NCBI GenBank assembly: GCA_002436105.1
Contig: DIXU01000017.1
Coordinates: 26,015 to 90,014, forward strand
DNA: 64,000 bases
Origin: Candidatus Aminicenantes bacterium UBA6072
GTDB lineage: Bacteria > Acidobacteriota > Aminicenantia > UBA2199
Direction of reading: 5' to 3'
Shown: in pieces, positions 1-64,000 of the stretch
Numbering within the stretch: position 1 is the stretch's first letter
How the letters are laid out: the number at the start of each line of letters is the position of its first letter
Made by a program: the position numbers and the translations under genes
The notes under the pieces: generated by a model
The model's input: the letters and a program-made list of their open reading frames with translations, nothing else
Database searches by the model: none
What the model was told of the DNA's origin: nothing

Positions 1-1
1 G

Positions 2-1072
2 GTGGTGTTCCGGCAGCTGCGCTTCATCCAGGACAAAAACCTGGGCTTCGAGAGAGACCAGGTGCTGGTGCTGCAGAACGCCCATCTGCTGGACAAGCAG
101 GCCGAAGCGTTCAAGAACGAGATGCTGAAGCATCCGGGTGTGGTCAGCGCCACGATATCGGGATTTCTCCCCGTGCCTCCTTCCAACCGCGACAACAGCG
201 CTCTGTTCCCCAAAGGCGCCATAGAAAGCAGCCGCACGGTCATGGCCCAGAATTGGCGCATCGATCCCGACTACATCAAAACCATGGGCATGAATATCGC
301 GGCCGGCCGGGATTTCGCCAAGGAGCGCCCCGCCGACCGGGAGGCCGTGATCATCAACCAGGCCGCGGCCCGCCAGTTCGGCTGGCGGGAGCCGCGGGGC
401 CGGCAGATCAGCTTTCCCCAAGACAGCCAATTAAAGTCATTCCGCGACCGGACCGTGATCGGCGTGGTCGAGGATTTCCACTTCGATTCCCTGCGCAGCC
501 CCATCGGCCCGCTGGTGATGTTCCTGGGCGAGAGCAACGACCGGATATCGTTTCGCTTCCAGGCCCGCCAGACCACCGCGGTGCTCGCCGGCTTGAAGCG
601 GCTATGGCAGCGTTTCGCTCCCGGTCAACCCTTTGAATATGCTTTCATGGACGAGCGTTTTGCCGAGCTCTATGGCGCGGAACTACGCCTGGGCACGATC
701 CTCGGCGTGTTCTCAGCCCTGGCCATCCTGGTCGCCTGCCTGGGCCTGCTGGCCCTGGCCTCGTTCATGGCCGAGCGCCGCACCAAGGAGATCGGCATCC
801 GCAAGGTCCTGGGAGCGAGCGTTGCAGAAATCACTCTCCTGCTCTCGCGCGAATTCGTCAAATGGGTAGTCATCGCCGCCCTGATCGCCTGGCCCTTGGC
901 TTTTTATGCAATGAATCGCTGGCTCCGGGGATTTGCCTACCGCACCGACGTCAGTATCGGCTTGTTCATGCTTTCCAGCCTATTGGTCCTGCTGATCGCC
1001 CTGTTGACAGTAAGTTTCCAGGCCGTCCGCGCCGCCCGCGCCAACCCGGTCGACAGCCTGAGGTACGAGTGA
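2..1072 (+). CDS. ABC transporter permease, FtsX/MacB family (C-terminal part; 5' end lies outside the window)
   Basis: ORF runs off the window start. Ends with the ANPVDSLRYE tail and FtsX-type TM helices shared with the downstream paralogs. Confidence 0.8.
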   Translation: MVFRQLRFIQDKNLGFERDQVLVLQNAHLLDKQAEAFKNEMLKHPGVVSATISGFLPVPPSNRDNSALFPKGAIESSRTVMAQNWRIDPDYIKTMGMNIAAGRDFAKERPADREAVIINQAAARQFGWREPRGRQISFPQDSQLKSFRDRTVIGVVEDFHFDSLRSPIGPLVMFLGESNDRISFRFQARQTTAVLAGLKRLWQRFAPGQPFEYAFMDERFAELYGAELRLGTILGVFSALAILVACLGLLALASFMAERRTKEIGIRKVLGASVAEITLLLSREFVKWVVIAALIAWPLAFYAMNRWLRGFAYRTDVSIGLFMLSSLLVLLIALLTVSFQAVRAARANPVDSLRYE

Positions 1073-1085
1073 CCCGAGGTGAAAT

Positions 1086-3497
1086 ATGTTCAGAAACTAT
1101 TTACTGACCGCCTGGCGCAACATCGTCCGCCACAAGGGGTACTCCCTGATCACCATCGCCGGGTTCGCGCTGGGACTGGCCTGCTGCCTGACGATCATGC
1201 TGTACATCCTGGACGAGATGTCCTACGATCGTTTCTATCCCAACGCCGACCGCACGGTCCGCATCGACGTCGACGCATCCTGGGCCGACAACACGGCGAG
1301 CATGGCCACCACCAGCGCGCCCCTGGCCGCCCTGATCCGGCGCGAGATCCCCGAGGTCGAGGCCGTCACCCGCTTCCGATACTATGGGGCTCCGGTGCTG
1401 CGCCACGGTGAAAAGTGCTTCAGCGAAGAGCGCTTTTTTTTCGCCGACCCCACCTTCTTCGACGTGTTCTCCGTTTCCTTCATCCAGGGCGACCCCCGGC
1501 ATGCCCTCGCGCAGCCCAATGCCGTCGCCATCAGCCTTTCCATGGCCCGCAAGTATTTCGGCTCCGCTGAAGCGCTGGGCAAGGTGCTGACCGCCGACAA
1601 CCGCCGGGACTACATCGTCAGCGGGGTTTTCGCCGACCTGCCGCCGCAGACCCACTTTCATTACGACTTCATCGCTCCCTTCGGCAACCGCAGGGACACT
1701 CAGGTGGACAGCTATGCCACCAACAACAATTTCAGCACCTATCTCAGGCTGCGGCCCGACATCACCATCACCCGGTTCGCGGCCAAACTCGACCGCCTGG
1801 TACAAACCTTCGCCCACCCCGAGCTCGAAAAGCTGTTCGGCAACAGCTGGGCGAAGCTGACGCAAGGGGGGGCGTATTTCCGCTGGCTGCCCCGGCCCCT
1901 GACCGATATCCACCTGCGCTCCCACCGCGATTTCGAGATCGAGACCAACTCGGACATCCGTTATGTTTATGTCTTCAGCCTGATCGCTTTCGCCATCTTC
2001 GTGCTCGCCTGCGTCAACTTCATCAACCTGACGACCGCCCGCGCCACCACCCGGGCCCGCGAGGTGGGCATCCGCAAGAGCATCGGCTCTAGCCGCGGCG
2101 AGCTGGTGCGGCAATTTTTCAGCGAGATCCTGCTGCTGGTGTTCCTGGCCGTCCTGATCGCCGTGGTCCTGGCCCAGCTGCTTTCGCCGTATCTTGGCCT
2201 GTCCGCGGAAAAAGGCGCGCCGACGGCCGTTCTCGCCAACCGCTCCCTGCTGCCGCTGCTGGGCGGGCTGCTGCTCCTGAGCAGCCTGCTGGCCGGCGCG
2301 TATCCCGCTTTCCTGCTGTCGTCATTCAAGCCGGCGGCCGTGCTGAAAGGCGACCCGCTCATGAGCAAGAAGTCGACCCTGCGCGGCCTGCTGGTCGTCC
2401 TGCAGTTTTCCGTTTCGATCATCATGATCATCGGCACGCTGGTGGTCAGCCGGCAGCTGCATTTCATGCAGGACCGCGATCTCGGCTTCGGCAAGGAGCA
2501 GGTGCTGGTCATTCGCAAGGCGAACGACCTGGGCAAGGGGGTTCGCGCCTTCAAGCAGGAATTGCTGGCCCGCCCGGACGTCGTGTCCGTCAGCTCCGCG
2601 AGCCATTTGATGGGCGATCCCGAGTTCGGCGATGAGCTTTACAAGAATCCCGACGCTCCCGCCGCCCAGCTGATGAAACTGCAGCGGCTGTTCTGCGACG
2701 AGAATTTCGCCAGGGTCTTTCAGCTGCGCCTGGCCGGCGGCCGCTTCTTCGACAAGTCCCGGCCGGCCGACCGCAAGGGCATCGTCATCAACGAGGCGGC
2801 GGCCCGGGCCCTGGGAATGAGCGATCCCGCGGGAAAGCAACTGATCTCGATGGGCGGGGAGAGGATCCCCGTCCTGGGCGTGGTCAAGGACTTCCATTTT
2901 CAATCCCTGCGCCAGAGAATCCTGCCCATGGCCATCAATTACTGGGGCGAAGACGCCTTCGGCCCGCTGCTGGCGGTGCGCATCGCGACACCCGACATGC
3001 GGCAAGCGCTGGCGGGCATCCGGCGCATCTGGGAACGCCACAGCCGCGGCCAGTCCTTTGATTTCCAGTTTTTCGACGATCGCTTCGCCAGGGTCTATGC
3101 GGCCGAATCGCGGCTTTCCGGGCAGCTGCTCGCTTTCTCGATCCTGGCCATCGTCATTGCCTGCCTGGGGCTCCTCGGGCTTTCAATCTTCATCGTCCGC
3201 CAGCGTACCAAGGAGATCGGCATCCGCAAGGTGCTGGGCGCCTCCATGACGAGGATCAGCTGGCTGCTGTCGGGGGAATTCCTCAAGCATGTCCTCCTGG
3301 CCAGCGTCATCGCCTGCCCCATCGCCTATTTCCTCATGAAGCGCTGGCTGGGCGACTTTGCCTTCCGCATCGGGCTCGATGCCGGGCCCTTTGCCTTGGC
3401 TGTCCTGATCACCGTGGGCGTGAGCCTCGCGACCATCGGCGTGCAGGTCGTGCGCGCGGCGCGCGCCAACCCCGTCGACAGTCTGAGATATGAATGA
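1086..3497 (+). CDS. MacB-like ABC transporter permease with duplicated FtsX domains (~800 aa)
   Basis: 803-aa ORF. N-terminal motif M-x-NYLK/LTAWRNI-x-HKGYS, two FtsX-like 4-TM blocks each preceded by a large extracytoplasmic domain, C-terminal ANPVDSLRYE. A 13-nt gap separates it from the upstream paralog. Confidence 0.85.
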   Translation: MFRNYLLTAWRNIVRHKGYSLITIAGFALGLACCLTIMLYILDEMSYDRFYPNADRTVRIDVDASWADNTASMATTSAPLAALIRREIPEVEAVTRFRYYGAPVLRHGEKCFSEERFFFADPTFFDVFSVSFIQGDPRHALAQPNAVAISLSMARKYFGSAEALGKVLTADNRRDYIVSGVFADLPPQTHFHYDFIAPFGNRRDTQVDSYATNNNFSTYLRLRPDITITRFAAKLDRLVQTFAHPELEKLFGNSWAKLTQGGAYFRWLPRPLTDIHLRSHRDFEIETNSDIRYVYVFSLIAFAIFVLACVNFINLTTARATTRAREVGIRKSIGSSRGELVRQFFSEILLLVFLAVLIAVVLAQLLSPYLGLSAEKGAPTAVLANRSLLPLLGGLLLLSSLLAGAYPAFLLSSFKPAAVLKGDPLMSKKSTLRGLLVVLQFSVSIIMIIGTLVVSRQLHFMQDRDLGFGKEQVLVIRKANDLGKGVRAFKQELLARPDVVSVSSASHLMGDPEFGDELYKNPDAPAAQLMKLQRLFCDENFARVFQLRLAGGRFFDKSRPADRKGIVINEAAARALGMSDPAGKQLISMGGERIPVLGVVKDFHFQSLRQRILPMAINYWGEDAFGPLLAVRIATPDMRQALAGIRRIWERHSRGQSFDFQFFDDRFARVYAAESRLSGQLLAFSILAIVIACLGLLGLSIFIVRQRTKEIGIRKVLGASMTRISWLLSGEFLKHVLLASVIACPIAYFLMKRWLGDFAFRIGLDAGPFALAVLITVGVSLATIGVQVVRAARANPVDSLRYE

Positions 3498-3569
3498 AGT
3501 TGCAGAGCGCAAAGCGCTTCTTTGCTATGCGCTATGCTCTCTGCGCTATGCAATTGCTAGAGGCAACCC

Positions 3570-6005
3570 ATGTTTAATAACTATCTGAAAGTCGCCTGGC
3601 GGAATATCATCCTCCACAAAGGCTATTCATTCCTGAATGTCTTCGGCCTGGCCGTGGGCATGGCCTGCGCCCTGTTCGTCCTATTCTGGGTCCAGGACGA
3701 ACTGAGTTTCGACCGCTTCCACGCCAACGCCGGCACCCTTTACCGGGTCGAACAGGATCAAGCGACCGGCCAGGGAAAGTTCCACGTCAACCTCACGCCG
3801 TATCCCCTGGGGCCGGCCTTGAAGGCGGAGATCCCTGAAATAAAGGAAGCGACGCGGGCCGCCTTTCCGGGGGATTTGCTGGTTCGCTACGGGGAGAACG
3901 CTTTTTTCGAGAGCCGGGTGCTCGCCGTCGACCCCCAGGTTTTCCGGATGTTCACCTTTCCGCTGCTCAAGGGCGACCCGGCGACCGTCCTCAACCGGCC
4001 CGCTTCCCTGGTGATCAGCGAAAACATGGCCAGGAAATATTTCGGCTCCGCCGAACCCATGGGCAAGAACGTGACCATCAACAACGCCCATGCCTTCACG
4101 GTCACCGGCGTCATGAAGAACCTTCCCCTGAACTCCTCATTGTCGTTCGACATGCTGGTCCCCTTCGATTTCGTCAAGACCCTGGGTCAATACAACGATT
4201 CCTTGGGGAGAAATTTCATCTGGACCTTTGTCCAGCTTCATCCTCAAGGCCATGCCGCCACGACCGGAGCAAAGATCTCCCGGCTGGTCACGAACCGGAT
4301 CGTCGCCGAAATCGGAAGCGACCCCGAACTGCAAAAGCGGATGCAGGGCGATCCGGCCCTGCGAAAACGTTTTGAGAATTACCGCGGTCCGGACTTTTCG
4401 CTCATGCCCCTGGTCGACCTGAAGCTGTTCGCTCATTTCGGCTTCAGCCGCAATAACATGGGCATCCAGTACGTGGTGGCCTTCAGCATCATCGCCCTCT
4501 TCGTCCTGCTCATCGCCTGCATCAACTTCATGAACCTGGCCACGGCCCGCTCGGTCAACCGGGCCAGGGAGGTCGGTCTGCGCAAGGTCGTCGGCGCCCG
4601 GCGCAGAAGCATCATCGGCCAGTTTTACAGCGAATCGATCCTGACCGCCCTCCTGGCCGCGGCGGCCTCGTTCGTTCTCGTGCTTCTTTTTTTGCCGGTT
4701 TTCAATGGCCTTTCCGGAAAAACGATGACGCTCGCATCCCTGTGGCAGGGGAAATCCCTGCTGGGAATCCTGGCCGTCACCCTTTTTACCGGGATCGTCG
4801 CCGGCAGCTACCCGGCCCTTTTCCTTTCCTCATTCCAGCCCGCCAAGGTCCTGAAAGCCGGCAGGAGCGGCGGCGCCAAGGGCGCCTTGCTGCGCAAGAG
4901 CCTGGTCGTTCTCCAGTTCGGCATATCCATCCTCCTGCTCATCGGCATGGGGGTTGTCGCGCGCCAGGTCGACTATATGAGAAACAAGAAGCTCGGCTAC
5001 GACAAGGATCAACTGATCTACCTGCCGCTGCGCGGCGAGACATTTTCCTCCTACGCCGCCCTCAAGGAGCAGCTGCTCCGCAATCCCCGGGTCATGAACG
5101 TAACGGCGACCCACCAGGAGCCGACATCCATCGGCAGCAACGGCGGCGGGGCCGACTGGGACGGCAAGGACCCCGGCCAGAAATTCCTGATCGGCAATGC
5201 GTCGGTCGATTTCGATTATCCCGAGACCCTGAAGATCGAGATGGCGGCCGGCAGAACGTTTTCCAGGAAATTCGCCATGGACAGCGGCAAGTCCTGGATG
5301 GTCAATGAAGAGGTGACGAAGCTGATGGGGCTTGACCCCGCCGCGGCGGTCGGGAAAAGATTCACTTGGGGAGTGGAGGGAACGATCGTCGGGGTCATGA
5401 AAAATTTTCATTACCAGTCGGTCCGCAGCGCCATCGAGCCGCTGGCCGTGATCGTCGCTCCGGAAAATTTCCGTTTTGCCATCGTCCGCCTCAAGGCGGG
5501 AGAGGTTCCGGCCTCCCTGCAGGACGTCAGGAAAACCTGGCAACGCGTGTTCCCGCAGTACCCTTTCGAATACCGTTTCTTCGATGAAGATTTCGGCCGG
5601 ATGTACCAGGCCGACGAAAGCATGGGCTCGCTGCTGAAGGCATTCGCCGGCCTGGCCGTGATCATCGCCTGCCTGGGGTTGTTCGGCCTGGCTTCCTACA
5701 CGGCGGAGCAGCGGACCAAGGAGATCGGCGTGCGCAAGTTTTTGGGGGCGTCTTCCCCGGGCATCGTCCTGCTTTTTTCGAAACAGTTCGCCAAATGGGT
5801 CCTGCTGGCCAACCTGCTGGCCTGGCCTTGCGCCTATATCCTGACAAAAAACTGGCTCCAGGGATTCGCCTACCGGTCGACCGTCGCCTGGTGGCTGTTC
5901 GCCCTGACCGGTGCCGGGACCCTGATCATTGCCCTGCTGACCGTGAGTTTCCAGGCCGTCCGCGCCGCCCGCGCCAACCCGGTGGACAGTTTGAGGTACG
6001 AATAA
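3570..6005 (+). CDS. MacB-like double-FtsX ABC permease (paralog)
   Basis: 811-aa ORF with the same N-terminal (MFNNYLKVAWRNIILHKGYS) and C-terminal (ANPVDSLRYE) signatures. Confidence 0.85.
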   Translation: MFNNYLKVAWRNIILHKGYSFLNVFGLAVGMACALFVLFWVQDELSFDRFHANAGTLYRVEQDQATGQGKFHVNLTPYPLGPALKAEIPEIKEATRAAFPGDLLVRYGENAFFESRVLAVDPQVFRMFTFPLLKGDPATVLNRPASLVISENMARKYFGSAEPMGKNVTINNAHAFTVTGVMKNLPLNSSLSFDMLVPFDFVKTLGQYNDSLGRNFIWTFVQLHPQGHAATTGAKISRLVTNRIVAEIGSDPELQKRMQGDPALRKRFENYRGPDFSLMPLVDLKLFAHFGFSRNNMGIQYVVAFSIIALFVLLIACINFMNLATARSVNRAREVGLRKVVGARRRSIIGQFYSESILTALLAAAASFVLVLLFLPVFNGLSGKTMTLASLWQGKSLLGILAVTLFTGIVAGSYPALFLSSFQPAKVLKAGRSGGAKGALLRKSLVVLQFGISILLLIGMGVVARQVDYMRNKKLGYDKDQLIYLPLRGETFSSYAALKEQLLRNPRVMNVTATHQEPTSIGSNGGGADWDGKDPGQKFLIGNASVDFDYPETLKIEMAAGRTFSRKFAMDSGKSWMVNEEVTKLMGLDPAAAVGKRFTWGVEGTIVGVMKNFHYQSVRSAIEPLAVIVAPENFRFAIVRLKAGEVPASLQDVRKTWQRVFPQYPFEYRFFDEDFGRMYQADESMGSLLKAFAGLAVIIACLGLFGLASYTAEQRTKEIGVRKFLGASSPGIVLLFSKQFAKWVLLANLLAWPCAYILTKNWLQGFAYRSTVAWWLFALTGAGTLIIALLTVSFQAVRAARANPVDSLRYE

Positions 6006-6020
6006 GTCAAGGAGGATCCC

Positions 6021-8423
6021 ATGAGCAGAAATTATTTGAAATTGGCCCTGCGCGTTATCCGCCGCCAGAAGGGGTATTCGCTCATCAACACGATCGGCCT
6101 GGCCATCGGCATGGCCTGCTGCCTGCTGATCATGCTCTGGGTGCAAAACGAGCTTTCATATGATCGCTTCCATGATAAAGGAGACCGCATCTTCCGGGTG
6201 TTCCAGGAGCTCACCCTGAATGACCGGGTACGAACCGCCCCTGAAACTGGCGCCATGATGGGCCCGGCCGCAATCCAGTCGATTCCCGAGGCCGAAGCGG
6301 CCGCTCGCATCCTTCCCATGGCGGACACCACCGTCAAGTACGGCGAGAAGGAATTTCGCGAGAATCATATCCTGTTCACCGACTCGGAGATATTTTCCGT
6401 TTTCAGTTTTCCCCTGGTCTCCGGACATTCTGCTACGGCGTTGACGGCGCCCTATACGGTTGTGCTTTCCGAAAAGACGGCCCGCAAGTACTTCGGCGCC
6501 GAAAACCCGCTCGGTAAAGTGCTTCAATTTGGGGGCGGCCACGCGTATTCCGTCACCGGCGTCATGAAGGATGTGCCCCGCAATTCTCATTTGACGTTTG
6601 ACATTCTCTGCTCGTTCGCCAGCTATGCGAAAGAGAACGAATACAATGCGTCCTATTGGGGGAACATGGAGACGTATACCTATTTCTTGCTGGCTCCGGG
6701 GGCTGACAGCCGTTCTTTTCTGGCCAAGCTGAACCGCCTGAGCGACGAGAATATCGGCAATAAATTGAAGAAGATCAACGGAGGCCTGAAGGTATTCCTG
6801 CAGCCACTGCGCGACATTCACCTGCATTCGGGTTTTGAATCCGACATGGCCGAGATCAACGACATAAAGACCGTGATCCTGTTCTCCGGAATCGCCCTGT
6901 TCATCCTGCTTATCGCCTGCATCAATTTCATCAATCTCGCGACCGCCCGCTTCGCCAACCGCGCTTTGGAAGTGGGACTGCGCAAGACCATGGGCGCCAG
7001 CCGCAGCTCCCTGGTCCTGCACTTTTTCGTCGAGACGTTCGTTGTCGCCATGCTGGCCGCCGTACTGGCCATCCTGCTGACAGCCCTGGCCCTGCCCGTG
7101 CTGAATTCCATTGCCGGCCAGGAGTTCCCTTACTCCGCCCTCTCGCAGCCCCTCTTTCTCCTGAGCGTCTTCCTCTTCACGGCCATGGTCGGCGTTCTCG
7201 CCGGCAGTTATCCGGCCTTCTTCCTTTCCTCTTTCGCCCCGGTGCAGACCATGAAGGGCAAGCTCAAGGCCGGCGCGGCCAGCGCCACCTTCCGCAGGAT
7301 CCTGGTGGTCGGGCAGTTCACGGTCTCCATCGCCCTGATCATCGGCACCCTCACCGTTTTCAAGCAGCTCCGTTTCATCCAGAACAAAAATCTGGGATTC
7401 ACCAAGGAGCAGGTGATGGTGCTGCCGCTGCCCGATAGAATGGCGGTAACGCGGGAGACGGTGCGGGAGGAATTCGCCGCCGTAAATGGGATCACAAACG
7501 CGGCGATATCATCGGACGTACCGGGCGTTGACATCAACATGAACAATTACATTCCTCAAGGAAAAACCGAAAGCGAAGGGGTGCTGATGCAGACGATGGC
7601 TGTGGATGACCATTTCCTGACCACCTTGGGGATGACAATCGTGAAAGGCCGGAATTTTTCTGGGGACATGAAAACAGATGCCAACGAAGCCCTTCTGATC
7701 AACGAGACCGCCGCGGACCGCTTGGGCTGGCAGGACCCCATCGGGAAAATCGTGACCCGCCCCGCCTTCTCGAATGGAAAACACGTTTCTATTAAAAGGA
7801 AGATCGTGGGGGTGGTGAAGGACTTCCACACCCTTTCCCTGCATCAGAAGATCGAGCCCCTGGTCATGGACAACTCTTCTTGGGGATTGCGCTTTTTATC
7901 ACTGCGTTTTGAAGGCCAACGCCTTCCTGAACTCATCACTGCTGTGAAGGCAAAGTGGCGGCAATTCTTTCCCGCGATAGGTTTCGATCCTTTCTTTCTG
8001 GATGAGGCTTTCGCCCGGAGATACCAAGCCGAGGAACGGCTCAACAAGATCTTCAGCTCTTTTGCCATCCTGGCCATCTTCATTTCCTGCCTGGGATTGT
8101 TCGGCCTGGCCGCTTACATGACGGAGAGGCGGACCAAGGAGGTGGGCATCCGCAAGGTGCTCGGGGCGCCGGTTTCCGGCATCGTGCTTCTGTTGTCGCG
8201 TGAATTCAGCATATGGGTGCTGGCCGCCAACCTCGTCTCCTGGCCACTGGCCTATCATTTCCTCACCCGCTGGCTGGAAGGCTTCGCCTACCATGCCCGC
8301 ATCGGCATCGGCATCTTCCTGGTATCTGGCTTTTCCGTCCTGCTCATCGCCCTGCTGACCGTGAGTTTCCAGGCCATTCGCGCCGCCCGCGCCAACCCGG
8401 TCGACAGCCTGAGGTACGAATGA
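6021..8423 (+). CDS. MacB-like double-FtsX ABC permease (paralog)
   Basis: 800-aa ORF with the same architecture. GGAGG RBS upstream (caaggaggatcccATG). Confidence 0.85.
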   Translation: MSRNYLKLALRVIRRQKGYSLINTIGLAIGMACCLLIMLWVQNELSYDRFHDKGDRIFRVFQELTLNDRVRTAPETGAMMGPAAIQSIPEAEAAARILPMADTTVKYGEKEFRENHILFTDSEIFSVFSFPLVSGHSATALTAPYTVVLSEKTARKYFGAENPLGKVLQFGGGHAYSVTGVMKDVPRNSHLTFDILCSFASYAKENEYNASYWGNMETYTYFLLAPGADSRSFLAKLNRLSDENIGNKLKKINGGLKVFLQPLRDIHLHSGFESDMAEINDIKTVILFSGIALFILLIACINFINLATARFANRALEVGLRKTMGASRSSLVLHFFVETFVVAMLAAVLAILLTALALPVLNSIAGQEFPYSALSQPLFLLSVFLFTAMVGVLAGSYPAFFLSSFAPVQTMKGKLKAGAASATFRRILVVGQFTVSIALIIGTLTVFKQLRFIQNKNLGFTKEQVMVLPLPDRMAVTRETVREEFAAVNGITNAAISSDVPGVDINMNNYIPQGKTESEGVLMQTMAVDDHFLTTLGMTIVKGRNFSGDMKTDANEALLINETAADRLGWQDPIGKIVTRPAFSNGKHVSIKRKIVGVVKDFHTLSLHQKIEPLVMDNSSWGLRFLSLRFEGQRLPELITAVKAKWRQFFPAIGFDPFFLDEAFARRYQAEERLNKIFSSFAILAIFISCLGLFGLAAYMTERRTKEVGIRKVLGAPVSGIVLLLSREFSIWVLAANLVSWPLAYHFLTRWLEGFAYHARIGIGIFLVSGFSVLLIALLTVSFQAIRAARANPVDSLRYE

Positions 8424-8496
8424 TGGAGACCGGAGGCCGGAGACCGCAGACCGGAAGATGAAGGAAATCCAAAAAAGCTTGAGTCGTTAGGAGGCA

Positions 8497-8766
8497 ATGA
8501 TGAAAGAGATCACGTTGCAAATCCCCGTGCTGGAGGCCGAACAGAACGTCGAGATCGACGTGCGCATCAACGGCCGGCGCCAGGTGATGAAATACCGCGT
8601 CGAGATCGTGGAGTTCGAGCCCGACGCCGCGGAAAAGAAGGACACCGTCTCCATGCTCAAGCAGGTGATCCGCGAGCACGATCCCGACTGGCAGCTGGTG
8701 CAGATCGGCGCCCCGCTCGACCACAAGATCCCGGTCACCTTCCGCCGGAAGCAGTCTTCCCAGTGA
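8497..8766 (+). CDS. small acidic hypothetical protein (89 aa) inside the ABC cluster
   Basis: Strong RBS (taggaggcaATGATG). No signal peptide or TM helix. Normal amino-acid composition, unlike the GC-artefact ORFs elsewhere. No family recognised. Confidence 0.5.
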   Translation: MMKEITLQIPVLEAEQNVEIDVRINGRRQVMKYRVEIVEFEPDAAEKKDTVSMLKQVIREHDPDWQLVQIGAPLDHKIPVTFRRKQSSQ

Positions 8767-8959
8767 GCAACGAAGCCAATGTCCGGAAGCGGACACCCAT
8801 TGTCCCGATTGCGGACAAGCCGGGGCAACGGGAAACGGCCGCCCCGGAAGCGGGCCGCAAACCTTGCGCCCTGAAGGGTTTTCATCGCCGATTCCCGCTC
8901 CGAATTGGCATGCTTATTGCATGACAATGATTGGGAACGATCCCCAAGGAAGGTGGCGG

Positions 8960-9177
8960 ATGAGCCTTAAGGAAATACTCATGAAGCTGGTCGAACAAAA
9001 GAGCCCGCTATTGCTTTGCGACAGCCAGAGCGAATGGGAGGCCGAGTCGCTGCTGGGTTCATTGCCCGCGCCCAGGCTGTCGGCCTCCGCCTACCTGCAG
9101 CCGGGCCTGTATATCGCCGAGATCAACGAGGGCGGCTACCTGGGGCGGGTGCTGTACAAGCTCAAGGAGAAGCCGGC

Positions 9178-9181
<4 letters not shown>
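8960..9181 (+). CDS. small hypothetical protein (73 aa), translationally coupled to the ABC ATPase
   Basis: In-frame ATG at 8960 preceded by GGAAGGTGG. Its stop (9179-9181) overlaps the ATG of the ATPase gene as ATGA. The ORF track gives a longer 8864 start. Confidence 0.45.
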
Positions 9182-9912
<731 letters not shown>

Positions 9913-10086
9913 AACAGCTCCTTTTCTTCCTGCTGCTGCTCATTGTCCTGCTGAGCACGTCCGCCTGAGGAGGCCTGAAGCATAATGAACCGCAAAACAG
10001 AGAATCGGTCTGCCGGCCGGACCGGGCCGCGGTCCCAAGGCTCACGACCCGAATCGCTCGGCCGCCGGGGCTACTGGAAGCTGCTC

Positions 10087-12540
10087 ATGCTGAAGAACAC
10101 CCTGGGTATCACGCTGCGCAGCCTGATAAAGAACAAGGGGATCTTTCTGATCAAGGTATTCGGCCTGGCGGCGGGCATCGCCTGCAGCATGGTGGTCATC
10201 CTCTACGTGGTGAACGAGCTGACCTACGACACCTACCATCCCGACCACGAGCGGATCTTCCGCATCGCCTGCCGCCGCGTCCACGACGGGGGCGAATTCA
10301 CCAATGCCTCGACCCAGGGGCCCCTGGCCGCCGCCATCAAGGAGCAGATCGGCCAGACTGAAACCGTGGCCCGCATGATCCCCCCGCTCGAGAACGCCAA
10401 GCATGTCCTGGTGGCCCGGGGCGAGAGACGCTTCTTCGAGAAGCGCGCCTGGTTCGCCGATCCCGACATTTTCAGCATCCTGAGCATTCCCTTCGTGGCG
10501 GGAAACGCCGGGAACGCCCTGGCGCGCCCGAGAACGGTCGTCATCAGCGAGAGCACGGCCCGGAAATACTTCGCCGGCCTGCCGCCGCTGGGCCGCCGCC
10601 TGACCATCGAGCTGGACTACGACACCGGAGCGGCCGTCACCGAGGATTTCGAAGTGACCGGCGTGGTCCGCGACGCCCCGGCCAACACCCACCTGAAGTA
10701 CGACATGCTGCTCTCCATGGCCACGCTGCTGACGTATGTCCCCACCCTGAACCAGGATTGGGGGGAATATCACCCCAAGTATACCTACGTGAAGCTCCGG
10801 CGCCACGTCAAGCCATCGGCCTTCACAAAACTGCTGCGCCCCTATGCGGAACGGATACGCCAGGCGTTCGCCAGGCGGGCGGGATCCCCGATGCACAAGC
10901 TCGATTTTTTCCTGCAGCCCCTGGCGTCGCTGCATATGGGCTCCAACCTGCCCGACGAGATCGAGCCGGCCGGCAATATCCTTTATGTGTACATCTATTC
11001 CTTCGCCGCCCTGCTGATCCTGCTCATCGGCGCCACCAATTTCGTCAACCTCTCCGCCACCCTCTCCACGACGCGCAGCCGCGAGGTCGGCATCCGCAAG
11101 ACGCTGGGCGGCAGCCGCGGCGACCTGGTCTGGCAATTCCTCGGCGAATCCCTGGTCATCACTCTGATCGCATTCCTGGCCGCGTTCGCCTTCCTGTCGC
11201 TGCTGCTGCGCTTTTTCAACCGCATGGCCGGCACCGCCATCGATTTTCAGGCGCTCGGCCAACCCCTGGTCCTGGCGATGCTGCTGGTTCTTTTCCTGCT
11301 GCTGGGGATCAGCGCCGGCCTGTACCCGGCCATGGTCCTTTCCCGCTTCCAGCCCGTCAGCGTCCTGAAGAACCAGGTCTTTCCCGGGATGCACGGTCAC
11401 GCCGCGCAACGCCTGCTGATCCTGGGGCAGTTCGCCATCGCCATCTTCCTGGTGGTGTGCACGCTGGTGGTGTTCCGCCAGCTGACGTTCATCAAGGGCA
11501 AGGCCCTGGGATTCGACCGCGAGCAGAAGCTGATCCTGGAGATCAAGAGCAACCAGAGCTATTTCCGCCGCAATTATGAAGCCATCAAGAGTGATTTCCT
11601 GAAAGCTCCCGGAATCGGCGCGGCCAGCGTATCCTCGACGGTGCCGGGGGAGGCCTTCGCCGGCGGCTATTCCCTGCAGAAGGGAAGCTCGTTCGGCATC
11701 CTGAACTCGAAGAGGCTGAAGGTCATCACCGTGGACCACGATTTCATCCCCACCTATGGCATCCGCATGACGGCCGGACGGGCGTTTCAGAAAGCGTCGG
11801 GAAACGACGAACAAGGCGCCTACATCGTCAACGAGGCCGGCGCCCGTGAACTTGGCCTGACGCCGGAAAGAGTCCTGGGCACGCAGTGGACCTCGCATTA
11901 TCACCGCAAGACCAAGACGATCGTCGGCGTGACCGCCGATTTTCACTTCCTGGGCATGAAGGACGAGGCTGAACCCCTGGTCCTGGACATCGAAAAATCA
12001 CTGCTGCGGGTCATGACCCTGTCGCTGGACGCGCGGCGCGTTTCCCAAAGCCTGGCCGCCGTAAAGGAAACATGGCGCCGTCATTTTCCCGGCGTCCCGT
12101 TCGAATATTCCTTCCTGGACGAAGCCTTCGGCCGGGTCTACCAGTACGAGGAGCGCATGGGCAACCTGCTGGGGCTGGTCTCCGGCCTGGGCATCGCCAT
12201 CGCCTTCCTCGGGTTGTACGGCATGATCGCGTTCACCATGCGCATGCGGAGGAAAGAGATCGGCATCCGCAGGGTCCTCGGCGCGACATCGACATCCGTC
12301 GCCCTGCTGCTGACCCGGCAATTCGTCTCGCTGGTGTTCCTGGCGGGCTTCCTGGCGGTCCCCCTGGCCTGGATGGCCACGATCCTGTGGCTGCAGGGCT
12401 TCGCCTACCGCATCCAACCGGGATTTGCCGTATTCGCCTTCGCCTTTCTCGCCACCTTCGCGATCGCCATGGCCGCGGTGCTGCTGCAGGCGCTGCGCTC
12501 CGCCCGCGACAACCCGGTGGACGCGCTGCGCAGCGAATAA
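10087..12540 (+). CDS. MacB-like double-FtsX ABC permease (paralog). An alternative start at 9985 is possible.
   Basis: Same architecture; ends DNPVDALRSE. M35 (MLKNTLGITLRSLIKNKG) matches the paralog N-terminal motif better than the Arg/Gly-rich 9985 extension. Confidence 0.8.
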   Translation: MLKNTLGITLRSLIKNKGIFLIKVFGLAAGIACSMVVILYVVNELTYDTYHPDHERIFRIACRRVHDGGEFTNASTQGPLAAAIKEQIGQTETVARMIPPLENAKHVLVARGERRFFEKRAWFADPDIFSILSIPFVAGNAGNALARPRTVVISESTARKYFAGLPPLGRRLTIELDYDTGAAVTEDFEVTGVVRDAPANTHLKYDMLLSMATLLTYVPTLNQDWGEYHPKYTYVKLRRHVKPSAFTKLLRPYAERIRQAFARRAGSPMHKLDFFLQPLASLHMGSNLPDEIEPAGNILYVYIYSFAALLILLIGATNFVNLSATLSTTRSREVGIRKTLGGSRGDLVWQFLGESLVITLIAFLAAFAFLSLLLRFFNRMAGTAIDFQALGQPLVLAMLLVLFLLLGISAGLYPAMVLSRFQPVSVLKNQVFPGMHGHAAQRLLILGQFAIAIFLVVCTLVVFRQLTFIKGKALGFDREQKLILEIKSNQSYFRRNYEAIKSDFLKAPGIGAASVSSTVPGEAFAGGYSLQKGSSFGILNSKRLKVITVDHDFIPTYGIRMTAGRAFQKASGNDEQGAYIVNEAGARELGLTPERVLGTQWTSHYHRKTKTIVGVTADFHFLGMKDEAEPLVLDIEKSLLRVMTLSLDARRVSQSLAAVKETWRRHFPGVPFEYSFLDEAFGRVYQYEERMGNLLGLVSGLGIAIAFLGLYGMIAFTMRMRRKEIGIRRVLGATSTSVALLLTRQFVSLVFLAGFLAVPLAWMATILWLQGFAYRIQPGFAVFAFAFLATFAIAMAAVLLQALRSARDNPVDALRSE

Positions 12541-12704
12541 TCTCGGGCCGGGACCGGAAAACGGTCGGCCGGCAGGCCCGTTCAGTTGGTGCGGTTGTTG
12601 TAATCGGGGACGTTTCAAGAAACAGGCGGCTGCCGGACAGGTCCAAAACCGGAACGGTCACGCCCTGGGCGGAAATTACTTTCCAGCGTCGCGCCGGGGG
12701 CGGG

Positions 12705-13346
12705 TCAGAAGGAGATGCCGGCGCAGAGGAAGGTCTTGAACAGGTGGTAGCGCGCCTTGGGATCGTCGTTGCGCTCGTGGTTGCTGAAGGGCATGAAGAA
12801 GTGGAGCCCCAGGCTGGCGTCGACGGCGCGCAAATATTTCTTGAATTCCTGCAGCCGCAGGCGGGCGGTCGCGTACAGCCCGTATTGCACGCGGTGCAGG
12901 ATGCTGGCCTTCTCGACTTCCTCCTTGTACACGCCCGAGACGTGGGTATAGCGGTTGCTCAGAAAGAGATAGAAGAAGGGGCCGGCCGAAAAATCAAGGG
13001 CAAAGGCCAGCGACTGCCTGGGCAGCGACAGGGGAATCGTCAGCACCTTGCCGACGCCCATGCCCAGGGTGGTTTTTTTCGTGTCCCAAATCCCGTTCTC
13101 GATCGCCAGCCCCTTCCCCGAGATGATGTTGCCGAAGACGAGGAACTCGTGGCGGTGGGGATGGAACGAGGAGAGGACCAGCAGCGTGTCGCGGAAAGAG
13201 GGCTGCGGCTCCTTGTTCCAGATATCGCCGCTGGTAAAGACCGTGAGGCGCTCGCTGGAAAGGAACGAGAGGGAAAGGCCCAGGTCGGCGAACAGCGAGG
13301 CGGCCAGACCCAGCCCCAGGAACAGAAAGACGGTTTTCTTGCTCAT
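12705..13346 (-). CDS. small outer-membrane beta-barrel-like protein (hypothetical)
   Basis: Signal peptide MSKKTVFLFLGLGLAASLFA. Alternating amphipathic strands. C-terminal aromatic residue (…GISF). The ORF track's longer N-terminus is an extension. Confidence 0.5.
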   Translation of the reverse strand: MSKKTVFLFLGLGLAASLFADLGLSLSFLSSERLTVFTSGDIWNKEPQPSFRDTLLVLSSFHPHRHEFLVFGNIISGKGLAIENGIWDTKKTTLGMGVGKVLTIPLSLPRQSLAFALDFSAGPFFYLFLSNRYTHVSGVYKEEVEKASILHRVQYGLYATARLRLQEFKKYLRAVDASLGLHFFMPFSNHERNDDPKARYHLFKTFLCAGISF

Positions 13347-13362
13347 CGTTCTCTCCTTTGCC

Positions 13363-14478
13363 TCAAAGCTCCCGCACGGCAAGCTTGACGCCGATCCGGG
13401 AGCGGGCCAGGGCCAGGTCACGCTCCAGCGCCTGGTTGGTTTCCCGCGCCCCGGGCAGGTCGCGGGTGGTTTCCTCGGTCTTTCTTTCGCGCTTGAAGAC
13501 CTTGGGCAGCTTGCTCAGCGCCGACAGGCTGAAGCCGATGCCGGCCAGGTTGAACACCCGCCGCGTACCGTAGAGCGAGGACTTGGCGAACAGCGACGTG
13601 TCGGCGCTGTCGATGGTCGAAGTGATCAGGGTGGCGTTGACTACGAAGAAAGCGGCGCCGATCAGCAGGTCCTTGAGCACCGTCTTCTTGAAGAGTCCCT
13701 TGTCGAAACGCGTGCGCTGCGAAATGACTTTCGTCTCCGTCTCTTGTTCGGGCTGCGGCGCGCGCCCCTTGAGCGCCAGCGTCCCGGACAGGGGGTCGAA
13801 CTCGACTTCGGCCGGGACGTCGTATTCGAGCTCGACAACGAAGTACTTCTCGATCGTCCGCTCCGGGGCGCCGCGCGGAGTCAGCAGCAGGCGGAACGGG
13901 TGGCTGGCACTGTGAAAAAAATCGCTGCCTGCCGGCAGCCGCACCGTCTCGATGCCGGCACCCAGCACACCCTTGGCCAGCAGCGCGCCGTCCCGGGCCA
14001 GGAGCTGAAAGTCGCAGGGCATCGAGGCCTGCAGCCGCAGCTTCAGCTCGGCAGGGGGATCGAAATAGGCGACCGAGGTATGCTCCGGCGCCAGCGAAAG
14101 CTCCCACAGGACGGGAAAATCCCTCCTCCACGACAACCGGAAATCGTTGATCTTTCTGCGGTCCGGGCCGGGCAGGAACGCCAGGTTGACCTCGGTGGCG
14201 CGGAATTCGCCGAGATACTTGTTCATCCAGAACAGCTCGGCCTGGGCATTGCCGGTCCGGGAATGGCAGTAGCCGATGATCAGGCTGGCCGCCGCCTTGT
14301 CCTTGTCGCTCAACAGCGGGAATCGCCCCTGCAGGGATTCGATCAGCCGCGGATGGTCGCTCTCGCTGGCGATGAGCCGCCGGGCCTCCGCCTTCCATTC
14401 CGCAGCGGGCGCCGCGGCCCAGGCAGCCTGGAACAGAAGAAGGGCCGAAAGGAACAGGATCGATCGTTTCACGGCCAT
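13363..14478 (-). CDS. secreted hypothetical protein (371 aa)
   Basis: Cleavable signal peptide (MAVKRSILFLSALLLFQAAWAAAPA) and normal composition. Lies directly upstream of and co-oriented with the OMP-like gene. Confidence 0.5.
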   Translation of the reverse strand: MAVKRSILFLSALLLFQAAWAAAPAAEWKAEARRLIASESDHPRLIESLQGRFPLLSDKDKAAASLIIGYCHSRTGNAQAELFWMNKYLGEFRATEVNLAFLPGPDRRKINDFRLSWRRDFPVLWELSLAPEHTSVAYFDPPAELKLRLQASMPCDFQLLARDGALLAKGVLGAGIETVRLPAGSDFFHSASHPFRLLLTPRGAPERTIEKYFVVELEYDVPAEVEFDPLSGTLALKGRAPQPEQETETKVISQRTRFDKGLFKKTVLKDLLIGAAFFVVNATLITSTIDSADTSLFAKSSLYGTRRVFNLAGIGFSLSALSKLPKVFKRERKTEETTRDLPGARETNQALERDLALARSRIGVKLAVREL

Positions 14479-14579
14479 CGGGTCCTCCTTGCGGGATCGG
14501 AAAAATCATAGCACAGGGAAAAAACAAATCAAACCGTGGCTGGAGTTTTCCCCGGGAGGACGCCTCGCGTCCGGGAAGT

Positions 14580-15515
14580 TCACCCGTTCAACATGCCGCG
14601 GACCACGGCATTTCCCGCACCGCTACCCGGCGTCTGATGCGTGCCGGCGAGGACATTGCCGCTGGGATCCTGCCCGTAAAATTCCTCCAGCAGCGAGAAA
14701 AGCCGCGGGCAGGAAGCGCCGAGGCGGATCGGGTCTTCAAAAAACAACTCGCTGGCGCAGGCGAAGAACTCGGCTTCGTTCCGGGCGGCATAGTCGGGCA
14801 GTGGCGAAGCGGCAAAATCGTGCCGTTCGTACGCCTTTTCGATGGCCACGCTCCAGGGAATGGGGCGCACCGAGTCCGCGACGATACGCAGGCCGCCCTT
14901 TCTCGCCTCCAGGTCGAAGTAATGCGCCAGCTCGTGGATCATGACGTTGATGCCGTCACGTTCGCCGGCGAACCCCTCCAACAGGCTTTTTTCCGCCACC
15001 AGCAGCGGCCCGCCCGCCGGGGCCTGCCCGGCGATGCTGCCCCGGCCGGGGCGATAGTTCCTGTCAAAGGCGAACCCGGGATAAACCGTCACCCCGTCGA
15101 GCAGCGGCGGCTCCCAATCCGGGCGTCCGTGAAGCATGGTCGCGGCGCCGGCGGCGACCAGCAGCTCCGTCGGCCAGGAGACCGGGGCGCCGCCGCTGCC
15201 GGCAATGCGCGTCTCGGCCAGGAACAGGCGCACGTCGCGTTCAAAGCGCTGCCGGCCGCTATCGTCCAGGCCGCGATAGAAGGGCGATCGGGACAGCAGG
15301 AACTCGCGCCACTCGCCGGGGAAAGGGGCATGGACCGCCTGGCGCCGGCGCAGGGGACGGCGCAGGGCCAGGAGCAAATAGGCGGCCAGCATGGCCAGCG
15401 CCAGGGCGAACAATGCCGGGATGCCGGTGACAAGCCAGGCAACGAGGCCGACCAGGGGGATGAGCAGGGCATACAGACCGATGAAAAACAGGTCGAAGCC
15501 CGGGACGATGCGCAT
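14580..15515 (-). CDS. membrane-anchored zinc metallopeptidase, MtfA/M90-like
   Basis: Two N-terminal TM helices, then an HEXXH motif (MIHELAHYFD) in an MtfA-like context (…FFACASELFFE). Confidence 0.55.
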   Translation of the reverse strand: MRIVPGFDLFFIGLYALLIPLVGLVAWLVTGIPALFALALAMLAAYLLLALRRPLRRRQAVHAPFPGEWREFLLSRSPFYRGLDDSGRQRFERDVRLFLAETRIAGSGGAPVSWPTELLVAAGAATMLHGRPDWEPPLLDGVTVYPGFAFDRNYRPGRGSIAGQAPAGGPLLVAEKSLLEGFAGERDGINVMIHELAHYFDLEARKGGLRIVADSVRPIPWSVAIEKAYERHDFAASPLPDYAARNEAEFFACASELFFEDPIRLGASCPRLFSLLEEFYGQDPSGNVLAGTHQTPGSGAGNAVVRGMLNG

Positions 15516-15530
15516 GGCTGGCGGCCGCCT

Positions 15531-16925
15531 TCAGCGCACCCGGCCGCGCGCCAGCGAAAAGAAGACGCCGGTGGAGCACAACAGGAAGAAGATGATGAAT
15601 GACACGCGCATGCTCTTGAGGAAGAGCGCGTGATTGGCCGGGACGATGCTCGCCTTGCCGATGAACAGGGAGAAGACCAGGGTGGCCACGCCCATGCTCA
15701 GCATCTGGCCGACCATGCGCATGGTCCCCAGGGTGGCCGAGGCCACGCCGTACTGCCGGCGCCCGACGGCACCCATGACGGCGTTGGTGTTGGGCGAGGA
15801 GAACAGGGCGAAACCGAAGCCGACCAGCATCAGGTTGGCCACGATGGACGTCAGCCGGCTGGCCGGCCCCAGCCAGGTGAAGAAGAACAGGCCCAGGGCG
15901 CACAGGCCCATGCCCAGTGAGGCGACCACCCGCGGCTCCAGCCGGTCGGAAAGGCGGCCGGCGGCGGGGGAAAAGAGGGCCATGACCAGCGGCTGGGCGA
16001 TCAGCACCAGCCCGGCGTCGCGCGGGGTGAAGCCCATGACATACTGCAGGTAAAGGCTGAGCAGGAACGAGATGGCGAACGTGGCGCTGTAATTGACCAG
16101 CGCCGCCAGGTTGGAGAAGGCGAAAACGGTATTGCCGCGCACGAGCCGGGCCTGGAAAATGGGATGGGCATGGCGCGACTCCCAGGCGATGAAAACCGGG
16201 AGCGCCGTGGCCGCGGCCAACAGCATGGTCGCGCCGCGCCAGCCCGGCAGCCAGGTGAAACCGAGCATGAAGGCGGTGAGCATGGCGCTGTAGATCAGCG
16301 AGCCGATCCAGTCGAAAAGCTCGCCCCGGGAATCGGCCCATTCCGGCTTGAGCTTCCGGTGGACGACGGCCAGCACCAGCAGGCCGACGGGGACATTGAG
16401 CAGGAATACCCAGCGCCAGCCCAGATAGTGGGTCAGCAGACCGCCGACGAACGGGCCGAGCGAAAGGCCGGTATAGGTCGCGCCCACGTTGATGCCCAGC
16501 ACCCATCCGCGCCGCCGCGGCGGGAAGACCGAAGTGAGGATGGCCACGCCGGTGCCGAAGATCATGGCCCCGCCCGTTCCCTGCAGCAGGCGGGCCAGGA
16601 GGAGGGTGACCGTGCCGGGCGCCAGGGCGGCCAGCAGCGAGGCGGCGCTGAACACCGCCGTGCCGACGGTGAACACCTTCTTGCGGCCATGAATATCGGC
16701 CAAACGGCCGAAGGGCAGGAGGAAGACGGCCGCCGCCAGCAGGTAGGCGCTCGCCACCCAGCCCAGGGTGACGGCGCTCATGGCGAACTCGGCGCCGATG
16801 GCCGGCAGGGCGACGCTGATCGCCGAGGCCATCAGTGGCGTCAGCAGGGAGCTCAGTGTCGTGACCAGGAGCGTGGTGCGCTGCAGGGAACGGTCTTCGT
16901 TGCGGCTTTTTTCCATGGGCGGCAA
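15531..16925 (-). CDS. MFS transporter, DHA2 (EmrB/QacA-like, 14-TMS) family
   Basis: 464 aa. Conserved MFS motifs (GRLADIHGRKKV; LLQGTGGAMIFG) and 14 predicted TM segments. Confidence 0.8.
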   Translation of the reverse strand: MPPMEKSRNEDRSLQRTTLLVTTLSSLLTPLMASAISVALPAIGAEFAMSAVTLGWVASAYLLAAAVFLLPFGRLADIHGRKKVFTVGTAVFSAASLLAALAPGTVTLLLARLLQGTGGAMIFGTGVAILTSVFPPRRRGWVLGINVGATYTGLSLGPFVGGLLTHYLGWRWVFLLNVPVGLLVLAVVHRKLKPEWADSRGELFDWIGSLIYSAMLTAFMLGFTWLPGWRGATMLLAAATALPVFIAWESRHAHPIFQARLVRGNTVFAFSNLAALVNYSATFAISFLLSLYLQYVMGFTPRDAGLVLIAQPLVMALFSPAAGRLSDRLEPRVVASLGMGLCALGLFFFTWLGPASRLTSIVANLMLVGFGFALFSSPNTNAVMGAVGRRQYGVASATLGTMRMVGQMLSMGVATLVFSLFIGKASIVPANHALFLKSMRVSFIIFFLLCSTGVFFSLARGRVR

Positions 16926-17149
16926 TCGATTCTATCGCGCCGGATCATGGGTGTCAATGACTTGAATGGATCGAAGCGGGACGCCCCCGGTTGCCGCAGG
17001 ACGGAGGCAGCCAAGGAAGGATCTATCGTTATGCGTCAGGCGAAAGAACAAAAGAATGAAAAAAGCCTTGGGCGAGAGGCAAGGGGTGAGTGGCTAGAGG
17101 AAAGAAAGGCAATCGGTGTAAGGCGCAGGGCGGAGGGAAGATGACATTC

Positions 17150-17600
17150 CAACATAAAAGTTTAAAGTTTAAAGTAAAAAGTTTAAAGTAAGAAAAATTA
17201 CTTCATGGAAAAAAGGCGCTGAAAGGGCTTTTGTTTTAAAAATTGATATTCAGATCTGCATGCTCGATTGGAGAATACCTTTGCACAAAATTCCATTCTT
17301 CACTATCACTACCACTATCACTACCACTAAGACCTGTTAAGACCCATCAGGGGCATCACCACCTATCAGGCCTCCTGCTAACACTATCACTAACACTAAC
17401 ACTCGACTTTGTATTGCCCTGCTGACACTGACACTGTCACTGACACTTGCCTTGGCTTTCGTTTTGAAAATTGGAATTTGGATGTTGTTTGTTATTTGGT
17501 ATTTGGGATTTGGTATTTTAGTCTTCGTATTGCTTCTTCTCTTGCCGTAAACCGTCAACCGTCTACCTTAAACCGATTTCAATTCAAGACGATTGACGTT
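17150..17600. repeat. intergenic repeat island A: degenerate tandem 6-12-mers
   Basis: Tandem arrays read directly: AAAGTTTA x4 (17155-17195), CACTATCACTAC x2.5 (17301-17330), CTAACA/CTATCA (17378-17403), TGACAC/TGTCAC x4 (17423-17447), ATTTGGN array (17461-17520), AACCGTC-like module (17545-17580). Confidence 0.8.
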
Positions 17601-17607
17601 GCCTCGC

Positions 17608-18387
17608 CTATTCCGCTTCGCGGATCGCCTGCTCCAGCCGGGGATTGATCCGGGCTTTCAGCTTCCCGGCCCGCTCGAGCCACTCGCGCGCCTTGTCCAG
17701 TCGCCGGGTGACGAAATAGACGTTGATCAGGTTGTTCAGGCAGCGCTCGTGGGCGGGCTCAATGGCCAGCGCCAGCAGGTACTGGGCCTCGGCCTCGTCC
17801 AGGCGCCGCAGCTTGAAGAGGAGGTTTCCGTGCAGGGCATGAAACTCGGCCGGGATCTCGAAGGGGGAAGCGCCGTCCCCGATGACGTCGGCGGTGGCCC
17901 GGCCGGTCTTCTTGCTTTCATAGGCGCGATCCACGGAAACGCAGGCCAGGCTGCTGGTGCTGCCGCCGATGCTTTGGGCGGCGAGTTCGCGCATGCGTTT
18001 CTCGTCCTCCCTGGACATGGACAGCCAGTTCGTTTTCTGGTTCTTCCACACCTGCTGCATGGCGAGACAGCCATTCTCGGCCCGCTCGATCCAGGCCAGC
18101 GCCGCGGCGATCTCTCCCGCCTGGTTGGCGACCACTGCCTTTCCATAGGCGGCGTTGGGGTGCCCGGGCAGGATCGCCAGGCAACGGTCGAGTTCCTTCC
18201 CTGCCTGCTCCCAGTTCCCGGCCGCCGCCAGCTCGAGCCCGCTGTTCGCCGCCGGCAGGACCGAATGGTACTTGCGCAGCATCTCGATGTCCTGCTCCAG
18301 GCTGGTGTTCTTCTGGGCCGTGAGGGCCAGCGCGAGCAGGAAACACGCGCCGCCGGCGGAAACGAGCCGATGCTTGCCTTTCATCAT
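17608..18387 (-). CDS. TPR-repeat protein, secreted or periplasmic
   Basis: Signal peptide from MMKGKHRLVSAGGACFLLALALTA (alternative ATG at 18450 in the ORF track). TPR-like helical repeats. Confidence 0.6.
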   Translation of the reverse strand: MMKGKHRLVSAGGACFLLALALTAQKNTSLEQDIEMLRKYHSVLPAANSGLELAAAGNWEQAGKELDRCLAILPGHPNAAYGKAVVANQAGEIAAALAWIERAENGCLAMQQVWKNQKTNWLSMSREDEKRMRELAAQSIGGSTSSLACVSVDRAYESKKTGRATADVIGDGASPFEIPAEFHALHGNLLFKLRRLDEAEAQYLLALAIEPAHERCLNNLINVYFVTRRLDKAREWLERAGKLKARINPRLEQAIREAE

Positions 18388-18877
18388 GATCTCACCTGAA
18401 TGAATTATACCATACATTAGGTTCAAGCCAACCGCGGCAGCAGGAATCAAGACGATCCAAAAGTGCCAGAGATAGTGGTAGCGTTAGCGGGAACCAAGGA
18501 AATCGGTTTACGGAGGACGGTTTCCAAAGCAAAGAACAAGCGATTGTTGATGGGTAGAAGAGTAGAAGGGTTGATGGGTCAGCAGCCCTTGATTGGGCCA
18601 TGCCTGAACCCTTCAACTCTTGAACTCTTTAACTCTTCAACTTTTTTGTTTGGGTCAAAGTCCCTGCCCGGGGAAATGTTAGTGACAGTGTCAGCAGGAA
18701 ATGAAAGGAATCAATATGCGGTAGACGGTTGACGGGAAGAGAGGAATTTCACCTTCAACCTTACGCCCTGAACCTTACGCCAAGTTCCGTTCTGCCTCGT
18801 CACGCGTTTCGCGTTACGCGTCACGAAGATTTATTTTTTTTTCCTTCGCGTCACGCGTCACGATTTACCCTGGGGAG
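18388..18877. repeat. repeat island B (core 18525-18712), inverted partner of island D
   Basis: Core is near-identical (about 3 mismatches by eye over ~188 bp) to the reverse complement of 26634-26820. Flanked by GGTTTACGG/GACGGTT modules. CGTCACG heptamer arrays at 18800-18860. Confidence 0.85.
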
Positions 18878-19828
18878 TCAGAACAGCCGCTTCTGCTCCG
18901 GGGCTTCCCTGGCCGCCGCGGCGCGGATGACCGCAACGACCGGCCCGGCGCCGGCGGCGGGGTCCCAGGACACCGCGCCCCTGCGGATCAGCTCCCGGTT
19001 CCCCTCGGCAGGGCAGGAGAAGCAGGCGGGCGCGGCCGCGAACACGGGGATGCCGAGCTGGAAAGCAGCCCGGGCGGCGTTGAAGGAGCCGCTCATGCGC
19101 CGGTCGGCGTCGCGCTCGGGACCGGAGATGACCACGACCAGCGCGTCGGAGAGGGCGGCGACGATCCGGTTGCGCGCCATGGCCTGGAAGGCGGCCCACC
19201 TGGCGTCAGGGGCGAACTGGGAGACCACCAGGATGTTGTCCACCGCCAGATGCTCCTGCAGCTCGGGCCGGGTCTGGAAACGGTGCAGCCCCTCGGCCAA
19301 GACCAGGGTGGTCGTGCCGCCGGCGCGCAGGGCGGCCGCGTGGGCGGCGCTGTCGATCCCGGCGGCATAGCCCGAGACGACATTGGCTCCCCGCGCGGCC
19401 AGTCCGGCGGCCAGGGCAGCGGCGGCCGCCAGGGCATCCTCCCCGGCCTGGCGCTTGCCAACGATCGCCGCACCCGGTTGCTCCAGCAGGGCGACGTTGC
19501 CCCTCACGTACAGCAGCGCCGGCAGGGCGAGCTTTTCCTCCAGGATCCTGAGCCGTCGCGGGAAGTCGGGATGGAGAGGGTGCAGCAGGGTCACCTCCCG
19601 CCCGGGGAAACTCTCTCCGCCATCGCGCTCATGGAGAGTAAGATCGGGAATGGCGAAGCCCGCCCGGCTCACTCCCAGCGCTTCGCCCAGTTTTTCGGGG
19701 TGCTCGACAAGCCAGGAGGCCGCCAGACCCCTGCCTTCCAGGAAGGCGGCGATGCGCCACAGCGCCCTGGGCCCCAGCCCCCTGACGGCGGCCAAAGCGC
19801 GCCAGGCCCGGCCTTCGGGGGTGTTCAT
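18878..19828 (-). CDS. dprA: DNA processing protein DprA (Smf)
   Basis: N-terminal SAM-like region and Rossmann-fold core (GxAxGIDxxAH, VVISG-like motifs). Start MNTPEGRAW overlaps the upstream stop as ATGA. The ORF-track 529-aa version carries an Arg/Pro-rich artefactual extension. Confidence 0.8.
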   Translation of the reverse strand: MNTPEGRAWRALAAVRGLGPRALWRIAAFLEGRGLAASWLVEHPEKLGEALGVSRAGFAIPDLTLHERDGGESFPGREVTLLHPLHPDFPRRLRILEEKLALPALLYVRGNVALLEQPGAAIVGKRQAGEDALAAAAALAAGLAARGANVVSGYAAGIDSAAHAAALRAGGTTTLVLAEGLHRFQTRPELQEHLAVDNILVVSQFAPDARWAAFQAMARNRIVAALSDALVVVISGPERDADRRMSGSFNAARAAFQLGIPVFAAAPACFSCPAEGNRELIRRGAVSWDPAAGAGPVVAVIRAAAAREAPEQKRLF

Positions 19829-20421
19829 GACCTCGACCGCGTGTACGTCGCGGTGAGCACCGACACGCTGCCGGCCCGGCCGGCGAAGAGCAGGACGGCG
19901 GTCGCCGCCTTCAGAGTCTCGCCCGAGCGAAAGAGGTCGTCGAAAAGCAGCAAGTGCATGCCGGCGTAGCGTTGGTCGGCGACGGCAAAGGCTCCGTCCA
20001 GCTCCGAGCGGCGCTCGCGCGTATCCTCCATGTTCTTCAGCGCCGGCGTGGCCTTGGCCTTCAGCAGGTAGTCGTCGGGGGCGGGCAGGGAGAGCCCGGC
20101 GCCGATGGCCACCGCCAGCTCCGCGACGGGCTGGAATGCGCGATCCATGTTCGACGGCGGCACCGGCAGCACGGCGCGGATGCCGGCGAACTCGAGCCGG
20201 TTGCGGACGAAATCCGCCGCGGCGCGGGCGATGGGCTCGAGCTGGCCCCGATCCAGGCGGTATTTCAGGCGGTAGAGCGCCTCGCCGATCTCGCTGCGCT
20301 CGGTCGCGAAACGGTCGTACTTCGAGCGTTCGCCGTCCCCCGAGCGGCTGCTGAGCGTGTGCCGGTCGAGGGCCCAGCCATGGGCCCAGTTGCCGTAGAT
20401 CGGTTTGGGATTCAGTTCCAT
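19825..20421 (-). CDS. ComF/GntX-like phosphoribosyltransferase-domain protein (no zinc finger)
   Basis: PRTase motif LLLFDDLFRSGETLKAA near the C-terminus. Start MELNPKPIYG. Translationally coupled to dprA. The N-terminal Cys4 finger of canonical ComFC is absent. Confidence 0.6.
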   Translation of the reverse strand: MELNPKPIYGNWAHGWALDRHTLSSRSGDGERSKYDRFATERSEIGEALYRLKYRLDRGQLEPIARAAADFVRNRLEFAGIRAVLPVPPSNMDRAFQPVAELAVAIGAGLSLPAPDDYLLKAKATPALKNMEDTRERRSELDGAFAVADQRYAGMHLLLFDDLFRSGETLKAATAVLLFAGRAGSVSVLTATYTRSRS

Positions 20422-20589
20422 CTTGTCGCCAGGGATACATGATAATGGAATCGCTGCCGGGTGACAAGCGAGGGGGAACGGAAAGGAGAAGGCGATCGGT
20501 GCGAGGCGCAGGGCGACCGGTTCAGGGCCAGGGGGAAACATGGTCATGGCGGAAGGATGGAGGCGATTGGAAAAGACAAGCCAGGCCGG

Positions 20590-20898
20590 CTAATCTTCCA
20601 GCTGCACCTTGATTCCGCCGGTGATCGTTGTTACCAGGTTGAACAGGGCCGCGCCGATGAGGCCGGTGACAAAGCCGATCACGGCGTACATGACGGGCAG
20701 GATGATCAGCGCCGCCATGCCCAGGCCGGCACCGAAGGCGGGCAGGGCTTCGCTTCCTTCGATGAAGCGGCCGGCGAAAGCCTGCCAGAGGAAGCCGAAA
20801 AAGGCGATCATGACGCCGACCAGCAGGCCGACCATGGCCAGCAGCACGGTCTGGAACTTGGCGAACGACAGCACGTCGATCTTCTTCAATGTCTTCAT
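20590..20898 (-). CDS. small integral membrane protein (hypothetical, 3 TM)
   Basis: 102 aa. Three hydrophobic helices with Gly-zipper-like segments. No family recognised. Confidence 0.5.
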   Translation of the reverse strand: MKTLKKIDVLSFAKFQTVLLAMVGLLVGVMIAFFGFLWQAFAGRFIEGSEALPAFGAGLGMAALIILPVMYAVIGFVTGLIGAALFNLVTTITGGIKVQLED

Positions 20899-21026
20899 TT
20901 CAATTCCTCCTCGATGAAGTGAAACAAAAGGACCGCGGCGGCGTACGGCGAAGCGGATATCGCGAACGACTTCGGGGAAAATGACTGCGGCCGTTCGCCG
21001 GGTTCATTTCGCTGCGGCATGGAACC

Positions 21027-21743
21027 TCATTTTACAAAGCGATTGAAGGCCCGTTCTGCCCCGATGGTCGTCGCCGGGCCGTGGCCGGGAAGAACCCGGG
21101 TCAGCGGGGGCAAAGGCAGGAGGCGCTTGCGGATACTGTCGATTTCCAGCTGCAGGCTCGCCCGGCGCTGCCGGGGCGTACCGCCGTGGCCCTTGCCGAT
21201 GCCACCGGCAAAAAGGGTATCGCCGGAAAATAGTATGTTTCCCATCCTGAGGCAGACGCTCCCCGGTGAATGCCCGGGCGTGCGGATGATCTCGACCTCC
21301 AGCCCGCCCAGCCGCAGGCGGCCATCCTCGGGATAATCGCTGAAAACGATCGCCGGGCCGGTGGTTTTCGCCGCCAGGGAGTGGTCGGCGCGGTGCAGGT
21401 AAAAAATTGTCTCCAGCCTGGCGGCGATGTAGGCGTTGCCGCCGACATGGTCGAAATGGCCGTGGGTGTTCAGGACGGCCAGCACGCGGAGCCCCTGCTT
21501 CTGGACGAAGTCCAGCAGCCCCGGGGCGGGGGCGCCGGGATCGATGACCAGCGCCTGCCTTGTGCCGGGGTCCCAGGCCAGGTAGCAGTTCATCTCCCAG
21601 CCGCCGTCCAGGGGCAGGGCAAAGGCCTTGACTTGCGGGCCGGCCGCCGCTTCCTCGAAGAACCCGAGAGCGGGGTCGGTTTGGGCCGCGAGGCCCGCTT
21701 CCAGGAAGCCCAGGAGCGGAACGATCCACAATAACCGCATCAT
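21027..21743 (-). CDS. MBL-fold metallo-hydrolase (hydroxyacylglutathione hydrolase-like), secreted
   Basis: HGHFDHVGG metal-binding motif and TPGHSPGS. Signal peptide from MMRLLWIVPLLGFLEA. The ORF-track N-terminal extension is rejected. Confidence 0.75.
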   Translation of the reverse strand: MMRLLWIVPLLGFLEAGLAAQTDPALGFFEEAAAGPQVKAFALPLDGGWEMNCYLAWDPGTRQALVIDPGAPAPGLLDFVQKQGLRVLAVLNTHGHFDHVGGNAYIAARLETIFYLHRADHSLAAKTTGPAIVFSDYPEDGRLRLGGLEVEIIRTPGHSPGSVCLRMGNILFSGDTLFAGGIGKGHGGTPRQRRASLQLEIDSIRKRLLPLPPLTRVLPGHGPATTIGAERAFNRFVK

Positions 21744-22258
21744 GGCAGGTATGTACCACGGCGGCGCCCGGTTGTCAAAAAATGGAATCGACCGGGCACT
21801 TGAAAAACGACCCATGAATCGTGAGGCGATATTTTGGCCGAGCTGTTGTCCGTTTCTGTGCACTTCCGCTTTTGACCTTTCACCATGCTGGCTGCCGTCC
21901 ACCGCCGGCCATGCGCTGCAAGCCAGGCTCGAATCTTCCCGGTCCGTTGCATTTTCATCCCCGTCCTCCTACAATACAGCCATGGACGAAAACAACAAGA
22001 ACTTCTTCTGGGGCGTGCTCCTCGGCGCCGTGGCGGCGGCTTTGGCCGGAGCCGTGGCATTGTCCAGATCGTTCCGCGGGTCCAAGGACGGCGCGAAGAC
22101 ATTCGCGCCTGCCGCAGGGAGAAAAGGCGGGCCGGCTCCGCGCCGTTCCAGGTCGTCAACGGGCCCGGCGAAAAAAAACGTCCGCCGCAAGGCCTAGCCG
22201 GAAAGCACCGCAACGGCCGGGCGGCGGGATAATTTCATTCAAAAAACTCTGACCGTCA

Positions 22259-22288
22259 TTAACCCTTTGGCCGCCGGGGCCGTATTAT
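22259..22288 (+). promoter_or_regulatory. possible promoter of the tricorn-like gene (TTAACC-18-TATTAT)
   Basis: Weak -35, good -10, 43 nt upstream of ATG 22332. Confidence 0.3.
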
Positions 22289-22331
22289 GGACAATGGCTC
22301 CGAAAACCACATCACTTCTTGGAGGACACCC

Positions 22332-25300
22332 ATGAGACCATCCATCAACAAGGCCCTGAGATCATTCTGCGCTGCGTTCCTTTTCGCCTGGATCCTGGGG
22401 GCGCTGCCGCTCCCGGCGCAGGACCAGCCCCTGTGGCTGCGTTACCCGGCGATCTCCCCCGACGGTTCCAGCATTCTCTTCTGCTACCAGGGCGACATCT
22501 ACAAGGTGCCCGCCGCCGGCGGCCAGGCCGTGCCCCTGACCATCGGCGAATCCCACGAGTTCGCCCCGGTCTGGAGCCACGACGGCCGAACCATCGCCTT
22601 CGCCTCCGACCGCCACGGCAGCTTCGACGTCTTCGTCGTTTCCGCCGCCGGCGGCGAAGCCCGGCGCCTGACCTTTCATTCGCGCAACGATATCCCCAGC
22701 GGCTTCAGCGCCGACGACCGGAGCGTCCTTTTCAACCAGGTGCGCAAGGACCTGGCCAGCGACGCCCAGTTCCCGACCCCGGCCCTGCCGGAGCTCTACA
22801 GCGTCCCGGTGCAGGGCGGCGAGATCGCGCTGGTCCTGACCCACGCGGCGATCGCGGCCAAGGTCAGCCCGGACGGCAACAGGATCATCTACCACGACCA
22901 GAAGGGCTACGAAAGCGACTGGCGCAAGCATCACACATCCGCCGTGACCCGCGACATCTGGGTCCATGACCTGAAGGCCAACAAGTATACCCGACTCACC
23001 TCGTTCAATGGCGAGGACCGCAATCCCGTGTTCGCCGCCAACGGCGACGATTTCTACTACCTGAGCGAGCAGAGCGGATCGTTCAACATCCGCAGGAGCT
23101 CGCTGAGCAAGCCGGCGGAATCCCTCGCCCTGACCCACTTCACGAAAAATCCCGTCCGCTTCCTGAGCCGCGCCGATACCGGCCGCCTCTGCTTCGGGTA
23201 TGACGGCGAGATCTACACCCTCGATGCCGGGGCCATGCCGCACCGGGTCGACGTGCGCATCGCGCAGGACGGCCGGCAGGTCCTGGCCAAGCCCGTTCCG
23301 GTCGCCGGCGGCATCACGCAGATGCGCCTTTCGCCCAACGGCAAGGAGATCGCCTACGTCTTCCGCGGCGAGATCTTCGTCGGCAGCGTCGAGGGCGGCG
23401 TCGGCAAGCGCATCACCCATACTCCCGGGCAGGAGCGCAGCGTGAGCTTCAGCCCCGACGGCCGCAGCCTGGTCTACGCGGCCGAGCGCGACAACAACTG
23501 GAACGTTTACACCACCTCGATCGCGCGCAAGGAAGAGCCGTACTTTTACGCCGCCACCCTCCTCAAGGAGGAGCCGCTGGTGGCGACCGCGGCCGAGGAG
23601 TTCCAGCCCGAGTTCTCGCCCGATGGCAAGGAGGTGGCCTACATCGAGGACCGGGTCGTGCTCAGGGTGATCAACCTGGCCTCGCGGCAGACGCGGACGA
23701 TCCTGCCCGCCGAGCACAACTATTCCTATGCCGACGGCGACCAGGACTATGCCTGGAGCCCCGACGGCAAGTGGTTCCTGGTGCAGTTCGGCTACGTCCG
23801 CCTGTTCACCGCCCAGGTCGGGCTGGTCGCCAGCGACGGCAAGGGACAGGTCGTCAACCTGACCCGGAGCGGCTTTGACAGCATCGGCGCCCGCTGGGGC
23901 ATGGACGGCGCCATGATGTTCTACGGCTCCACGCGCGACGGCGCGGCCAATGTTTCCGGCTCGCCGGTGACCTACGACATCTACGGCATGTTCTTTACCC
24001 GCGAGGCCCATGACCGCTTCCTGCTCTCCAAGCCCGATTTCGCCCTGCTGAAGGAACAGGAGGACAAGGTCGCGAAGGACAAGGAGAAAGCCGGGGACAA
24101 AAAGGCGGCGACCGCCCGGGACGAGCCGAAGAAGGACATCGTCATCGAGCTGGCGGGCCTGGACCAGCGCAAGGTCCGGTTCACCGTCCGTTCCGCCGAT
24201 ATCGCCGGCGCCGCGCTCAGCCGGGACGGAGAGAAGCTCTTCTACCTGGCCCGGTTCGAGAAGGGCTACGACCTGTGGCAGGCCGAGCTGCGTGCGAAAG
24301 AGACTAAGCTTTTGACCAAGCTCAACGCCGAGCGGGCGGCCATGGAACTTAGCGCCGACGGCAAGGCCCTGTTCGTGCTGGCCGAAGGCAGGGTCAGCAA
24401 GATCGACCCCGAGAGCGGCAAGGCCGAGCCCGTCGCCATCGGCAATGAAATGTTCCTCGATGCCGGCGCCGAAAAGGCCTACATGTTCGATCACATGTGG
24501 CGGCAGATCCGGCAGAAGTTCCTGGTCGCCGACCTCTACGGCGCCGACTGGGATTTCTACCATGCGACCTATCGCAAGTTCCTCCCCTTCATCAACAACA
24601 ACTACGACTATGCCGAGATGGTCAGCGAGATGCTCGGAGAGCTGAACGCCTCACACACCGGATGCTACTACTCCCCGCCGCGCGCGCCCGAGGCCGATGC
24701 CACCGCCTCCCTGGGATTTTTCCGCGACTACGTCCACGCGAGCCCGGGCATCCGCATCGCGGAGATCCTGCCCGGCGGCCCGCTCGACAAGGCCGCCCTG
24801 CGCATCCGCGCCGGCCACGTGATCGAGAAGATCGACGGCGCGGCCCTGGACGGCAGCTTTGACCACGACCGGCTGTTGAACCGCAAGGCCGGCCAGCTCA
24901 CCCTGCTCTCGGTGTTCGATCCGGCCGCGAAGCAGCGCTGGGAAGAGACGGTCAAGCCCATTGCCCTGAACGAGGAGGCGCCGCTGGTGTACCGCCGCTG
25001 GGTGCGCGCCCGCCGCGCCGAAGTCGAGCGTCTCTCCGGCGGCCGCATCGGCTACGTCCACGTGCGCGGCATGAACGACGCCAGCATGCGCACTGTGATC
25101 GAGGAGGTGCTCGGCCTGAGCATCGACAAGGAAGCACTGATCGTCGACACGCGCTTCAACGGCGGCGGCAACCTCCATGACCAGCTGGCCGACTTCCTCG
25201 CCGGCAGGAAGGTCTTCGACATCGTCCCCCGCGGCCAGCTCGTCGGCTACGAACCCTACGACAAGTGGATCAAGCCCTCCATCGTCGTGATGGGAGAGGG

Positions 25301-25595
25301 CAATTACTCCGACGCCCACCTGTTCCCGGTGGAATACAAGATCCGCGGCATCGGCAAGACGCTGGGAATGCCCGTGCCCGGCACGGGGACGTTCGTCTGG
25401 TGGGAACAGCAGATCGACCCGACCCTGCGCTTCGGCATCCCCCAGGGCGGCTGGCGCACCCCGGAGGGTATACTCTGCGAGAACAACCAGCTCGAGCCCG
25501 ATATCCCGGTCAGGAACGATCCCGACGTCCTGGCGCTCGGGCGCGACCAACAGATCGAGGCGGCAGTAGCAGAGCTGTTGAAAGAAAAGAAGTGA
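22332..25595 (+). CDS. tricorn-protease homolog (TolB-like beta-propellers, PDZ, S41 C-terminal peptidase)
   Basis: ~1090 aa. Signal peptide. Repeated PD40/WD-like blades (SPDG…, IAF/YxS). C-terminal S41-like catalytic region. GGAGG RBS before ATG at 22332. Confidence 0.65.
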   Translation: MRPSINKALRSFCAAFLFAWILGALPLPAQDQPLWLRYPAISPDGSSILFCYQGDIYKVPAAGGQAVPLTIGESHEFAPVWSHDGRTIAFASDRHGSFDVFVVSAAGGEARRLTFHSRNDIPSGFSADDRSVLFNQVRKDLASDAQFPTPALPELYSVPVQGGEIALVLTHAAIAAKVSPDGNRIIYHDQKGYESDWRKHHTSAVTRDIWVHDLKANKYTRLTSFNGEDRNPVFAANGDDFYYLSEQSGSFNIRRSSLSKPAESLALTHFTKNPVRFLSRADTGRLCFGYDGEIYTLDAGAMPHRVDVRIAQDGRQVLAKPVPVAGGITQMRLSPNGKEIAYVFRGEIFVGSVEGGVGKRITHTPGQERSVSFSPDGRSLVYAAERDNNWNVYTTSIARKEEPYFYAATLLKEEPLVATAAEEFQPEFSPDGKEVAYIEDRVVLRVINLASRQTRTILPAEHNYSYADGDQDYAWSPDGKWFLVQFGYVRLFTAQVGLVASDGKGQVVNLTRSGFDSIGARWGMDGAMMFYGSTRDGAANVSGSPVTYDIYGMFFTREAHDRFLLSKPDFALLKEQEDKVAKDKEKAGDKKAATARDEPKKDIVIELAGLDQRKVRFTVRSADIAGAALSRDGEKLFYLARFEKGYDLWQAELRAKETKLLTKLNAERAAMELSADGKALFVLAEGRVSKIDPESGKAEPVAIGNEMFLDAGAEKAYMFDHMWRQIRQKFLVADLYGADWDFYHATYRKFLPFINNNYDYAEMVSEMLGELNASHTGCYYSPPRAPEADATASLGFFRDYVHASPGIRIAEILPGGPLDKAALRIRAGHVIEKIDGAALDGSFDHDRLLNRKAGQLTLLSVFDPAAKQRWEETVKPIALNEEAPLVYRRWVRARRAEVERLSGGRIGYVHVRGMNDASMRTVIEEVLGLSIDKEALIVDTRFNGGGNLHDQLADFLAGRKVFDIVPRGQLVGYEPYDKWIKPSIVVMGEGNYSDAHLFPVEYKIRGIGKTLGMPVPGTGTFVWWEQQIDPTLRFGIPQGGWRTPEGILCENNQLEPDIPVRNDPDVLALGRDQQIEAAVAELLKEKK

Positions 25596-25750
25596 AGACC
25601 TAAGTGACGAGTGACAAGTGACGAGGAACAGCCTGGTTCGAGTTCTTGCGGCTTTCTTCCCTTGTCCCTTGTTGCTTGGCACTTGTCACCAGGATTAGTC
25701 CCGATCAGGCGCTGGGTTGCCAATCGTTCTGCCGCCGGCTAGAATGAGCC
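25596..25750. repeat. repeat island C: AAGTGAC heptamer array with partial inverted partner
   Basis: taAGTGACgAGTGACaAGTGACgag at 25601-25625. Inverted cttGTCACc / ttgtcccttgttgc downstream. Confidence 0.7.
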
Positions 25751-26551
25751 ATGGAAAGAAAGCCCCTGGACGGCGGCATGCTATTCTTTGATGCCCGGGA
25801 CAATGAGGCGGCCGAATGGATGGGCGCCGCCGCCGAGGAGTCGCAGCGCCTGGCCCGCGAACTCTGGGGACTGGCGCCGCGGGGCGAGTTCCAGGTACAC
25901 GCCATGACCTCGTGGGCCGGATTTCTCTTCGCCGCCGCTCCCGGGGCTTGGCGCCCTTGGCTGCTCCTCACCCTGCCCCTGTGGGTCTCCCGGGTCACAA
26001 AGACCTGGAGAATGGCCGGAGGCTGGACGCAGCGCTTCGGCAGCAGGGTGGCGGTGGGTGTCAAGCCGCCGCGCCTGCTTCTGGCCGCCGACCGCTCCCT
26101 GGGCAAGCGGCTTTTCCTGTCCGAGCCCGACGTGCAGGGCAAGGTGCGGCAGATCACCTGGCACGAGACGGTCCATGCCTGCTCGCTCCATCACAAGCTC
26201 CCTGCCTGGCTGAATGAGGGGCTGGCCATGTTTGCCGTCGACCGGCTCGCAGGCATGCCGACCGTCCGTCCCGAGACCCTGTCCTGGATGACAACGGCCA
26301 ATGCCTCCGGCGGGCGCCGCTATCCCGCCCACTCCCATGACCGGGCCGGGACCTTTCTGCGTCTCTATGCCCAGGGATATTGGCGGGTACGTTTCCTGGA
26401 AGAGACGCGCCCGGGGCTGCTAAAGGAGCTCCTGTCGGCGAAATACGATTCAGACGAGTGGCTGCGGTCATTCGCCAAGGCCTGCGGGCTTGGTGATGGC
26501 GCCGGCTGGGCGGAAGTGGACCTGTCTGTGGCCAGGCACTTCGAGCAATAG
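25751..26551 (+). CDS. peptidase-MA-like zinc metalloprotease (HExxH…NEGLA)
   Basis: HETVH followed by LNEGLAMF, matching the gluzincin-like Peptidase_MA_2 motif pair. Confidence 0.5.
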   Translation: MERKPLDGGMLFFDARDNEAAEWMGAAAEESQRLARELWGLAPRGEFQVHAMTSWAGFLFAAAPGAWRPWLLLTLPLWVSRVTKTWRMAGGWTQRFGSRVAVGVKPPRLLLAADRSLGKRLFLSEPDVQGKVRQITWHETVHACSLHHKLPAWLNEGLAMFAVDRLAGMPTVRPETLSWMTTANASGGRRYPAHSHDRAGTFLRLYAQGYWRVRFLEETRPGLLKELLSAKYDSDEWLRSFAKACGLGDGAGWAEVDLSVARHFEQ

Positions 26552-26892
26552 CACCCGGTGTGCGTCGCGCGGCTTAAGGCATTAGGTGGAATTCCTTTCT
26601 TCCCTTAAACCGTAAGCCTTCTACCTTAAACCGATTCCTTTCATTTCCTACTGACACTGTCACTAACATTTCCCCGGGCAGGGACTTTGACCCAAACAAA
26701 AAAGTTGAAGAGTTAAAGAGTTCAAGAGTTGAAGGGTTCAGGCAGGGCCCAATCAAGGGCTGCTAACCCATCAACCCTTCTACTCTTCTACCCATCAACA
26801 ATCGCTTGTTCTTTGCTTTGAAAACCGTCGACCGTCAACCGATTTCTAGTACAGCCAATGACGCTGATACCGTTACTGGCACTTACTGCACG
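26552..26892. repeat. repeat island D (core 26634-26820), inverted partner of island B
   Basis: The reverse complement matches island B core almost base-for-base. Flanked on both sides by direct copies of the CTTAAACCG…AACCGATT(C/T)C module. Confidence 0.85.
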
Positions 26893-27975
26893 CTATGGCA
26901 ACTGCAATTCCTGCCGCAACAGCCTATGCAGCCGCCGGCGCACGACGTTGAAATCCTCCTTCTTCACCCTCGGGTGGACGCGGTTGCTGAGGATGATCCA
27001 CTGGCGCTCGCCCTCCGCCTCCAGCCACAGCGACGTGCCGGTGAAGCCGTTGTGCCCCACGGCAGCGGGCGGAAGGGCCCGGCCCGCCGAAGTGCGCGGG
27101 GTGGAGTTCAGCTGGAAACCCAGGCTGCGGCCGGCGCCCAGGCCGGGAGTCAGGTCGCGCCAGAAGAGGGCGACGGTCTCCGCCTTGAGCAGGGTGGCGG
27201 CGGCGGGGAAGAATTCCCTCCCCAGCCGGAAGAGGTCGCGGGCGCTGGCAAAGAGTCCGGAGTTGCCCGCGCTGCCGCCGGCGTAGAAGGAATTGGCGTC
27301 GTGGGTCTCGCCGCGGATCAGTCCGCAGCGCCAGCGGAAGCGGGCCGCAGCCGCGCCATGACCGATGCGGCACAGCCCCTTCTCGTAGCGGTTGCCGACC
27401 TCGGTGGGCGCGCAGCGCGCCTGCAGCCCGGGCGGCGATCCCAGGAAGGCTGCCCGCAATCGCAACGGCTCGAAGATCACCCGCGAGGCCAGCTCCGGGA
27501 AACGGGCGCCGGATACCTTTTCCAACAGGTGCTTCAACAGGATGTAGCCGACGTCGGAATAGGCCACCCGCGTCCCCGGGGCGGCGGCGTCGCAGAGCGG
27601 CGCCGCCTGGGCCGGGTCGTCGAGGGGGCGGTAGAGGTAGAAAGGATGCCAGGGCCGCAGCCCGGCACTGTGGGTCAGAAGCTGCCCCAGGGTGACCGGC
27701 AGCTCCCGCAGCTCCGGCAGGAAGCGGCGCGCCTCGTCCTCCAGCCGCCATTGCCCCCTTTCCAGGAAATGGGCGGCCAGGAATGCGGTGACCAGGGGCT
27801 TGGTCAGCGAGGCCAGGTCGTAGAGGGTATCGCAATCCAGCGGCTCGGGGTCGGGCCAGGAGGCGCGCCTGCCGAAGCAGCGCTCGTACAGGACGCGCTC
27901 GCCGGCGGCGGCCAGGATGGACACGCCCGGAAAGGTCCTTCTCTCGATCTGGCTCCGGATGAAAGGCTCAAGCAT
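26893..27975 (-). CDS. serine hydrolase, beta-lactamase/PBP (class C-like) family
   Basis: S-x-x-K motif (SLTKP) and class-C-like downstream motifs. Overlaps the upstream gene stop by 8 nt (ATGCTTGA). Confidence 0.75.
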   Translation of the reverse strand: MLEPFIRSQIERRTFPGVSILAAAGERVLYERCFGRRASWPDPEPLDCDTLYDLASLTKPLVTAFLAAHFLERGQWRLEDEARRFLPELRELPVTLGQLLTHSAGLRPWHPFYLYRPLDDPAQAAPLCDAAAPGTRVAYSDVGYILLKHLLEKVSGARFPELASRVIFEPLRLRAAFLGSPPGLQARCAPTEVGNRYEKGLCRIGHGAAAARFRWRCGLIRGETHDANSFYAGGSAGNSGLFASARDLFRLGREFFPAAATLLKAETVALFWRDLTPGLGAGRSLGFQLNSTPRTSAGRALPPAAVGHNGFTGTSLWLEAEGERQWIILSNRVHPRVKKEDFNVVRRRLHRLLRQELQLP

Positions 27976-28885
27976 CCGCGTGGGCCTGCAGCGCGGCGGA
28001 GATGTCCAGGGCCAGCTCGAGCGCCGCCCGGCCGTCGCGGCCGCTGACGACGAAATCGCCCTCGCCGGCGACGGTGCGCCGGAAATTCTGCCACAGGCTG
28101 GCCAGAGGCTCGATGTCCTCGATGCGCGGGTATTCCTCGACGATCCGCCCCTCGCGCAGCTGGAACATCTTCACGCTGCGCTCCTTGTAATCCACGGAGA
28201 GATACAGGTTTTTCTGGAACAGGCGCAGCTTGCGCGTCTTTTCCTGGGAAACGCGGCTGGCGGTCACGTTGGCCACCAGGCCGGAATGGAACTCCAGGCG
28301 CACGTTGGCGATGTCGATCCGGCGCGAGATGATCGGCACGCCGCTGGCGCGGATCTCCCGCACTCCGGAGCGGTCCCACTGCAGGATGATGTCCAGGTCG
28401 TGGATCATCAGGTCCATGATGACGTCAATATCCAGCGAGCGCGGCGAAAAGGAGCCCAGGCGCTGCACCTCGATGAACAGGGGGCTGGCGACCAGCCGCC
28501 CGGCATACTCCACCGCCGGGTTGAAGCGCTCCAGGTGGCCCACGGCCAGCACCAGCCGGTTCGCCGCGGCCAGGGCGATCAGCTCATCGGCTTCGGCCAG
28601 CGTGCGGCTGATCGGCTTCTCGACCATGACGTGCTTGCCGTTCTCCAGGAAGAGGCGGCAAAGGGCGAAATGCTCCAGGGTCGGCGCCGCCACGATGACG
28701 GCATCCACAAGCGGCAGGGCCTGGCAGGGTTCCTGCAACAGGGGAATGCCGTAGGACATGGCGTTCTTCTCCAGGTTCGCCGCCAGGACGTCGACGGCGC
28801 AGGTCAGCTGCAATCCGGGAGATTTCGCCAGCACGCGCAAGTGATTGGCGCCCATGGCGCCGGTCCCGATTACGCCGATTCTCAT
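27968..28885 (-). CDS. Gfo/Idh/MocA-family NAD-dependent oxidoreductase (GnnA-like candidate)
   Basis: MRIGVIGTGAMGANH Rossmann N-terminus, EKP motif and the GFO_IDH_MocA C-terminal domain. Start overlaps the lpxI stop (ATGA). The 526-aa ORF-track form is a GC-rich extension. Confidence 0.8.
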   Translation of the reverse strand: MRIGVIGTGAMGANHLRVLAKSPGLQLTCAVDVLAANLEKNAMSYGIPLLQEPCQALPLVDAVIVAAPTLEHFALCRLFLENGKHVMVEKPISRTLAEADELIALAAANRLVLAVGHLERFNPAVEYAGRLVASPLFIEVQRLGSFSPRSLDIDVIMDLMIHDLDIILQWDRSGVREIRASGVPIISRRIDIANVRLEFHSGLVANVTASRVSQEKTRKLRLFQKNLYLSVDYKERSVKMFQLREGRIVEEYPRIEDIEPLASLWQNFRRTVAGEGDFVVSGRDGRAALELALDISAALQAHADA

Positions 28886-29691
28886 GTTCTCCCCATCAGG
28901 ATGATCTTGTTTCGCCGCGCCCGCTCGGCCAGCGAGGCGGGATCGAGCAGAAGCGTCCTGCCTGCTTCCAGCACGAACGCCGCCGCTCGGGCCGCTGCCA
29001 GCACGTCCAGGGTGCGCGGGCCCGCCACCGGCAGGTCGAAGCGCATGTCCTGGCCCGGTCGGCTGACCTTGGCCACGACCAGCCCGGGGCCGGCGATGGC
29101 CGCGGCCCGCTCGATGGCGCGGTCGGTTCCCTCCATGGCCTCCACGGCCACGACGGCCCTGTCCTTGACGCACACCGTCTGGCCGATATCCAGGCTGGCG
29201 AGGCCCCAGGCCTTCTGCCAGGCGAAATCGATGTCGCCGCGCAGGGCCCTGGTCAGCCGCAGGCGCGGGGTGTAGTTCCTGGCCGCCACCAGGTGCTCCT
29301 TGAGAAAGAAGGAAGAGTCGATGATCTCGATGCCTTCGCCGGCCAGGAAGTCGGCCAGCGCGGCCAGCAGCGACGTGGTGGTGCGGTCGCGGACGCCGGC
29401 CAGAAAACGCAGGAACTTGGCGTCGGCCGCCATGGCCGAGAAGACCGACGCGTGAGGGACGCGGCCGATCATCAGCGCCCGCTTCACGCCGCGGCTCCTG
29501 AAAAAGCGGATGAGCCCACCCAGGCGGCCGAGAGGGAACTCGGCCCATTCGTCGGCTTCAGCGGCCAGGTCGGGGGCGGCGGCGCCGCGGACGGAGGCGA
29601 CCACGGTATGCCAGCCCAGGCGCCGCGCCGCCCGGCAGGTCAGCAGCGGCAGGGGCGGCTCGCCGGCGATGATGCCGATCGTCTCAGCCAT
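28882..29691 (-). CDS. lpxI: UDP-2,3-diacylglucosamine hydrolase LpxI-like (DUF1009)
   Basis: 269 aa with an LpxI-like N-terminal domain. Position directly after lpxA. 8-nt overlap with the lpxA stop. Confidence 0.6.
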   Translation of the reverse strand: MAETIGIIAGEPPLPLLTCRAARRLGWHTVVASVRGAAAPDLAAEADEWAEFPLGRLGGLIRFFRSRGVKRALMIGRVPHASVFSAMAADAKFLRFLAGVRDRTTTSLLAALADFLAGEGIEIIDSSFFLKEHLVAARNYTPRLRLTRALRGDIDFAWQKAWGLASLDIGQTVCVKDRAVVAVEAMEGTDRAIERAAAIAGPGLVVAKVSRPGQDMRFDLPVAGPRTLDVLAAARAAAFVLEAGRTLLLDPASLAERARRNKIILMGRT

Positions 29692-30490
29692 CGGAGCGGA
29701 AATTCTTCAGGATGCCTCGCTTGGTTTTGCTGATGAATTCGGTGATCACCCGGGCTTCCTCGCTGTTGGCGTGCTGCTCGCCGATCCGGTGGACGGCCTG
29801 GGTGGTGTTCAGGTCGGAGTGGTAGAGGATGCGGTAGATGTCCTTGACGTTCTCGATGAAATCGCGGCTGAGCCCGTTGCGCATCATGCCGATGGCATTG
29901 GGACCGTACAGGCTGAACGATTCGCGGCTCTGGGCCACCTTGGCGAACGGCAGGACATCCTGGCAGACCACGCTGTAGCCGCCGATGTAGGCGTTGCGGC
30001 CGATGCGCACGAACTGGTGCACGGCGCAGAAGGCGCTGAGCACGACATAGTCGCCGATCTCGACATGGCCGGCCAGGGTGGCGCCGTTGCTGAGGATGAC
30101 GTGGCTGCCGAGCTGGCAGTCGTGGGCGACATGAGCGTAAGCCATGAGATAGTTGTCGTCGCCCAGGCGCGTGTGGCCCCCTCCCTTCGGCGTGCCGCGG
30201 TTGATGGTGGTGAACTCGCGGATGATGTTGCGGTCGCCGATGTGCACGAAGGTCTCCTCGCCCTTGAAGGTGATGTCCTGGGGGTCGGTCCCCAGCGAGG
30301 AAAAGGGGAAGATATGGCATTCGCGCCCGATGACGGTGTTGCGGTCGATGGTGGCATGGTGCTTGACCAGCGTGCGGTCGCCGATGCGCACGCCGGGCCC
30401 GATGACCGAATAGGCGTCGACCTGGACTTCCCGGCCGAGCTCGGCCTTGGCGCTGATGACGGCGGTGGGATGGATCAGCTTCTGGCTCAC
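29684..30490 (-). CDS. lpxA: UDP-N-acetylglucosamine O-acyltransferase LpxA
   Basis: 268 aa. Hexapeptide-repeat left-handed beta-helix. N-terminus [13 protein letters not shown]…. Confidence 0.85.
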   Translation of the reverse strand: MSQKLIHPTAVISAKAELGREVQVDAYSVIGPGVRIGDRTLVKHHATIDRNTVIGRECHIFPFSSLGTDPQDITFKGEETFVHIGDRNIIREFTTINRGTPKGGGHTRLGDDNYLMAYAHVAHDCQLGSHVILSNGATLAGHVEIGDYVVLSAFCAVHQFVRIGRNAYIGGYSVVCQDVLPFAKVAQSRESFSLYGPNAIGMMRNGLSRDFIENVKDIYRILYHSDLNTTQAVHRIGEQHANSEEARVITEFISKTKRGILKNFRSDG

Positions 30491-30921
30491 TGGGTCACCA
30501 TGCAGCTCATGGTCGCTTCGACCGCCAGCTGACCGTCCACCGAGGCCTTGCCCTCGATGACGGCGAACTTGCCCCGGTCGCGGACCACCAGCACCTCGAG
30601 GTCCAGCCGGTCTCCCGGCACGACGGGCCTCTTGAAGCGGGCTTTCTCGATGCCGGCAAAATAGGCATACACCTTCTGGCCGATGAAGCGCTGCATCAAC
30701 AGCACCGCCCCCAGCTGGGCCATGGCCTCGATGATCAGCACACCCGGCATGACCGGGTTGCCGGGAAAATGGCCCTGGAAAAAATCCTCGTTGCCGGTGA
30801 CGTTCTTGTAGCCCTGGATGGTCTTGCTCCCGTCGCAGGCGGTCACGCGGTCGACCAGCAGGAAGGGATAGCGATGGGGCAGGATCCGCTTGATGCCCTC
30901 GATATCCAGGGGCAGGTTCAT
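30487..30921 (-). CDS. fabZ: 3-hydroxyacyl-ACP dehydratase FabZ
   Basis: 144 aa. Hotdog-fold motif [19 protein letters not shown]. Confidence 0.9.
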
Positions 30922-31436
30922 TTCTTGGCGGCGGCGGTGGACTGGGCGTCGTAGGACTTGACCACCTTCTCGGTAAGGTCGATGGCGGGATCGAAGAAGG
31001 TAACGCCGGCCGTGTTCAGGTCGAGGACCAGGGAGAAGCCGTTCTCCTGGGCGACCTTCTCGATGATCGGCATCAGGTCTTTCTGGATCGCCTCGAATTC
31101 CTTCTGCTGGGCGGCCATGCTTTCCTTCTGGGCGTCCTCGGCGAAGCGCTTGATCTCGGTGCGCTTGTTGGCCAGGTCCTGGGTCTTGCGGTCGCGGGCC
31201 TCGGCGTTCAGCGCCGGGGAGAGGACTTCCTTCTCCAGGGCCTCGATCGCCTTCTGCAGCGACTCGTACTTCTTCTGCTTGGCGATGGTCAGCGCCTGCA
31301 GGCGGCCGATGGCTTCCTTGCCCTTGACCGAGTTCTGCAGGACGACCTGGGGATTGATGATGCCGATCTTGAATTCGGCGAAGGCGAACGCGCTCAGGGC
31401 CACCAGGGCCGCGATCAACAACAGGTGTTTTTTCAT
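30918..31436 (-). CDS. skp: periplasmic chaperone Skp (OmpH)
   Basis: 172 aa. Signal peptide. Lys/Glu/Gln-rich coiled-coil body. Sits between bamA and fabZ. Confidence 0.8.
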   Translation of the reverse strand: MKKHLLLIAALVALSAFAFAEFKIGIINPQVVLQNSVKGKEAIGRLQALTIAKQKKYESLQKAIEALEKEVLSPALNAEARDRKTQDLANKRTEIKRFAEDAQKESMAAQQKEFEAIQKDLMPIIEKVAQENGFSLVLDLNTAGVTFFDPAIDLTEKVVKSYDAQSTAAAKK

Positions 31437-31457
31437 GTTCTTCTCCTTATTGAAAAC

Positions 31458-33773
31458 TTAATAGAATGACGGACCGACGGCGAACTTGAAGACGAAGTGC
31501 GAATCGCCGACATCCAGCAGGCGCGGGTTGTAGGCGAAGATCAGGCGGAAGGGGACGTTGAGCATGGGCACGAAGACCTTCAGCTCCAGGCCGGTCGAGG
31601 TGTAGACGTCCTTCAGCCGGATCGGCGTACCGGAGTCGTAGGAGTTGCCCATGTCGTAGAAAAAGACGAAGGAGAACTGCTGGGTCAGGGGGATGGCGTA
31701 TTCCAGGTTGAAGAGGAACGACTTGGTCCCGCCCAGGACATTGCCGCTCTTGTCGCGCGGCCCGATGGTGTAGATGTCAAAGCCGCGCAGCGAGCGCTCG
31801 CCGCCCAGGAAATACTTCTCGTAGAAGGGGACCCGGCGGTTGGCGAACGGCGCCAGCCCCTCGTAGGCCAGGTGCAGGCCCAGCACGTGCCGCTTCCACA
31901 GGGGCTGGAAGCGGACGAACTCCAGCTTCAGCTTGTGCAGGTAGATGTCCCCGCCCAGGAAGCCGCCGGAATAGCGGTAGGTGGCCAGGACCTTGCTTCC
32001 CTGGGAGGGGAAGATCGGCGAGTCCACGGTGGAATAGTACAGGGTGGGCGAAAGGGCCGAGACGCGCCGCTTGCCCGCGCTGTAATAGTACATGTAATAG
32101 GAGCTGATGTACTGGTAGCTCTCGTTGACGTCGCTGATCTCGATGTCCTCCATGCTGTACACCAGCTGGCTGCCCCAGTAGGTCCAGAAGCGGGCCGAGC
32201 TGGAGAGGTTGAAGCCCTGCCCCTTGCGCGTGTACATGTAGGGATACTCGTAAGTGGTCTTGAAGACGTCGATGCCGAAATTGGCCGGCAGGTTGAACAG
32301 GTAGGGCTCGGTGAAGGCGAACTGGTAGTTCTTGGCGCGCGTGCCCTGCTGCAGGTTGAGGGTGAAGGCCTCGCCCATGCCCAGGAAGTTCTGGGTGGAA
32401 TAGCCGGCGGCGATGAACCAGCCCTCGTAGCCGCTGTAGCCCACGTTGAAGTTGATCATCTGCCGGTTCATCTCCTTGACCTCGGCGATGACGTTGATCT
32501 TCTGGGGGTCCTGGGGGTCGGCCTTGATCTCGGGCATCTTCTCCACGGTAACCAGGCCCAGCTGCTTCATGCGCTTGATCGAGTCCTCCAGGGCGTTGAT
32601 GTTCAGGCGCTTGCCCTCGCGCAGGAACCACTCGCGGCGGATGACATGGTCCTTGGTGAAGGTGTTGCCGACGAACTCGAGCTTGCCCAGGTAGACGACC
32701 TCGTTCTCCTGGATGTGGATGGTCAGGTCGGCGACGCGCCGTTCCGGGTCCAGGTTCTCGCTGGGCACGACCTGGGCGTAGAAGTAGCCGATGCCGCCGT
32801 AGAACTTCTGCATGTTCTCGATGAACTTGTTGCGCTTCTTGATGTTGTACACCTGGCCCTTCTTGAAGCCGACCAGGCTCTTGAGGAAGTCGGTGCGGAT
32901 GACCTTGTTGCCTTCGACGGCGATCTCGCCCACGCGGTAGCGCGGGCCGAGCTCCACCGGGATGCTGAGCCGCAGCATGTCCTGCCGGTGCCCGAGGATC
33001 GTTTTCCGCTCCATGGTGGCGAACTCCGGCGTGCCGACCTTGGCCTCCAGGTAGCCTTTCTGCTGCAGGCGCAGGCGGACCTCCTCGAGGTCTTCCTCGA
33101 TCTTCTCGCGGTTGTAGACGTCCTTGCCGGCGACGGCCGAGAGGATGGCGTGCACCTGGTTGCTCTTCAGGCCGCGGCGCAGGAAAGCCGGCGAGACCGA
33201 GCCGGGGGTGAGGCCGGGGAAAACCACCTTGGCGATGCGCGTCTTGTAGCCCGCGTCGGCGCGCACGGTCAGGGCGATCTGCCCGTTCTCCTCCTTCTTC
33301 TCGTCGATGGTCACGTCGGCCTGGTTGTAGCCCTTCTCCAGGAGCATGTCGGTGACGAGCTTCTTCACCTTGCGCACCTTGGACGGGCTGTAGTAAGAGA
33401 AGGGCTGCAGCAGGATGTTGCTGCCCTGCAGCTTCTCGTTGATGTCGCTCTCCTTGACCTTCTTGCTCAGCTTGTAGGTGACCGAGGAGATCAGCGGGTT
33501 CTCGGCCAGCACCAGGCGCACGATCTTGCCGGCGGCGCCGTTCTCCTCCTCGATGCGGATGTTCTCGAAGAAGCCGGTGGCCCAGAGCGACTGGAAATCC
33601 TCCTTCAGCTTCTGCGGGTCATAGACGCCGCCCTCGCGTGATTTCATGTAGAACTGGATGGTTTCGCGCGAGACCTTGCGATTGCCTTCGACCTGGATCT
33701 TTTCGATGACATCGGCGCACAGCCATTGGGCGCCGAGCAGCATCAGGACCAGCCACGGCATTTTTTTCAGCAT
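31458..33773 (-). CDS. bamA: outer membrane protein assembly factor BamA
   Basis: 771 aa. Signal peptide, five POTRA-like repeats, C-terminal 16-strand barrel ending …GPSFY/F. Confidence 0.9.
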   Translation of the reverse strand: MLKKMPWLVLMLLGAQWLCADVIEKIQVEGNRKVSRETIQFYMKSREGGVYDPQKLKEDFQSLWATGFFENIRIEEENGAAGKIVRLVLAENPLISSVTYKLSKKVKESDINEKLQGSNILLQPFSYYSPSKVRKVKKLVTDMLLEKGYNQADVTIDEKKEENGQIALTVRADAGYKTRIAKVVFPGLTPGSVSPAFLRRGLKSNQVHAILSAVAGKDVYNREKIEEDLEEVRLRLQQKGYLEAKVGTPEFATMERKTILGHRQDMLRLSIPVELGPRYRVGEIAVEGNKVIRTDFLKSLVGFKKGQVYNIKKRNKFIENMQKFYGGIGYFYAQVVPSENLDPERRVADLTIHIQENEVVYLGKLEFVGNTFTKDHVIRREWFLREGKRLNINALEDSIKRMKQLGLVTVEKMPEIKADPQDPQKINVIAEVKEMNRQMINFNVGYSGYEGWFIAAGYSTQNFLGMGEAFTLNLQQGTRAKNYQFAFTEPYLFNLPANFGIDVFKTTYEYPYMYTRKGQGFNLSSSARFWTYWGSQLVYSMEDIEISDVNESYQYISSYYMYYYSAGKRRVSALSPTLYYSTVDSPIFPSQGSKVLATYRYSGGFLGGDIYLHKLKLEFVRFQPLWKRHVLGLHLAYEGLAPFANRRVPFYEKYFLGGERSLRGFDIYTIGPRDKSGNVLGGTKSFLFNLEYAIPLTQQFSFVFFYDMGNSYDSGTPIRLKDVYTSTGLELKVFVPMLNVPFRLIFAYNPRLLDVGDSHFVFKFAVGPSFY

Positions 33774-33795
33774 GAAAACCTCGCAAAATTCGAGT

Positions 33796-33824
33796 TGAAT
33801 GGTATTTTATAGCACAAAACGCCA
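33796..33824 (-). promoter_or_regulatory. sigma70-like promoter of bamA (TTGTAA-17-TGcTATAAA, read on minus strand)
   Basis: -35/-10 hexamers with 17-nt spacer and TG-extended -10, ~35 nt upstream of the bamA ATG. Shares TTGTGCTATAAAA with the divergent fmdB promoter. Confidence 0.4.
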
Positions 33825-33891
33825 TAAATTACAATTCTCATATAAAGGATAAGACGTACGGGATGCATGAGAAAGTTTCAGCGTTTTTTTA

Positions 33892-33920
33892 TTGACAGCC
33901 GGAATCGATTGTGCTATAAA
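33892..33920 (+). promoter_or_regulatory. sigma70-like promoter of the fmdB-like gene (TTGACA-17-TGcTATAAA)
   Basis: Consensus -35 TTGACA (33892-33897), 17-nt spacer, extended -10 TGCTATAAA (ending 33920), ~30 nt before ATG 33951 with GGAGGAAG RBS. Confidence 0.5.
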
Positions 33921-33950
33921 AAAAATATCCATCACGCGGAGGAAGTGGCC

Positions 33951-34196
33951 ATGCCGATCTACGAATACAAATGCTCGAAATGCGGCAGAGTTTTCGAGTG
34001 TTTGCAGTCCGTTTCGGCCTCGCCGCGCCGCAAGTGCATCCACTGCCGGGGCCAGGCCGAAAAGATCGTTTCCCAGAGCTCGTTCCAGTTCAAGGGCTCG
34101 GGCTGGTACATCACCGATTACAAGAAGAAGGGCGCCCAGAGCGCCGCCCCGGCCAAGCCCGCGGAAAAAACCGATAAAAATGCCAAAGCCAGTTAG
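33951..34196 (+). CDS. FmdB-family zinc-ribbon protein
   Basis: MPIYEYKCSKCG…CIHCRG: two CxxC pairs on the typical FmdB N-terminus. The ORF-track start at 33867 lies upstream of the promoter, so 33951 is preferred. Confidence 0.7.
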   Translation: MPIYEYKCSKCGRVFECLQSVSASPRRKCIHCRGQAEKIVSQSSFQFKGSGWYITDYKKKGAQSAAPAKPAEKTDKNAKAS

Positions 34197-34656
34197 CCTT
34201 TCCATCTCTCCCCCCTTAATATAACCATAACCCCCACCCTACAAAAACACCCCCCCCGCTACATGGGGGGGGCCCGCCTTTTGTCATTGCCAGCAGATGG
34301 AATCGGTTTACGGTAGACGGTTTACGGTAGACGGGAAGAGAAGAGGCAATAGGAAGACTAAAATCCCAAATCACAAATTCCAAATCCCAAATAAATTCCA
34401 AACTCCAAATTCCAATTTCCAAAACGAAAACCAAGGCAAGTGTCAGTGACGGTGTCAGTAGGAGCCTTGGAATACGTTCTTGCTCTTTCGTTTCAACGTT
34501 TTAACGCTGCAACACTTCAACGATTTATGTTCCATTGACCCTTCAATTCATCACCGAGTTCGGGATCTTCGTTTGGGTCATTTGGTAATTGAAATTTGGT
34601 GCTTGTTTGGGATTTGGAATTTGGTGCTTGGAATTTAATTCTTCACATGTCACGCG
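34197..34656. repeat. repeat island E: composite with internal long inverted repeat
   Basis: Left part (34298-34462) is the reverse complement of island A 17421-17585 at roughly 80-85% by eye. Right part carries ATTTGGN arrays that are the inverse of the left AAATNCCA arrays. CGTCACG heptamers at 34650-34680. Confidence 0.8.
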
Positions 34657-35160
34657 TCACGCGTTACGCGTCACGACAGATCCTCCCTTTGCTGCCGCTG
34701 ACCGCAAACAGCCGGGCTCGTCTCCTGTCTTTTCCAGGATAATGGTCACCGGCCCGTCATTGACCGAGCGCACCTGCATCATGGCGCCGAATTCCCCTGC
34801 CGCGACCGGGACGACGTCCCGCAGCAGCGAGTTGAAGCGCTCATAGAGCTCCCGGGCGCGGCCGGGCTCCTCGGCATGGGTGAAGTCTGGACGCCTCCCC
34901 TTCCTGTTGCGCGCTGCCAGGGTGAACTGCGAGACCGAGAGTACGCCGCCTCGCACCTGCCGGACATCGAGGTTCATCCTCCCCGCTTCGTCGGCGAAGA
35001 CGCGCAGGTGCAGGACCTTGTCGGCCATGAAGGCGATCTCCCCCTCGCCGTCGCCCTTTTCAATGCCCACCAGCAGGAGCAATCCCCGGCCGATGCGGGC
35101 GATCTCGCGCCCCACGACGTCGACGCCGGCCTCCGCGACCCGCTGGATCACTACGCGCAT
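34657..35160 (-). CDS. dtd: D-aminoacyl-tRNA deacylase Dtd
   Basis: MRVVIQRV… start, SQFTLAA motif and MQVxxVNDGPVT. The C-terminus runs ~20 aa into the repeat island. Confidence 0.8.
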   Translation of the reverse strand: MRVVIQRVAEAGVDVVGREIARIGRGLLLLVGIEKGDGEGEIAFMADKVLHLRVFADEAGRMNLDVRQVRGGVLSVSQFTLAARNRKGRRPDFTHAEEPGRARELYERFNSLLRDVVPVAAGEFGAMMQVRSVNDGPVTIILEKTGDEPGCLRSAAAKGGSVVTRNA

Positions 35161-35164
35161 GGCT

Positions 35165-36004
35165 TCACCAGGGGCTGCCAAGCGGAGGCAGTTCCCTCTT
35201 CTCGCCGCCCGGGGCGGGAAGCGGATCGACTTTTCGCAGCAGCAGGGGGGAATCAAGGTCGATCCGCAGTCCCTCGCCTTCCCCTTCTTCCCGGGGCAGA
35301 AGGGCGGGGTTGCGCACCCAGCCGGAGCTTCGGCAGACCAGCCAGGCCCGGGAGTGGGCAAGATCCGGCTCCAGGTGCAGGCGGACGATCTCCAGCCGGC
35401 TCTCCTCCCACGAGACATGATTGATGAACCCCAGCAATGCCGGCAGCGGCGCCATGGCGACGACGCAAGCGGAACGGTTCGCGGGCAGGCCAGGCAGCGA
35501 CGGCTGACCGGTGAGCAGGCCACGCCAGTAATAACGTTTCGGGTCATGGGCCCGTGAAAAACCCTCCTGGATGGCGACGTACTGACTGCCGATCCAGCCG
35601 CCGAGGGGATCTCCCCGTCCCGGCCCGGCGCTTCCCAGCTCGGGCGCATGGATCTTGTTGCCGGACAGGAACCGGGCATGGGGGATGGCATCCAGCAGGA
35701 CCCGTTGCTGCAGGCTGGTCAGGGCCACCGCCCGCCAGCCGGCGTCATCGTCCAGCAGCGGCAGCGCCTGCCGGGTCCGGGATTCCATTTGCGCCAGGCG
35801 CTCCTCTTCTACCGCGTCGGGAAATTCGAGGTCAGCGGCCATGGCGCCGTGGTCCCTGATCTTGCGTTCCCAGTCGCCGCGCTCGCGGCGCAGGCGGCCC
35901 AGGTCCCTGACGGTCGGGTACCAATCCAGGACGACGAAGGCAGCTGCGACGGAAAGCGCCGCCAGGGCGCGAAACAGGGAGCCAGCCAGCTTCCCCCAGC
36001 TCAT
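35165..36004 (-). CDS. hypothetical membrane-anchored protein (N-terminal TM plus periplasmic domain; PilO/GspM-like topology)
   Basis: Single N-terminal TM (LFRALAALSVAAAFVVL) followed by a coiled-coil segment. ATGA overlap with the upstream gene. No family recognised. Confidence 0.4.
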   Translation of the reverse strand: MSWGKLAGSLFRALAALSVAAAFVVLDWYPTVRDLGRLRRERGDWERKIRDHGAMAADLEFPDAVEEERLAQMESRTRQALPLLDDDAGWRAVALTSLQQRVLLDAIPHARFLSGNKIHAPELGSAGPGRGDPLGGWIGSQYVAIQEGFSRAHDPKRYYWRGLLTGQPSLPGLPANRSACVVAMAPLPALLGFINHVSWEESRLEIVRLHLEPDLAHSRAWLVCRSSGWVRNPALLPREEGEGEGLRIDLDSPLLLRKVDPLPAPGGEKRELPPLGSPW

Positions 36005-36510
36005 GGCTGCAACTCCACCCGGCCGCGGACAACGAAGAGACGCGATTCGCTCCCGGGGGCAGGCGCCGGCGATGACGTGACATCGAAAGCCGCGGTCGCA
36101 TCCGCCAGCCGCCCCAGGAAAGCGTCGAGCTCGCGCCGGGCGACGGCATCCGCGCCGACCGCCAGCTCGAAGTTCATGTCGTGCAGCCCGGGATCGATGC
36201 GGACGGAGACCAGCCGCAGGGGTGCCGCGATGCCGTCCAGGCGGCGGACGAGATCGGCGGCGGCGTAGGAGGCGTCCATGGGATAGCCGAGGAAATAGCG
36301 GAGCTGGTAGAAGCGGGCGCGCCGGGCCTTGGTCGCGGCGATCGGTTGCTCGCGCACCAGCGCGAGGTAGCTCCGCTTCATCTCCGCGGCCTCCCTGGCG
36401 CGGCTGAACCGGACCGCGTGCAGCAGCAGGGAGATGACGGCCAGGAGCAGAAACAGGAGCAGCGGCCGGCGCCGAGGCCGGCGCAGCGGGCGATCGTCTG
36501 GCTCGTTCAT
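36001..36510 (-). CDS. hypothetical membrane-anchored protein (PilN/GspL-like topology)
   Basis: Arg-rich N-terminus, one TM (LLLFLLLAVISLLL), periplasmic ~110 aa. Coupled to the downstream gene. Confidence 0.4.
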   Translation of the reverse strand: MNEPDDRPLRRPRRRPLLLFLLLAVISLLLHAVRFSRAREAAEMKRSYLALVREQPIAATKARRARFYQLRYFLGYPMDASYAAADLVRRLDGIAAPLRLVSVRIDPGLHDMNFELAVGADAVARRELDAFLGRLADATAAFDVTSSPAPAPGSESRLFVVRGRVELQP

Positions 36511-36519
36511 GGCCGGGGC

Positions 36520-36924
36520 TCAGCCGCCGATGAACTTCAGGAAGACCCGCCGCTGGCGCGGGCCGTCGAACTCGCAGAAAAAGATCCCCTGCCAGGAGCC
36601 GAGGATCGGTTCGCCGTTGTTCACCAGCAGGGTCTCGGAGGCGCCCACCAGGCTGGACATGATGTGCGCCGGCGAGTTGCCCTCGCCGTGCCGGAAATAA
36701 TCCTGCTGGGGCGCCAGGCGCCTGAGGAACTCGCCGATGTCATGGGGCACGGCCGGGTCGGCGTTTTCGTTGATGGTCACGGCGGCGGTGGTATGCGGCG
36801 TGTAGACCAGCAGGATGCCCGAGCTGTACTTGCCGCTGCGCAGCATCTCGCGCACCGGGACGGTGATGTCGATGAATTCGATCTTTTTCGTGCTCTTCAG
36901 CTCGATGGCATGGTAGGCGCTCAT
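36520..36924 (-). CDS. yjbQ: YjbQ/UPF0047 family (secondary thiamine-phosphate synthase-like)
   Basis: ITVPVREML…LVYTPHTTAAVTINENADPAV…SPAHIMSSL…GSWQGIFFCEFDG: motifs conserved along the whole length. Confidence 0.75.
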   Translation of the reverse strand: MSAYHAIELKSTKKIEFIDITVPVREMLRSGKYSSGILLVYTPHTTAAVTINENADPAVPHDIGEFLRRLAPQQDYFRHGEGNSPAHIMSSLVGASETLLVNNGEPILGSWQGIFFCEFDGPRQRRVFLKFIGG

Positions 36925-37520
36925 GCTTCCTCCGCGTGCTCCCTTTCAGCAAAAACTTCCGCCTGGAACGTCTCGATGCCCACTCCCCTTTTCCACTCGT
37001 CGGCGGCCAGCCCCGCCTTGCGGCAACCGCAGGAAATGTACTGCTCCAGGTCCCAGCGCTGCTCGAGCGGCACCTGGGGCAGCAGCAGGCCGCGATTCAG
37101 CCCCTTGCTGACGATGATGCCGTCTATGCCCACCCGCACGTCCCCCGGGCCGGGCACGGGCCGCGGAACGGTCAGGACCGAGATCTCGATATCGAGCCCG
37201 GGCAGTTCATCGCCGGAGACGGCGGGAAAGCGCGGGTCCTCGAAAGCGGCGGCCAGGGCCATCTCCCGCACGGCCTCCCAGAGCGGCTTGACGGGCAGCG
37301 GGTAGCCGATGCAGCCGCGCAGCTCGCCGTCGCGGTGCAGGGTGACGAAGACGCCGCGTCTCTCCAGGAATACCGGCGCCGGGGCAGGCGGGCCGTCAGG
37401 CCGCCGTCCCCTTGGAGGGACGGGTTCGCCGCCGCGCTCTCCCGAGGCCAGGTACCTGCGGATGGTCTCCCGGGCAAGCGCCAGGAGCGCTTTCCGTTCC
37501 GCTCCGCTCAATTCCGCCAT
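36921..37520 (-). CDS. AMMECR1-domain protein
   Basis: RGCIGY motif and AMMECR1-like length (199 aa). ATGA overlap with yjbQ. Confidence 0.8.
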   Translation of the reverse strand: MAELSGAERKALLALARETIRRYLASGERGGEPVPPRGRRPDGPPAPAPVFLERRGVFVTLHRDGELRGCIGYPLPVKPLWEAVREMALAAAFEDPRFPAVSGDELPGLDIEISVLTVPRPVPGPGDVRVGIDGIIVSKGLNRGLLLPQVPLEQRWDLEQYISCGCRKAGLAADEWKRGVGIETFQAEVFAEREHAEEA

Positions 37521-37888
37521 TGCGCCCCGGTTTCCTCCGCAAGCGGCGCCAGGAGCGCCTTCTTCACGGCCGGATCGAATTCACAGGTGAAAGCCTGGAT
37601 TTCCCTGAGGCGCACGGCGAGGATCAGGCAGCCGATGAACCATTCCAGGGCTCGCGGCGGCTTGCGGCAGAAGAACGCCCCCTGCAGCCGCTCGCCGTAT
37701 TGCCGGCAGGCGGCGGCATGGGCGGCGTCGTTGCCGGCGCTGCCGATATCCAGGGGCAGGAGCCGCTCGACCAGGATCGCGAGCCCGATCCGCGTCCCCA
37801 GCAGGAAGCCCGCCCCGCGGTAGCCGGCGGCGCGCAGGACCGCGATGTCCTCCAGCGCCGCCGGCAGCAGTTGCACGTTCATAAGCAA
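37508..37888 (-). CDS. hypothetical protein (126 aa)
   Basis: 13-nt overlap with the AMMECR1 start. Moderately natural composition. No motif recognised. Confidence 0.3.
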   Translation of the reverse strand: MLMNVQLLPAALEDIAVLRAAGYRGAGFLLGTRIGLAILVERLLPLDIGSAGNDAAHAAACRQYGERLQGAFFCRKPPRALEWFIGCLILAVRLREIQAFTCEFDPAVKKALLAPLAEETGAQWRN

Positions 37889-37895
37889 AAACTAG

Positions 37896-38095
37896 CACAA
37901 TTGCTGAAACAAAACAACTGAAAAAGACGTCAGACGTTAGATGTTAGACGTTAGATAAAAGAAGAAAAAATCTTAATGGCCTTTGCGAAATGACACGAAT
38001 TCTTTCTTTTCTAGCTAATCTCTGCCATTAGTTAGCAAATGATTTTTTCTTGCTGACGTCTAACGTCTGACGTCTAACGTCTATTTCTTTTTCAG
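37896..38095. repeat. repeat island F: ~30-bp inverted arms of GACGTTA/TGACGTC heptamers around a ~110-bp AT-rich spacer
   Basis: GACGTCAGACGTTAGATGTTAGACGTTAGAT … GCTGACGTCTAACGTCTGACGTCTAACGTCTA, read directly. Lies between the rarA 3' end and the next gene start. Confidence 0.8.
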
Positions 38096-39382
38096 CTCGT
38101 CCTTGATCTTCTTCCAATAGGCCATGCGCTCGCGGATGTGCTTTTCGAAGCCCATGGAGCCGGGCTGGTAAAAATCCTTCTCCCTGACCCCGTCGGGCAG
38201 GGTCTGGAGCAGCGAGGTCTTTTCGGGCAGGTCATGGGCGTAAACGTACTCCCTGCCCGCCCCCTTGCCGGCGGCGATGAAGTTGTCGGGATTGACGATC
38301 GCCAGCGGCACGGGCAGCATCTTGTACTTCTCGGCGAGCTTCTTCAGCTTGCCGTCGGCCACGTACAGGGCGTTGCTCTTGGGAGCCAGCGCCAGGTAGA
38401 CGGCCGCCTCGCCGAGGAACAGGTCGCCCTCGGGCGAGCCCAGGAACTCGTAGGCCTCCTTGGCGTTGAGGCAGACGCGCAGGGCGTCGGGATCGGCCAG
38501 GCCGATATCCTCCACGGCCATGCGCACCAGGCGCCGCAGGATATACAGCGGGTCCTCGCCCCCCTGCAGCATGCGGTACAGCCAGAACAGGGCGGCATCG
38601 ACGTCGGAGTTGCGCACGCTCTTGTGCAGGGCCGATATGAACTGGTAGCGGTCGTCGCCCGTGCGGTCGTAGCCGGCGACCTTGTTCTGGATGATATCGA
38701 GGACCGCCGCCTCGTCGACGGGCTTCCCCGGCTCGGCCGTCTGGAAAACGATCTCCACCAGGTTGAGCAGGCGGCGGCCGTCGCCGCTGCTGGTGCCGAT
38801 GACCATTGCTTCGGCTTCGGGGGTGAAGCGCAGCTCGACCCGGGCCCGGTCGCGGATGAAGGCCAGGGCCTTTTCCAGGATGCGCCGCAGGTCCGCGGGC
38901 TGAAGCGGGAACAGTTCCAGGATCTTCAGCCGCGACAGCAACGCGCGGTTGATCTTGTAGGCCGGGTTCTCGGTGGTCGTGCCCAGCAGGATGACGTCGC
39001 CGCGCTCGACATAGGGCAGGAAGGCGTCCTGCACGCTGCGGTTGAAATGGTGGATCTCGTCAACGAACAGCGCCAGGGGCTGCTTCGTTCCCAGGCGCGG
39101 CGTCTTGGCGCCGGCCATCATCTTCTTGATCTCGGCGATGCCCGAGACCGTGGCCGAGAACTCGGTCGACGGGTAGCCGGCCTCGCGCACCAGGATGCGC
39201 GCCAGCGTGGTCTTGCCCGTCCCCGGCGGCCCCCAGAGGATCATCGAGGCGAGGTTGCGGCCCTGCGCCAGGGCCTGGATGACCTTCTGCCGCCCGGTCA
39301 GGTGCTCCTGGCCGATGAACTCGGAGAGTTGCTGCGGCCGCAGCCGGTCGGCCAGGGGGAATATGTCGCTGCGCGGATCCAT
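38081..39382 (-). CDS. rarA: replication-associated recombination protein A (RarA/MgsA AAA+ ATPase)
   Basis: LRPQQLSEFIGQEHL…ILWGPPGTGKTTLA, sensor motifs and a C-terminal MgsA domain. Confidence 0.9.
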   Translation of the reverse strand: MDPRSDIFPLADRLRPQQLSEFIGQEHLTGRQKVIQALAQGRNLASMILWGPPGTGKTTLARILVREAGYPSTEFSATVSGIAEIKKMMAGAKTPRLGTKQPLALFVDEIHHFNRSVQDAFLPYVERGDVILLGTTTENPAYKINRALLSRLKILELFPLQPADLRRILEKALAFIRDRARVELRFTPEAEAMVIGTSSGDGRRLLNLVEIVFQTAEPGKPVDEAAVLDIIQNKVAGYDRTGDDRYQFISALHKSVRNSDVDAALFWLYRMLQGGEDPLYILRRLVRMAVEDIGLADPDALRVCLNAKEAYEFLGSPEGDLFLGEAAVYLALAPKSNALYVADGKLKKLAEKYKMLPVPLAIVNPDNFIAAGKGAGREYVYAHDLPEKTSLLQTLPDGVREKDFYQPGSMGFEKHIRERMAYWKKIKDELKKK

Positions 39383-39397
39383 GGCTCGCGGACGGAC

Positions 39398-40351
39398 TTA
39401 GGGGTGGCGGTTCAGGATCATGGCCGCCAGCAGCGGCACCAGGATCTCGTGCGGGCCGACGAAATAGAAGCCCTTGCCGCCGCGGGCCGTCGGCCGCCGG
39501 CAGACGTTCTCCTGGGGCCGGTAGAGGCGCTGGAAATCGAATACGGCGGTGTGGAATTGCTGCAGCGCGATCCCCTGGGCGGCGCAATAGGAGACGGCCT
39601 TGAGGAACACCTCGGGCAGGATGACCGCCGAGCCGATGTTGAGGAAGACGCCGCCGTCGCCCAGCTCGGAAACGATCGAGGCCAGCAGCTGGAAATCGCG
39701 CTCGGCCAGGGCGCCGCTGACCTCGCCGGAGAACATCGGGTGGTAATGGATGAAATCGGTGCCGATGGCCGGGTGGATGGTCACCGGGATGTTCAGCCGG
39801 TAGGCGTTGAAGAGCACGCTGTCCTCCAGGTGGGGGAACTGGGCCTGGATCAGGTAGTGCCCCACCGCCTCGCCGGCGCCCATGCCCTGCGACAGCCCGT
39901 CCTTCAGGGCCAGGTTCAGGAAGAGCCCCGTTTCTTCGGTATTGCCGTAGGTGCCCTGCAGCAGGTTGCCGTCGACGTCCTCGGAGGTGTGGCCGGCCAG
40001 GGCGAGCTCGAAGTCGTGGATCATCATGGCGCCGTTGCTGGCGATGGCCGACACCCAGCCGCGCTGCATCAGGTCGACGAGCAGCGGCCCCAGGCCCAGC
40101 TTGACCACGTGGGCGCCCATGGCCCAGATGATCGGCCGGTTCTTCTTCCTGGCCTGTCCCAGCAGGTCCACCAGCTCGCGCAGGTCGCGGGCGGCCAGGT
40201 AGGGGGGCAGGGAGTCCAGGAACTGGCGGAAGTCGGCGCCGGGCAGGCAGGGCCTGGGAAAATCCTTCAAATGGACCAGGGAATGCCGCTCCTTGATGGA
40301 GACGGTCTTCATCTTCCTGCGCTCCAGCGGCCGGTATTTCGGGTAGGGCAT
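39398..40351 (-). CDS. deoxyhypusine-synthase-like (DHS fold) protein, function unknown
   Basis: By-eye alignment of LMQRGWVSAIASNGAMMIHDFELAL to the DHS segment [25 protein letters not shown]. Catalytic-Lys context not confirmed. ATGA-coupled to pgsA. Confidence 0.35.
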   Translation of the reverse strand: MPYPKYRPLERRKMKTVSIKERHSLVHLKDFPRPCLPGADFRQFLDSLPPYLAARDLRELVDLLGQARKKNRPIIWAMGAHVVKLGLGPLLVDLMQRGWVSAIASNGAMMIHDFELALAGHTSEDVDGNLLQGTYGNTEETGLFLNLALKDGLSQGMGAGEAVGHYLIQAQFPHLEDSVLFNAYRLNIPVTIHPAIGTDFIHYHPMFSGEVSGALAERDFQLLASIVSELGDGGVFLNIGSAVILPEVFLKAVSYCAAQGIALQQFHTAVFDFQRLYRPQENVCRRPTARGGKGFYFVGPHEILVPLLAAMILNRHP

Positions 40352-40353
40352 GG

Positions 40354-40899
40354 CTATTTCCTGACGGGGCGGCTGAGGCGGATGATGTACTCGACGCCGC
40401 TGTAGACGGTCAGGAAAACGGCGATGTAGAGGATCGCATTCCCCAGCAGCCGCAAGTGGTCCGCGAACGGCAGCTTGCGGTGGATGATCAGGATGGCCAG
40501 GGCGATGATCTGGAAGGTGGTCTTGAGCTTGGCCGGCAGCGAGGCCGAGAAGGAGGCGTTATTGACCAGGTAGTAGAAGCGGAAGACCGAGATGAACAGC
40601 TCGCGCAGGATGATGATCGCCGCCACCCAGGTCGCCACCTCCTGCAGGTAGACCAGGGCGATCAGCGCCGCCGCGACCAGCAGCTTGTCGGCCAGGGGGT
40701 CGAGGAACTTGCCCAGGTCGCTGACCTGGTCGTACTTGCGGGCGACATAGCCGTCGATGGCATCGGTCACCGCGGCGATGACGAACACGGCGAAGGCGAT
40801 GATCTCCTTGTTCTCCATCTCGGTCAGCAGGATGACCAGCACGAAGGGGACCATGATGATGCGGATGATGGTGATGATGTTGGCCTTTGTCATATGCAC
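40354..40899 (-). CDS. pgsA: CDP-diacylglycerol--glycerol-3-phosphate 3-phosphatidyltransferase
   Basis: CDP-alcohol phosphatidyltransferase motif DAIDGYVARK…G…LDPLADK. 181 aa, 4-5 TM. Confidence 0.8.
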   Translation of the reverse strand: MHMTKANIITIIRIIMVPFVLVILLTEMENKEIIAFAVFVIAAVTDAIDGYVARKYDQVSDLGKFLDPLADKLLVAAALIALVYLQEVATWVAAIIILRELFISVFRFYYLVNNASFSASLPAKLKTTFQIIALAILIIHRKLPFADHLRLLGNAILYIAVFLTVYSGVEYIIRLSRPVRK

Positions 40900-40954
40900 C
40901 CCGGGCTATTGTACCGCGCGCCCGGGCGAATTGCAAACCGGGCGCGTTCGCCGC

Positions 40955-41575
40955 TCACAGGCCGAAGGGCTCGGTTGCGCCGGCGCCGGCGCGCAGCAGC
41001 ACGGGCGCCGGGCCGCTCAGGTCGATGATCGTGGACGGCACGTTGGCCAGCACGCCGGCATCCAGGACCAGGTCGATGTCATGCCGGAACGTGGCGGCGA
41101 TCTCCTGCGGGTCGGTGAAGTAGTCGTTTTCGCCCTGGGGCACCGAGGTGGAGAGCAGCGGCCGCCCCAGCTCGTGCGCCAGGCCCAGGGCCACCGCCGA
41201 GTCGGGGATGCGCACGCCGACCGTCGGCCGCTTCTGCAGCAGGATCTTGGGCACCTGCTTGCTGGCGCGCAGGACGAAGGTGTACTTGCCCGGCGTGACC
41301 CGGCGCAGGATGCGGTAGGAGCTCGTGGGCAGGTAGGCCCAGTCGGCCACGGCGGCCAGGTCGGGGCAGATGAAGCTGAGCAGCTTCTGCGCGGAGGCCT
41401 GCTTCAGCTTGAAGATGCGCGCCATGGCCCCCTTGTTGAACAGGTCGGCGCCCAGCCCGTAAATGGTGTCGGTCGGGTAGACGATCAGGCCGCCGCCCTC
41501 CAGGACGCGCGCGGCATGCTGCAGCAGCCGGCGGTGCGGATGCTCCAGGTCGATGTGCTGGATGTCGACGGCCAT
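40955..41575 (-). CDS. tsaC: L-threonylcarbamoyladenylate synthase (TsaC/YrdC)
   Basis: YrdC motif LIVYPTDTIYGLGAD. ~206 aa. Confidence 0.8.
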   Translation of the reverse strand: MAVDIQHIDLEHPHRRLLQHAARVLEGGGLIVYPTDTIYGLGADLFNKGAMARIFKLKQASAQKLLSFICPDLAAVADWAYLPTSSYRILRRVTPGKYTFVLRASKQVPKILLQKRPTVGVRIPDSAVALGLAHELGRPLLSTSVPQGENDYFTDPQEIAATFRHDIDLVLDAGVLANVPSTIIDLSGPAPVLLRAGAGATEPFGL

Positions 41576-41603
41576 GACGCCCGCTCCTTCTGCGCCGGCG
41601 GTC

Positions 41604-45137
<3,534 letters not shown>

Positions 45138-45330
45138 GATGGTTGTTCTCCTTTGTTGTTCGGGAAAAGCCCGGGAAACTCGTGCCATGGAACCCCGGCG
45201 GCCCTTCCGGGAAAAATCAAGAAAAATGGTAACATACTATTGCAAAGGCTGTCAAATGGCCATGCCGGTGCCGAAAGCAACCGGCGGAGACGCCCAGCCG
45301 TTGGCGGGCAGCAAAAAGGCGGACGGTTTC

Positions 45331-46500
45331 TCAAGCGCGGCGGAACAGGCGCTTCAGGAACCCGATGATGCCCTTTCCTGATTTTCTCCGCGAAGAGCCG
45401 CCGCCGCCATCCAGGGCCCTGAGGATCGCTTCGGCGTCCACCTGCCGCGTCACCATCTCGATGATCGAGGCGATCTTTTCATTTTCATCGGGTTCCGTTT
45501 TGAACAGGCGGCGGGAAAGTTTCAGCGCTGATCCCTCCAGGCTGCTCTCGGTGAAGTAGAGCGGTATCCCCGCCGCGCTGCAGGCGGCCTGCCGCCGATG
45601 ATCCGGAGCTCCCCCGCAGGCCACCATGACCGGGGGGCAGGGCCCTCCCGAGAGCCGCGACACGATCACGGCGTCCATCACATCGGGCCGGGTATGGCTC
45701 ACCAGCAGGGCCTTGCCCGCCTCGGATTCCAGTTTCCTGAGTACTTCCTCCGAAGAATCAAAGGCCGCGATGAATCCCGAGCCGCCGCCTGCGGGGGCGG
45801 CGGCGGAGCTGAAGAGGGGCGAGGCGCCGATCTCCCGGGTGATCGTGGCGATGGACGGCCGGGCGATCCGCTCCTCGAAGGGAAGTATGCCGAAGACGGG
45901 GATGCCCTGGCCGCCGAACCACATTCGCAGTACCGGGGCCACGGCCTCCATTTTGGCAGGGAGCACCCGGTTGATCACCACTCCGAGCAGGGGAACGCCA
46001 TGAGTTCTGAACAGCGCCTGGCAGAGGCAGAAACTGTCGATGGTGCTTCCCACTCCCCCATCCAGGACGAGCACGACCGGGATCCCCAGCCCGGAGGCCA
46101 CCCTGGCGTTTCCCAGGTCGAAAACCGACCCGACACCCGGGTGACCGGTTCCCTCCACCAGAACCAGGCCGCTGTTCTTCAGATAGTTCTTGAAAGACCG
46201 CTTCACGGCGTCCCGCATGCCGCGCGGCTCGCCGGTTCTCACATATCTCTCGGCAGCGCCCCGGGATGCCAGCAAAGGGGTCGATTCCATGTGGGAAAAG
46301 GAAAGCCCGAGGGCCTTGGAGATGAACCAGGCATCCTGTCCCACCGATTCGCCGTCGACCACCGTGATCTTCTGCCCCAGGGGCTTGAAGAAGGACACGC
46401 CGCCCTCGACCAGGTTGTTGAAGACTTCGGCGAGGCCCAGGCAGAGTGTCGTCTTCCCCGCGTCCTTGCCCGCACCCGCGATGTAGATCCCCCGGCTCAT
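45331..46500 (-). CDS. Pta-N-terminal-like protein (BioD-like P-loop domain plus DRTGG domain)
   Basis: GIYIAGAGKDAGKTTLCLGL P-loop. DRTGG-like segment LLVSHTRPDVMDAVIVSRLSGG. No acetyltransferase C-terminal domain. Confidence 0.55.
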   Translation of the reverse strand: MSRGIYIAGAGKDAGKTTLCLGLAEVFNNLVEGGVSFFKPLGQKITVVDGESVGQDAWFISKALGLSFSHMESTPLLASRGAAERYVRTGEPRGMRDAVKRSFKNYLKNSGLVLVEGTGHPGVGSVFDLGNARVASGLGIPVVLVLDGGVGSTIDSFCLCQALFRTHGVPLLGVVINRVLPAKMEAVAPVLRMWFGGQGIPVFGILPFEERIARPSIATITREIGASPLFSSAAAPAGGGSGFIAAFDSSEEVLRKLESEAGKALLVSHTRPDVMDAVIVSRLSGGPCPPVMVACGGAPDHRRQAACSAAGIPLYFTESSLEGSALKLSRRLFKTEPDENEKIASIIEMVTRQVDAEAILRALDGGGGSSRRKSGKGIIGFLKRLFRRA

Positions 46501-46700
46501 GCGCCGCCCGCGTCAGGGGAACCTTCACTGAACCTGGCGACAAGAGCGGAGGAACCGCTCCCGGTGCCGGCGATCGGACCGCAACGGCCGGCCATCCGGA
46601 ACGGCAGAAACGGCCACTTTTCGCCATGGGTGATCTCCAGGGTTTCGGCCATGAGGCACCTCCAGGACCCGATTCTAGCGCAAAAATCGGACTCCGGCAA
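46497..46700 (-). CDS. possible small ORF (67 aa), doubtful
   Basis: ATGA overlap with the downstream gene is the only support. Gly/Ser/Ala-rich composition. Confidence 0.2.
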   Translation of the reverse strand: MPESDFCARIGSWRCLMAETLEITHGEKWPFLPFRMAGRCGPIAGTGSGSSALVARFSEGSPDAGGA

Positions 46701-46733
46701 ACAGCCGGGAACTCTCCTCCACGGGCAAGGCGC

Positions 46734-49700
46734 CTATGACCGGACTTTGTCTTTTTTTCCCTCGAACAGCGAATAGACGACGGGAATGACGACCAGTGTG
46801 ATCAGGGCCGAGCTCAGCAGGCCGCCGACCACGGCGCGGGCCATGGGCGCCTGGGCCTCACTGCCCTCGGAGATGCCGATGGCCAGCGGCAGCATGGCCA
46901 GGATGGTGGTCGAGGCGGTCATCAGGATGGGGCGCAGGCGCCGCCGCCCCGCCTCCTCGATGGCCTCGCGCACCCCCAGCTTGTCGCGGCGGCGCAGCAG
47001 GTTGGTATGGTCCACCAGCAGGATGGCGTTGTTGACCACGATGCCGCCCAGCATGATGCAGCCGATGTAGGACTGCATGTTGAAGGTGGTGCCGGTGATC
47101 AGCAGCATCCAGATGACGCCGATGACGGCCAGCGGCACCGAGAACATGACGATGAACGGATCGCGCACCGACTCGAACTGCATGGCCATGATCATGTAGA
47201 CCAGCATCAGGGCCAGGAGGATGCTGACCAGCAGCTCGCGAAAGGCCTTCCGCTGCTCCTCGTAGTCGCCGGTGAAGGTGACGGAGAATTCGCGGGGCAC
47301 GGGGACGCGGCGCAGGCCGGAGCGGATGTCGGCCAGGACGGAACCGAGGTCGCGCCCCTCGATGTCGCCGGAGATGGTCAGCACGCGCTCTCGGTCGCGG
47401 CGCTCGATGCGCTGCGGGCCGCTGCGCGCCTTGACGCTGACGACGTTGCGCAGGCTGACCGGCTGGCCGTCGCTGTTGGTCAGCGTCAGATCGAGGATGT
47501 CGTCCATGGTCATTTGCTCGGCGTCCTTGACCTTGACCAGGATGCGGTACTCCTTGCCGCTCTCGCGGAACGTGCTGGCCTGGGTGCCGGAGAGCACGGT
47601 CTCGAGGGTGCCGCCGATCCGGCTCACCGAGAGTTTCATGTCGGCGGCCGCGTGGCGGTCGATGACCAGCAGTTCCTCGGGCTTGCCCAGGTCGCGGCTG
47701 AGGCGGACGTCGGAGACCCCGGGTACGCCCTCGACGACCCTTTTCACCTGCTGTCCCAGGGCGTCGCTCTTCTCCAGGTCGAAGCCGCGCACCTCCACCT
47801 GGACGCGCTCCTCGCCGCCGCCGCCGCGCATGAGGAAGAAGCCGCCGCCGGCGCGGGCGCGGATGACGGTGCCCGGAATGCCCTGCAAATGGCGACGCAG
47901 GCCCATGGCGACCTCCTCGCTCGAGCGCGAGCGCCGGCCGCGCGGAACCAGCTTGATGGTGAGGTCGCCGGTATGCGAGCCCGAGCGCCAGCCGCCGCCG
48001 CCGAAGCTTTCCTCGAGGCTGACCATCTCCGGCACCTGGCGGCGCACGATGGCGGCGATCTCCCGGAACTTTTCATCCAGGACCGCCAGGCGCGTGCCGA
48101 CCTCCATCTCGACGCTGAGGCGCACCTCGCCCTCGTCGGTGGCCGGCATGAACTCGCTGCCCACCAGGCCGACCAGGGCGATGCTGCCCAGCAGCAGCAG
48201 GGCCACCGCTCCCAGCACCTTCGGCCGGTGGTCGAGGGCCCAGTGCAGCAGTCGCTTGTAGCCGCCCTCGAGCCGGGTGAAGAAGACCTGTATGGAGGCG
48301 ACCGTCCGTACTTTCCATCTTTCCAGCTTCGAGCGCGGGGGCTGCGGCGCGCCCAGGAAACGGCTGGAGAGCATGGGCACCAGGGTGAGGGCGACGACCA
48401 GCGAACAGATCAGGGAGAAGCTGACCACGAAGGCCAGCTGCTTGAACATGATGCCGGCGATGCCGCGCACGAAGACCATGGGCATGAACACGGCCAGCGT
48501 GGTCAGCGTGCTGGCGATGACCGCCGCCCCGACTTCGTGGGCCCCGTCCAGCGCCGCCTGCATCGGCGGCGCGCCGCCGTCCCTCAGGCGCACGATGTTC
48601 TCCAGCACGACGATGGCGTTGTCGACCAGCATGCCGATGCCCAGCGCCAGCCCGCCCAGGGTCATGATGTTCAGGGTGAAGCCGTTGAAGTAGATCAGGG
48701 CGAAGGTGGCGATGATCGAGACGGGGATGGCGGTGGCGATGACCAGGGTGCTGCGGATGCTGCCCAGAAACACAAGGAGGACGAGAACGGCCAGCAGGCC
48801 GCCGTAGAGGGCGGTGGTGCTGACGTTGCCCATGGCCCGCTTGATGTACTCCGAGCTGTCGCGCACGGGGATGAGCTGGATCTGCGGCCGGTCCTCGCGG
48901 ATCCTTTCAAGCTCCCTGAGAACGCCGGCGGCCACCTGGACGGTGTTCTTTCCCGACTGCTTGTAGATGGCCAGGCGGGTGCCGGGGATACCGTTGACGC
49001 GGACGACGCGCGTGATCTTGCGGTGGGTGTCGATGATCTCGGCGATCTCCTTCAGGCGCACGGGGACGCCGCCGCGCACGGCCACGACCGTGTCGCGGAT
49101 CTCGTCCAGGTGGGCGAATACGCCGGGGATGCGCACCAGGATCTCGTAGTTGCCGCGCTCGATGACCCCGGCGGGAAGGTCGACGTTGCCCTCGCGGATG
49201 CCGCTGATGATCAGGTCCAGCGGCAGCCCCAGCGCCTTGATCTTGTCCACGTCGAGGTTGACCTGGATCTCGCGCTCGTGGCCGCCCCAGACGTCGACCG
49301 AGGCCACGCCGGGGACGCGCTCAAGGCGGTAGAGGATCTGCTCGTCGATGATGCGCCGCGTCTGGATGGGATCCAGGTTGCTGAGGGCGCCGACCAGCAG
49401 GATGGGCATCATGGCCGGGTCGAACTTGCGCAGCATCGGACGTTCGACGTCGTCGGGCAGGCGCCCGATGACGCGGTCGAGGCGCTCGCGCACGTCGTCG
49501 GCGGCGGCGTCCAGGTCGACGCCCCAGTCGAACATGACGCGCACGCTGCTGCTGCCCTCGGAGGATACGGAATACACCTCCTCCACGCCGGGCACGGCGC
49601 TCATGGCCTCCTCGATCGGCCGGGTGATGATCTGCTCGATCTCTTCCGGCCCGGTGTTCTCGTAGCTGGTCATAATGGCCAGGGTGGGAAAAGTGATCTC

Positions 49701-49814
49701 GGGCATGAGGTCGATCGGCAAACGGCTGACCGCCACCAGGCCGATGGCCACGATGGCCAGGGTGAGCATGACGGTGAAAACGGGCCGGCGGATGGAAAAC
49801 CCGGAAATGTTCAT
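46734..49814 (-). CDS. RND efflux transporter permease (AcrB/HAE1 family)
   Basis: 1026 aa. 12-TM RND architecture. N-terminus [22 protein letters not shown]…. Confidence 0.9.
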
Positions 49815-51034
49815 TTGCCGCCTCCGGCTTTTTTGCCCGCCGCGGCGGGCGGCTTGCCGTTTTTCGCTTCCGGCAGAATGATCCGGCCCTCGGCCTCGAG
49901 CAGGTAATGCCCCAGGACGACGACGCGACCGGAAATGTCCCTGGGCTCCAGGACCTCCACCCGGCCCGACTCCACGATGCCGGTGCGCACGGGAAGGAAG
50001 CGCGCCATCTGGCTGTCTTCACTGACCAAGAAGATCCCTTCCTGCCCGCCCCGCTTGGCCAGGGCGTTGTAGGGGACGACCGTGACGCCGCTGCGGCGGG
50101 CGAATTCGATCTCGACCGTGACGAACATGCCGGGCTTGAGCAGGCGCTCGGGGTTATCGACCTCGATCTCCACCCGCGCCTGGCGCGATGCCTCCTGCAG
50201 CAGCGGGGCGATGCGCACGATGCGTCCGGAGAAGTTCTTGCCGGGGAAGGCGCTGCCGCTGACCGCCGCCGGCTGCCCGGTCTTCAGGCGGAAGTACTCG
50301 CGGTCGGTGACGTGGATGACGGCCGTGATCGGCTGCAGCTCGATCACGGAAAGGATGGGCGTGTTGGCCGCCAGCAGCGCCCCCTCGTCGGCGAAGCGCT
50401 CGCCGACGTAACGCACCGGCCGGCCGCGCTCCCAGGTCGCGGCGATGCGGGTGTAGGAAAGACGCACCCGGGCGCTTTCGAGCGCCGCCTCGCGGTTGGC
50501 CACCTGGGCCTCGGCCACGTGGAAACGGGCCTTCTGCGACTCATGGGCGGAGGTCACCTGGTCCAGCTGGGCGTCGCTTTGGATGCCGCTCTGGTGCAGG
50601 GCGCGCGCCCGCTCCAGGTTCCTCTCGGCCATGATCAGGGAGCTGCGCGCCTCCTCCAGGTTGGCCTTGGCCACGCGCAGGTCGGCCTCGGCCTGGAGTA
50701 CCTGCTGGCGGTACTCGTCATCATCGATCACGGCGAGCAGCTGGCCGCTGCGCACCGGGTCGCCGATATCGACCAGCAGGCGGTTCAGGCGGCCGGCGAT
50801 CTTGGGGGAGACGGTGACGTTGGTCTTGGCCGTCATCGTGCCGGTGTAGCTTCCCAGGTCGCGCAGGGCGCCGCGTGTGATCGGGGCGACCTCGACGGCC
50901 ACGGCAACGCCGCCGAAGCCCGGCCCGCCCGCGCTACTTTTTGCCTTCTGGTAGATCTTCCAGCCCAGAAAGACCGCGACCAGCGCGGCGGCGATGATCC
51001 ATTTCGTGTTCCTGCGCAAAAATATTTTTTTCAT
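49811..51034 (-). CDS. RND periplasmic adaptor (membrane fusion protein, AcrA/HlyD family)
   Basis: 407 aa. N-terminal TM anchor plus coiled-coil, lipoyl and beta-barrel segments. ATGA-coupled to the RND permease. Confidence 0.85.
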   Translation of the reverse strand: MKKIFLRRNTKWIIAAALVAVFLGWKIYQKAKSSAGGPGFGGVAVAVEVAPITRGALRDLGSYTGTMTAKTNVTVSPKIAGRLNRLLVDIGDPVRSGQLLAVIDDDEYRQQVLQAEADLRVAKANLEEARSSLIMAERNLERARALHQSGIQSDAQLDQVTSAHESQKARFHVAEAQVANREAALESARVRLSYTRIAATWERGRPVRYVGERFADEGALLAANTPILSVIELQPITAVIHVTDREYFRLKTGQPAAVSGSAFPGKNFSGRIVRIAPLLQEASRQARVEIEVDNPERLLKPGMFVTVEIEFARRSGVTVVPYNALAKRGGQEGIFLVSEDSQMARFLPVRTGIVESGRVEVLEPRDISGRVVVLGHYLLEAEGRIILPEAKNGKPPAAAGKKAGGGK

Positions 51035-51143
51035 GCTGATTTCCCTGCCTGCCCGCTACCGGCCGGAACGGCATGCCGGAGCACCCGGTGCGGCGCTGTC
51101 TGCGTGAGCTCTATGTACGGAAAATAAACCAAAAAGGTTATGC

Positions 51144-51188
51144 TGTCAACCGCTGCCGGTTGACAAAACGGGCGGCAAAGCCGAGAAT
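51144..51188 (+). promoter_or_regulatory. perfect 9-4-9 palindrome TGTCAACCG-ctgc-CGGTTGACA overlapping a TTGACA-17-GAGAAT promoter
   Basis: Palindrome 51144-51165. Its right arm is the -35 (51160-51165), with -10 GAGAAT at 51183-51188, 18 nt before the PAP2 ATG. Lies in the divergent region with the RND operon. Confidence 0.4.
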
Positions 51189-51205
51189 GGCGAAAAAACA
51201 GCGAG

Positions 51206-52228
51206 GTGCGCGCCATGTTCCAGACCGGGATTCATATCGCCCTGCAATCGCTCCAATCCGACCTGCTGACCTGGCTGATGCTCCAGGTGACGGCCAGCGG
51301 CTATTACTTTTTCGTCATCGCCACGGTCATCGCCGTCATGTTCGGGTTCAGCCTGCGCAAGGGCTTCCTGCTGTTCCAGATCATTGCCTGGACGGCAGCG
51401 GTCAGCGAGATCGCCAAGCAGGTATTCGGCCTGCCGCGCCCCTTTTTCACCGACAGCCGAGTCGCCCTCCTCGATACGCACTGGGAACCGGTCGCCCCAC
51501 TCCATGACATGGGCGGCAGGACTTTCTTTGACCTGCCGCGGCAGGCCGCCATCGAAGCTTTCCGGCAGCAGCACCTGTCGTTCGGCTTTCCCTCGGGCCA
51601 CACGACGGGGGCCGTGGCCATGTGGGGCGGCCTGGCCCTCGTTTTCCGCAAGCGGGCGCTGGCCTGGCTCGCCCCGTTCATGGTGGCGCTGATCGCCTTC
51701 ACCCGCCTCTACCTGGGCGTCCATTTCCTGGCCGACATCCTCGGCGGCATCCTGCTGGGCGGGTTGATGCTCCTTTCCGCCTGGCGCCTGATCGGCAGCG
51801 AAGCCAGCCGGGAACGCTTTTTCGCGGCCGCGCTCTCCGGCCTGTGCCGCTCCCTGCCGACCTCCCTGTATGCGCTGTTCCTTTTCATCCTGCCGCTGCT
51901 GCTGGCGGCTTTCTCCCTGCTCAGCCCCGCCATCGCCGGCTTCTATATCGGCCTGAACGCAGCCTTCACCATTTTGTTGCGTTCCGGGCTTCCCGGGGAC
52001 GACGGCAGTTTCTGGATCCGCCTGGCCCGCGTCCTGCTCAGCGGCCTCCTGTTCTGGCTGCTCAGCCTGCTGCTGCGCCAAGGGGCATCCCTGCTTCCGG
52101 CCATCGCCACCTCGCCATGGCGGCGGTTCCTGGCGGCCGGCCTGGGCTCGTTCCTGACCCTCTGGGGCGGCTTGCGGCTGTTCCAGCGCCTGGGACTCTA
52201 CCGCCAGGCAGCGCCCCCCATTGCCTGA
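51206..52228 (+). CDS. PAP2-superfamily phosphatase with extra C-terminal TM domain
   Basis: PAP2 motifs KxxFGLPRPFF, PSGHT, and TRLYLGVHFLADILGG (SRxxxxxHxxxD-like). 340 aa. Confidence 0.7.
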   Translation: MRAMFQTGIHIALQSLQSDLLTWLMLQVTASGYYFFVIATVIAVMFGFSLRKGFLLFQIIAWTAAVSEIAKQVFGLPRPFFTDSRVALLDTHWEPVAPLHDMGGRTFFDLPRQAAIEAFRQQHLSFGFPSGHTTGAVAMWGGLALVFRKRALAWLAPFMVALIAFTRLYLGVHFLADILGGILLGGLMLLSAWRLIGSEASRERFFAAALSGLCRSLPTSLYALFLFILPLLLAAFSLLSPAIAGFYIGLNAAFTILLRSGLPGDDGSFWIRLARVLLSGLLFWLLSLLLRQGASLLPAIATSPWRRFLAAGLGSFLTLWGGLRLFQRLGLYRQAAPPIA

Positions 52229-52304
52229 CCGGTTGGCGACCGGTAACCCGTCCGCAGTCCGGTTGACTTTTGTCCGGGCTTTGCCTACCATGAGCCGGCC
52301 ATCC

Positions 52305-54062
52305 GCGATGAAAAAAACAGCGGCGTTCCTTGCTTGCCTCGCCGGCATGATGCTGGCCGCCCCATCCTCGGATGACATCGCGGCGTTGAGACAGAAGCTG
52401 ACCCGGGCTCCCGGATCGGAACGGAGGGCCGTCGCCGGGGAGCTGGCGGCGGCGCTCACCATCCGCGGCGAGGTCGAGCAGGACCGGCACGATCACAAGG
52501 CAGCGCGGCGCACCTTCAATGAAGCGCTGGATATCCTGGCCGAGCATGGCGCGGCGCCCTCCGCGCGCCTGCTGAAAGACAGCGGCTTGAGCGAACTCGT
52601 CCTGGGCGACCATGACCGGGCCCTGGAATTCCTTCTTCGCGCCGAGGCGGCGGCCGAAAAGAGCGGCGACAGCGAGAACGCCTCGGCCAGCGCCTACCTG
52701 ATCGGCTACGTACATCGCGACCTGGAGAACTACGACCTGGCGCTGAAATACTTCACCAGCGCCTACGAGTCGGGAAAGGCGCTCGGCAACCGCCGGCGCA
52801 TCATCATGGCGCTCAACGAGATCGGCAACGTGCACCTATTCAAGAAGAATTACGCCGCCGCCCTCCCTTACAAGGAAGACTCGCTGAAGCTGGCCCGCGA
52901 GCATGGAGAACCCGACCTGCTGGCCAACGGCCTGCACGACATGGGGGAATTCTACCGCATGCAGGGGCAGCCGGAAAAGGCCCTGTCCATGCTGCGCGAG
53001 GCGCTGGCCATCGACCGCCGCATCGGCCAGGTGCGGGGCACGATCATTTCGCTGTACACCATCGCCGACTGCCTGCAGCTAATGGGCCGCTATCCGGCGG
53101 CGCTGGCCGCACTGGAAGAGGCGTTGCCCCTGGCCGAAAAGGCGGGACAGAACCGCGATCTGTCCAATATCCTGCTGCTCAGCGCGCTGGTCCACGAAAA
53201 GCTGGGCGAATTCCCCCGGGCACTGGCCGATCATCGCCGCTACCACGAGTTGTGGGAGAACCTGTTCAACGAGGAGAAAACCCGGCAGACGGTGGAGATG
53301 CAGACCCGCTACGAGGTGGAGAAGAAGCAGCGCGAGAACGAGCTGTTGAGGCGGGAAAGACAGATCGCCGCGCTGGCCTCAGCCAAGCAGCGCAGCCAGC
53401 GCAACTTCCTGTTCTTCGTGGCGCTGCTGGTACTGCTGCTGGCCGCGGTGCTCTATTACAATTTTCGCGCCAAGGCCAGGGCCAACCGCTGGCTGGAGGA
53501 GGCCAACCGCCGCATCAGCGCCCAGCAGGGAAAGCTGGAGAAGGCCTATCGCCAGATGGAGGGCCTTGCCCGATGCGACCAGCTGACCGGGCTGCCCAAC
53601 CGCCGCGCCGGCATGGAGGAAATCGTACGCGAGGAAAAGCGCTTCCAGCGCTCGCAAAAGCCATTCACCCTGGTCATGGCCGACCTGGACGGATTCAAGG
53701 AGGTCAACGACAGCCTGGGCCACGACGCCGGGGACTTCGTGCTCAAGGCCGCCGCCGCGCTGTTCTCCGGCTCCCTGCGCGCCCAGGACATGGTGGCGCG
53801 CTGGGGAGGCGACGAGTTCCTCTTCCTGCTGCCCGAAACCGACGCCGAGGGGGCGCGGGTGATCTGCGACGCCATCCGCCAGAAGGTCGCCCGCCACGAT
53901 TTTCGCTTCGACGGGCAGGCCCTGAAGGCGGCGGTAAGCCTGGGGGCGGCCACCTTCCGCCCGGGCGCGACCGTCGAGGAGTGCCTGCGCGAGGCCGACC
54001 AGGCGATGTATCGCAGCCGGGACAAGGCGGCGTCCCTGCCAGCGGACGCCCCGGAAAGCTAG
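52305..54062 (+). CDS. TPR-sensor diguanylate cyclase (signal peptide - TPR - TM - GGDEF)
   Basis: MKKTAAFLACLAGMMLAAPS signal peptide. TPR repeats. TM (NFLFFVALLVLLLAAVLYY). GGDEF domain with RxGGDEF context (ARWGGDEFLFLL). ORF-track start 52221 overlaps the PAP2 gene. Confidence 0.8.
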   Translation, partial: AMKKTAAFLACLAGMMLAAPSSDDIAALRQKLTRAPGSERRAVAGELAAALTIRGEVEQDRHDHKAARRTFNEALDILAEHGAAPSARLLKDSGLSELVLGDHDRALEFLLRAEAAAEKSGDSENASASAYLIGYVHRDLENYDLALKYFTSAYESGKALGNRRRIIMALNEIGNVHLFKKNYAAALPYKEDSLKLAREHGEPDLLANGLHDMGEFYRMQGQPEKALSMLREALAIDRRIGQVRGTIISLYTIADCLQLMGRYPAALAALEEALPLAEKAGQNRDLSNILLLSALVHEKLGEFPRALADHRRYHELWENLFNEEKTRQTVEMQTRYEVEKKQRENELLRRERQIAALASAKQRSQRNFLFFVALLVLLLAAVLYYNFRAKARANRWLEEANRRISAQQGKLEKAYRQMEGLARCDQLTGLPNRRAGMEEIVREEKRFQRSQKPFTLVMADLDGFKEVNDSLGHDAGDFVLKAAAALFSGSLRAQDMVARWGGDEFLFLLPETDAEGARVICDAIRQKVARHDFRFDGQALKAAVSLGAATFRPGATVEECLREADQAMYRSRDKAASLPADAPES

Positions 54063-54063
54063 C

Positions 54064-55158
54064 ATGGCCGTCTTCCCGGAAGTCCCCGGCTACGAGCTGA
54101 AGAAATTCCTGGGCAGCGGCGGCGCCGCCGACGTCTTCCTGGCCGTCGACCGGCGCCACGCGCGCCTGGTGGCGGTGAAGGTCCTGGCGCGGCGGCGCTT
54201 CGCCGAGACGATGGCCGTTCGGCGCTTCATCAAGGAGGCGCGCACCATTTCCAGCCTGCATCACCCCAACATCGTGCGCGTCTACGAGACCGGCCGCACC
54301 CCGGAGCTGCGCTTCATGGCCATGGAGTTCTTCCCCGAGAGCCTCAAGCGCCGCATCCAGGAGCGCGGCCGCCTCGTCCCCGACGAGGCGCTGACCATCG
54401 CCAACCAGGTGGCCGCGGCCCTGTTCTACGCCCACCGCAAGGGCTTCATCCACCGCGACGTCAAGCCCGACAACATCATGTTCCGCCCCGACGGCACGCC
54501 GGTGATCCTCGACTTCGGCATCGCCCGCGTGCTGGAATCGACCACCCAGCTGACGCGCTCGGGCATGAGCATGGGCACGCCGCGCTACATGAGCCCGGAG
54601 CAGCTCAACGCCAAGCGCGCCGACGGCCGCAGCGACGTCTACAGCCTGGGGGTGGTCCTTTACGAGATGCTGAGCGGCGCGCCCCCCTTCAAGGGCAGCC
54701 AGACCATGGCCGTCATCATGAAGCACGTCACCGAGCCGGTCCCCCGCCTGGCGGATGAACTCGCCGCTTACCAGCCGCTGCTTGACCGCATGCTCGCCAA
54801 GGAGAGGAACAAGCGCCCGGGGACGGAAAGGGAGTGGCAGGAACTGGTCAAGCCGCTGTTCAGGCCCTTCAAGCTGCCCAGGGCCGGCAAGCCGGAGTTC
54901 GGTGCCCTGCCGAAAACGGGCGACCGCGACAAGACGCGCCAGAGCGGCGCCGCCGCCGAGTCGGCCTCCCGCCGCACGCCCAGGCCCCAGCCGCGGCGCC
55001 GGAAAAAGAACCCGCGCCGCCTTTTTCTCCTGAACCTGCTGCTGGTCCTGGCCTTCGCCGCCTGGATCTTCTTCAACTACGAGAACATCCCGGGAATGCT
55101 GGCGTCATTGGCCCGCGCCGTTGGGTCTTGGATCTCGTCCTTGATCGCCAGGATCTGA
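54064..55158 (+). CDS. Hanks-type Ser/Thr protein kinase with C-terminal TM anchor
   Basis: HRDVKPDN catalytic loop, DFG, SPE motif. Pro/Arg-rich linker and TM LFLLNLLLVLAFAAWIFF. Confidence 0.85.
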   Translation: MAVFPEVPGYELKKFLGSGGAADVFLAVDRRHARLVAVKVLARRRFAETMAVRRFIKEARTISSLHHPNIVRVYETGRTPELRFMAMEFFPESLKRRIQERGRLVPDEALTIANQVAAALFYAHRKGFIHRDVKPDNIMFRPDGTPVILDFGIARVLESTTQLTRSGMSMGTPRYMSPEQLNAKRADGRSDVYSLGVVLYEMLSGAPPFKGSQTMAVIMKHVTEPVPRLADELAAYQPLLDRMLAKERNKRPGTEREWQELVKPLFRPFKLPRAGKPEFGALPKTGDRDKTRQSGAAAESASRRTPRPQPRRRKKNPRRLFLLNLLLVLAFAAWIFFNYENIPGMLASLARAVGSWISSLIARI

Positions 55159-55250
55159 TCGGATCTAAGTGACAAGTGACTAGTGACAAGTGACAAGTGA
55201 CAAGGAACATCAATCGAACGAGCGATTACCGTTTTTCGCCTCGTTACTCG
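55159..55250. repeat. repeat island G: AAGTGAC heptamer arrays forming a hairpin between convergent genes
   Basis: taAGTGACaAGTGACtAGTGACaAGTGACaAGTGACaag … cgttactcgttacttGTCACtcGTCACtg. Inverted arms with ~40-nt spacer, between the kinase stop and the mutM stop. Confidence 0.8.
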
Positions 55251-56075
55251 TTACTTGTCACTCGTCACTGATCTCATCTTCTGACAGTCAGGGCAATAAT
55301 GGCTGGAACGGCCATTGATGCGGATCTTATCGATGGCTGTGCCGCAGGCCGGGCAGGGTTCGCCGGCGCGGCCGTAGACGTTGAGATGCTCCCGGTTTTC
55401 GCCGCTCTCATCGGCTACGGTGCGGTAGTTGCGGAGGGTGGTTCCCCGACGGCGGATGGCCTGGCGCAGGACCTGGGGAATGACCGACGCCAATCGCCGT
55501 TGCTGCCCATCGCTCAGGGAGGCGGCGGGAGTCAAAGGATGCGTGCCGGCCAGGAACAATGCCTCGTCAGCGTAGATGTTGCCGATGCCGGCCAGGATGG
55601 TCTGATCGAGCAATGCGCTCTTGACGGGCCTCTTTGTTTTCAGATGCTTCAGAACCCGGCGCACGGTCTCCGCACGCAGCGGCTCGGGGCCCAGCCCAGG
55701 GCAGGACTCGCCGCGGCAGGGCCACAGGTGCAGTCGGCCGAACTTGCGGGCATCGACGAAATAAAGCTTCGTGCCGTCGGTGAAGGTGAATTGCAGGCGC
55801 AAATGCCTGCGGTCGGCCGCGCCGAGCTCCATCACCAGCTTGCCGGTCATGCGCAGGTGGACGGTGAAAAAAGTGCCGTCCGCGCCCTCGACGCCGATGT
55901 ACTTGCCGCGCCGGGCCACGGCAGCCACGGCCATGCCCCTGACGCGGTGGCGGAATTCCTTTGGCACGCCTTCGACCGAGCGCGGCCAGAACAGGCGCAG
56001 GGCGGAGATGGTTTTCCCTTCGATCTGCGGGCGCAGCTGGCGGACGATGGTTTCCACTTCGGGCAGCTCGGGCAT
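55251..56075 (-). CDS. mutM: formamidopyrimidine-DNA glycosylase
   Basis: MPELPEVETI N-terminus, H2TH region, C-terminal CxxC…CxxC zinc finger. Confidence 0.85.
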   Translation of the reverse strand: MPELPEVETIVRQLRPQIEGKTISALRLFWPRSVEGVPKEFRHRVRGMAVAAVARRGKYIGVEGADGTFFTVHLRMTGKLVMELGAADRRHLRLQFTFTDGTKLYFVDARKFGRLHLWPCRGESCPGLGPEPLRAETVRRVLKHLKTKRPVKSALLDQTILAGIGNIYADEALFLAGTHPLTPAASLSDGQQRRLASVIPQVLRQAIRRRGTTLRNYRTVADESGENREHLNVYGRAGEPCPACGTAIDKIRINGRSSHYCPDCQKMRSVTSDK

Positions 56076-56153
56076 CGGCGGCCAGTATAGTTCGATGGGT
56101 CATTCCTGTCAATTTTCCGCCTGCCGCGGGCTGAACGATCGGAAAATCCCTTA

Positions 56154-56182
56154 TTGAACCCATGCCGCTTATCTGCTAGAAT
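56154..56182 (+). promoter_or_regulatory. sigma70-like promoter TTGAAC-17-TAGAAT immediately upstream of guaA (near-leaderless)
   Basis: -35 at 56154-56159, -10 at 56177-56182. The ATG at 56193 is only ~4 nt past the expected TSS. Confidence 0.45.
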
Positions 56183-56192
56183 CGGGCCATCC

Positions 56193-57725
56193 ATGGGAAA
56201 CAAAATCCTGATCCTCGACTTCGGCTCGCAATACACACAGCTCATCGCCCGGCGCGTCAGGGAACTGGGCGTTTTCTCCGAGATCCAGCCCTTTCACTAC
56301 GACCTGAAGAAGATCCTCGCCGAGCCGCCGGCGGGCGTCATCCTCTCGGGCGGCCCGGCCAGCACCCTGGCGCCGGGGGCGCCGCGCGTGGACAAAAAGC
56401 TGTTCGCGGCCGGCATCCCCATCCTGGGCATCTGCTACGGCATGCAGCTGCTCACGCGCATGCTGGGCGGGCGCGTCGCGCGCTCGGCGCAGCGCGAGTA
56501 CGGCAACGCCCAGTTGCTCCTGGCGGGCGCCTCGCCGCTGTTCGCCGGCGTGCGCGACCGCAGCACCGTGTGGATGAGCCACGGCGACTCGGTGGCCGCC
56601 CTGGCGCCGGGCTACGCCGTGACCGCCCGCTCCGCCGACGGCGCCATCGCCGCCGTCGAGGACCGGCGCAACCGCATCTTCGCCGTGCAGTTCCATCCCG
56701 AGGTCGTTCACAGCCGGGAGGGGAAAAAGATCCTGGCCAATTTCCTCTTCGCCGTCTGCCGGGCTCCCCGCGCCTGGAGCATGAAGAACTTCGTCGAGGA
56801 GGAGACCGCCAAGCTGCGCGCGCAATGCCTGGGCAAGCGCGTGGTGCTGGGGGTGAGCGGCGGCGTCGACTCCACCACCCTGGCCGTGCTGGCGCGCGAG
56901 GCGCTGGGCGCGAAGGTCACGTCGATCTTCGTCAACAACGGCCTGCTGCGCCTGGACGAGGAGCGCGAGGTGCTGGACAACCTGCGCCGGCGCCTGAAGC
57001 TGAAGGTCGCCTACGTCGACGCCTCGCGCCGCTTCCTGGCCGGGCTCAAGGGCATCGCCGCGCCCGAGCGCAAGCGCAAGGTGATCGGCCGCACCTTCAT
57101 CGACGTTTTCTACGGCGGGCTGAAGGACTTCGACTTCCTGATCCAGGGGACGCTCTACCCCGACGTCATCGAGAGCAACCCCGTGCAGGGGCCGTCGCAG
57201 ACCATCAAGACCCACCACAACCGCGTGCGCGAGGTGCAGAAGCTGGAGCGCCAGGGGCGCATCATCGAGCCTTTCCGCTTCCTGTTCAAGGACGAGGTGC
57301 GCCAGGTGGCGCGGCTGCTCGGCATCCCGGCCGACATCCTGGACCGCCACCCCTTTCCCGGCCCCGGCCTGGCCGTGCGCGTGCTGGGCGCCGTCACTCC
57401 GGCCAAGCTGGCCGTGCTCAAGCAGGCCGACGCCATCTTCATCGAGGAGCTGCGGCGCAGCGGCTGGTACGACAAGGTCTGGCAGGCCTTCGCCGTGCTG
57501 CTGCCGGTGCGCTCGGTCGGCGTCATGGGCGATGAGCGCGCCTACGGCAACGTCGTGGCCCTGCGCGCCGTCACCGCCACCGACGGCATGACCGCCGACT
57601 GGGCGGCGCTGCCCGCCGAGGTGCTGGACGCCGCCTCGCGGCGCATCGTGCGCCGCATCCGCGCCGTCAACCGCGTCGTTTACGACGTCACCTCCAAGCC
57701 GCCCGCGACCATCGAATGGGAATGA
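56193..57725 (+). CDS. guaA: GMP synthase (glutamine-hydrolysing)
   Basis: MGNKILILDFGSQYTQLIARRVRELGV, GATase Cys-His motifs, PP-loop SGGVDS, C-terminal …PPATIEWE. Confidence 0.9.
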   Translation: MGNKILILDFGSQYTQLIARRVRELGVFSEIQPFHYDLKKILAEPPAGVILSGGPASTLAPGAPRVDKKLFAAGIPILGICYGMQLLTRMLGGRVARSAQREYGNAQLLLAGASPLFAGVRDRSTVWMSHGDSVAALAPGYAVTARSADGAIAAVEDRRNRIFAVQFHPEVVHSREGKKILANFLFAVCRAPRAWSMKNFVEEETAKLRAQCLGKRVVLGVSGGVDSTTLAVLAREALGAKVTSIFVNNGLLRLDEEREVLDNLRRRLKLKVAYVDASRRFLAGLKGIAAPERKRKVIGRTFIDVFYGGLKDFDFLIQGTLYPDVIESNPVQGPSQTIKTHHNRVREVQKLERQGRIIEPFRFLFKDEVRQVARLLGIPADILDRHPFPGPGLAVRVLGAVTPAKLAVLKQADAIFIEELRRSGWYDKVWQAFAVLLPVRSVGVMGDERAYGNVVALRAVTATDGMTADWAALPAEVLDAASRRIVRRIRAVNRVVYDVTSKPPATIEWE

Positions 57726-60700
57726 AGAGCTTCATCCACCTGCACCTGCACTCGGAGTACAGCCTGCTCGACTCCTCGCTGAAGATCGACGACCTGCTCC
57801 GCCAGGCCCGCGCCTTCCAGATGCCGGCCGTGGCCCTGACCGACCACGGCTCGATCCTGGGCGCGGTCAACTTCTACAAGAAGGCCCTGCAGAGCGAGGT
57901 CAAGCCCATCATCGGCTCCGAGCTCTACCTGGCTCCAGGCTCGCGCTTCGACCGTCCCAACCGCCGCGAGGACGAGCAGAACTACTTTCACCTGCTGGTG
58001 CTGGTGCGCAACGACCAGGGCTACCGCAACCTCTGCGAGCTGATCACCGCCTCCTACCTGGAGGGATTCTACCGCAAGCCGCGCATCGACAAGGAGCTGC
58101 TGGAGAAATACAAGGACGGCCTGCTGGTCATGTCGGCCTGCATCCAGGGCGAGCTGCCCCACTACCTGCTGCGCGGCCAGGCGGACAAGGCCAGGGCGGC
58201 GGCGCGCTGGTACCGCGAGACCTTCAAGGACAACTTCTTCATCGAGCTGCAGGACCACGGCCTGGCCGAGCAGCGGCAGGCGCTGCCGCTGCTGCTGGAC
58301 CTGGCCGCGGAGATGGACATCCCGCTGGCGGCGAGCAACGACGTCCACTACCTGACGCGCGAGGACGCCGACGCCCGCGAGATCCTCATCTGCCTGCAGA
58401 CCACCGACGTCATTAGCAATCCCGACCGGGCGATGAAAAAAGAGACCGACCAGATGTACTTCAAGTCCAGCGAGGAGATGGCCGAGCTGTTCGCCGCCCG
58501 GGCGCCGCAGGCGCTGGCCAACACCTTCGAGATCGCCTCGCGCTGCAACTTCGAGTTCAAGCTCAAGAAGTACTTCCTGCCCGAGTTCAAGACCCCCGGC
58601 AAACTGAGCGTCGACGATTTCTTCGAGAAACTGTGCCTGGAGGGCTTCGAGCGCATCCAGCACCAGTACCTGGCCAAGGCCAAGCACCTGAAGCACAGCC
58701 GCAAGGAGTACCAGGAGCGACTGCTCTACGAGATCGAGAAGATCCGCGACATGGGCTTTCCCAGCTACTTCCTCATCGTCTGGGACATCATCCGCCACGC
58801 CAGGGAAGCCGGCATTCCGGTGGGCCCCGGCCGCGGCTCGGTGGTGGGCAGCCTGGTGGCCTTCGTCATGGGCATCACCCACATCGACCCGCTGGAATAC
58901 GACCTGATTTTCGAGCGCTTCCTCAACCCCGAGCGCGTCTCCCTGCCCGACATCGACATCGACTTCGACGCCGAGCGCCGCGAGGAGATCATCGCCTACA
59001 TCCGCGCCAAGTACGGCGAGGACAACGTGGCGCAGATCGTCACCTTCAACCGCATGAAGGCCAAGCTGGCCATCCGCGACATCGGCCGCGTCATGGAGGT
59101 CAAGCTGGCCGACGTCAACCGCCTGGCCAAGCTGGTGCCCGAAGGCCCCAAGGTGGAGCTGCAGGACGCCATCGACAAGATCCCCGACCTGCAGCGCGAG
59201 ATCCAGCACAGCCCCGAGTTCATCAAGCTGGTCAACTACGCCCTGCGCCTGGAGAACAACATCCGCAACACCGGCAAGCACGCCGCCGGCGTGGTCATCG
59301 CGCCGCGCAAGCTGACCGAGTTCATGCCGCTGTACAAGACGCGCGAGGACATCACCACCCACTTCGAGAAGGAGGAAGTGGAGAACATCGGCCTGCTCAA
59401 GATGGACATCCTGGGCCTGAAGACGCTGACCATCATCCGCAACATCATCCAGGAGGTGCGCGAGCGCGAGGGCAAGGTCATCGACCTGGAGAACCTCAAC
59501 CTGCTCGACGCCAGGACCTTCAAGATCTTCCAGAAGGGGGAGACCGACGGCATCTTCCAGTTCGAAAGCTCGGGCATGCGCGATTACCTCAAGAAGTCCA
59601 AGCCGACCCGGATCGAGGACCTGATCGTGCTCAACGCCCTCTACCGCCCGGGCCCGCTGCAGTCGGGCATGGCCGATGTCTACGTCAACCGCAAGCTGGG
59701 CAGGGAAAAAGTGACCTACATCTTCCCCGAGCTGGAGGAGATCCTCAAGGACACCTGGGGCATCATCGTCTTCCAGGAGCAGGTCATGCAGATCTCGGTG
59801 CGCATCGCCGGCTTCTCCATGAGCGAGGCCGACGAGATGCGCAAGATCATGGGCAAGAAGGACGTCGCCAAGGTGCCGGCGCTGGAAAAGAAATTCCTGG
59901 AACGGGCGGCCAGGAAAGGCTACGACAAGAAGAAGGTCGAGGAACTCTTCGGCCAGATGAAGACGTTCGCCGAGTACGGCTTCAACAAGTCGCACTCCAC
60001 CGCCTACGCCTACCTGGCCTACCAGACCGCCTTCCTGAAGGCGCACTACCCCGTTTATTTCATGTCGGCGCACCTCAGTTCCGAGGCCGACAAGACCACC
60101 ACCTCCTCCAAGATCATCCAGTACATCTCCGAGAGCAAGAGGATGGGCATCGACATCCTGCCGCCGGACATCAACCGCAGCCGCGAGACCTTCCGCGTCG
60201 AGGGCGACTGCGCCATCCGCTTCGGCCTGATCGGGCTGAAGAACGTGGGCAGCGCCGCCCTAGGCATCATCCTGCAGGCGCGCGAACAGGGCGGCGAGTT
60301 CCGCGACTTCAACGATTTCGTCGAGCGCGTCGACCTGGCCAAGGTCAACAAGGGCGTGCTGGAAAGCCTGGTCAAGGCCGGGGCCTGCGACTGCTTCGGC
60401 CTCAAGCGCCGCGTCCTTTACGAAAGCGTCGGCGAGGTGCTGCGCCGCGCCGCCGCCCTCAGCCGCAGCCGCCAGAAAAACCAGCGGCCGCTGTTCTCCG
60501 AGGCGATCGCCGATGACTACATCCCCCGCGAGCTGCTGGCGCTGGAGGAATGGCCCGAGAGCGAGATGATCAAGGGCGAAAAGGAGATCGCCGGCATCTA
60601 CGTCAGCCACAATCCGCTGGAGAAATTCCGCAGCGAGATCCGCAAGGTGTCCAACACCAGCGTCCTGGCCGTCCAGACCCACGAGTTCAAGGGCGAGATG

Positions 60701-61207
60701 ATCAAGCTGGGCGGCGTGGTCACCGAGTTCGCCCGCCGCACCTCCAAGAAGGGCGACTCGTACGGCGAGATCTTCTTCGAGGACCTGACCGGGCGCATCA
60801 AGGTGCTGTGCTTCAAGGACCGCTGGCGCGAGCTGGAGAAGGTGCTGAAGGTCGACGTTCCCTACTTCATGGAGGGACGCAGCCGCTCGGGCGGCAGCGA
60901 CAACGACAGCGAGGAGACCGTCTACCTGGAGAACCTGCAGGAGCTGGAGGCCATGCTCAAGAAGAAGGCGCGCAAGATCGTCATCACCATCGGCTACGAG
61001 CAGATCGACGAGACCTTCAACGAACGGCTGCAGCAGAAGCTGGAAAAGAACCGCGATTCGGTTCCCTACATGGTCGTCGTCAACCACCCCGACGGCGCCC
61101 GCGTCGTGATCAACTCCGAGACCGGCCAGGGCCTGCGCGCCACGGCCGCCATGAAGAAGGATATCGAGAAGCTCACCGGCCCCGACTCCATCGAGATCAT
61201 GTTCTAG
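57716..61207 (+). CDS. dnaE: DNA polymerase III alpha subunit
   Basis: PHP domain HLHLHSEYSLLD. Pol III core, OB-fold C-terminus. An alternative ATG at 57722 overlaps the guaA stop as ATGA. Confidence 0.9.
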   Translation: MGMKSFIHLHLHSEYSLLDSSLKIDDLLRQARAFQMPAVALTDHGSILGAVNFYKKALQSEVKPIIGSELYLAPGSRFDRPNRREDEQNYFHLLVLVRNDQGYRNLCELITASYLEGFYRKPRIDKELLEKYKDGLLVMSACIQGELPHYLLRGQADKARAAARWYRETFKDNFFIELQDHGLAEQRQALPLLLDLAAEMDIPLAASNDVHYLTREDADAREILICLQTTDVISNPDRAMKKETDQMYFKSSEEMAELFAARAPQALANTFEIASRCNFEFKLKKYFLPEFKTPGKLSVDDFFEKLCLEGFERIQHQYLAKAKHLKHSRKEYQERLLYEIEKIRDMGFPSYFLIVWDIIRHAREAGIPVGPGRGSVVGSLVAFVMGITHIDPLEYDLIFERFLNPERVSLPDIDIDFDAERREEIIAYIRAKYGEDNVAQIVTFNRMKAKLAIRDIGRVMEVKLADVNRLAKLVPEGPKVELQDAIDKIPDLQREIQHSPEFIKLVNYALRLENNIRNTGKHAAGVVIAPRKLTEFMPLYKTREDITTHFEKEEVENIGLLKMDILGLKTLTIIRNIIQEVREREGKVIDLENLNLLDARTFKIFQKGETDGIFQFESSGMRDYLKKSKPTRIEDLIVLNALYRPGPLQSGMADVYVNRKLGREKVTYIFPELEEILKDTWGIIVFQEQVMQISVRIAGFSMSEADEMRKIMGKKDVAKVPALEKKFLERAARKGYDKKKVEELFGQMKTFAEYGFNKSHSTAYAYLAYQTAFLKAHYPVYFMSAHLSSEADKTTTSSKIIQYISESKRMGIDILPPDINRSRETFRVEGDCAIRFGLIGLKNVGSAALGIILQAREQGGEFRDFNDFVERVDLAKVNKGVLESLVKAGACDCFGLKRRVLYESVGEVLRRAAALSRSRQKNQRPLFSEAIADDYIPRELLALEEWPESEMIKGEKEIAGIYVSHNPLEKFRSEIRKVSNTSVLAVQTHEFKGEMIKLGGVVTEFARRTSKKGDSYGEIFFEDLTGRIKVLCFKDRWRELEKVLKVDVPYFMEGRSRSGGSDNDSEETVYLENLQELEAMLKKKARKIVITIGYEQIDETFNERLQQKLEKNRDSVPYMVVVNHPDGARVVINSETGQGLRATAAMKKDIEKLTGPDSIEIMF

Positions 61208-61210
61208 GCC

Positions 61211-62134
61211 ATGAAAGAGATCAGCGAAAACGAGCAGCTGGCGGCGGCGCGGCAGCGGATCGCCCTCCTGACCGCGGAGCTCGAGAACTTCAGCGGCCTG
61301 GCCCGCCACTTCGACCCGCCGCCCAGCGAGCTGCCCGAGGTGCCCTGGATCGACGTCTACGGCGAGTCCCTGCCGCGCAACGGCCAGGCCGGCGGCGACC
61401 ACATCATCTACGTCGACTTCAAGAAACGCTACAAGATGGACAAGCTCATCCGCGAGGCGCCCGAGGAACTGAAGGCGAAGTTGCGCGCGACCGCCGCCCG
61501 GGCCGGCATCACCGTCATCGACGTCGAGGGCCACGACTTCGGCGCCGCCTTCATCGCCTCGGTGTTCCACCAGGCGTTCCTGCTCGGCGTCTCCTACGAG
61601 CTGAAATTCTTCGGCGAGATCACCACCACCCTGTTCGAGAACATCAACACCCGCTTCTTCAACTCGTCAGGCATCAACAAGACCCTGACCATGGTCTACG
61701 GCGAGATCACCGAGCGCGGCACGTTCCGCTTCCTGTCGGCGGCCCACCCGCCGCCGCTGGTGTTCTCCAACAAGTTCGACCGCCTGGTGGCCATCAGCGA
61801 CGCGCAGCTCGTCTCCTTCCCCCAGATCGGCACCATGCCCTCGCGCGGCCACAGCGAGAAGACGGTGCCGCTGCTGGGCGTCAAGGAGAAGTACACGGTC
61901 AACGAGATCAGCCTCATGGGGCAGGGCGACATCCTGCTCCTCTACAGCGACGGCCTCTCCGACCACCGCGATCCCGACGGGAACCCGTATTTCCCCGAAC
62001 GTCTGGAGAGGGTACTCAAAGCCGGCAAGCACCTGCCGGCGCGGGCCATCTTCGCGAAGGTCAAGGCCGACCTGCTCGCCTTCAACCCCGCGCCCGAAGA
62101 CGACGTCACCGTGGTGATCATCAAGAAAACGTGA
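61211..62134 (+). CDS. PP2C-family (SpoIIE/RsbU-like) serine phosphatase with N-terminal coiled coil
   Basis: PPM motifs DVEGHDFGAA and LLLYSDGLSD, and C-terminal VTVVIIK. Starts 4 nt after the dnaE stop. Confidence 0.7.
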   Translation: MKEISENEQLAAARQRIALLTAELENFSGLARHFDPPPSELPEVPWIDVYGESLPRNGQAGGDHIIYVDFKKRYKMDKLIREAPEELKAKLRATAARAGITVIDVEGHDFGAAFIASVFHQAFLLGVSYELKFFGEITTTLFENINTRFFNSSGINKTLTMVYGEITERGTFRFLSAAHPPPLVFSNKFDRLVAISDAQLVSFPQIGTMPSRGHSEKTVPLLGVKEKYTVNEISLMGQGDILLLYSDGLSDHRDPDGNPYFPERLERVLKAGKHLPARAIFAKVKADLLAFNPAPEDDVTVVIIKKT

Positions 62135-62169
62135 ACCCCGGCGGCCCCGGGCCGCCTCCAGGAGGAAGC

Positions 62170-63201
62170 ATGGCAGTGGACACGACATTCGGCAGCGACA
62201 ATCATTCGGGGGTGCACCCGGCGGTACTGGAGGCCATCGCGGCGGCCAACGGCGGTCCGGCGGTGGCCTACGGCCTGGACGGCCACACCGCGGCGGCCCT
62301 GGAAAAGTTCCGCGCCCACTTCGGCAAGTCGGTCGACGCCTACATGGTCTTCAACGGCACCGGGGCCAACGTCATCAGCATATCGACCCTGGCCCGCTCA
62401 TTCCAGGCGGTGATCTGCTCCGAGCACGCCCACATCAACGCCGACGAGTGCGGCGCCCCCGAGAGCGCCACCGGCTGCAAGCTGCTCACCGTGCACACGG
62501 CCGACGGCAAGCTGACGCCGGAGCTGATCTCCCGCCATCTGCAGGGGCGCCTCGACCAGCACCGCGTGCAGCCGGCGGTCGTCTCCATCACCCAGGCCAG
62601 CGAGCTGGGGACGGTGTACAGCGCCGGGGAAGTGAAGGCCATCGCCGATTTCTGCCACGGCCACGACCTCTACCTGCACATGGACGGCGCCAGGCTCTGC
62701 AACGCCGCCGCCTCGCTGAACCTGGGGCTGGGCGAGATCTCGGGCGGGCTCGGCGTCGACATCCTCTCCTTCGGCGGCACCAAGAACGGGCTGCTGATGG
62801 GCGAGGCCGTGGTCAGCTTCCGACCCGAGCTGAGCCGCGACACGATCTTCATCCGCAAGCAGAAGATGCAATTGGCCAGCAAGATGCGCTTCATTGCGGC
62901 CCAGTTCTCCGCCTTTTTCACCGACGACCTGTGGCTGGAGAACGCCCGCCACGCCAACCGCATGGCCGGGCGGCTCGCGGAAAAAGTGAAGCCCATCCCC
63001 GCCGTGAAGATCGTCCAGCCGGTCCAGGCCAACGCCGTGTTCGCCTCCCTGCCGCGCCGGGCCCTGGACAAGCTTCTGGAAAAGTATTTCTTCTACACCT
63101 GGGACGAGGAAAAGTGCGAGGTGCGCTGGATGTGCTCGTGGAACACCTCGGAAAAGCAGGTCGACGACTTCGCCGCGGCGATCGCCGCCAGCTGCCGCTG
63201 A
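62170..63201 (+). CDS. ltaE: low-specificity L-threonine aldolase
   Basis: MAVDTTFGSDNHSGVHPAVLEA N-terminus and PLP-fold motifs. GGAGGAAG RBS. The ORF track merges it into an artefactual 883-aa frame. Confidence 0.8.
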   Translation: MAVDTTFGSDNHSGVHPAVLEAIAAANGGPAVAYGLDGHTAAALEKFRAHFGKSVDAYMVFNGTGANVISISTLARSFQAVICSEHAHINADECGAPESATGCKLLTVHTADGKLTPELISRHLQGRLDQHRVQPAVVSITQASELGTVYSAGEVKAIADFCHGHDLYLHMDGARLCNAAASLNLGLGEISGGLGVDILSFGGTKNGLLMGEAVVSFRPELSRDTIFIRKQKMQLASKMRFIAAQFSAFFTDDLWLENARHANRMAGRLAEKVKPIPAVKIVQPVQANAVFASLPRRALDKLLEKYFFYTWDEEKCEVRWMCSWNTSEKQVDDFAAAIAASCR

Positions 63202-63241
63202 GGCGAACGGAGATCCGCCAGGATCAGTCCCCCCGCTCCGC

Positions 63242-63982
63242 TCACGACCCGGCAAAAAGCAGGGCGTAGGAAAAGAACACCACCACGTCGGGGAGGAAAT
63301 GGATGATCCACGGGGCCAGCATGCCGCGGGTCTCGAGCATGCTGCGGGCCATGATCCAGGCCAGGAAGCCGGTCATGGCGCAGCCGACCAGGCCCGGCGG
63401 CGAGCCGTGCAGCCAGTGGCTCAGGCCGAAGAACACCAGGATGAGCGCCAGCGTGTGCCCCCTGCCGATCACCTCGTGCAGGGTGGAGAGGAGGCTGCAG
63501 CGGAAATAGGCCTCCTCGGTGAAGGCGTTCACCGCCGCCAGGAAGACGCATGCCGGCAAAAGCGGCAGCGCCTTCAGCAAGGCTGATCCCGAAGGGGAGA
63601 TGCCCAGGACGGTCGGGATGAAAACCGCCAGCGCCGCAACGCCGCCGAAGATCCAGGCGAATGCTTTCCAGGACTCCCCCGCCCTGATCCCCAGCCAGCG
63701 GATCGGTTCGACCGGCGCATCCAGCCTGCCCCTGGCCAGGAAGAACGCCCGGCGGTCGCGCTTCATGATCCAGAGGACGGCAAGCACCGCCAGGGCGACA
63801 AGGATATCCAGCACCATGACCGCCGCGAAGCCCTTGAAAAAAGGGACGCCGCGGTAATTGAAATGGCCCTGGAACCAGGCCGTGCCCCGCAGCAGCGAGG
63901 TCAGGCCGAGGGCCAGAAAAAGGGTAAAGAGCACCAGGGCATATTGCCAGAGAGGCCGCAAGGCCCTGCGCATCCGCGTCAT
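63242..63982 (-). CDS. CPBP-family intramembrane metalloprotease (CAAX protease / Abi)
   Basis: EExxxR motif (FTEEAYFRCSL), FxxxH (FFGLSHWLH) and downstream His. 6-7 TM. Confidence 0.7.
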   Translation of the reverse strand: MTRMRRALRPLWQYALVLFTLFLALGLTSLLRGTAWFQGHFNYRGVPFFKGFAAVMVLDILVALAVLAVLWIMKRDRRAFFLARGRLDAPVEPIRWLGIRAGESWKAFAWIFGGVAALAVFIPTVLGISPSGSALLKALPLLPACVFLAAVNAFTEEAYFRCSLLSTLHEVIGRGHTLALILVFFGLSHWLHGSPPGLVGCAMTGFLAWIMARSMLETRGMLAPWIIHFLPDVVVFFSYALLFAGS

Positions 63983-64000
63983 GACGAAGAATGCGGCCAG

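Follow-up and report, generated by a model that had tools for sequence, protein, structure and literature searches.

A seven-gene outer-membrane and lipid A operon in an Aminicenantes-type bacterium, ending in a PBP4B/AmiE-like hydrolase gene

The locus described here touches on three known systems. The first is the E. coli-type cluster, with the gene order bamA-skp-lpxD-fabZ-lpxA-lpxB. [quoted passage not shown] 2004, cited in PMC8036547), the two genes commonly lie apart in organisms known to produce GlcN3N (PMC5644692), and the structure 7bvj is named GnnA in bioRxiv 10.1101/2024.11.05.622173. The third is the catabolism of MurNAc and its peptides by serine hydrolases. The E. coli gene yfeW is the third of murQ-murP-yfeW (PMC5061867), and weak DD-carboxypeptidase activity is attributed to its product, PBP4B, in work cited there; B. 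subtilis AmiE, a PF00144 protein, is an exo-MurNAc-L-Ala amidase (PMC10653849; PMC8054146) that acts after NagZ and is encoded next to it (PMC8054146).

The seven genes of the present locus form a genuine outer-membrane/lipid A operon, a lineage-specific variant of a known cluster. We favour, with a probability of roughly 0.6, a joint reading in which a single transcription unit carries GnnA-type lipid A genes together with a gene for a cytoplasmic muropeptide amidase or peptidase of the PBP4B/AmiE family.

Layout of the operon

Seven minus-strand ORFs occupy positions 26893-33773 of the window (the whole 64-kb stretch of DNA that was analysed), and all of them were found at the limits given by the first-pass annotation. 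The features, in order of transcription with the upstream elements first, are as follows.

34657-35127: dtd
34249..34273, minus strand: terminator-like hairpin after dtd (9 pairs, 8 of them G-C, then a T run)
33774..33900, minus strand: A+T-rich leader upstream of bamA, read from the sequence
31458..33773, minus strand: bamA, 771 aa, five POTRA domains and an Omp85 barrel (TIGR03303)
30918..31436, minus strand: skp/ompH chaperone gene, 172 aa, OmpH family, 21-nt spacer from bamA
30487..30921, minus strand: fabZ, 144 aa (NF000582), ATGA overlap with skp
29684..30490, minus strand: lpxA, 268 aa, GTG start (NF003657), GTGA overlap with fabZ
28882..29691, minus strand: gene for an LpxI-family UDP-2,3-diacylglucosamine hydrolase, 269 aa, 8-nt overlap with lpxA (ATGGCTGA)
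27968..28885, minus strand: gnnA orthologue, putative UDP-GlcNAc 3-dehydrogenase gene, 305 aa (Pfam GFO_IDH_MocA), ATGA overlap with lpxI
26893..27975, minus strand: gene for a PBP4B/AmiE-like beta-lactamase-fold serine hydrolase (bla), 360 aa, 8-nt overlap with gnnA (ATGCTTGA)

Overlaps of 4-8 nt had been claimed for every junction. This holds for five of the six (each 4 or 8 nt) but not for bamA/skp, where the TAA stop is followed by the spacer, which holds a ribosome site (AAGGAG), and then by ATG. These five form the longest run of consecutive overlaps in the window; since 12 of the window's 37 same-strand neighbour pairs overlap, overlap per se is nothing special. Upstream, the transcription unit is bounded by the hairpin after dtd, and the promoter is presumed to sit in the A+T-rich leader, although a sigma-70 consensus scan of the leader's minus strand gave no match. 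We infer that the genes from bamA to bla, starting after the dtd terminator, are co-transcribed as a single unit.

BamA scores 449.8 bits against TIGR03303 (cut-off 297), and FabZ and LpxA exceed their equivalog cut-offs (191 bits against 113 for NF000582; 335 against 226 for NF003657). In gene order (bamA, skp, fabZ, lpxA) and in its tight packing the operon matches the E. coli-type cluster. Unlike that cluster, the operon is without lpxD and lpxB, and lpxA is followed by lpxI, gnnA and the PBP4B-like gene. The noted absence of lpxD and lpxB extends across the whole window: Pfam scans of its ~45 predicted genes revealed no lpxD, lpxB, lpxC, lpxK or DegT aminotransferase gene. Three Acidobacteriota loci (L052, L053, L068) keep lpxD in place, and there too the operon ends in gnnA-bla. 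Since bla thus occurs in operons both with and without lpxD, a role for the hydrolase as a replacement for LpxD is ruled out.

The fifth gene had been called an LpxI-type hydrolase, and this is borne out by matches to both Pfam LpxI domains (LpxI_N, 6e-29; LpxI_C, 2.4e-39) and by PDB matches solely to Caulobacter crescentus LpxI (4ggm/4j6e). As in C. crescentus, the gene sits after lpxA; unlike there, no lpxB follows it. The protein is divergent: it scores 63 bits with 4ggm and 90 on the NCBIfam equivalog, whose cut-off is 400. Among Aminicenantes operons, only some contain lpxI.

The GnnA-like oxidoreductase and lipid A chemistry

The suggestion that the sixth gene product resembles GnnA is strengthened by structural and family matches. 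Its best PDB match is A. ferrooxidans GnnA (7bvj, 167 bits; next structure, 57 bits), with which it shares 35% identity over 300 aligned residues, the Gfo/Idh/MocA fold (7bvj/7bvk), the active-site block RSLDxDVxxDLMIHDLD and a location beside lpxA. Clustering with inositol or glucose-fructose dehydrogenases was looked for and not seen: the archaeal UDP-GlcNAc 3-dehydrogenase model gives 170 bits, versus 98 for inositol dehydrogenase (iolG) and a weak 25 for NCBIfam glycoside 3-dehydrogenase models. Every acidobacterial copy shares 33-42% identity with GnnA and keeps the active-site block, and in several acidobacterial classes gnnA directly follows lpxA or lpxI. By sequence, the oxidoreductase is a GnnA orthologue with putative UDP-GlcNAc 3-dehydrogenase activity.

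GnnA orthology makes GlcN3N-type lipid A a reasonable prediction, and the organism's lipid A is probably built at least partly on 2,3-diamino-glucose. In line with the first-pass annotation, no GnnB aminotransferase is encoded in the window; unlike in A. ferrooxidans, none was found within 10 kb in any of 80 related loci either, and GlcN3N synthesis is for this reason unproven. The first six genes would work in the assembly of outer-membrane proteins and in the early, cytoplasmic part of lipid A synthesis, all activities being predicted ones: (i) FabZ would contribute to acyl-ACP chemistry, (ii) GnnA would oxidise the 3-OH of UDP-GlcNAc, with a GnnB-type aminotransferase encoded elsewhere completing UDP-GlcNAc3N, (iii) LpxA would acylate position 3 of the UDP-sugar, and (iv) LpxI would cleave the UDP-diacyl sugar.

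The terminal hydrolase and its relatives

The seventh gene product matches Pfam Beta-lactamase PF00144 (E = 2e-49) and carries the motifs S56-L-T-K59 (SxxK), Y139-S-D (YSD) and H308-N-G310 (HNG). Its whole length can be aligned with E. coli YfeW/PBP4B (26% identity, E = 3e-29), and YfeW is also its best NCBIfam match, at 74 bits far under the PBP4B equivalog cut-off of 385. With PBP4B/YfeW and AmiE/YbbE it shares the PF00144 fold, the SxxK, YSD and H-x-G-(F/W)-T-G-T motifs, and the G-x-x-HD and GG-x-x-G-x-x-GLF blocks. Unlike YfeW, it is without the ~42-residue N-terminal export region and is predicted to be cytoplasmic; no signal peptide was found at its N-terminus and there is no room for one, as residues 1-24 belong to the folded domain (pLDDT 97, AlphaFold model). 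A signal peptide combined with DD-peptidase motifs had been proposed as the mark of a peptidoglycan enzyme; the former is absent, while the full-length PBP4B/YfeW homology does favour that placement.

A structure search with the AlphaFold model returned C. crescentus EstG, the acyltransferase BmmI and family VIII esterases, all at TM ~0.75, with the acyltransferase LovD also among the neighbours. EstG and the family VIII carboxylesterases, although the best structural matches, are only 16-22% identical in sequence, and because many PF00144 structures score equally the match gives no specific functional lead. About 50 residues are invariant across 60 homologues (Aminicenantes-dominated, 46-90% identical to the query), and a comparable core is kept across phyla, which argues for one specific substrate.

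Gene neighbourhoods were compared in 80 homologous loci. In 35, gnnA lies directly upstream of bla, usually within ~12 nt or overlapping; 34 of these are labelled as Acidobacteriota-type and one, doubtfully, as Clostridia. The pair spans several acidobacterial classes, often with no lpx gene nearby, and forms a stand-alone unit in Pyrinomonadaceae. A sister clade of the hydrolase instead adjoins namZ, anmK, murQ or ldcA: bla-namZ-anmK occurs in 13 loci, ldcA-bla in five, and bla with murQ in three (two of them also with anmK), and three loci encode single-ORF Bla-NamZ fusions. Homologues adjoining murQ are found in MAGs labelled Acidimicrobiia (here with anmK as well) and Firmicutes, monoderm lineages that would be without lipid A. 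Nearly all residues conserved at 90% or more in the gnnA-linked group are also kept in YfeW and in the recycling-linked homologues; a few positions (G194/N195, G307, W317 and F271) differ systematically between the two groups.

The role of the hydrolase

Taken together, the YfeW homology, the recycling links and NamZ fusions, the monoderm-labelled MAGs and the Acidobacteriota loci without a gnnA neighbour place the hydrolase in peptidoglycan metabolism, and no support was found for the earlier idea of an esterase that remodels lipid A or phosphatidylglycerol (PG-lipid) as a hard-wired part of the pathway. The protein would be a cytoplasmic amidase or peptidase that works through a Ser-Lys acyl-enzyme on products of peptidoglycan turnover, outside the lipid A steps. 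Most probably it would, like AmiE, strip the stem peptide from (anhydro)MurNAc-peptides; stem-peptide trimming is the alternative. The gene's place at the operon tail would reflect an arrangement found throughout Acidobacteriota, in an old envelope gene cluster. Several observations sit less easily with muropeptide processing. Firstly, unlike the genes of PBP4B/YfeW and AmiE/YbbE in MurNAc catabolic operons, bla here adjoins gnnA inside a lipid A operon, and none of namZ, anmK, murQ, ldcA, nagZ and ampG lies in the window or beside the gene in any Aminicenantes locus. Secondly, so long-kept a pairing with gnnA usually signals functional coupling, for which peptidoglycan recycling does not account. 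The positions that differ between the two groups, the low score on the PBP4B equivalog model, the unspecific structural matches and the weakness of the activity attributed to PBP4B count against it as well.

That pairing speaks for a dedicated lipid A enzyme working with GnnA and LpxA, a reading that we regard as unlikely. Such an enzyme might be an esterase removing ester-linked acyl chains wrongly put on UDP-GlcNAc, an amidase with 3-N-acyl-GlcNAc3N intermediates as substrates, or a LovD-type acyltransferase. The 8-nt overlap couples bla translationally to gnnA, the pair persists even standing alone, both enzymes would recognise a C3-modified GlcNAc ring, esterases, BmmI and LovD are among the structural neighbours, and there is a handful of clade-specific residues. 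Against this, family members that keep these conserved residues adjoin namZ, anmK, murQ and ldcA or are fused to NamZ, they occur in the monoderm-labelled MAGs, and bla outlasts gnnA in Acidobacteriota loci (L036-L043, Thermoanaerobaculia); moreover, GnnA and GnnB are, as noted above, reported to suffice in A. ferrooxidans.

It is very unlikely that the hydrolase has no envelope role, being a generic cytoplasmic esterase, D-aminopeptidase or beta-lactam-binding protein whose position merely reflects inherited gene order. PF00144 is functionally very diverse, the best matches among solved structures are esterases and Pab87-type peptidases, none of them specific, and the homologue tree follows taxonomy; yet in several phyla the gene has independently come to lie beside envelope or peptidoglycan genes, the three NamZ fusions are independent, and the ~50 invariant residues and the comparable core across phyla argue for one specific substrate. 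Highly improbable is a two-enzyme amino-sugar salvage module, in which NAD-dependent C3 oxidation and GH4/GH109-style elimination would free GlcNAc from GlcNAc-(anh)MurNAc-peptide in place of NagZ, leaving the peptide to be taken off by an AmiE-like amidase, by analogy with B. subtilis: the stand-alone Pyrinomonadaceae unit, the NagZ-AmiE succession and gene adjacency (PMC8054146) and the presence of glycoside 3-dehydrogenases in Gfo/Idh/MocA speak for it, but the acidobacterial copies resemble biochemically defined GnnA in identity, active-site block and model scores (170 versus 25 bits), gnnA directly follows lpxA or lpxI in several classes, and no recycling-linked homologue among the 80 loci has a Gfo/Idh/MocA gene beside it.

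In Acidobacteriota loci without gnnA, bla stays together with either MltG or TonB-like and SpoIID/SPOR genes, and the envelope cluster of relatives likewise runs on into genes for a TonB-like protein and for a peptidoglycan hydrolase of the SpoIID/SPOR type.

Organization of the operon and its lipid A genes

The region of interest comprises seven successive open reading frames (ORFs), all on the minus strand: bamA-skp-fabZ-lpxA-lpxI, followed by genes for a Gfo/Idh/MocA oxidoreductase and a hydrolase (hereafter bla).

Features of the operon and its borders (window positions)
26893-33773 (-): the seven-gene operon
26893-27975 (-): bla, hydrolase of 360 aa with the PF00144 beta-lactamase fold
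27968-28885 (-): oxidoreductase of 305 aa, starting at the ATG at 28885 rather than with the longer ORF obtained from ORF calling
34273-34249: strong hairpin with a trailing T run, 3' of the upstream gene dtd
33867-34196 (+): small Zn-ribbon (FmdB-type) gene on the opposite strand, directly upstream of bamA; its position is kept in two related loci, L001 and L005
22287-25595 (+): 1102-aa tricorn-like protease with PD40 repeats, Tricorn_C1 and Peptidase_S41, convergent with the operon end and found in the same place in genome UBA2190

BamA exceeds the cut-off of TIGR03303 (NCBIfam), the second gene belongs to the Skp/OmpH family (Pfam/NCBIfam), and FabZ and LpxA both exceed their curated NCBIfam cut-offs. 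LpxI contains both expected domains (Pfam; LpxI_N, E = 6e-29; LpxI_C, E = 2.4e-39) and matches only LpxI structures in the PDB; its score of 90.5 bits lies below the cut-off of 400 for the curated equivalog NF047836. The codon-position G+C pattern of the operon agrees with that of the remainder of the window (65% G+C), and the hairpin and T run after dtd set the point at which the presumed transcription unit begins.

The first-pass annotation placed the operon correctly, but its statement that every junction overlaps was wrong once, because bamA and skp are separated by a 21-nt gap containing AAGGAG. The other five junctions do overlap, reading ATGA (skp/fabZ, 4 nt), GTGA (fabZ/lpxA), ATGGCTGA (lpxA/lpxI), ATGA (lpxI/oxidoreductase) and ATGCTTGA (oxidoreductase/hydrolase). 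Gene overlaps are common in this genome, occurring in 12 of the 37 same-strand pairs within the window.

The first six genes are a variant of the E. coli cluster bamA-skp-lpxD-fabZ-lpxA-lpxB, from which they differ in two ways. Firstly, lpxD and lpxB have been moved away from, or lost from, the site; skp overlaps fabZ, where lpxD would canonically lie. The absence of both genes, noted on first reading, holds for the operon and for the whole 64-kb window, where Pfam scans of the ~45 predicted genes returned no match to LpxD, LpxB, LpxC, LpxK or a DegT aminotransferase. Secondly, lpxI and the oxidoreductase gene (gnnA; see below) have been gained. The position of lpxI between lpxA and gnnA is confined to some Aminicenantes lineages (the window, L001, L005 and L014); in seven other loci (L004, L006, L008, L009 and L091-L093), gnnA directly follows lpxA.

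The nearest relatives of the operon's proteins come from Candidatus Aminicenantes assemblies. The closest genome, UBA2190 (contig DCVK01000054), carries all seven genes, arranged identically, at ~90% protein identity, and the order bamA-skp-fabZ-lpxA-(lpxI)-oxidoreductase-hydrolase persists down to 45–49% hydrolase identity. An apparent GnnA-hydrolase fusion in one relative (P0067, 587 aa; L003 10001-11764) was rejected as most likely the product of a frameshift in sequencing, since bamA, skp and lpxI are also in pieces on that contig. In another relative, L004 (CP070627.1), positions 1-7094 hold a set of genes resembling a diversity-generating retroelement (an RVT_1 reverse transcriptase, bAvd and two NACHT/FGE-sulfatase proteins), directly upstream of a short, Omp85-only bamA (324 aa).

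The oxidoreductase and the predicted lipid A type

Residues 1–117 of the oxidoreductase form a Gfo/Idh/MocA NAD-binding Rossmann domain (PF01408, E = 3.2e-26). Among all PDB sequences its best match is 7bvj/7bvk (167 bits), while the next Gfo/Idh/MocA structure scores 57 bits. 7bvj is the A. ferrooxidans enzyme; the oxidoreductase is 35% identical to it over 300 aligned residues and shares a near-identical block with it (RSLDIDVIMDLMIHDLD; PRSLDIDVIMDLMIHDLD). The 7bvj structure is that of the UDP-GlcNAc 3-dehydrogenase GnnA (bioRxiv 10.1101/2024.11.05.622173). In NCBIfam, the top model is the archaeal UDP-GlcNAc 3-dehydrogenase NF040723 (170 bits, below the cut-off of 450 of a model built for archaea); the search returned no bacterial GnnA model, and the inositol 2-dehydrogenase (iolG) model scores only 98 bits. 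The earlier suggestion that this gene is gnnA is thus supported. Copies from other acidobacterial classes retain the motifs at 33–42% identity to A. ferrooxidans GnnA, and the acidobacterial copies are one orthologous family.

GnnA acts with GnnB, a DegT-type aminotransferase, to make the precursor of lipid A built on 2,3-diamino-glucose (GlcN3N). No GnnB was found in the 64-kb window, and no ArnB-like aminotransferase (a GnnB candidate) lies within 10 kb in any of the 80 related loci described below. Several organisms known to produce GlcN3N carry gnnA and gnnB apart from each other (PMC5644692). The prediction from sequence that the organism makes GlcN3N-type lipid A is thus reasonable, if unproven. 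When LpxA similarity was used as a guide to sugar specificity, the Leptospira LpxA (3hsq, GlcNAc3N-specific) ranked low against the operon LpxA (168 bits), in a ranking that mostly tracks phylogeny. No description of lipid A chemistry in Acidobacteria or Aminicenantes was found in the literature searched; that Aminicenantes and many other Acidobacteriota put their lipid A on 2,3-diamino-glucose is a testable prediction.

The hydrolase: family, genome contexts and probable role

The hydrolase is a clear PF00144 protein (E = 2e-49). Its homologues do not vary at S56-L-T-K59 (SxxK), Y139-S-D or H308-N-G310, and share further invariant blocks. Its ORF cannot be extended upstream of the ATG at 27975, and residues 1–24 are part of the folded domain in a confident predicted structure (pLDDT 93.6). 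Together, the ORF limit and the model exclude a signal peptide.

Among NCBIfam models PBP4B fits best, with a score (NF002968, 74.5 bits) well short of the cut-off of 385; the hydrolase is a distant PBP4B relative and not an orthologue by NCBI's criterion. Residues 2–337 align with E. coli YfeW/PBP4B at 26% identity (BLASTP, E = 3e-29), and residue 2 pairs with YfeW residue 43, such that YfeW has 42 extra N-terminal residues. In E. coli, yfeW occupies the third place in a MurNAc operon, murQ-murP-yfeW (PMC5061867). A further PF00144 protein, AmiE of B. subtilis (PMC10653849), is an exo-MurNAc-L-Ala amidase whose gene adjoins nagZ and namZ (PMC8054146). While AmiE is described as secreted and YfeW has its N-terminal extension, the hydrolase shows no export signal. 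Nor is it a class C beta-lactamase: it scores 38.7 bits against the NF033085 cut-off of 415, and again lacks the signal peptide. A Foldseek search of the PDB with the predicted model recovered only generic PF00144 neighbours at TM ~0.75 (EstG, BmmI, family VIII esterases, ClbP, LovD, AmpC and R61), a result that, on this model, does not discriminate between action on muropeptides and action on lipid A.

Relatives of the hydrolase were sought by motif across GTDB, with each species represented by a single genome. At least 589 were recovered, from which 80 loci were kept; contexts were assigned by profile searches of six-frame ORFs, and NamZ, AnmK and LdcA neighbours were verified with Pfam.

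Genome contexts of bla among the 80 loci (MAG taxonomy labels as deposited)
gnnA directly upstream of bla: 35 loci, 34 labelled Aminicenantes or other Acidobacteriota
full operon with lpxD at its usual place, ending with gnnA-bla: 3 loci, within the 35 (L052, L053, L068)
bla-namZ-anmK: 13 loci, 11 labelled Poribacteria and 2 'uncultured bacterium'
ldcA-bla: 5 loci
bla with murQ: 3 loci, two also with anmK; MAG labels include Acidimicrobiia and Firmicutes
bla-NamZ single-ORF fusions: 3 loci, PBP4B-like plus NamZ exo-muramidase in ORFs of 830–920 aa (L060 9509-12268; L083 283-2775; L080 1088-3676 (-)); MAG labels Proteobacteria, Planctomycetaceae and Candidatus Acidiferrales

Many of the 35 gnnA-bla loci are from Pyrinomonadaceae, with lpx genes not nearby. 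One, L008, carries a doubtful 'Clostridia' label; it has bamA-skp-fabZ-lpxA and clusters with Aminicenantes. In a neighbour-joining tree, the acidobacterial bla clade is sister to the recycling-linked clade, in agreement with taxonomy. YfeW and the recycling-linked group keep nearly all positions that are at least 90% conserved in gnnA-linked bla; a small number of clade-specific residues separate the two groups.

Linkage to recycling genes is seen in the sister clade (namZ, anmK, murQ, ldcA and the NamZ fusions) and partially in other Acidobacteriota, where genes for a TonB-like and a SpoIID/SPOR protein often follow bla, and MltG lies upstream in one locus. In Blastocatellia/Pyrinomonadaceae, a large SpoIID or SpoIID+SPOR protein is encoded downstream on the same strand at a distance of 0 to ~9 kb (L024, L026, L036, L039, L043, L050 and ~15 more loci), with a TonB_2-domain gene in between in several loci. 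No MurNAc or peptidoglycan recycling genes lie by bla in the window or in the Aminicenantes loci.

The seventh gene product is most simply read as a cytoplasmic PBP4B/AmiE relative, which would process muropeptides. Four observations argue for this reading: (i) one active-site signature is kept across contexts, (ii) recycling enzymes recur as neighbours or fusion partners of bla, (iii) bla is found in MAGs labelled as monoderms, which would lack lipid A, and (iv) its presence is independent of gnnA, with Acidobacteriota retaining bla where gnnA is absent. On the same grounds, the initial proposal of an esterase that remodels lipid A or PG-lipid is not supported and is unlikely, and is replaced by that of a putative peptidoglycan-recycling-type hydrolase. 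The operon's unusual last gene is thus no evidence for new lipid A chemistry.

The tight and deeply conserved adjacency of gnnA and bla has no explanation in the recycling reading; this adjacency and the few clade-specific residues leave the lipid A esterase idea some, if low, probability. It is conceivable, though unlikely, that the two genes form a functional unit in which a hydrolase recruited from recycling acts on C3-modified UDP-GlcNAc derivatives, for example by proofreading or deacylating 3-acyl intermediates to give GlcN3N-only lipid A. The pair is conserved across Acidobacteriota, and such a unit, if real, would constitute an unrecognised step or quality control in the Raetz pathway of this phylum. 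A LovD-like acyltransferase standing in for the missing LpxD was rejected, because the three lpxD-retaining operons carry the same gene.

Overall, the operon is a variant, specific to its lineage, of one already known, and poses the modest question of why gnnA and bla stay paired—a small question that joins lipid A and peptidoglycan precursor metabolism. Of broader interest to the cell-wall recycling field is the widespread, uncharacterised family of PBP4B/AmiE-like proteins that are cytoplasmic and tied by gene linkage or fusion to NamZ, AnmK, MurQ and LdcA, a candidate non-AmpD route for removing peptides from recycled muropeptides.

Other genes in the window

Further features of the window (positions and strand)
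2-12540: tandem expansion of MacB/FtsX-type permeases, comprising five ~800-aa paralogues (the window edge truncates the first) and a single ABC ATPase (9016-9912)
12705-14478 (-), 25751-26551 (+) and 35165-36510 (-): well-formed ORFs without a Pfam match
39398-40899 (-): weakly deoxyhypusine synthase-like protein (26 bits, below cut-off), 2 nt from a CDP-alcohol phosphatidyltransferase
51206-55158 (+): PAP2 phosphatase overlapping a TPR-GGDEF diguanylate cyclase by 8 nt, with a Ser/Thr kinase 1 nt further

A role as a lipid phosphatase of the LpxE/LpxF type is conceivable for the PAP2 protein. The ORF pair at 35165-36510 adjoins dtd, and is kept there in relatives.

Follow-up and report, generated by a model that had tools for sequence, protein, structure and literature searches.

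A dispersed tandem-heptamer repeat family in Candidatus Aminicenantes and its copy between the dtd and zinc-ribbon genes

Introduction

Bacterial intergenic DNA has been known to be enriched in heptamer repeats since the cyanobacterial reports, and these repeats are still called uncharacterised (PMC4692102, PMC4679880). The STRR heptamers of heterocystous cyanobacteria, which also occur in Beggiatoaceae, Microcystis and some Bacteroidetes, are tandem heptamers of many sequences (PMC4679880; for Calothrix, as far as the report is summarised in PMC4692102). Repeats of this type are strongly intergenic, several arrays are mixed in one gap, assemblies are broken by them, and their function is unresolved (PMC4679880, and again the Calothrix summary in PMC4692102). 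In Xanthomonas, inverted pairs of GGGAATC heptamers form close convergent arrays that are able to fold into stem-loops or cruciforms (Rehm et al. 2015, PMC4692102). The position and the type (single array or inverted pair) of these repeats are kept between species, while their length is variable (PMC4692102).

Modular organization is also seen in BIMEs, which are the REP mosaics of enterobacteria, and in the BOX elements (boxA-(boxB)n-boxC) of Streptococcus pneumoniae. These elements are often transcribed with the upstream gene, and roles in mRNA stability and termination have been proposed for them (PMC3184786, PMC2817692; PMC3049150). REP, BIME and REPIN sequences are recognized as imperfect palindromes of 20-40 nt that carry a conserved GTAG or CGTC end tag, alternate in orientation and occur together with a RAYT gene (an IS200/IS605-like Y1 transposase). 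An intrinsic terminator, finally, has a short GC-rich stem, a small loop and a U-tract right after the stem.

Here, we analyse a repeat island, called E, that lies between two convergent genes in a 64,000-nucleotide stretch of Candidatus Aminicenantes DNA (the window). A first-pass annotation, made from the letters and their open reading frames alone, had described the island as a nested palindrome of about 460 bp that could act as a bidirectional terminator or insulator. We will show that island E belongs, as a resident copy, to a non-coding repeat family that is lineage-specific and present in high copy number in a clade of uncultured Candidatus Aminicenantes, and that a separate, conserved hairpin next to it fits the role of terminator better.

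Results

The left neighbour of the gap is a zinc-ribbon gene (FmdB-type, Zn_ribbon_8; 33951-34196, + strand; Pfam PF09723, E = 2.5e-13). On the right, the gene for D-aminoacyl-tRNA deacylase (dtd) is read in the window as an ORF of 167 aa (34657-35160, - strand; Pfam PF02580, E = 2.7e-52, domain residues 2-143). The convergent placement of the two ORFs, with ends at 34196 and 34657, had been given correctly by the first-pass annotation, which had also let the element fill the whole gap and end at 34656. Neither of these limits holds. Positions 34197-34296 lie outside the repeat and are single-copy DNA with its own C8-GCTACAT-G8 hairpin, the repeat island itself covers 34297-34676, and its right-hand array continues to 34675. 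An antisense ORF at 33807-34205 was rejected as spurious; it is not conserved in the metagenome contig L118, where it is stopped after 19 codons.

Island E is a mosaic of modules, each composed of tandem units of 6-8 nt that are mostly heptamers, and all of the motifs reported earlier are found in it. Read on the + strand, it begins with the terminal module T1 (34301-34336), in which AATCGG is followed by a TTTACGG/TAGACGG heptamer array (TRF period 14, 2.2 copies, 100% match). Two copies of GGTTTACGGTAGAC lie at 34306-34333, with GGGAAGAGAAGAGG at 34334-34347. The linker GAAGAGAAGAGGCAATAGGAAGACTAAA (34337-34360) is kept among the family copies and adjoins T1 in most of them. The left arm (34361-34431) consists of a CCAAAT-type heptamer array (34361-34423; TRF period 7, 9.4 copies) with CCAAAACGAAAA as its end, and it provides the inverted-repeat arm I1-I9. 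It is followed by a centre insert (34432-34567) made up of a CAAGGCAAG-(TGTCAG)n hexamer module, a (CGTTTCAA)x4 octamer module and a spacer; GTGTCAGTGACGGTGTCAG is found here at 34440-34458 and the TTCAACG/CGTTTCAA units at 34489-34527. The right arm (34568-34648), composed of CTTCGTTTGGG, an ATTTGG-type heptamer array (arrays at 34581-34636, TRF rows 34580-34636) and TTTAATTCTTCACAT, provides the opposite inverted-repeat arms and has matches of 91-93% to arms in loci L006, L040, L087, L101 and L102. The island ends with the terminal module T2 (34649-34675), identified by TRF as (GTCACGC)x3.9, which overlaps the last six dtd codons and the stop. Ends of the T2 type are also present in L040, L056, L072, L087, L097 and L115.

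The palindrome reported earlier is thus present, but it extends over only about 290 bp (34353-34644) and not 460 bp. The longest inverted repeat has arms of 63 nt (34353-34415 and 34582-34644) that are 76% complementary and 166 nt apart. At the outer ends, the (CGGTNNA)n module of the left side has no complementarity to the (GTCACGC)n module of the right side. The proposed long imperfect hairpin is real. For 34197-34680, the RNA fold of the + strand has an energy of -146.5 kcal/mol (z = -4.3) and that of the - strand -180.8 kcal/mol (z = -7.5), while the DNA fold has z = -4.2; all three are far better than the shuffled controls, with none of 100 shuffles folding as well in any of the three tests. 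The orthologous islands in L115, which is the UBA2199 locus, and in L118 likewise fold, with z = -7.0 and -8.3. No compensatory co-variation was found between paired arms, as the mean score of an arm with its own partner is 31.2, compared to 36.2 with the arms of other copies. A retest with the arms sorted into X and Y types gave the same picture (30.1 for own partners vs 33.0 for others, permutation p = 0.99).

We now turn to the family to which the island belongs. The modules of island E are found again in the six other islands of the window. They also recur at dozens of loci of the Candidatus Aminicenantes MAGs UBA2190 and UBA2199, to which the window is 88-95% identical. Within the window, 34301-34459, including the linker, is an inverted 159-bp copy (85%) of 17427-17578; 34649-34676 matches 18799-18826 (92.9% for T2); and islands B and D have 214 bp in common at 96.7%. 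The T1 pattern AATCGGTTKAMGGNNGAMGG has 6 matches in the window where 0.02 are expected, and AGTGACRGTGTCAG has 5 where 0.03 are expected. When 596 Gb of genomes were scanned for the T1 motif, its matches were concentrated in UBA2190, UBA2199 and a small number of further Aminicenantes MAGs. Scanning viral contigs with the end motif gave five single matches without any family arms, which are therefore taken to be chance.

In the sampled loci, 75 arms and 20 palindromic pairs were found. The canonical element, as read from 41 T1 sites, is a near-palindrome of 270-300 bp with the order AATCGG-(CGGTNNA)n, linker, (CCAAATN)n, loop, (NATTTGG)n, linker, (TNNACCG)n-CCGATT. Since the modules are in mirror order, the whole element forms a long imperfect hairpin. 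Island E is a variant of this element: its loop contains an additional (TGTCAG)n/(CGTTTCAA)n pair, and (GTCACGC)n replaces the right terminus. The same pair of centre modules also occurs in the loops of L012 and, inverted, of L073.

Heptamers dominate the family. Of the 510 arrays in 338 kb, 168 have a period of 7, more than any other period, and another 43 have a period of 14; the units include CCAAATT, CGGTTTA, GTCACGC, AAGTGAC and AGACGTT, among others. Pairs of heptamer arrays are inverted in 37 cases and direct in 9 in the Aminicenantes loci, and the corresponding numbers in other phyla are 13 and 2. Inverted pairs in the window are found at 34361/34606, 37925/38056 and 55167/55240. Heptamer-repeat island DNA makes up ca 2 kb (3%) of the window, and all period-7 arrays of at least 3.3 copies in the window are intergenic except for 39479-39501 (GCCGCCG x3.3), which lies within the ORF at 39398-40351. 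The genes that flank the seven window islands are ordinary housekeeping genes, with no transposase adjoining any of them. CRISPR was ruled out as the repeats do not alternate with unique spacers, and G-quadruplex repeats as the units are not G-rich.

Compared with the systems described above, the window islands share with the STRR heptamers the 7-nt tandem arrays, the several unit families and the strongly intergenic location, and also the mixing of several arrays per gap, the broken assemblies and the unresolved function. They differ in that the host is not a cyanobacterium, as in the original definition of STRR, but a candidate phylum, Aminicenantes, with 65% GC, and in that the arrays are not just local but form large mirror-symmetric mosaics that are themselves dispersed at 85-97% identity. 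As in Xanthomonas, arrays of the same heptamer lie in opposite orientation at short distance; however, the single G-rich, G-quadruplex-prone unit of Xanthomonas contrasts with dozens of non-G4-prone units in several nested layers here. With BIMEs and BOX, the islands have in common the modular build with variable internal modules, the intergenic location and the stable hairpins. There is, on the other hand, no sequence relation to these elements, and the islands have tandem heptamers instead of 20-40-nt REP palindromes and lack a GTAG/CGTC tag. The only REP-sized palindrome in the family (AAAGTCCCC-N4-GGGGA) always occupies one fixed arm position and is missing from island E.

The single-copy part of the gap behaves quite differently from the repeat. 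The C-rich spacer at 34197-34248 (+ strand), which is the 3' region of the zinc-ribbon gene, is 100% identical to UBA2199 and ca 93% to L118, a contig with which the flanking CDSs have just 73-74% identity. Next to it, at 34249-34273 on the - strand, is the C8-GCTACAT-G8 hairpin, with an A-run at 34243-34247 and a T-run at 34279-34282. The hairpin was matched by the terminator scan, and the best consensus match is on the - strand, i.e. in the dtd sense, with the tail GTTTTTG; on this strand it has the features that define an intrinsic terminator. It is identical in L115 and L118, and L118, whose Dtd is 75% identical, has T8 in the dtd sense. Conservation is ca 92% in the terminator segment, 73-74% in the CDSs and 63% in the island. 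As a single-copy sequence, the hairpin is ruled out as a member of the repeat family. The Rfam gathering thresholds gave 0 matches across the whole window, and at E <= 1 the search of the island gave two matches in all, both weak and both to the C8/G8 hairpin, that are far under the gathering scores and most likely chance. The A- and T-runs, the consensus match and the conservation fit better with the C8/G8 hairpin adjoining island E, and not the island, being the actual terminator of the zinc-ribbon/dtd pair.

The right end of the island reaches into dtd. The last 20 or so codons had been thought to be encoded by the repeat, but only six codons (VVTRNA) and the stop come from the heptamer array. 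The C-terminal extension is a stop-loss read-through of 14 codons. Of the 167 residues, the Pfam Dtd domain reaches no further than 143, and the UBA2199 ortholog stops 14 codons earlier at a TAA. At this ancestral stop position (34699-34701, - strand) the window has TCA, encoding Ser, as seen in both the nucleotide and the protein comparison. The repeat-derived codons were gained by loss of the stop codon through a TAA-to-TCA change.

An island is found at the same dtd/zinc-ribbon site in relatives with Dtd identities of 67-75%, in every case placed after the dtd stop and before the conserved terminator, with its internal modules replaced. The order of dtd stop, island, C8/G8 hairpin with T8, and convergent zinc-ribbon gene is the same in L118. 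At the E site, UBA2199 is without the centre module and has 60 bp where the window has 159 bp. At the D site, a module of 190 bp is missing in UBA2199, and UBA2190 has an E-like arm instead. At the F site, between the same flanking genes, the hairpins are built from (AGACGTT)n in the window and from (GGCGTAA)n in UBA2199. It is important to note that some of the apparent differences in module content between MAGs may reflect errors of short-read assembly within the repeats. That an island has persisted at this exact site among these relatives speaks more for selection on a function, or for a strong hot spot of insertion, than for neutral junk, which is a point against the reading that we favour below.

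Discussion

With moderate confidence, we favour the view that island E is a lineage-specific modular repeat of the STRR/BIME/BOX kind in the dtd 3'UTR, rather than a purpose-built bidirectional terminator. With the dtd stop on one side of it and the C8/G8 terminator on the other, the island is most likely transcribed as part of the dtd 3'UTR. From the geometry, this would be a 3'UTR of ca 400 nt at the end of a six-gene operon that finishes with dtd, and it would fold into a long RNA hairpin. By analogy with REP/BIME, ERIC, Correia and BOX elements, the likeliest effect would be that of a 3' structure which alters mRNA decay or processing and hinders convergent read-through. The modules would lengthen and shorten by replication slippage, and islands would trade them where they have arrays in common, through ectopic recombination or gene conversion and not through classical cut-and-paste transposition. 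The island would be tolerated or mildly useful, not essential, and would not itself be the terminator.

Another option is that the island itself works as the bidirectional terminator or insulator of the zinc-ribbon/dtd pair, and that heptamer hairpins are the lineage's substitute for canonical terminators. The hairpin does lie between convergent genes, as a Rho-independent bidirectional terminator would, and it is strong on both strands; the site is occupied over a long evolutionary distance with the architecture kept and the sequence changed. The window islands occupy 3 convergent and 4 tandem gaps and no divergent ones, those called A and C place a hairpin between an upstream stop and a promoter-like site, and island F has A- and T-runs at its flanks. 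Canonical terminators are, moreover, not enriched elsewhere in the window, which means that heptamer hairpins could do terminator work at other genes. At island E, however, a separate and better conserved canonical terminator is located downstream of the island in the dtd sense, and the island hairpin deviates from the intrinsic terminator definition in having an AT-rich stem with ca 60 bp per arm, an interior of ca 150-157 nt and no U-tract or T-run at either base. The arms are also no more complementary to their own partners than to the arms of other copies. For the family, a T-run is present in just 3 of 26 outer heptamer hairpins, which rules out canonical terminators as its general description. 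In the UBA loci, arrays were found in 12 of 17 convergent, 22 of 37 tandem and 9 of 20 divergent gaps (counted with a refined ORF filter on a sample enriched for islands and with approximate gene calls), and a divergent-gap copy, L067, was confirmed by eye. As arrays occur in all three gap types, placement at 3' ends only is rejected for the family. Of the role first suggested for the gap, the convergent position thus stands, while the role itself fits the C8/G8 hairpin better, the island being a copy of a dispersed family. We consider a terminator function of the island unlikely.

We also considered the heptamer arrays as multivalent protein binding sites with one protomer per 7 nt, such that the island would be a scaffold or sponge. 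The partner may be a nucleoid or cruciform-binding protein on the DNA, or a cold-shock or S1-type protein on the RNA, and heptamer-binding partners have been speculated on for the cyanobacterial and Beggiatoaceae repeats (PMC4679880; bioRxiv 10.1101/2022.06.06.494920). The strict 7-nt period over many unrelated unit sequences and across phyla would be accounted for, as would the long retention at the same site. The use of dozens of different heptamer sequences argues, on the other hand, against one sequence-specific binder, and we find this proposal improbable.

A mobile origin, in which the island would be a classical MITE consisting of two head-to-head copies of a non-autonomous transposon served by a transposase in trans, is very improbable. 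Like MITEs, Correia and ERIC elements, which are 100-300 bp long, the family has a high copy number, a long hairpin when transcribed and, in its canonical copies of 270-300 bp, terminal inverted repeats (AATCGGTT...AACCGATT, e.g. in L010, L064 and L085). The 96.7% identity of the B/D pair is higher than that of orthologous DNA in the sister species (88-95%), which suggests recent copying. However, island E is one terminal inverted repeat short, having (GTCACGC)n as its right end; no target-site duplications were seen at the full copies L010, L035, L052, L064 and L085 when the flanks were read by eye; no matching IS was seen in the ca 340 kb of the clade that was analysed, and there is no transposase near any window island. 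Orthologous sites differ by swaps of internal modules bounded by shared arrays, and not by presence or absence of the whole element.

Finally, a chimeric join of repeat-containing reads in the metagenome assembly is hardly credible, for although an independent Logan contig of 3.4 kb with the same Dtd-encoding sequence breaks exactly at the edge of island E, with a break also at the edge of island F, so that assemblers evidently struggle there, independent assemblies of related organisms, namely UBA2199 (L115) and the metagenome contigs L118 and L120, have continuous flanks around an identically built island in this position.

In the examined loci, tandem-heptamer hairpins occur in Aminicenantes, Bacteroidota, Desulfobacterales, Omnitrophota, Anaerolineae and cyanobacteria, and the literature adds Xanthomonas. 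They might form a distinct, cross-phylum class of intergenic element, a speculative suggestion that we hold to be rather unlikely. Its mark could be that position and mirror architecture are kept at orthologous sites and the heptamer sequence is replaced. If such a class existed, it would imply a dedicated way of making the arrays, for example an unknown enzyme or the copying of 7-nt slippage products on a hairpin template, and also selection for a function in 3'UTRs or as insulators where genomes are poor in canonical terminators. The present clade of Aminicenantes offers an unusually rich natural data set in this respect, with modules common to the islands and at least three related genomes that have swapped contents at the same sites. 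One can therefore ask how mirror-paired arrays originate, and whether it is the hairpin or the sequence that persists.

There are also practical consequences. The islands break short-read assemblies and can alter protein ends, as in the stop-loss read-through of dtd. In Aminicenantes MAGs, terminators and small ORFs can be misannotated because of them. As a separate observation, islands coincide with a rearrangement breakpoint and with a difference in gene content between the sister genomes.

Results and Discussion

Island E, the heptamer-repeat island between the zinc-ribbon gene and dtd, belongs to an Aminicenantes family of palindromic repeats that are built of heptamers and are richly modular; at this locus it most likely lies in a 3'UTR, adjoining a true terminator. 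The features described in the first-pass annotation are confirmed in part, and its reading of the position as fitting a bidirectional terminator or insulator is likewise only partly supported.

The gap between the zinc-ribbon gene (33951-34196, + strand; Pfam Zn_ribbon_8) and dtd (34657-35160, - strand; Pfam Tyr_Deacylase, domain at residues 2-143 of 167) consists of two dissimilar parts. The first, 34197-34296, is without repeats and comprises a C-rich spacer followed by the C8/G8 hairpin, CCCCCCCC-GCTACAT-GGGGGGGG (34250-34272), which is preceded by an A-run and followed by CCCGCCTTTT; spacer and hairpin are each single-copy. In a terminator scan, the hairpin matches the intrinsic-terminator consensus on the - strand (GCCCCCCCCATGTAGCGGGGGGGGT GTTTTTG). 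The second part, 34297-34676, is island E, which thus does not fill the whole convergent gap as had been proposed. It starts with AATCGG and (TTTACGG/TAGACGG) heptamers and continues with a purine-rich linker, a 70-nt CCAAAT-type heptamer array, a (TGTCAG)n hexamer module, an octamer module (CGTTTCAA)x4, a spacer, an ATTTGG-type array that is the inverse of the CCAAAT-type one, and finally (GTCACGC)x3.9.

The longest inverted repeat in the island has arms of 63 nt (34353-34415 and 34582-34644) with a complementarity of 76%. The calculated folding energies of 34197-34680 are -146.5 kcal/mol for the RNA + strand (z = -4.3), -180.8 kcal/mol for the RNA - strand (z = -7.5) and -75.5 kcal/mol for the DNA + strand (z = -4.2), in every case better than all shuffles. 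The motifs and the hairpin potential described originally are therefore real, since the modules can be read in the sequence and the folding exceeds every shuffle. The palindrome, on the other hand, spans ca 290 bp instead of ca 460 bp, and there is no pairing between its two outermost modules.

Family membership and modular heptamer construction of the island are well established by sequence comparison. Within the window, 34301-34459 repeats 17427-17578 in inverted orientation (85% over 159 bp), and 34649-34676 is matched by 18799-18826. The end motif AATCGGTTKAMGGNNGAMGG has 6 matches in the window vs 0.02 expected, and the motif AGTGACRGTGTCAG has 5 vs 0.03 expected. All seven low-GC islands of the window (ca 2 kb, 3% of its length) are made of short-period arrays, and two small hairpins at 25603-25690 and 55167-55269 have (AAGTGAC)n arms in common. 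Islands B (18499-18712) and D (26633-26846), located 8 kb apart, are inverted copies with 96.7% identity over 214 bp, which is closer than sister species are in most of their orthologous DNA and points clearly to a recent copy within the genome. The pair is also a possible substrate for inversion.

A scan of 596 Gb of public genomes with the first end motif, AATCGGTTKAMGGNNGAMGG, gave many loci in the Candidatus Aminicenantes MAGs UBA2190 and UBA2199 and a few in other Aminicenantes MAGs; other taxa mostly had one match per genome, and ca 140 such chance matches are expected by our own calculation. Long stretches of the window share 88-95% identity with each of the two MAGs, and by this measure its organism is therefore a third member of their clade. 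Three loci labeled 'uncultured Clostridia bacterium SRP192927_co7_47' (L019, L098, L103) also carry the Aminicenantes family, with AATCGG termini and GTCACGC, CCTTGCG and AGTGTT arrays; their label or binning is doubtful.

From 41 motif sites, the canonical element can be described as a near-palindrome of 270-300 bp: AATCGG-(CGGTNNA)n, GAAGAGAAGAGGCAATAGGAAGACTTAAA, (CCAAATN)n-CCAAAACGAAAG, a loop, and the inverse of all these, with CCGATT as its last part. Island E uses the alternative end TTTAATTCTTCACATGTCACGCGTCACGCGTTACGCGTCACGA. The loop inserts vary among copies, and the (TGTCAG)n/(CGTTTCAA)n pair of island E recurs at loci L073 and L012. An optional mini-palindrome of 18-20 nt, AAAGTCCCC-N4-GGGGA, occupies a fixed arm position (GGTC^...^TTGG) in 15 copies, including L040, L042, L052, L056, L072, L073, L087, L101, L115 and window positions 18657 and 26688. 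In this it resembles the tiny nested repeats reportedly present in cyanobacterial heptamer arrays. The modal array period is 7 (168 of 510 arrays in 338 kb, with 43 more of period 14), and same-heptamer pairs in Aminicenantes loci are inverted in 37 cases vs direct in 9.

We now consider the orthologous site in relatives. In UBA2199 (locus L115) the island recurs in this gap, with flanks 89-95% identical to the window. The island centre is 60 bp there vs 159 bp in the window, the (TGTCAG)n/(CGTTTCAA)n modules being absent and the mini-palindrome present, and the unit numbers of the arrays differ. In the metagenome contig L118 (Dtd identity 75%), the order in the dtd sense is the dtd stop, a 370-nt island, GCCCCCCCCATGTAGCGGGGGGGGTGTTTTTTTT and the convergent zinc-ribbon gene. 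The stop TGA falls within the first heptamer, TTGACGG; CGGTNNA arrays stand at both island ends, with an (AGTGTT)n...(CTAACA)n hairpin between them at the centre. In the dtd sense, both islands fold over their full length, with z = -7.0 (L115) and -8.3 (L118). At 67% Dtd identity (L120) an island again starts at the dtd stop, and at 57% (L121) dtd has other neighbours and no island beside it. The site would thus have been occupied by an island for a long time, with its interior exchanged piecemeal.

Window and L118 are ca 92% identical in the spacer and terminator segment (34197-34281), vs 74% in the zinc-ribbon CDS, 73% in the dtd CDS and 63% in the island. By this comparison, 34197-34281 is a conserved non-coding element, possibly a shared terminator or else an sRNA that has C-rich motifs and derives from the zinc-ribbon 3'UTR. 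An ORF of 132 aa antisense to the zinc-ribbon gene (33807-34205, - strand), whose ATG is preceded by a strong purine-rich stretch, is probably spurious; its L118 counterpart stops after 19 codons.

The alignments firmly place island E between the dtd stop and the conserved terminator. Because this canonical terminator has the orientation required for the dtd transcript and is located beyond the island, the latter is most likely transcribed as the 3'UTR of a six-gene operon ending in dtd (genes as called on the Logan contig). The dtd frame itself enters the repeat. In UBA2199 the ORF ends ...GCLR-TAA, and in the window this stop is lost to TCA (34699-34701), extending the frame by 14 codons (SAAAKGGSVVTRNA) to a TGA within the (GTCACGC)n array. 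Only the last 6 of these stem from the repeat, rather than the ca 20 codons suggested before. The TCA variant is also found in a 100%-identical Logan contig.

As to a general terminator role, a T-run follows the outer heptamer hairpin in only 3 of 26 cases. An exception is island F, which has flanking A- and T-runs as in a true bidirectional terminator. Canonical terminators are not enriched across the window at large. The gaps holding the seven large islands are convergent (3) or tandem (4), with no divergent one; at islands A and C, the hairpin has the upstream stop on one side and a promoter-like site on the other. A larger sample, enriched for islands and with approximate gene calls, has arrays in 12/17 convergent, 22/37 tandem and 9/20 divergent gaps, one divergent case (L067) being checked by hand. 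The island-flanking genes are ordinary ones, encoding an MFS transporter, a TPR protein, a tricorn-like protease, a beta-lactamase-fold protein, MgsA, a Ser/Thr kinase and Fpg; there is no transposase among those flanking the window islands, and no Rfam family was matched.

For 20 palindromic copies, arm complementarity is 31.2 to the own partner vs 36.2 to partners from other copies, and 30.1 vs 33.0 (p = 0.99) after sorting the arms into two recurrent types. Compensatory evolution between arms was found neither in the raw nor in the type-sorted set. As far as these copies tell, arm pairing stems from a common repeat vocabulary and not from base-by-base maintenance. Slippage would alter the array lengths, and recombination at common arrays would trade modules between islands. 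The transcribed hairpin may act as other transcribed intergenic palindromes do, influencing how stable the 3' end is or how it is processed, and impeding convergent read-through.

The nearest known counterparts of the family are the heptamer repeats found between genes in cyanobacteria, Beggiatoaceae and some Bacteroidetes (PMC4679880; a Calothrix report cited in PMC4692102), the Xanthomonas pairs of inverted GGGAATC heptamers, which keep their position and type from species to species (PMC4692102), and the mosaic palindromic elements BIME and BOX (PMC3184786, PMC2817692, PMC3049150). The function of heptamer repeats is described as unresolved (PMC4679880, PMC4692102). A literature search including the term Aminicenantes found no paper containing it. 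The chance matches of the scan in other phyla follow the same mirror-pair grammar (13 inverted vs 2 direct pairs), e.g. a (CGGTTGA)x16, 12 nt, (ACCGTCA)x19 hairpin in Desulfobacterales bacterium HSG2 (L051, 1420-1682) and mirror pairs in a Bacteroidetes MAG (L043, 4720-4845, 6692-6803 and 7531-7658). The more novel reading, that tandem-heptamer hairpins form a selected, self-renewing element class across phyla, strikes us as improbable.

At the E, D and F sites, modules have evidently been replaced from one sister genome to another, although assembly errors may be among the differences seen in short-read MAGs. At the F site, one pair of genes encloses an (AGACGTT)n/(AACGTCT)n hairpin in the window (37925-38083) and a (GGCGTAA)n/(CCTTGCG)n hairpin in UBA2199 (L115, 6085-6215), alike in architecture and different in heptamer family. 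Islands C and D flank a gene without Pfam match (25751-26551) that is absent from UBA2190 (window 25567-26822 vs L016 2935-3361), where a single 426-bp island with an E-like arm is found. Also in UBA2190 (L016 7002-8000 vs window 18893-21947), the counterparts of window positions 21947 and 18893 adjoin in opposite orientation, one end being visible in the locus. The junction carries a heptamer island, so that the breakpoint of this rearrangement falls on the border of island B.

An independent assembly, the Logan SRR943315 contig (window 34653-38082), has its two ends precisely where islands E and F border on it; these repeats therefore break short-read assemblies. Small heptamer arrays, GCTATGC x4 (3524-3551) and GGAGACC x4.4 (8425-8455), are located in same-strand gaps of 72-73 bp, directly upstream of the next start codon.
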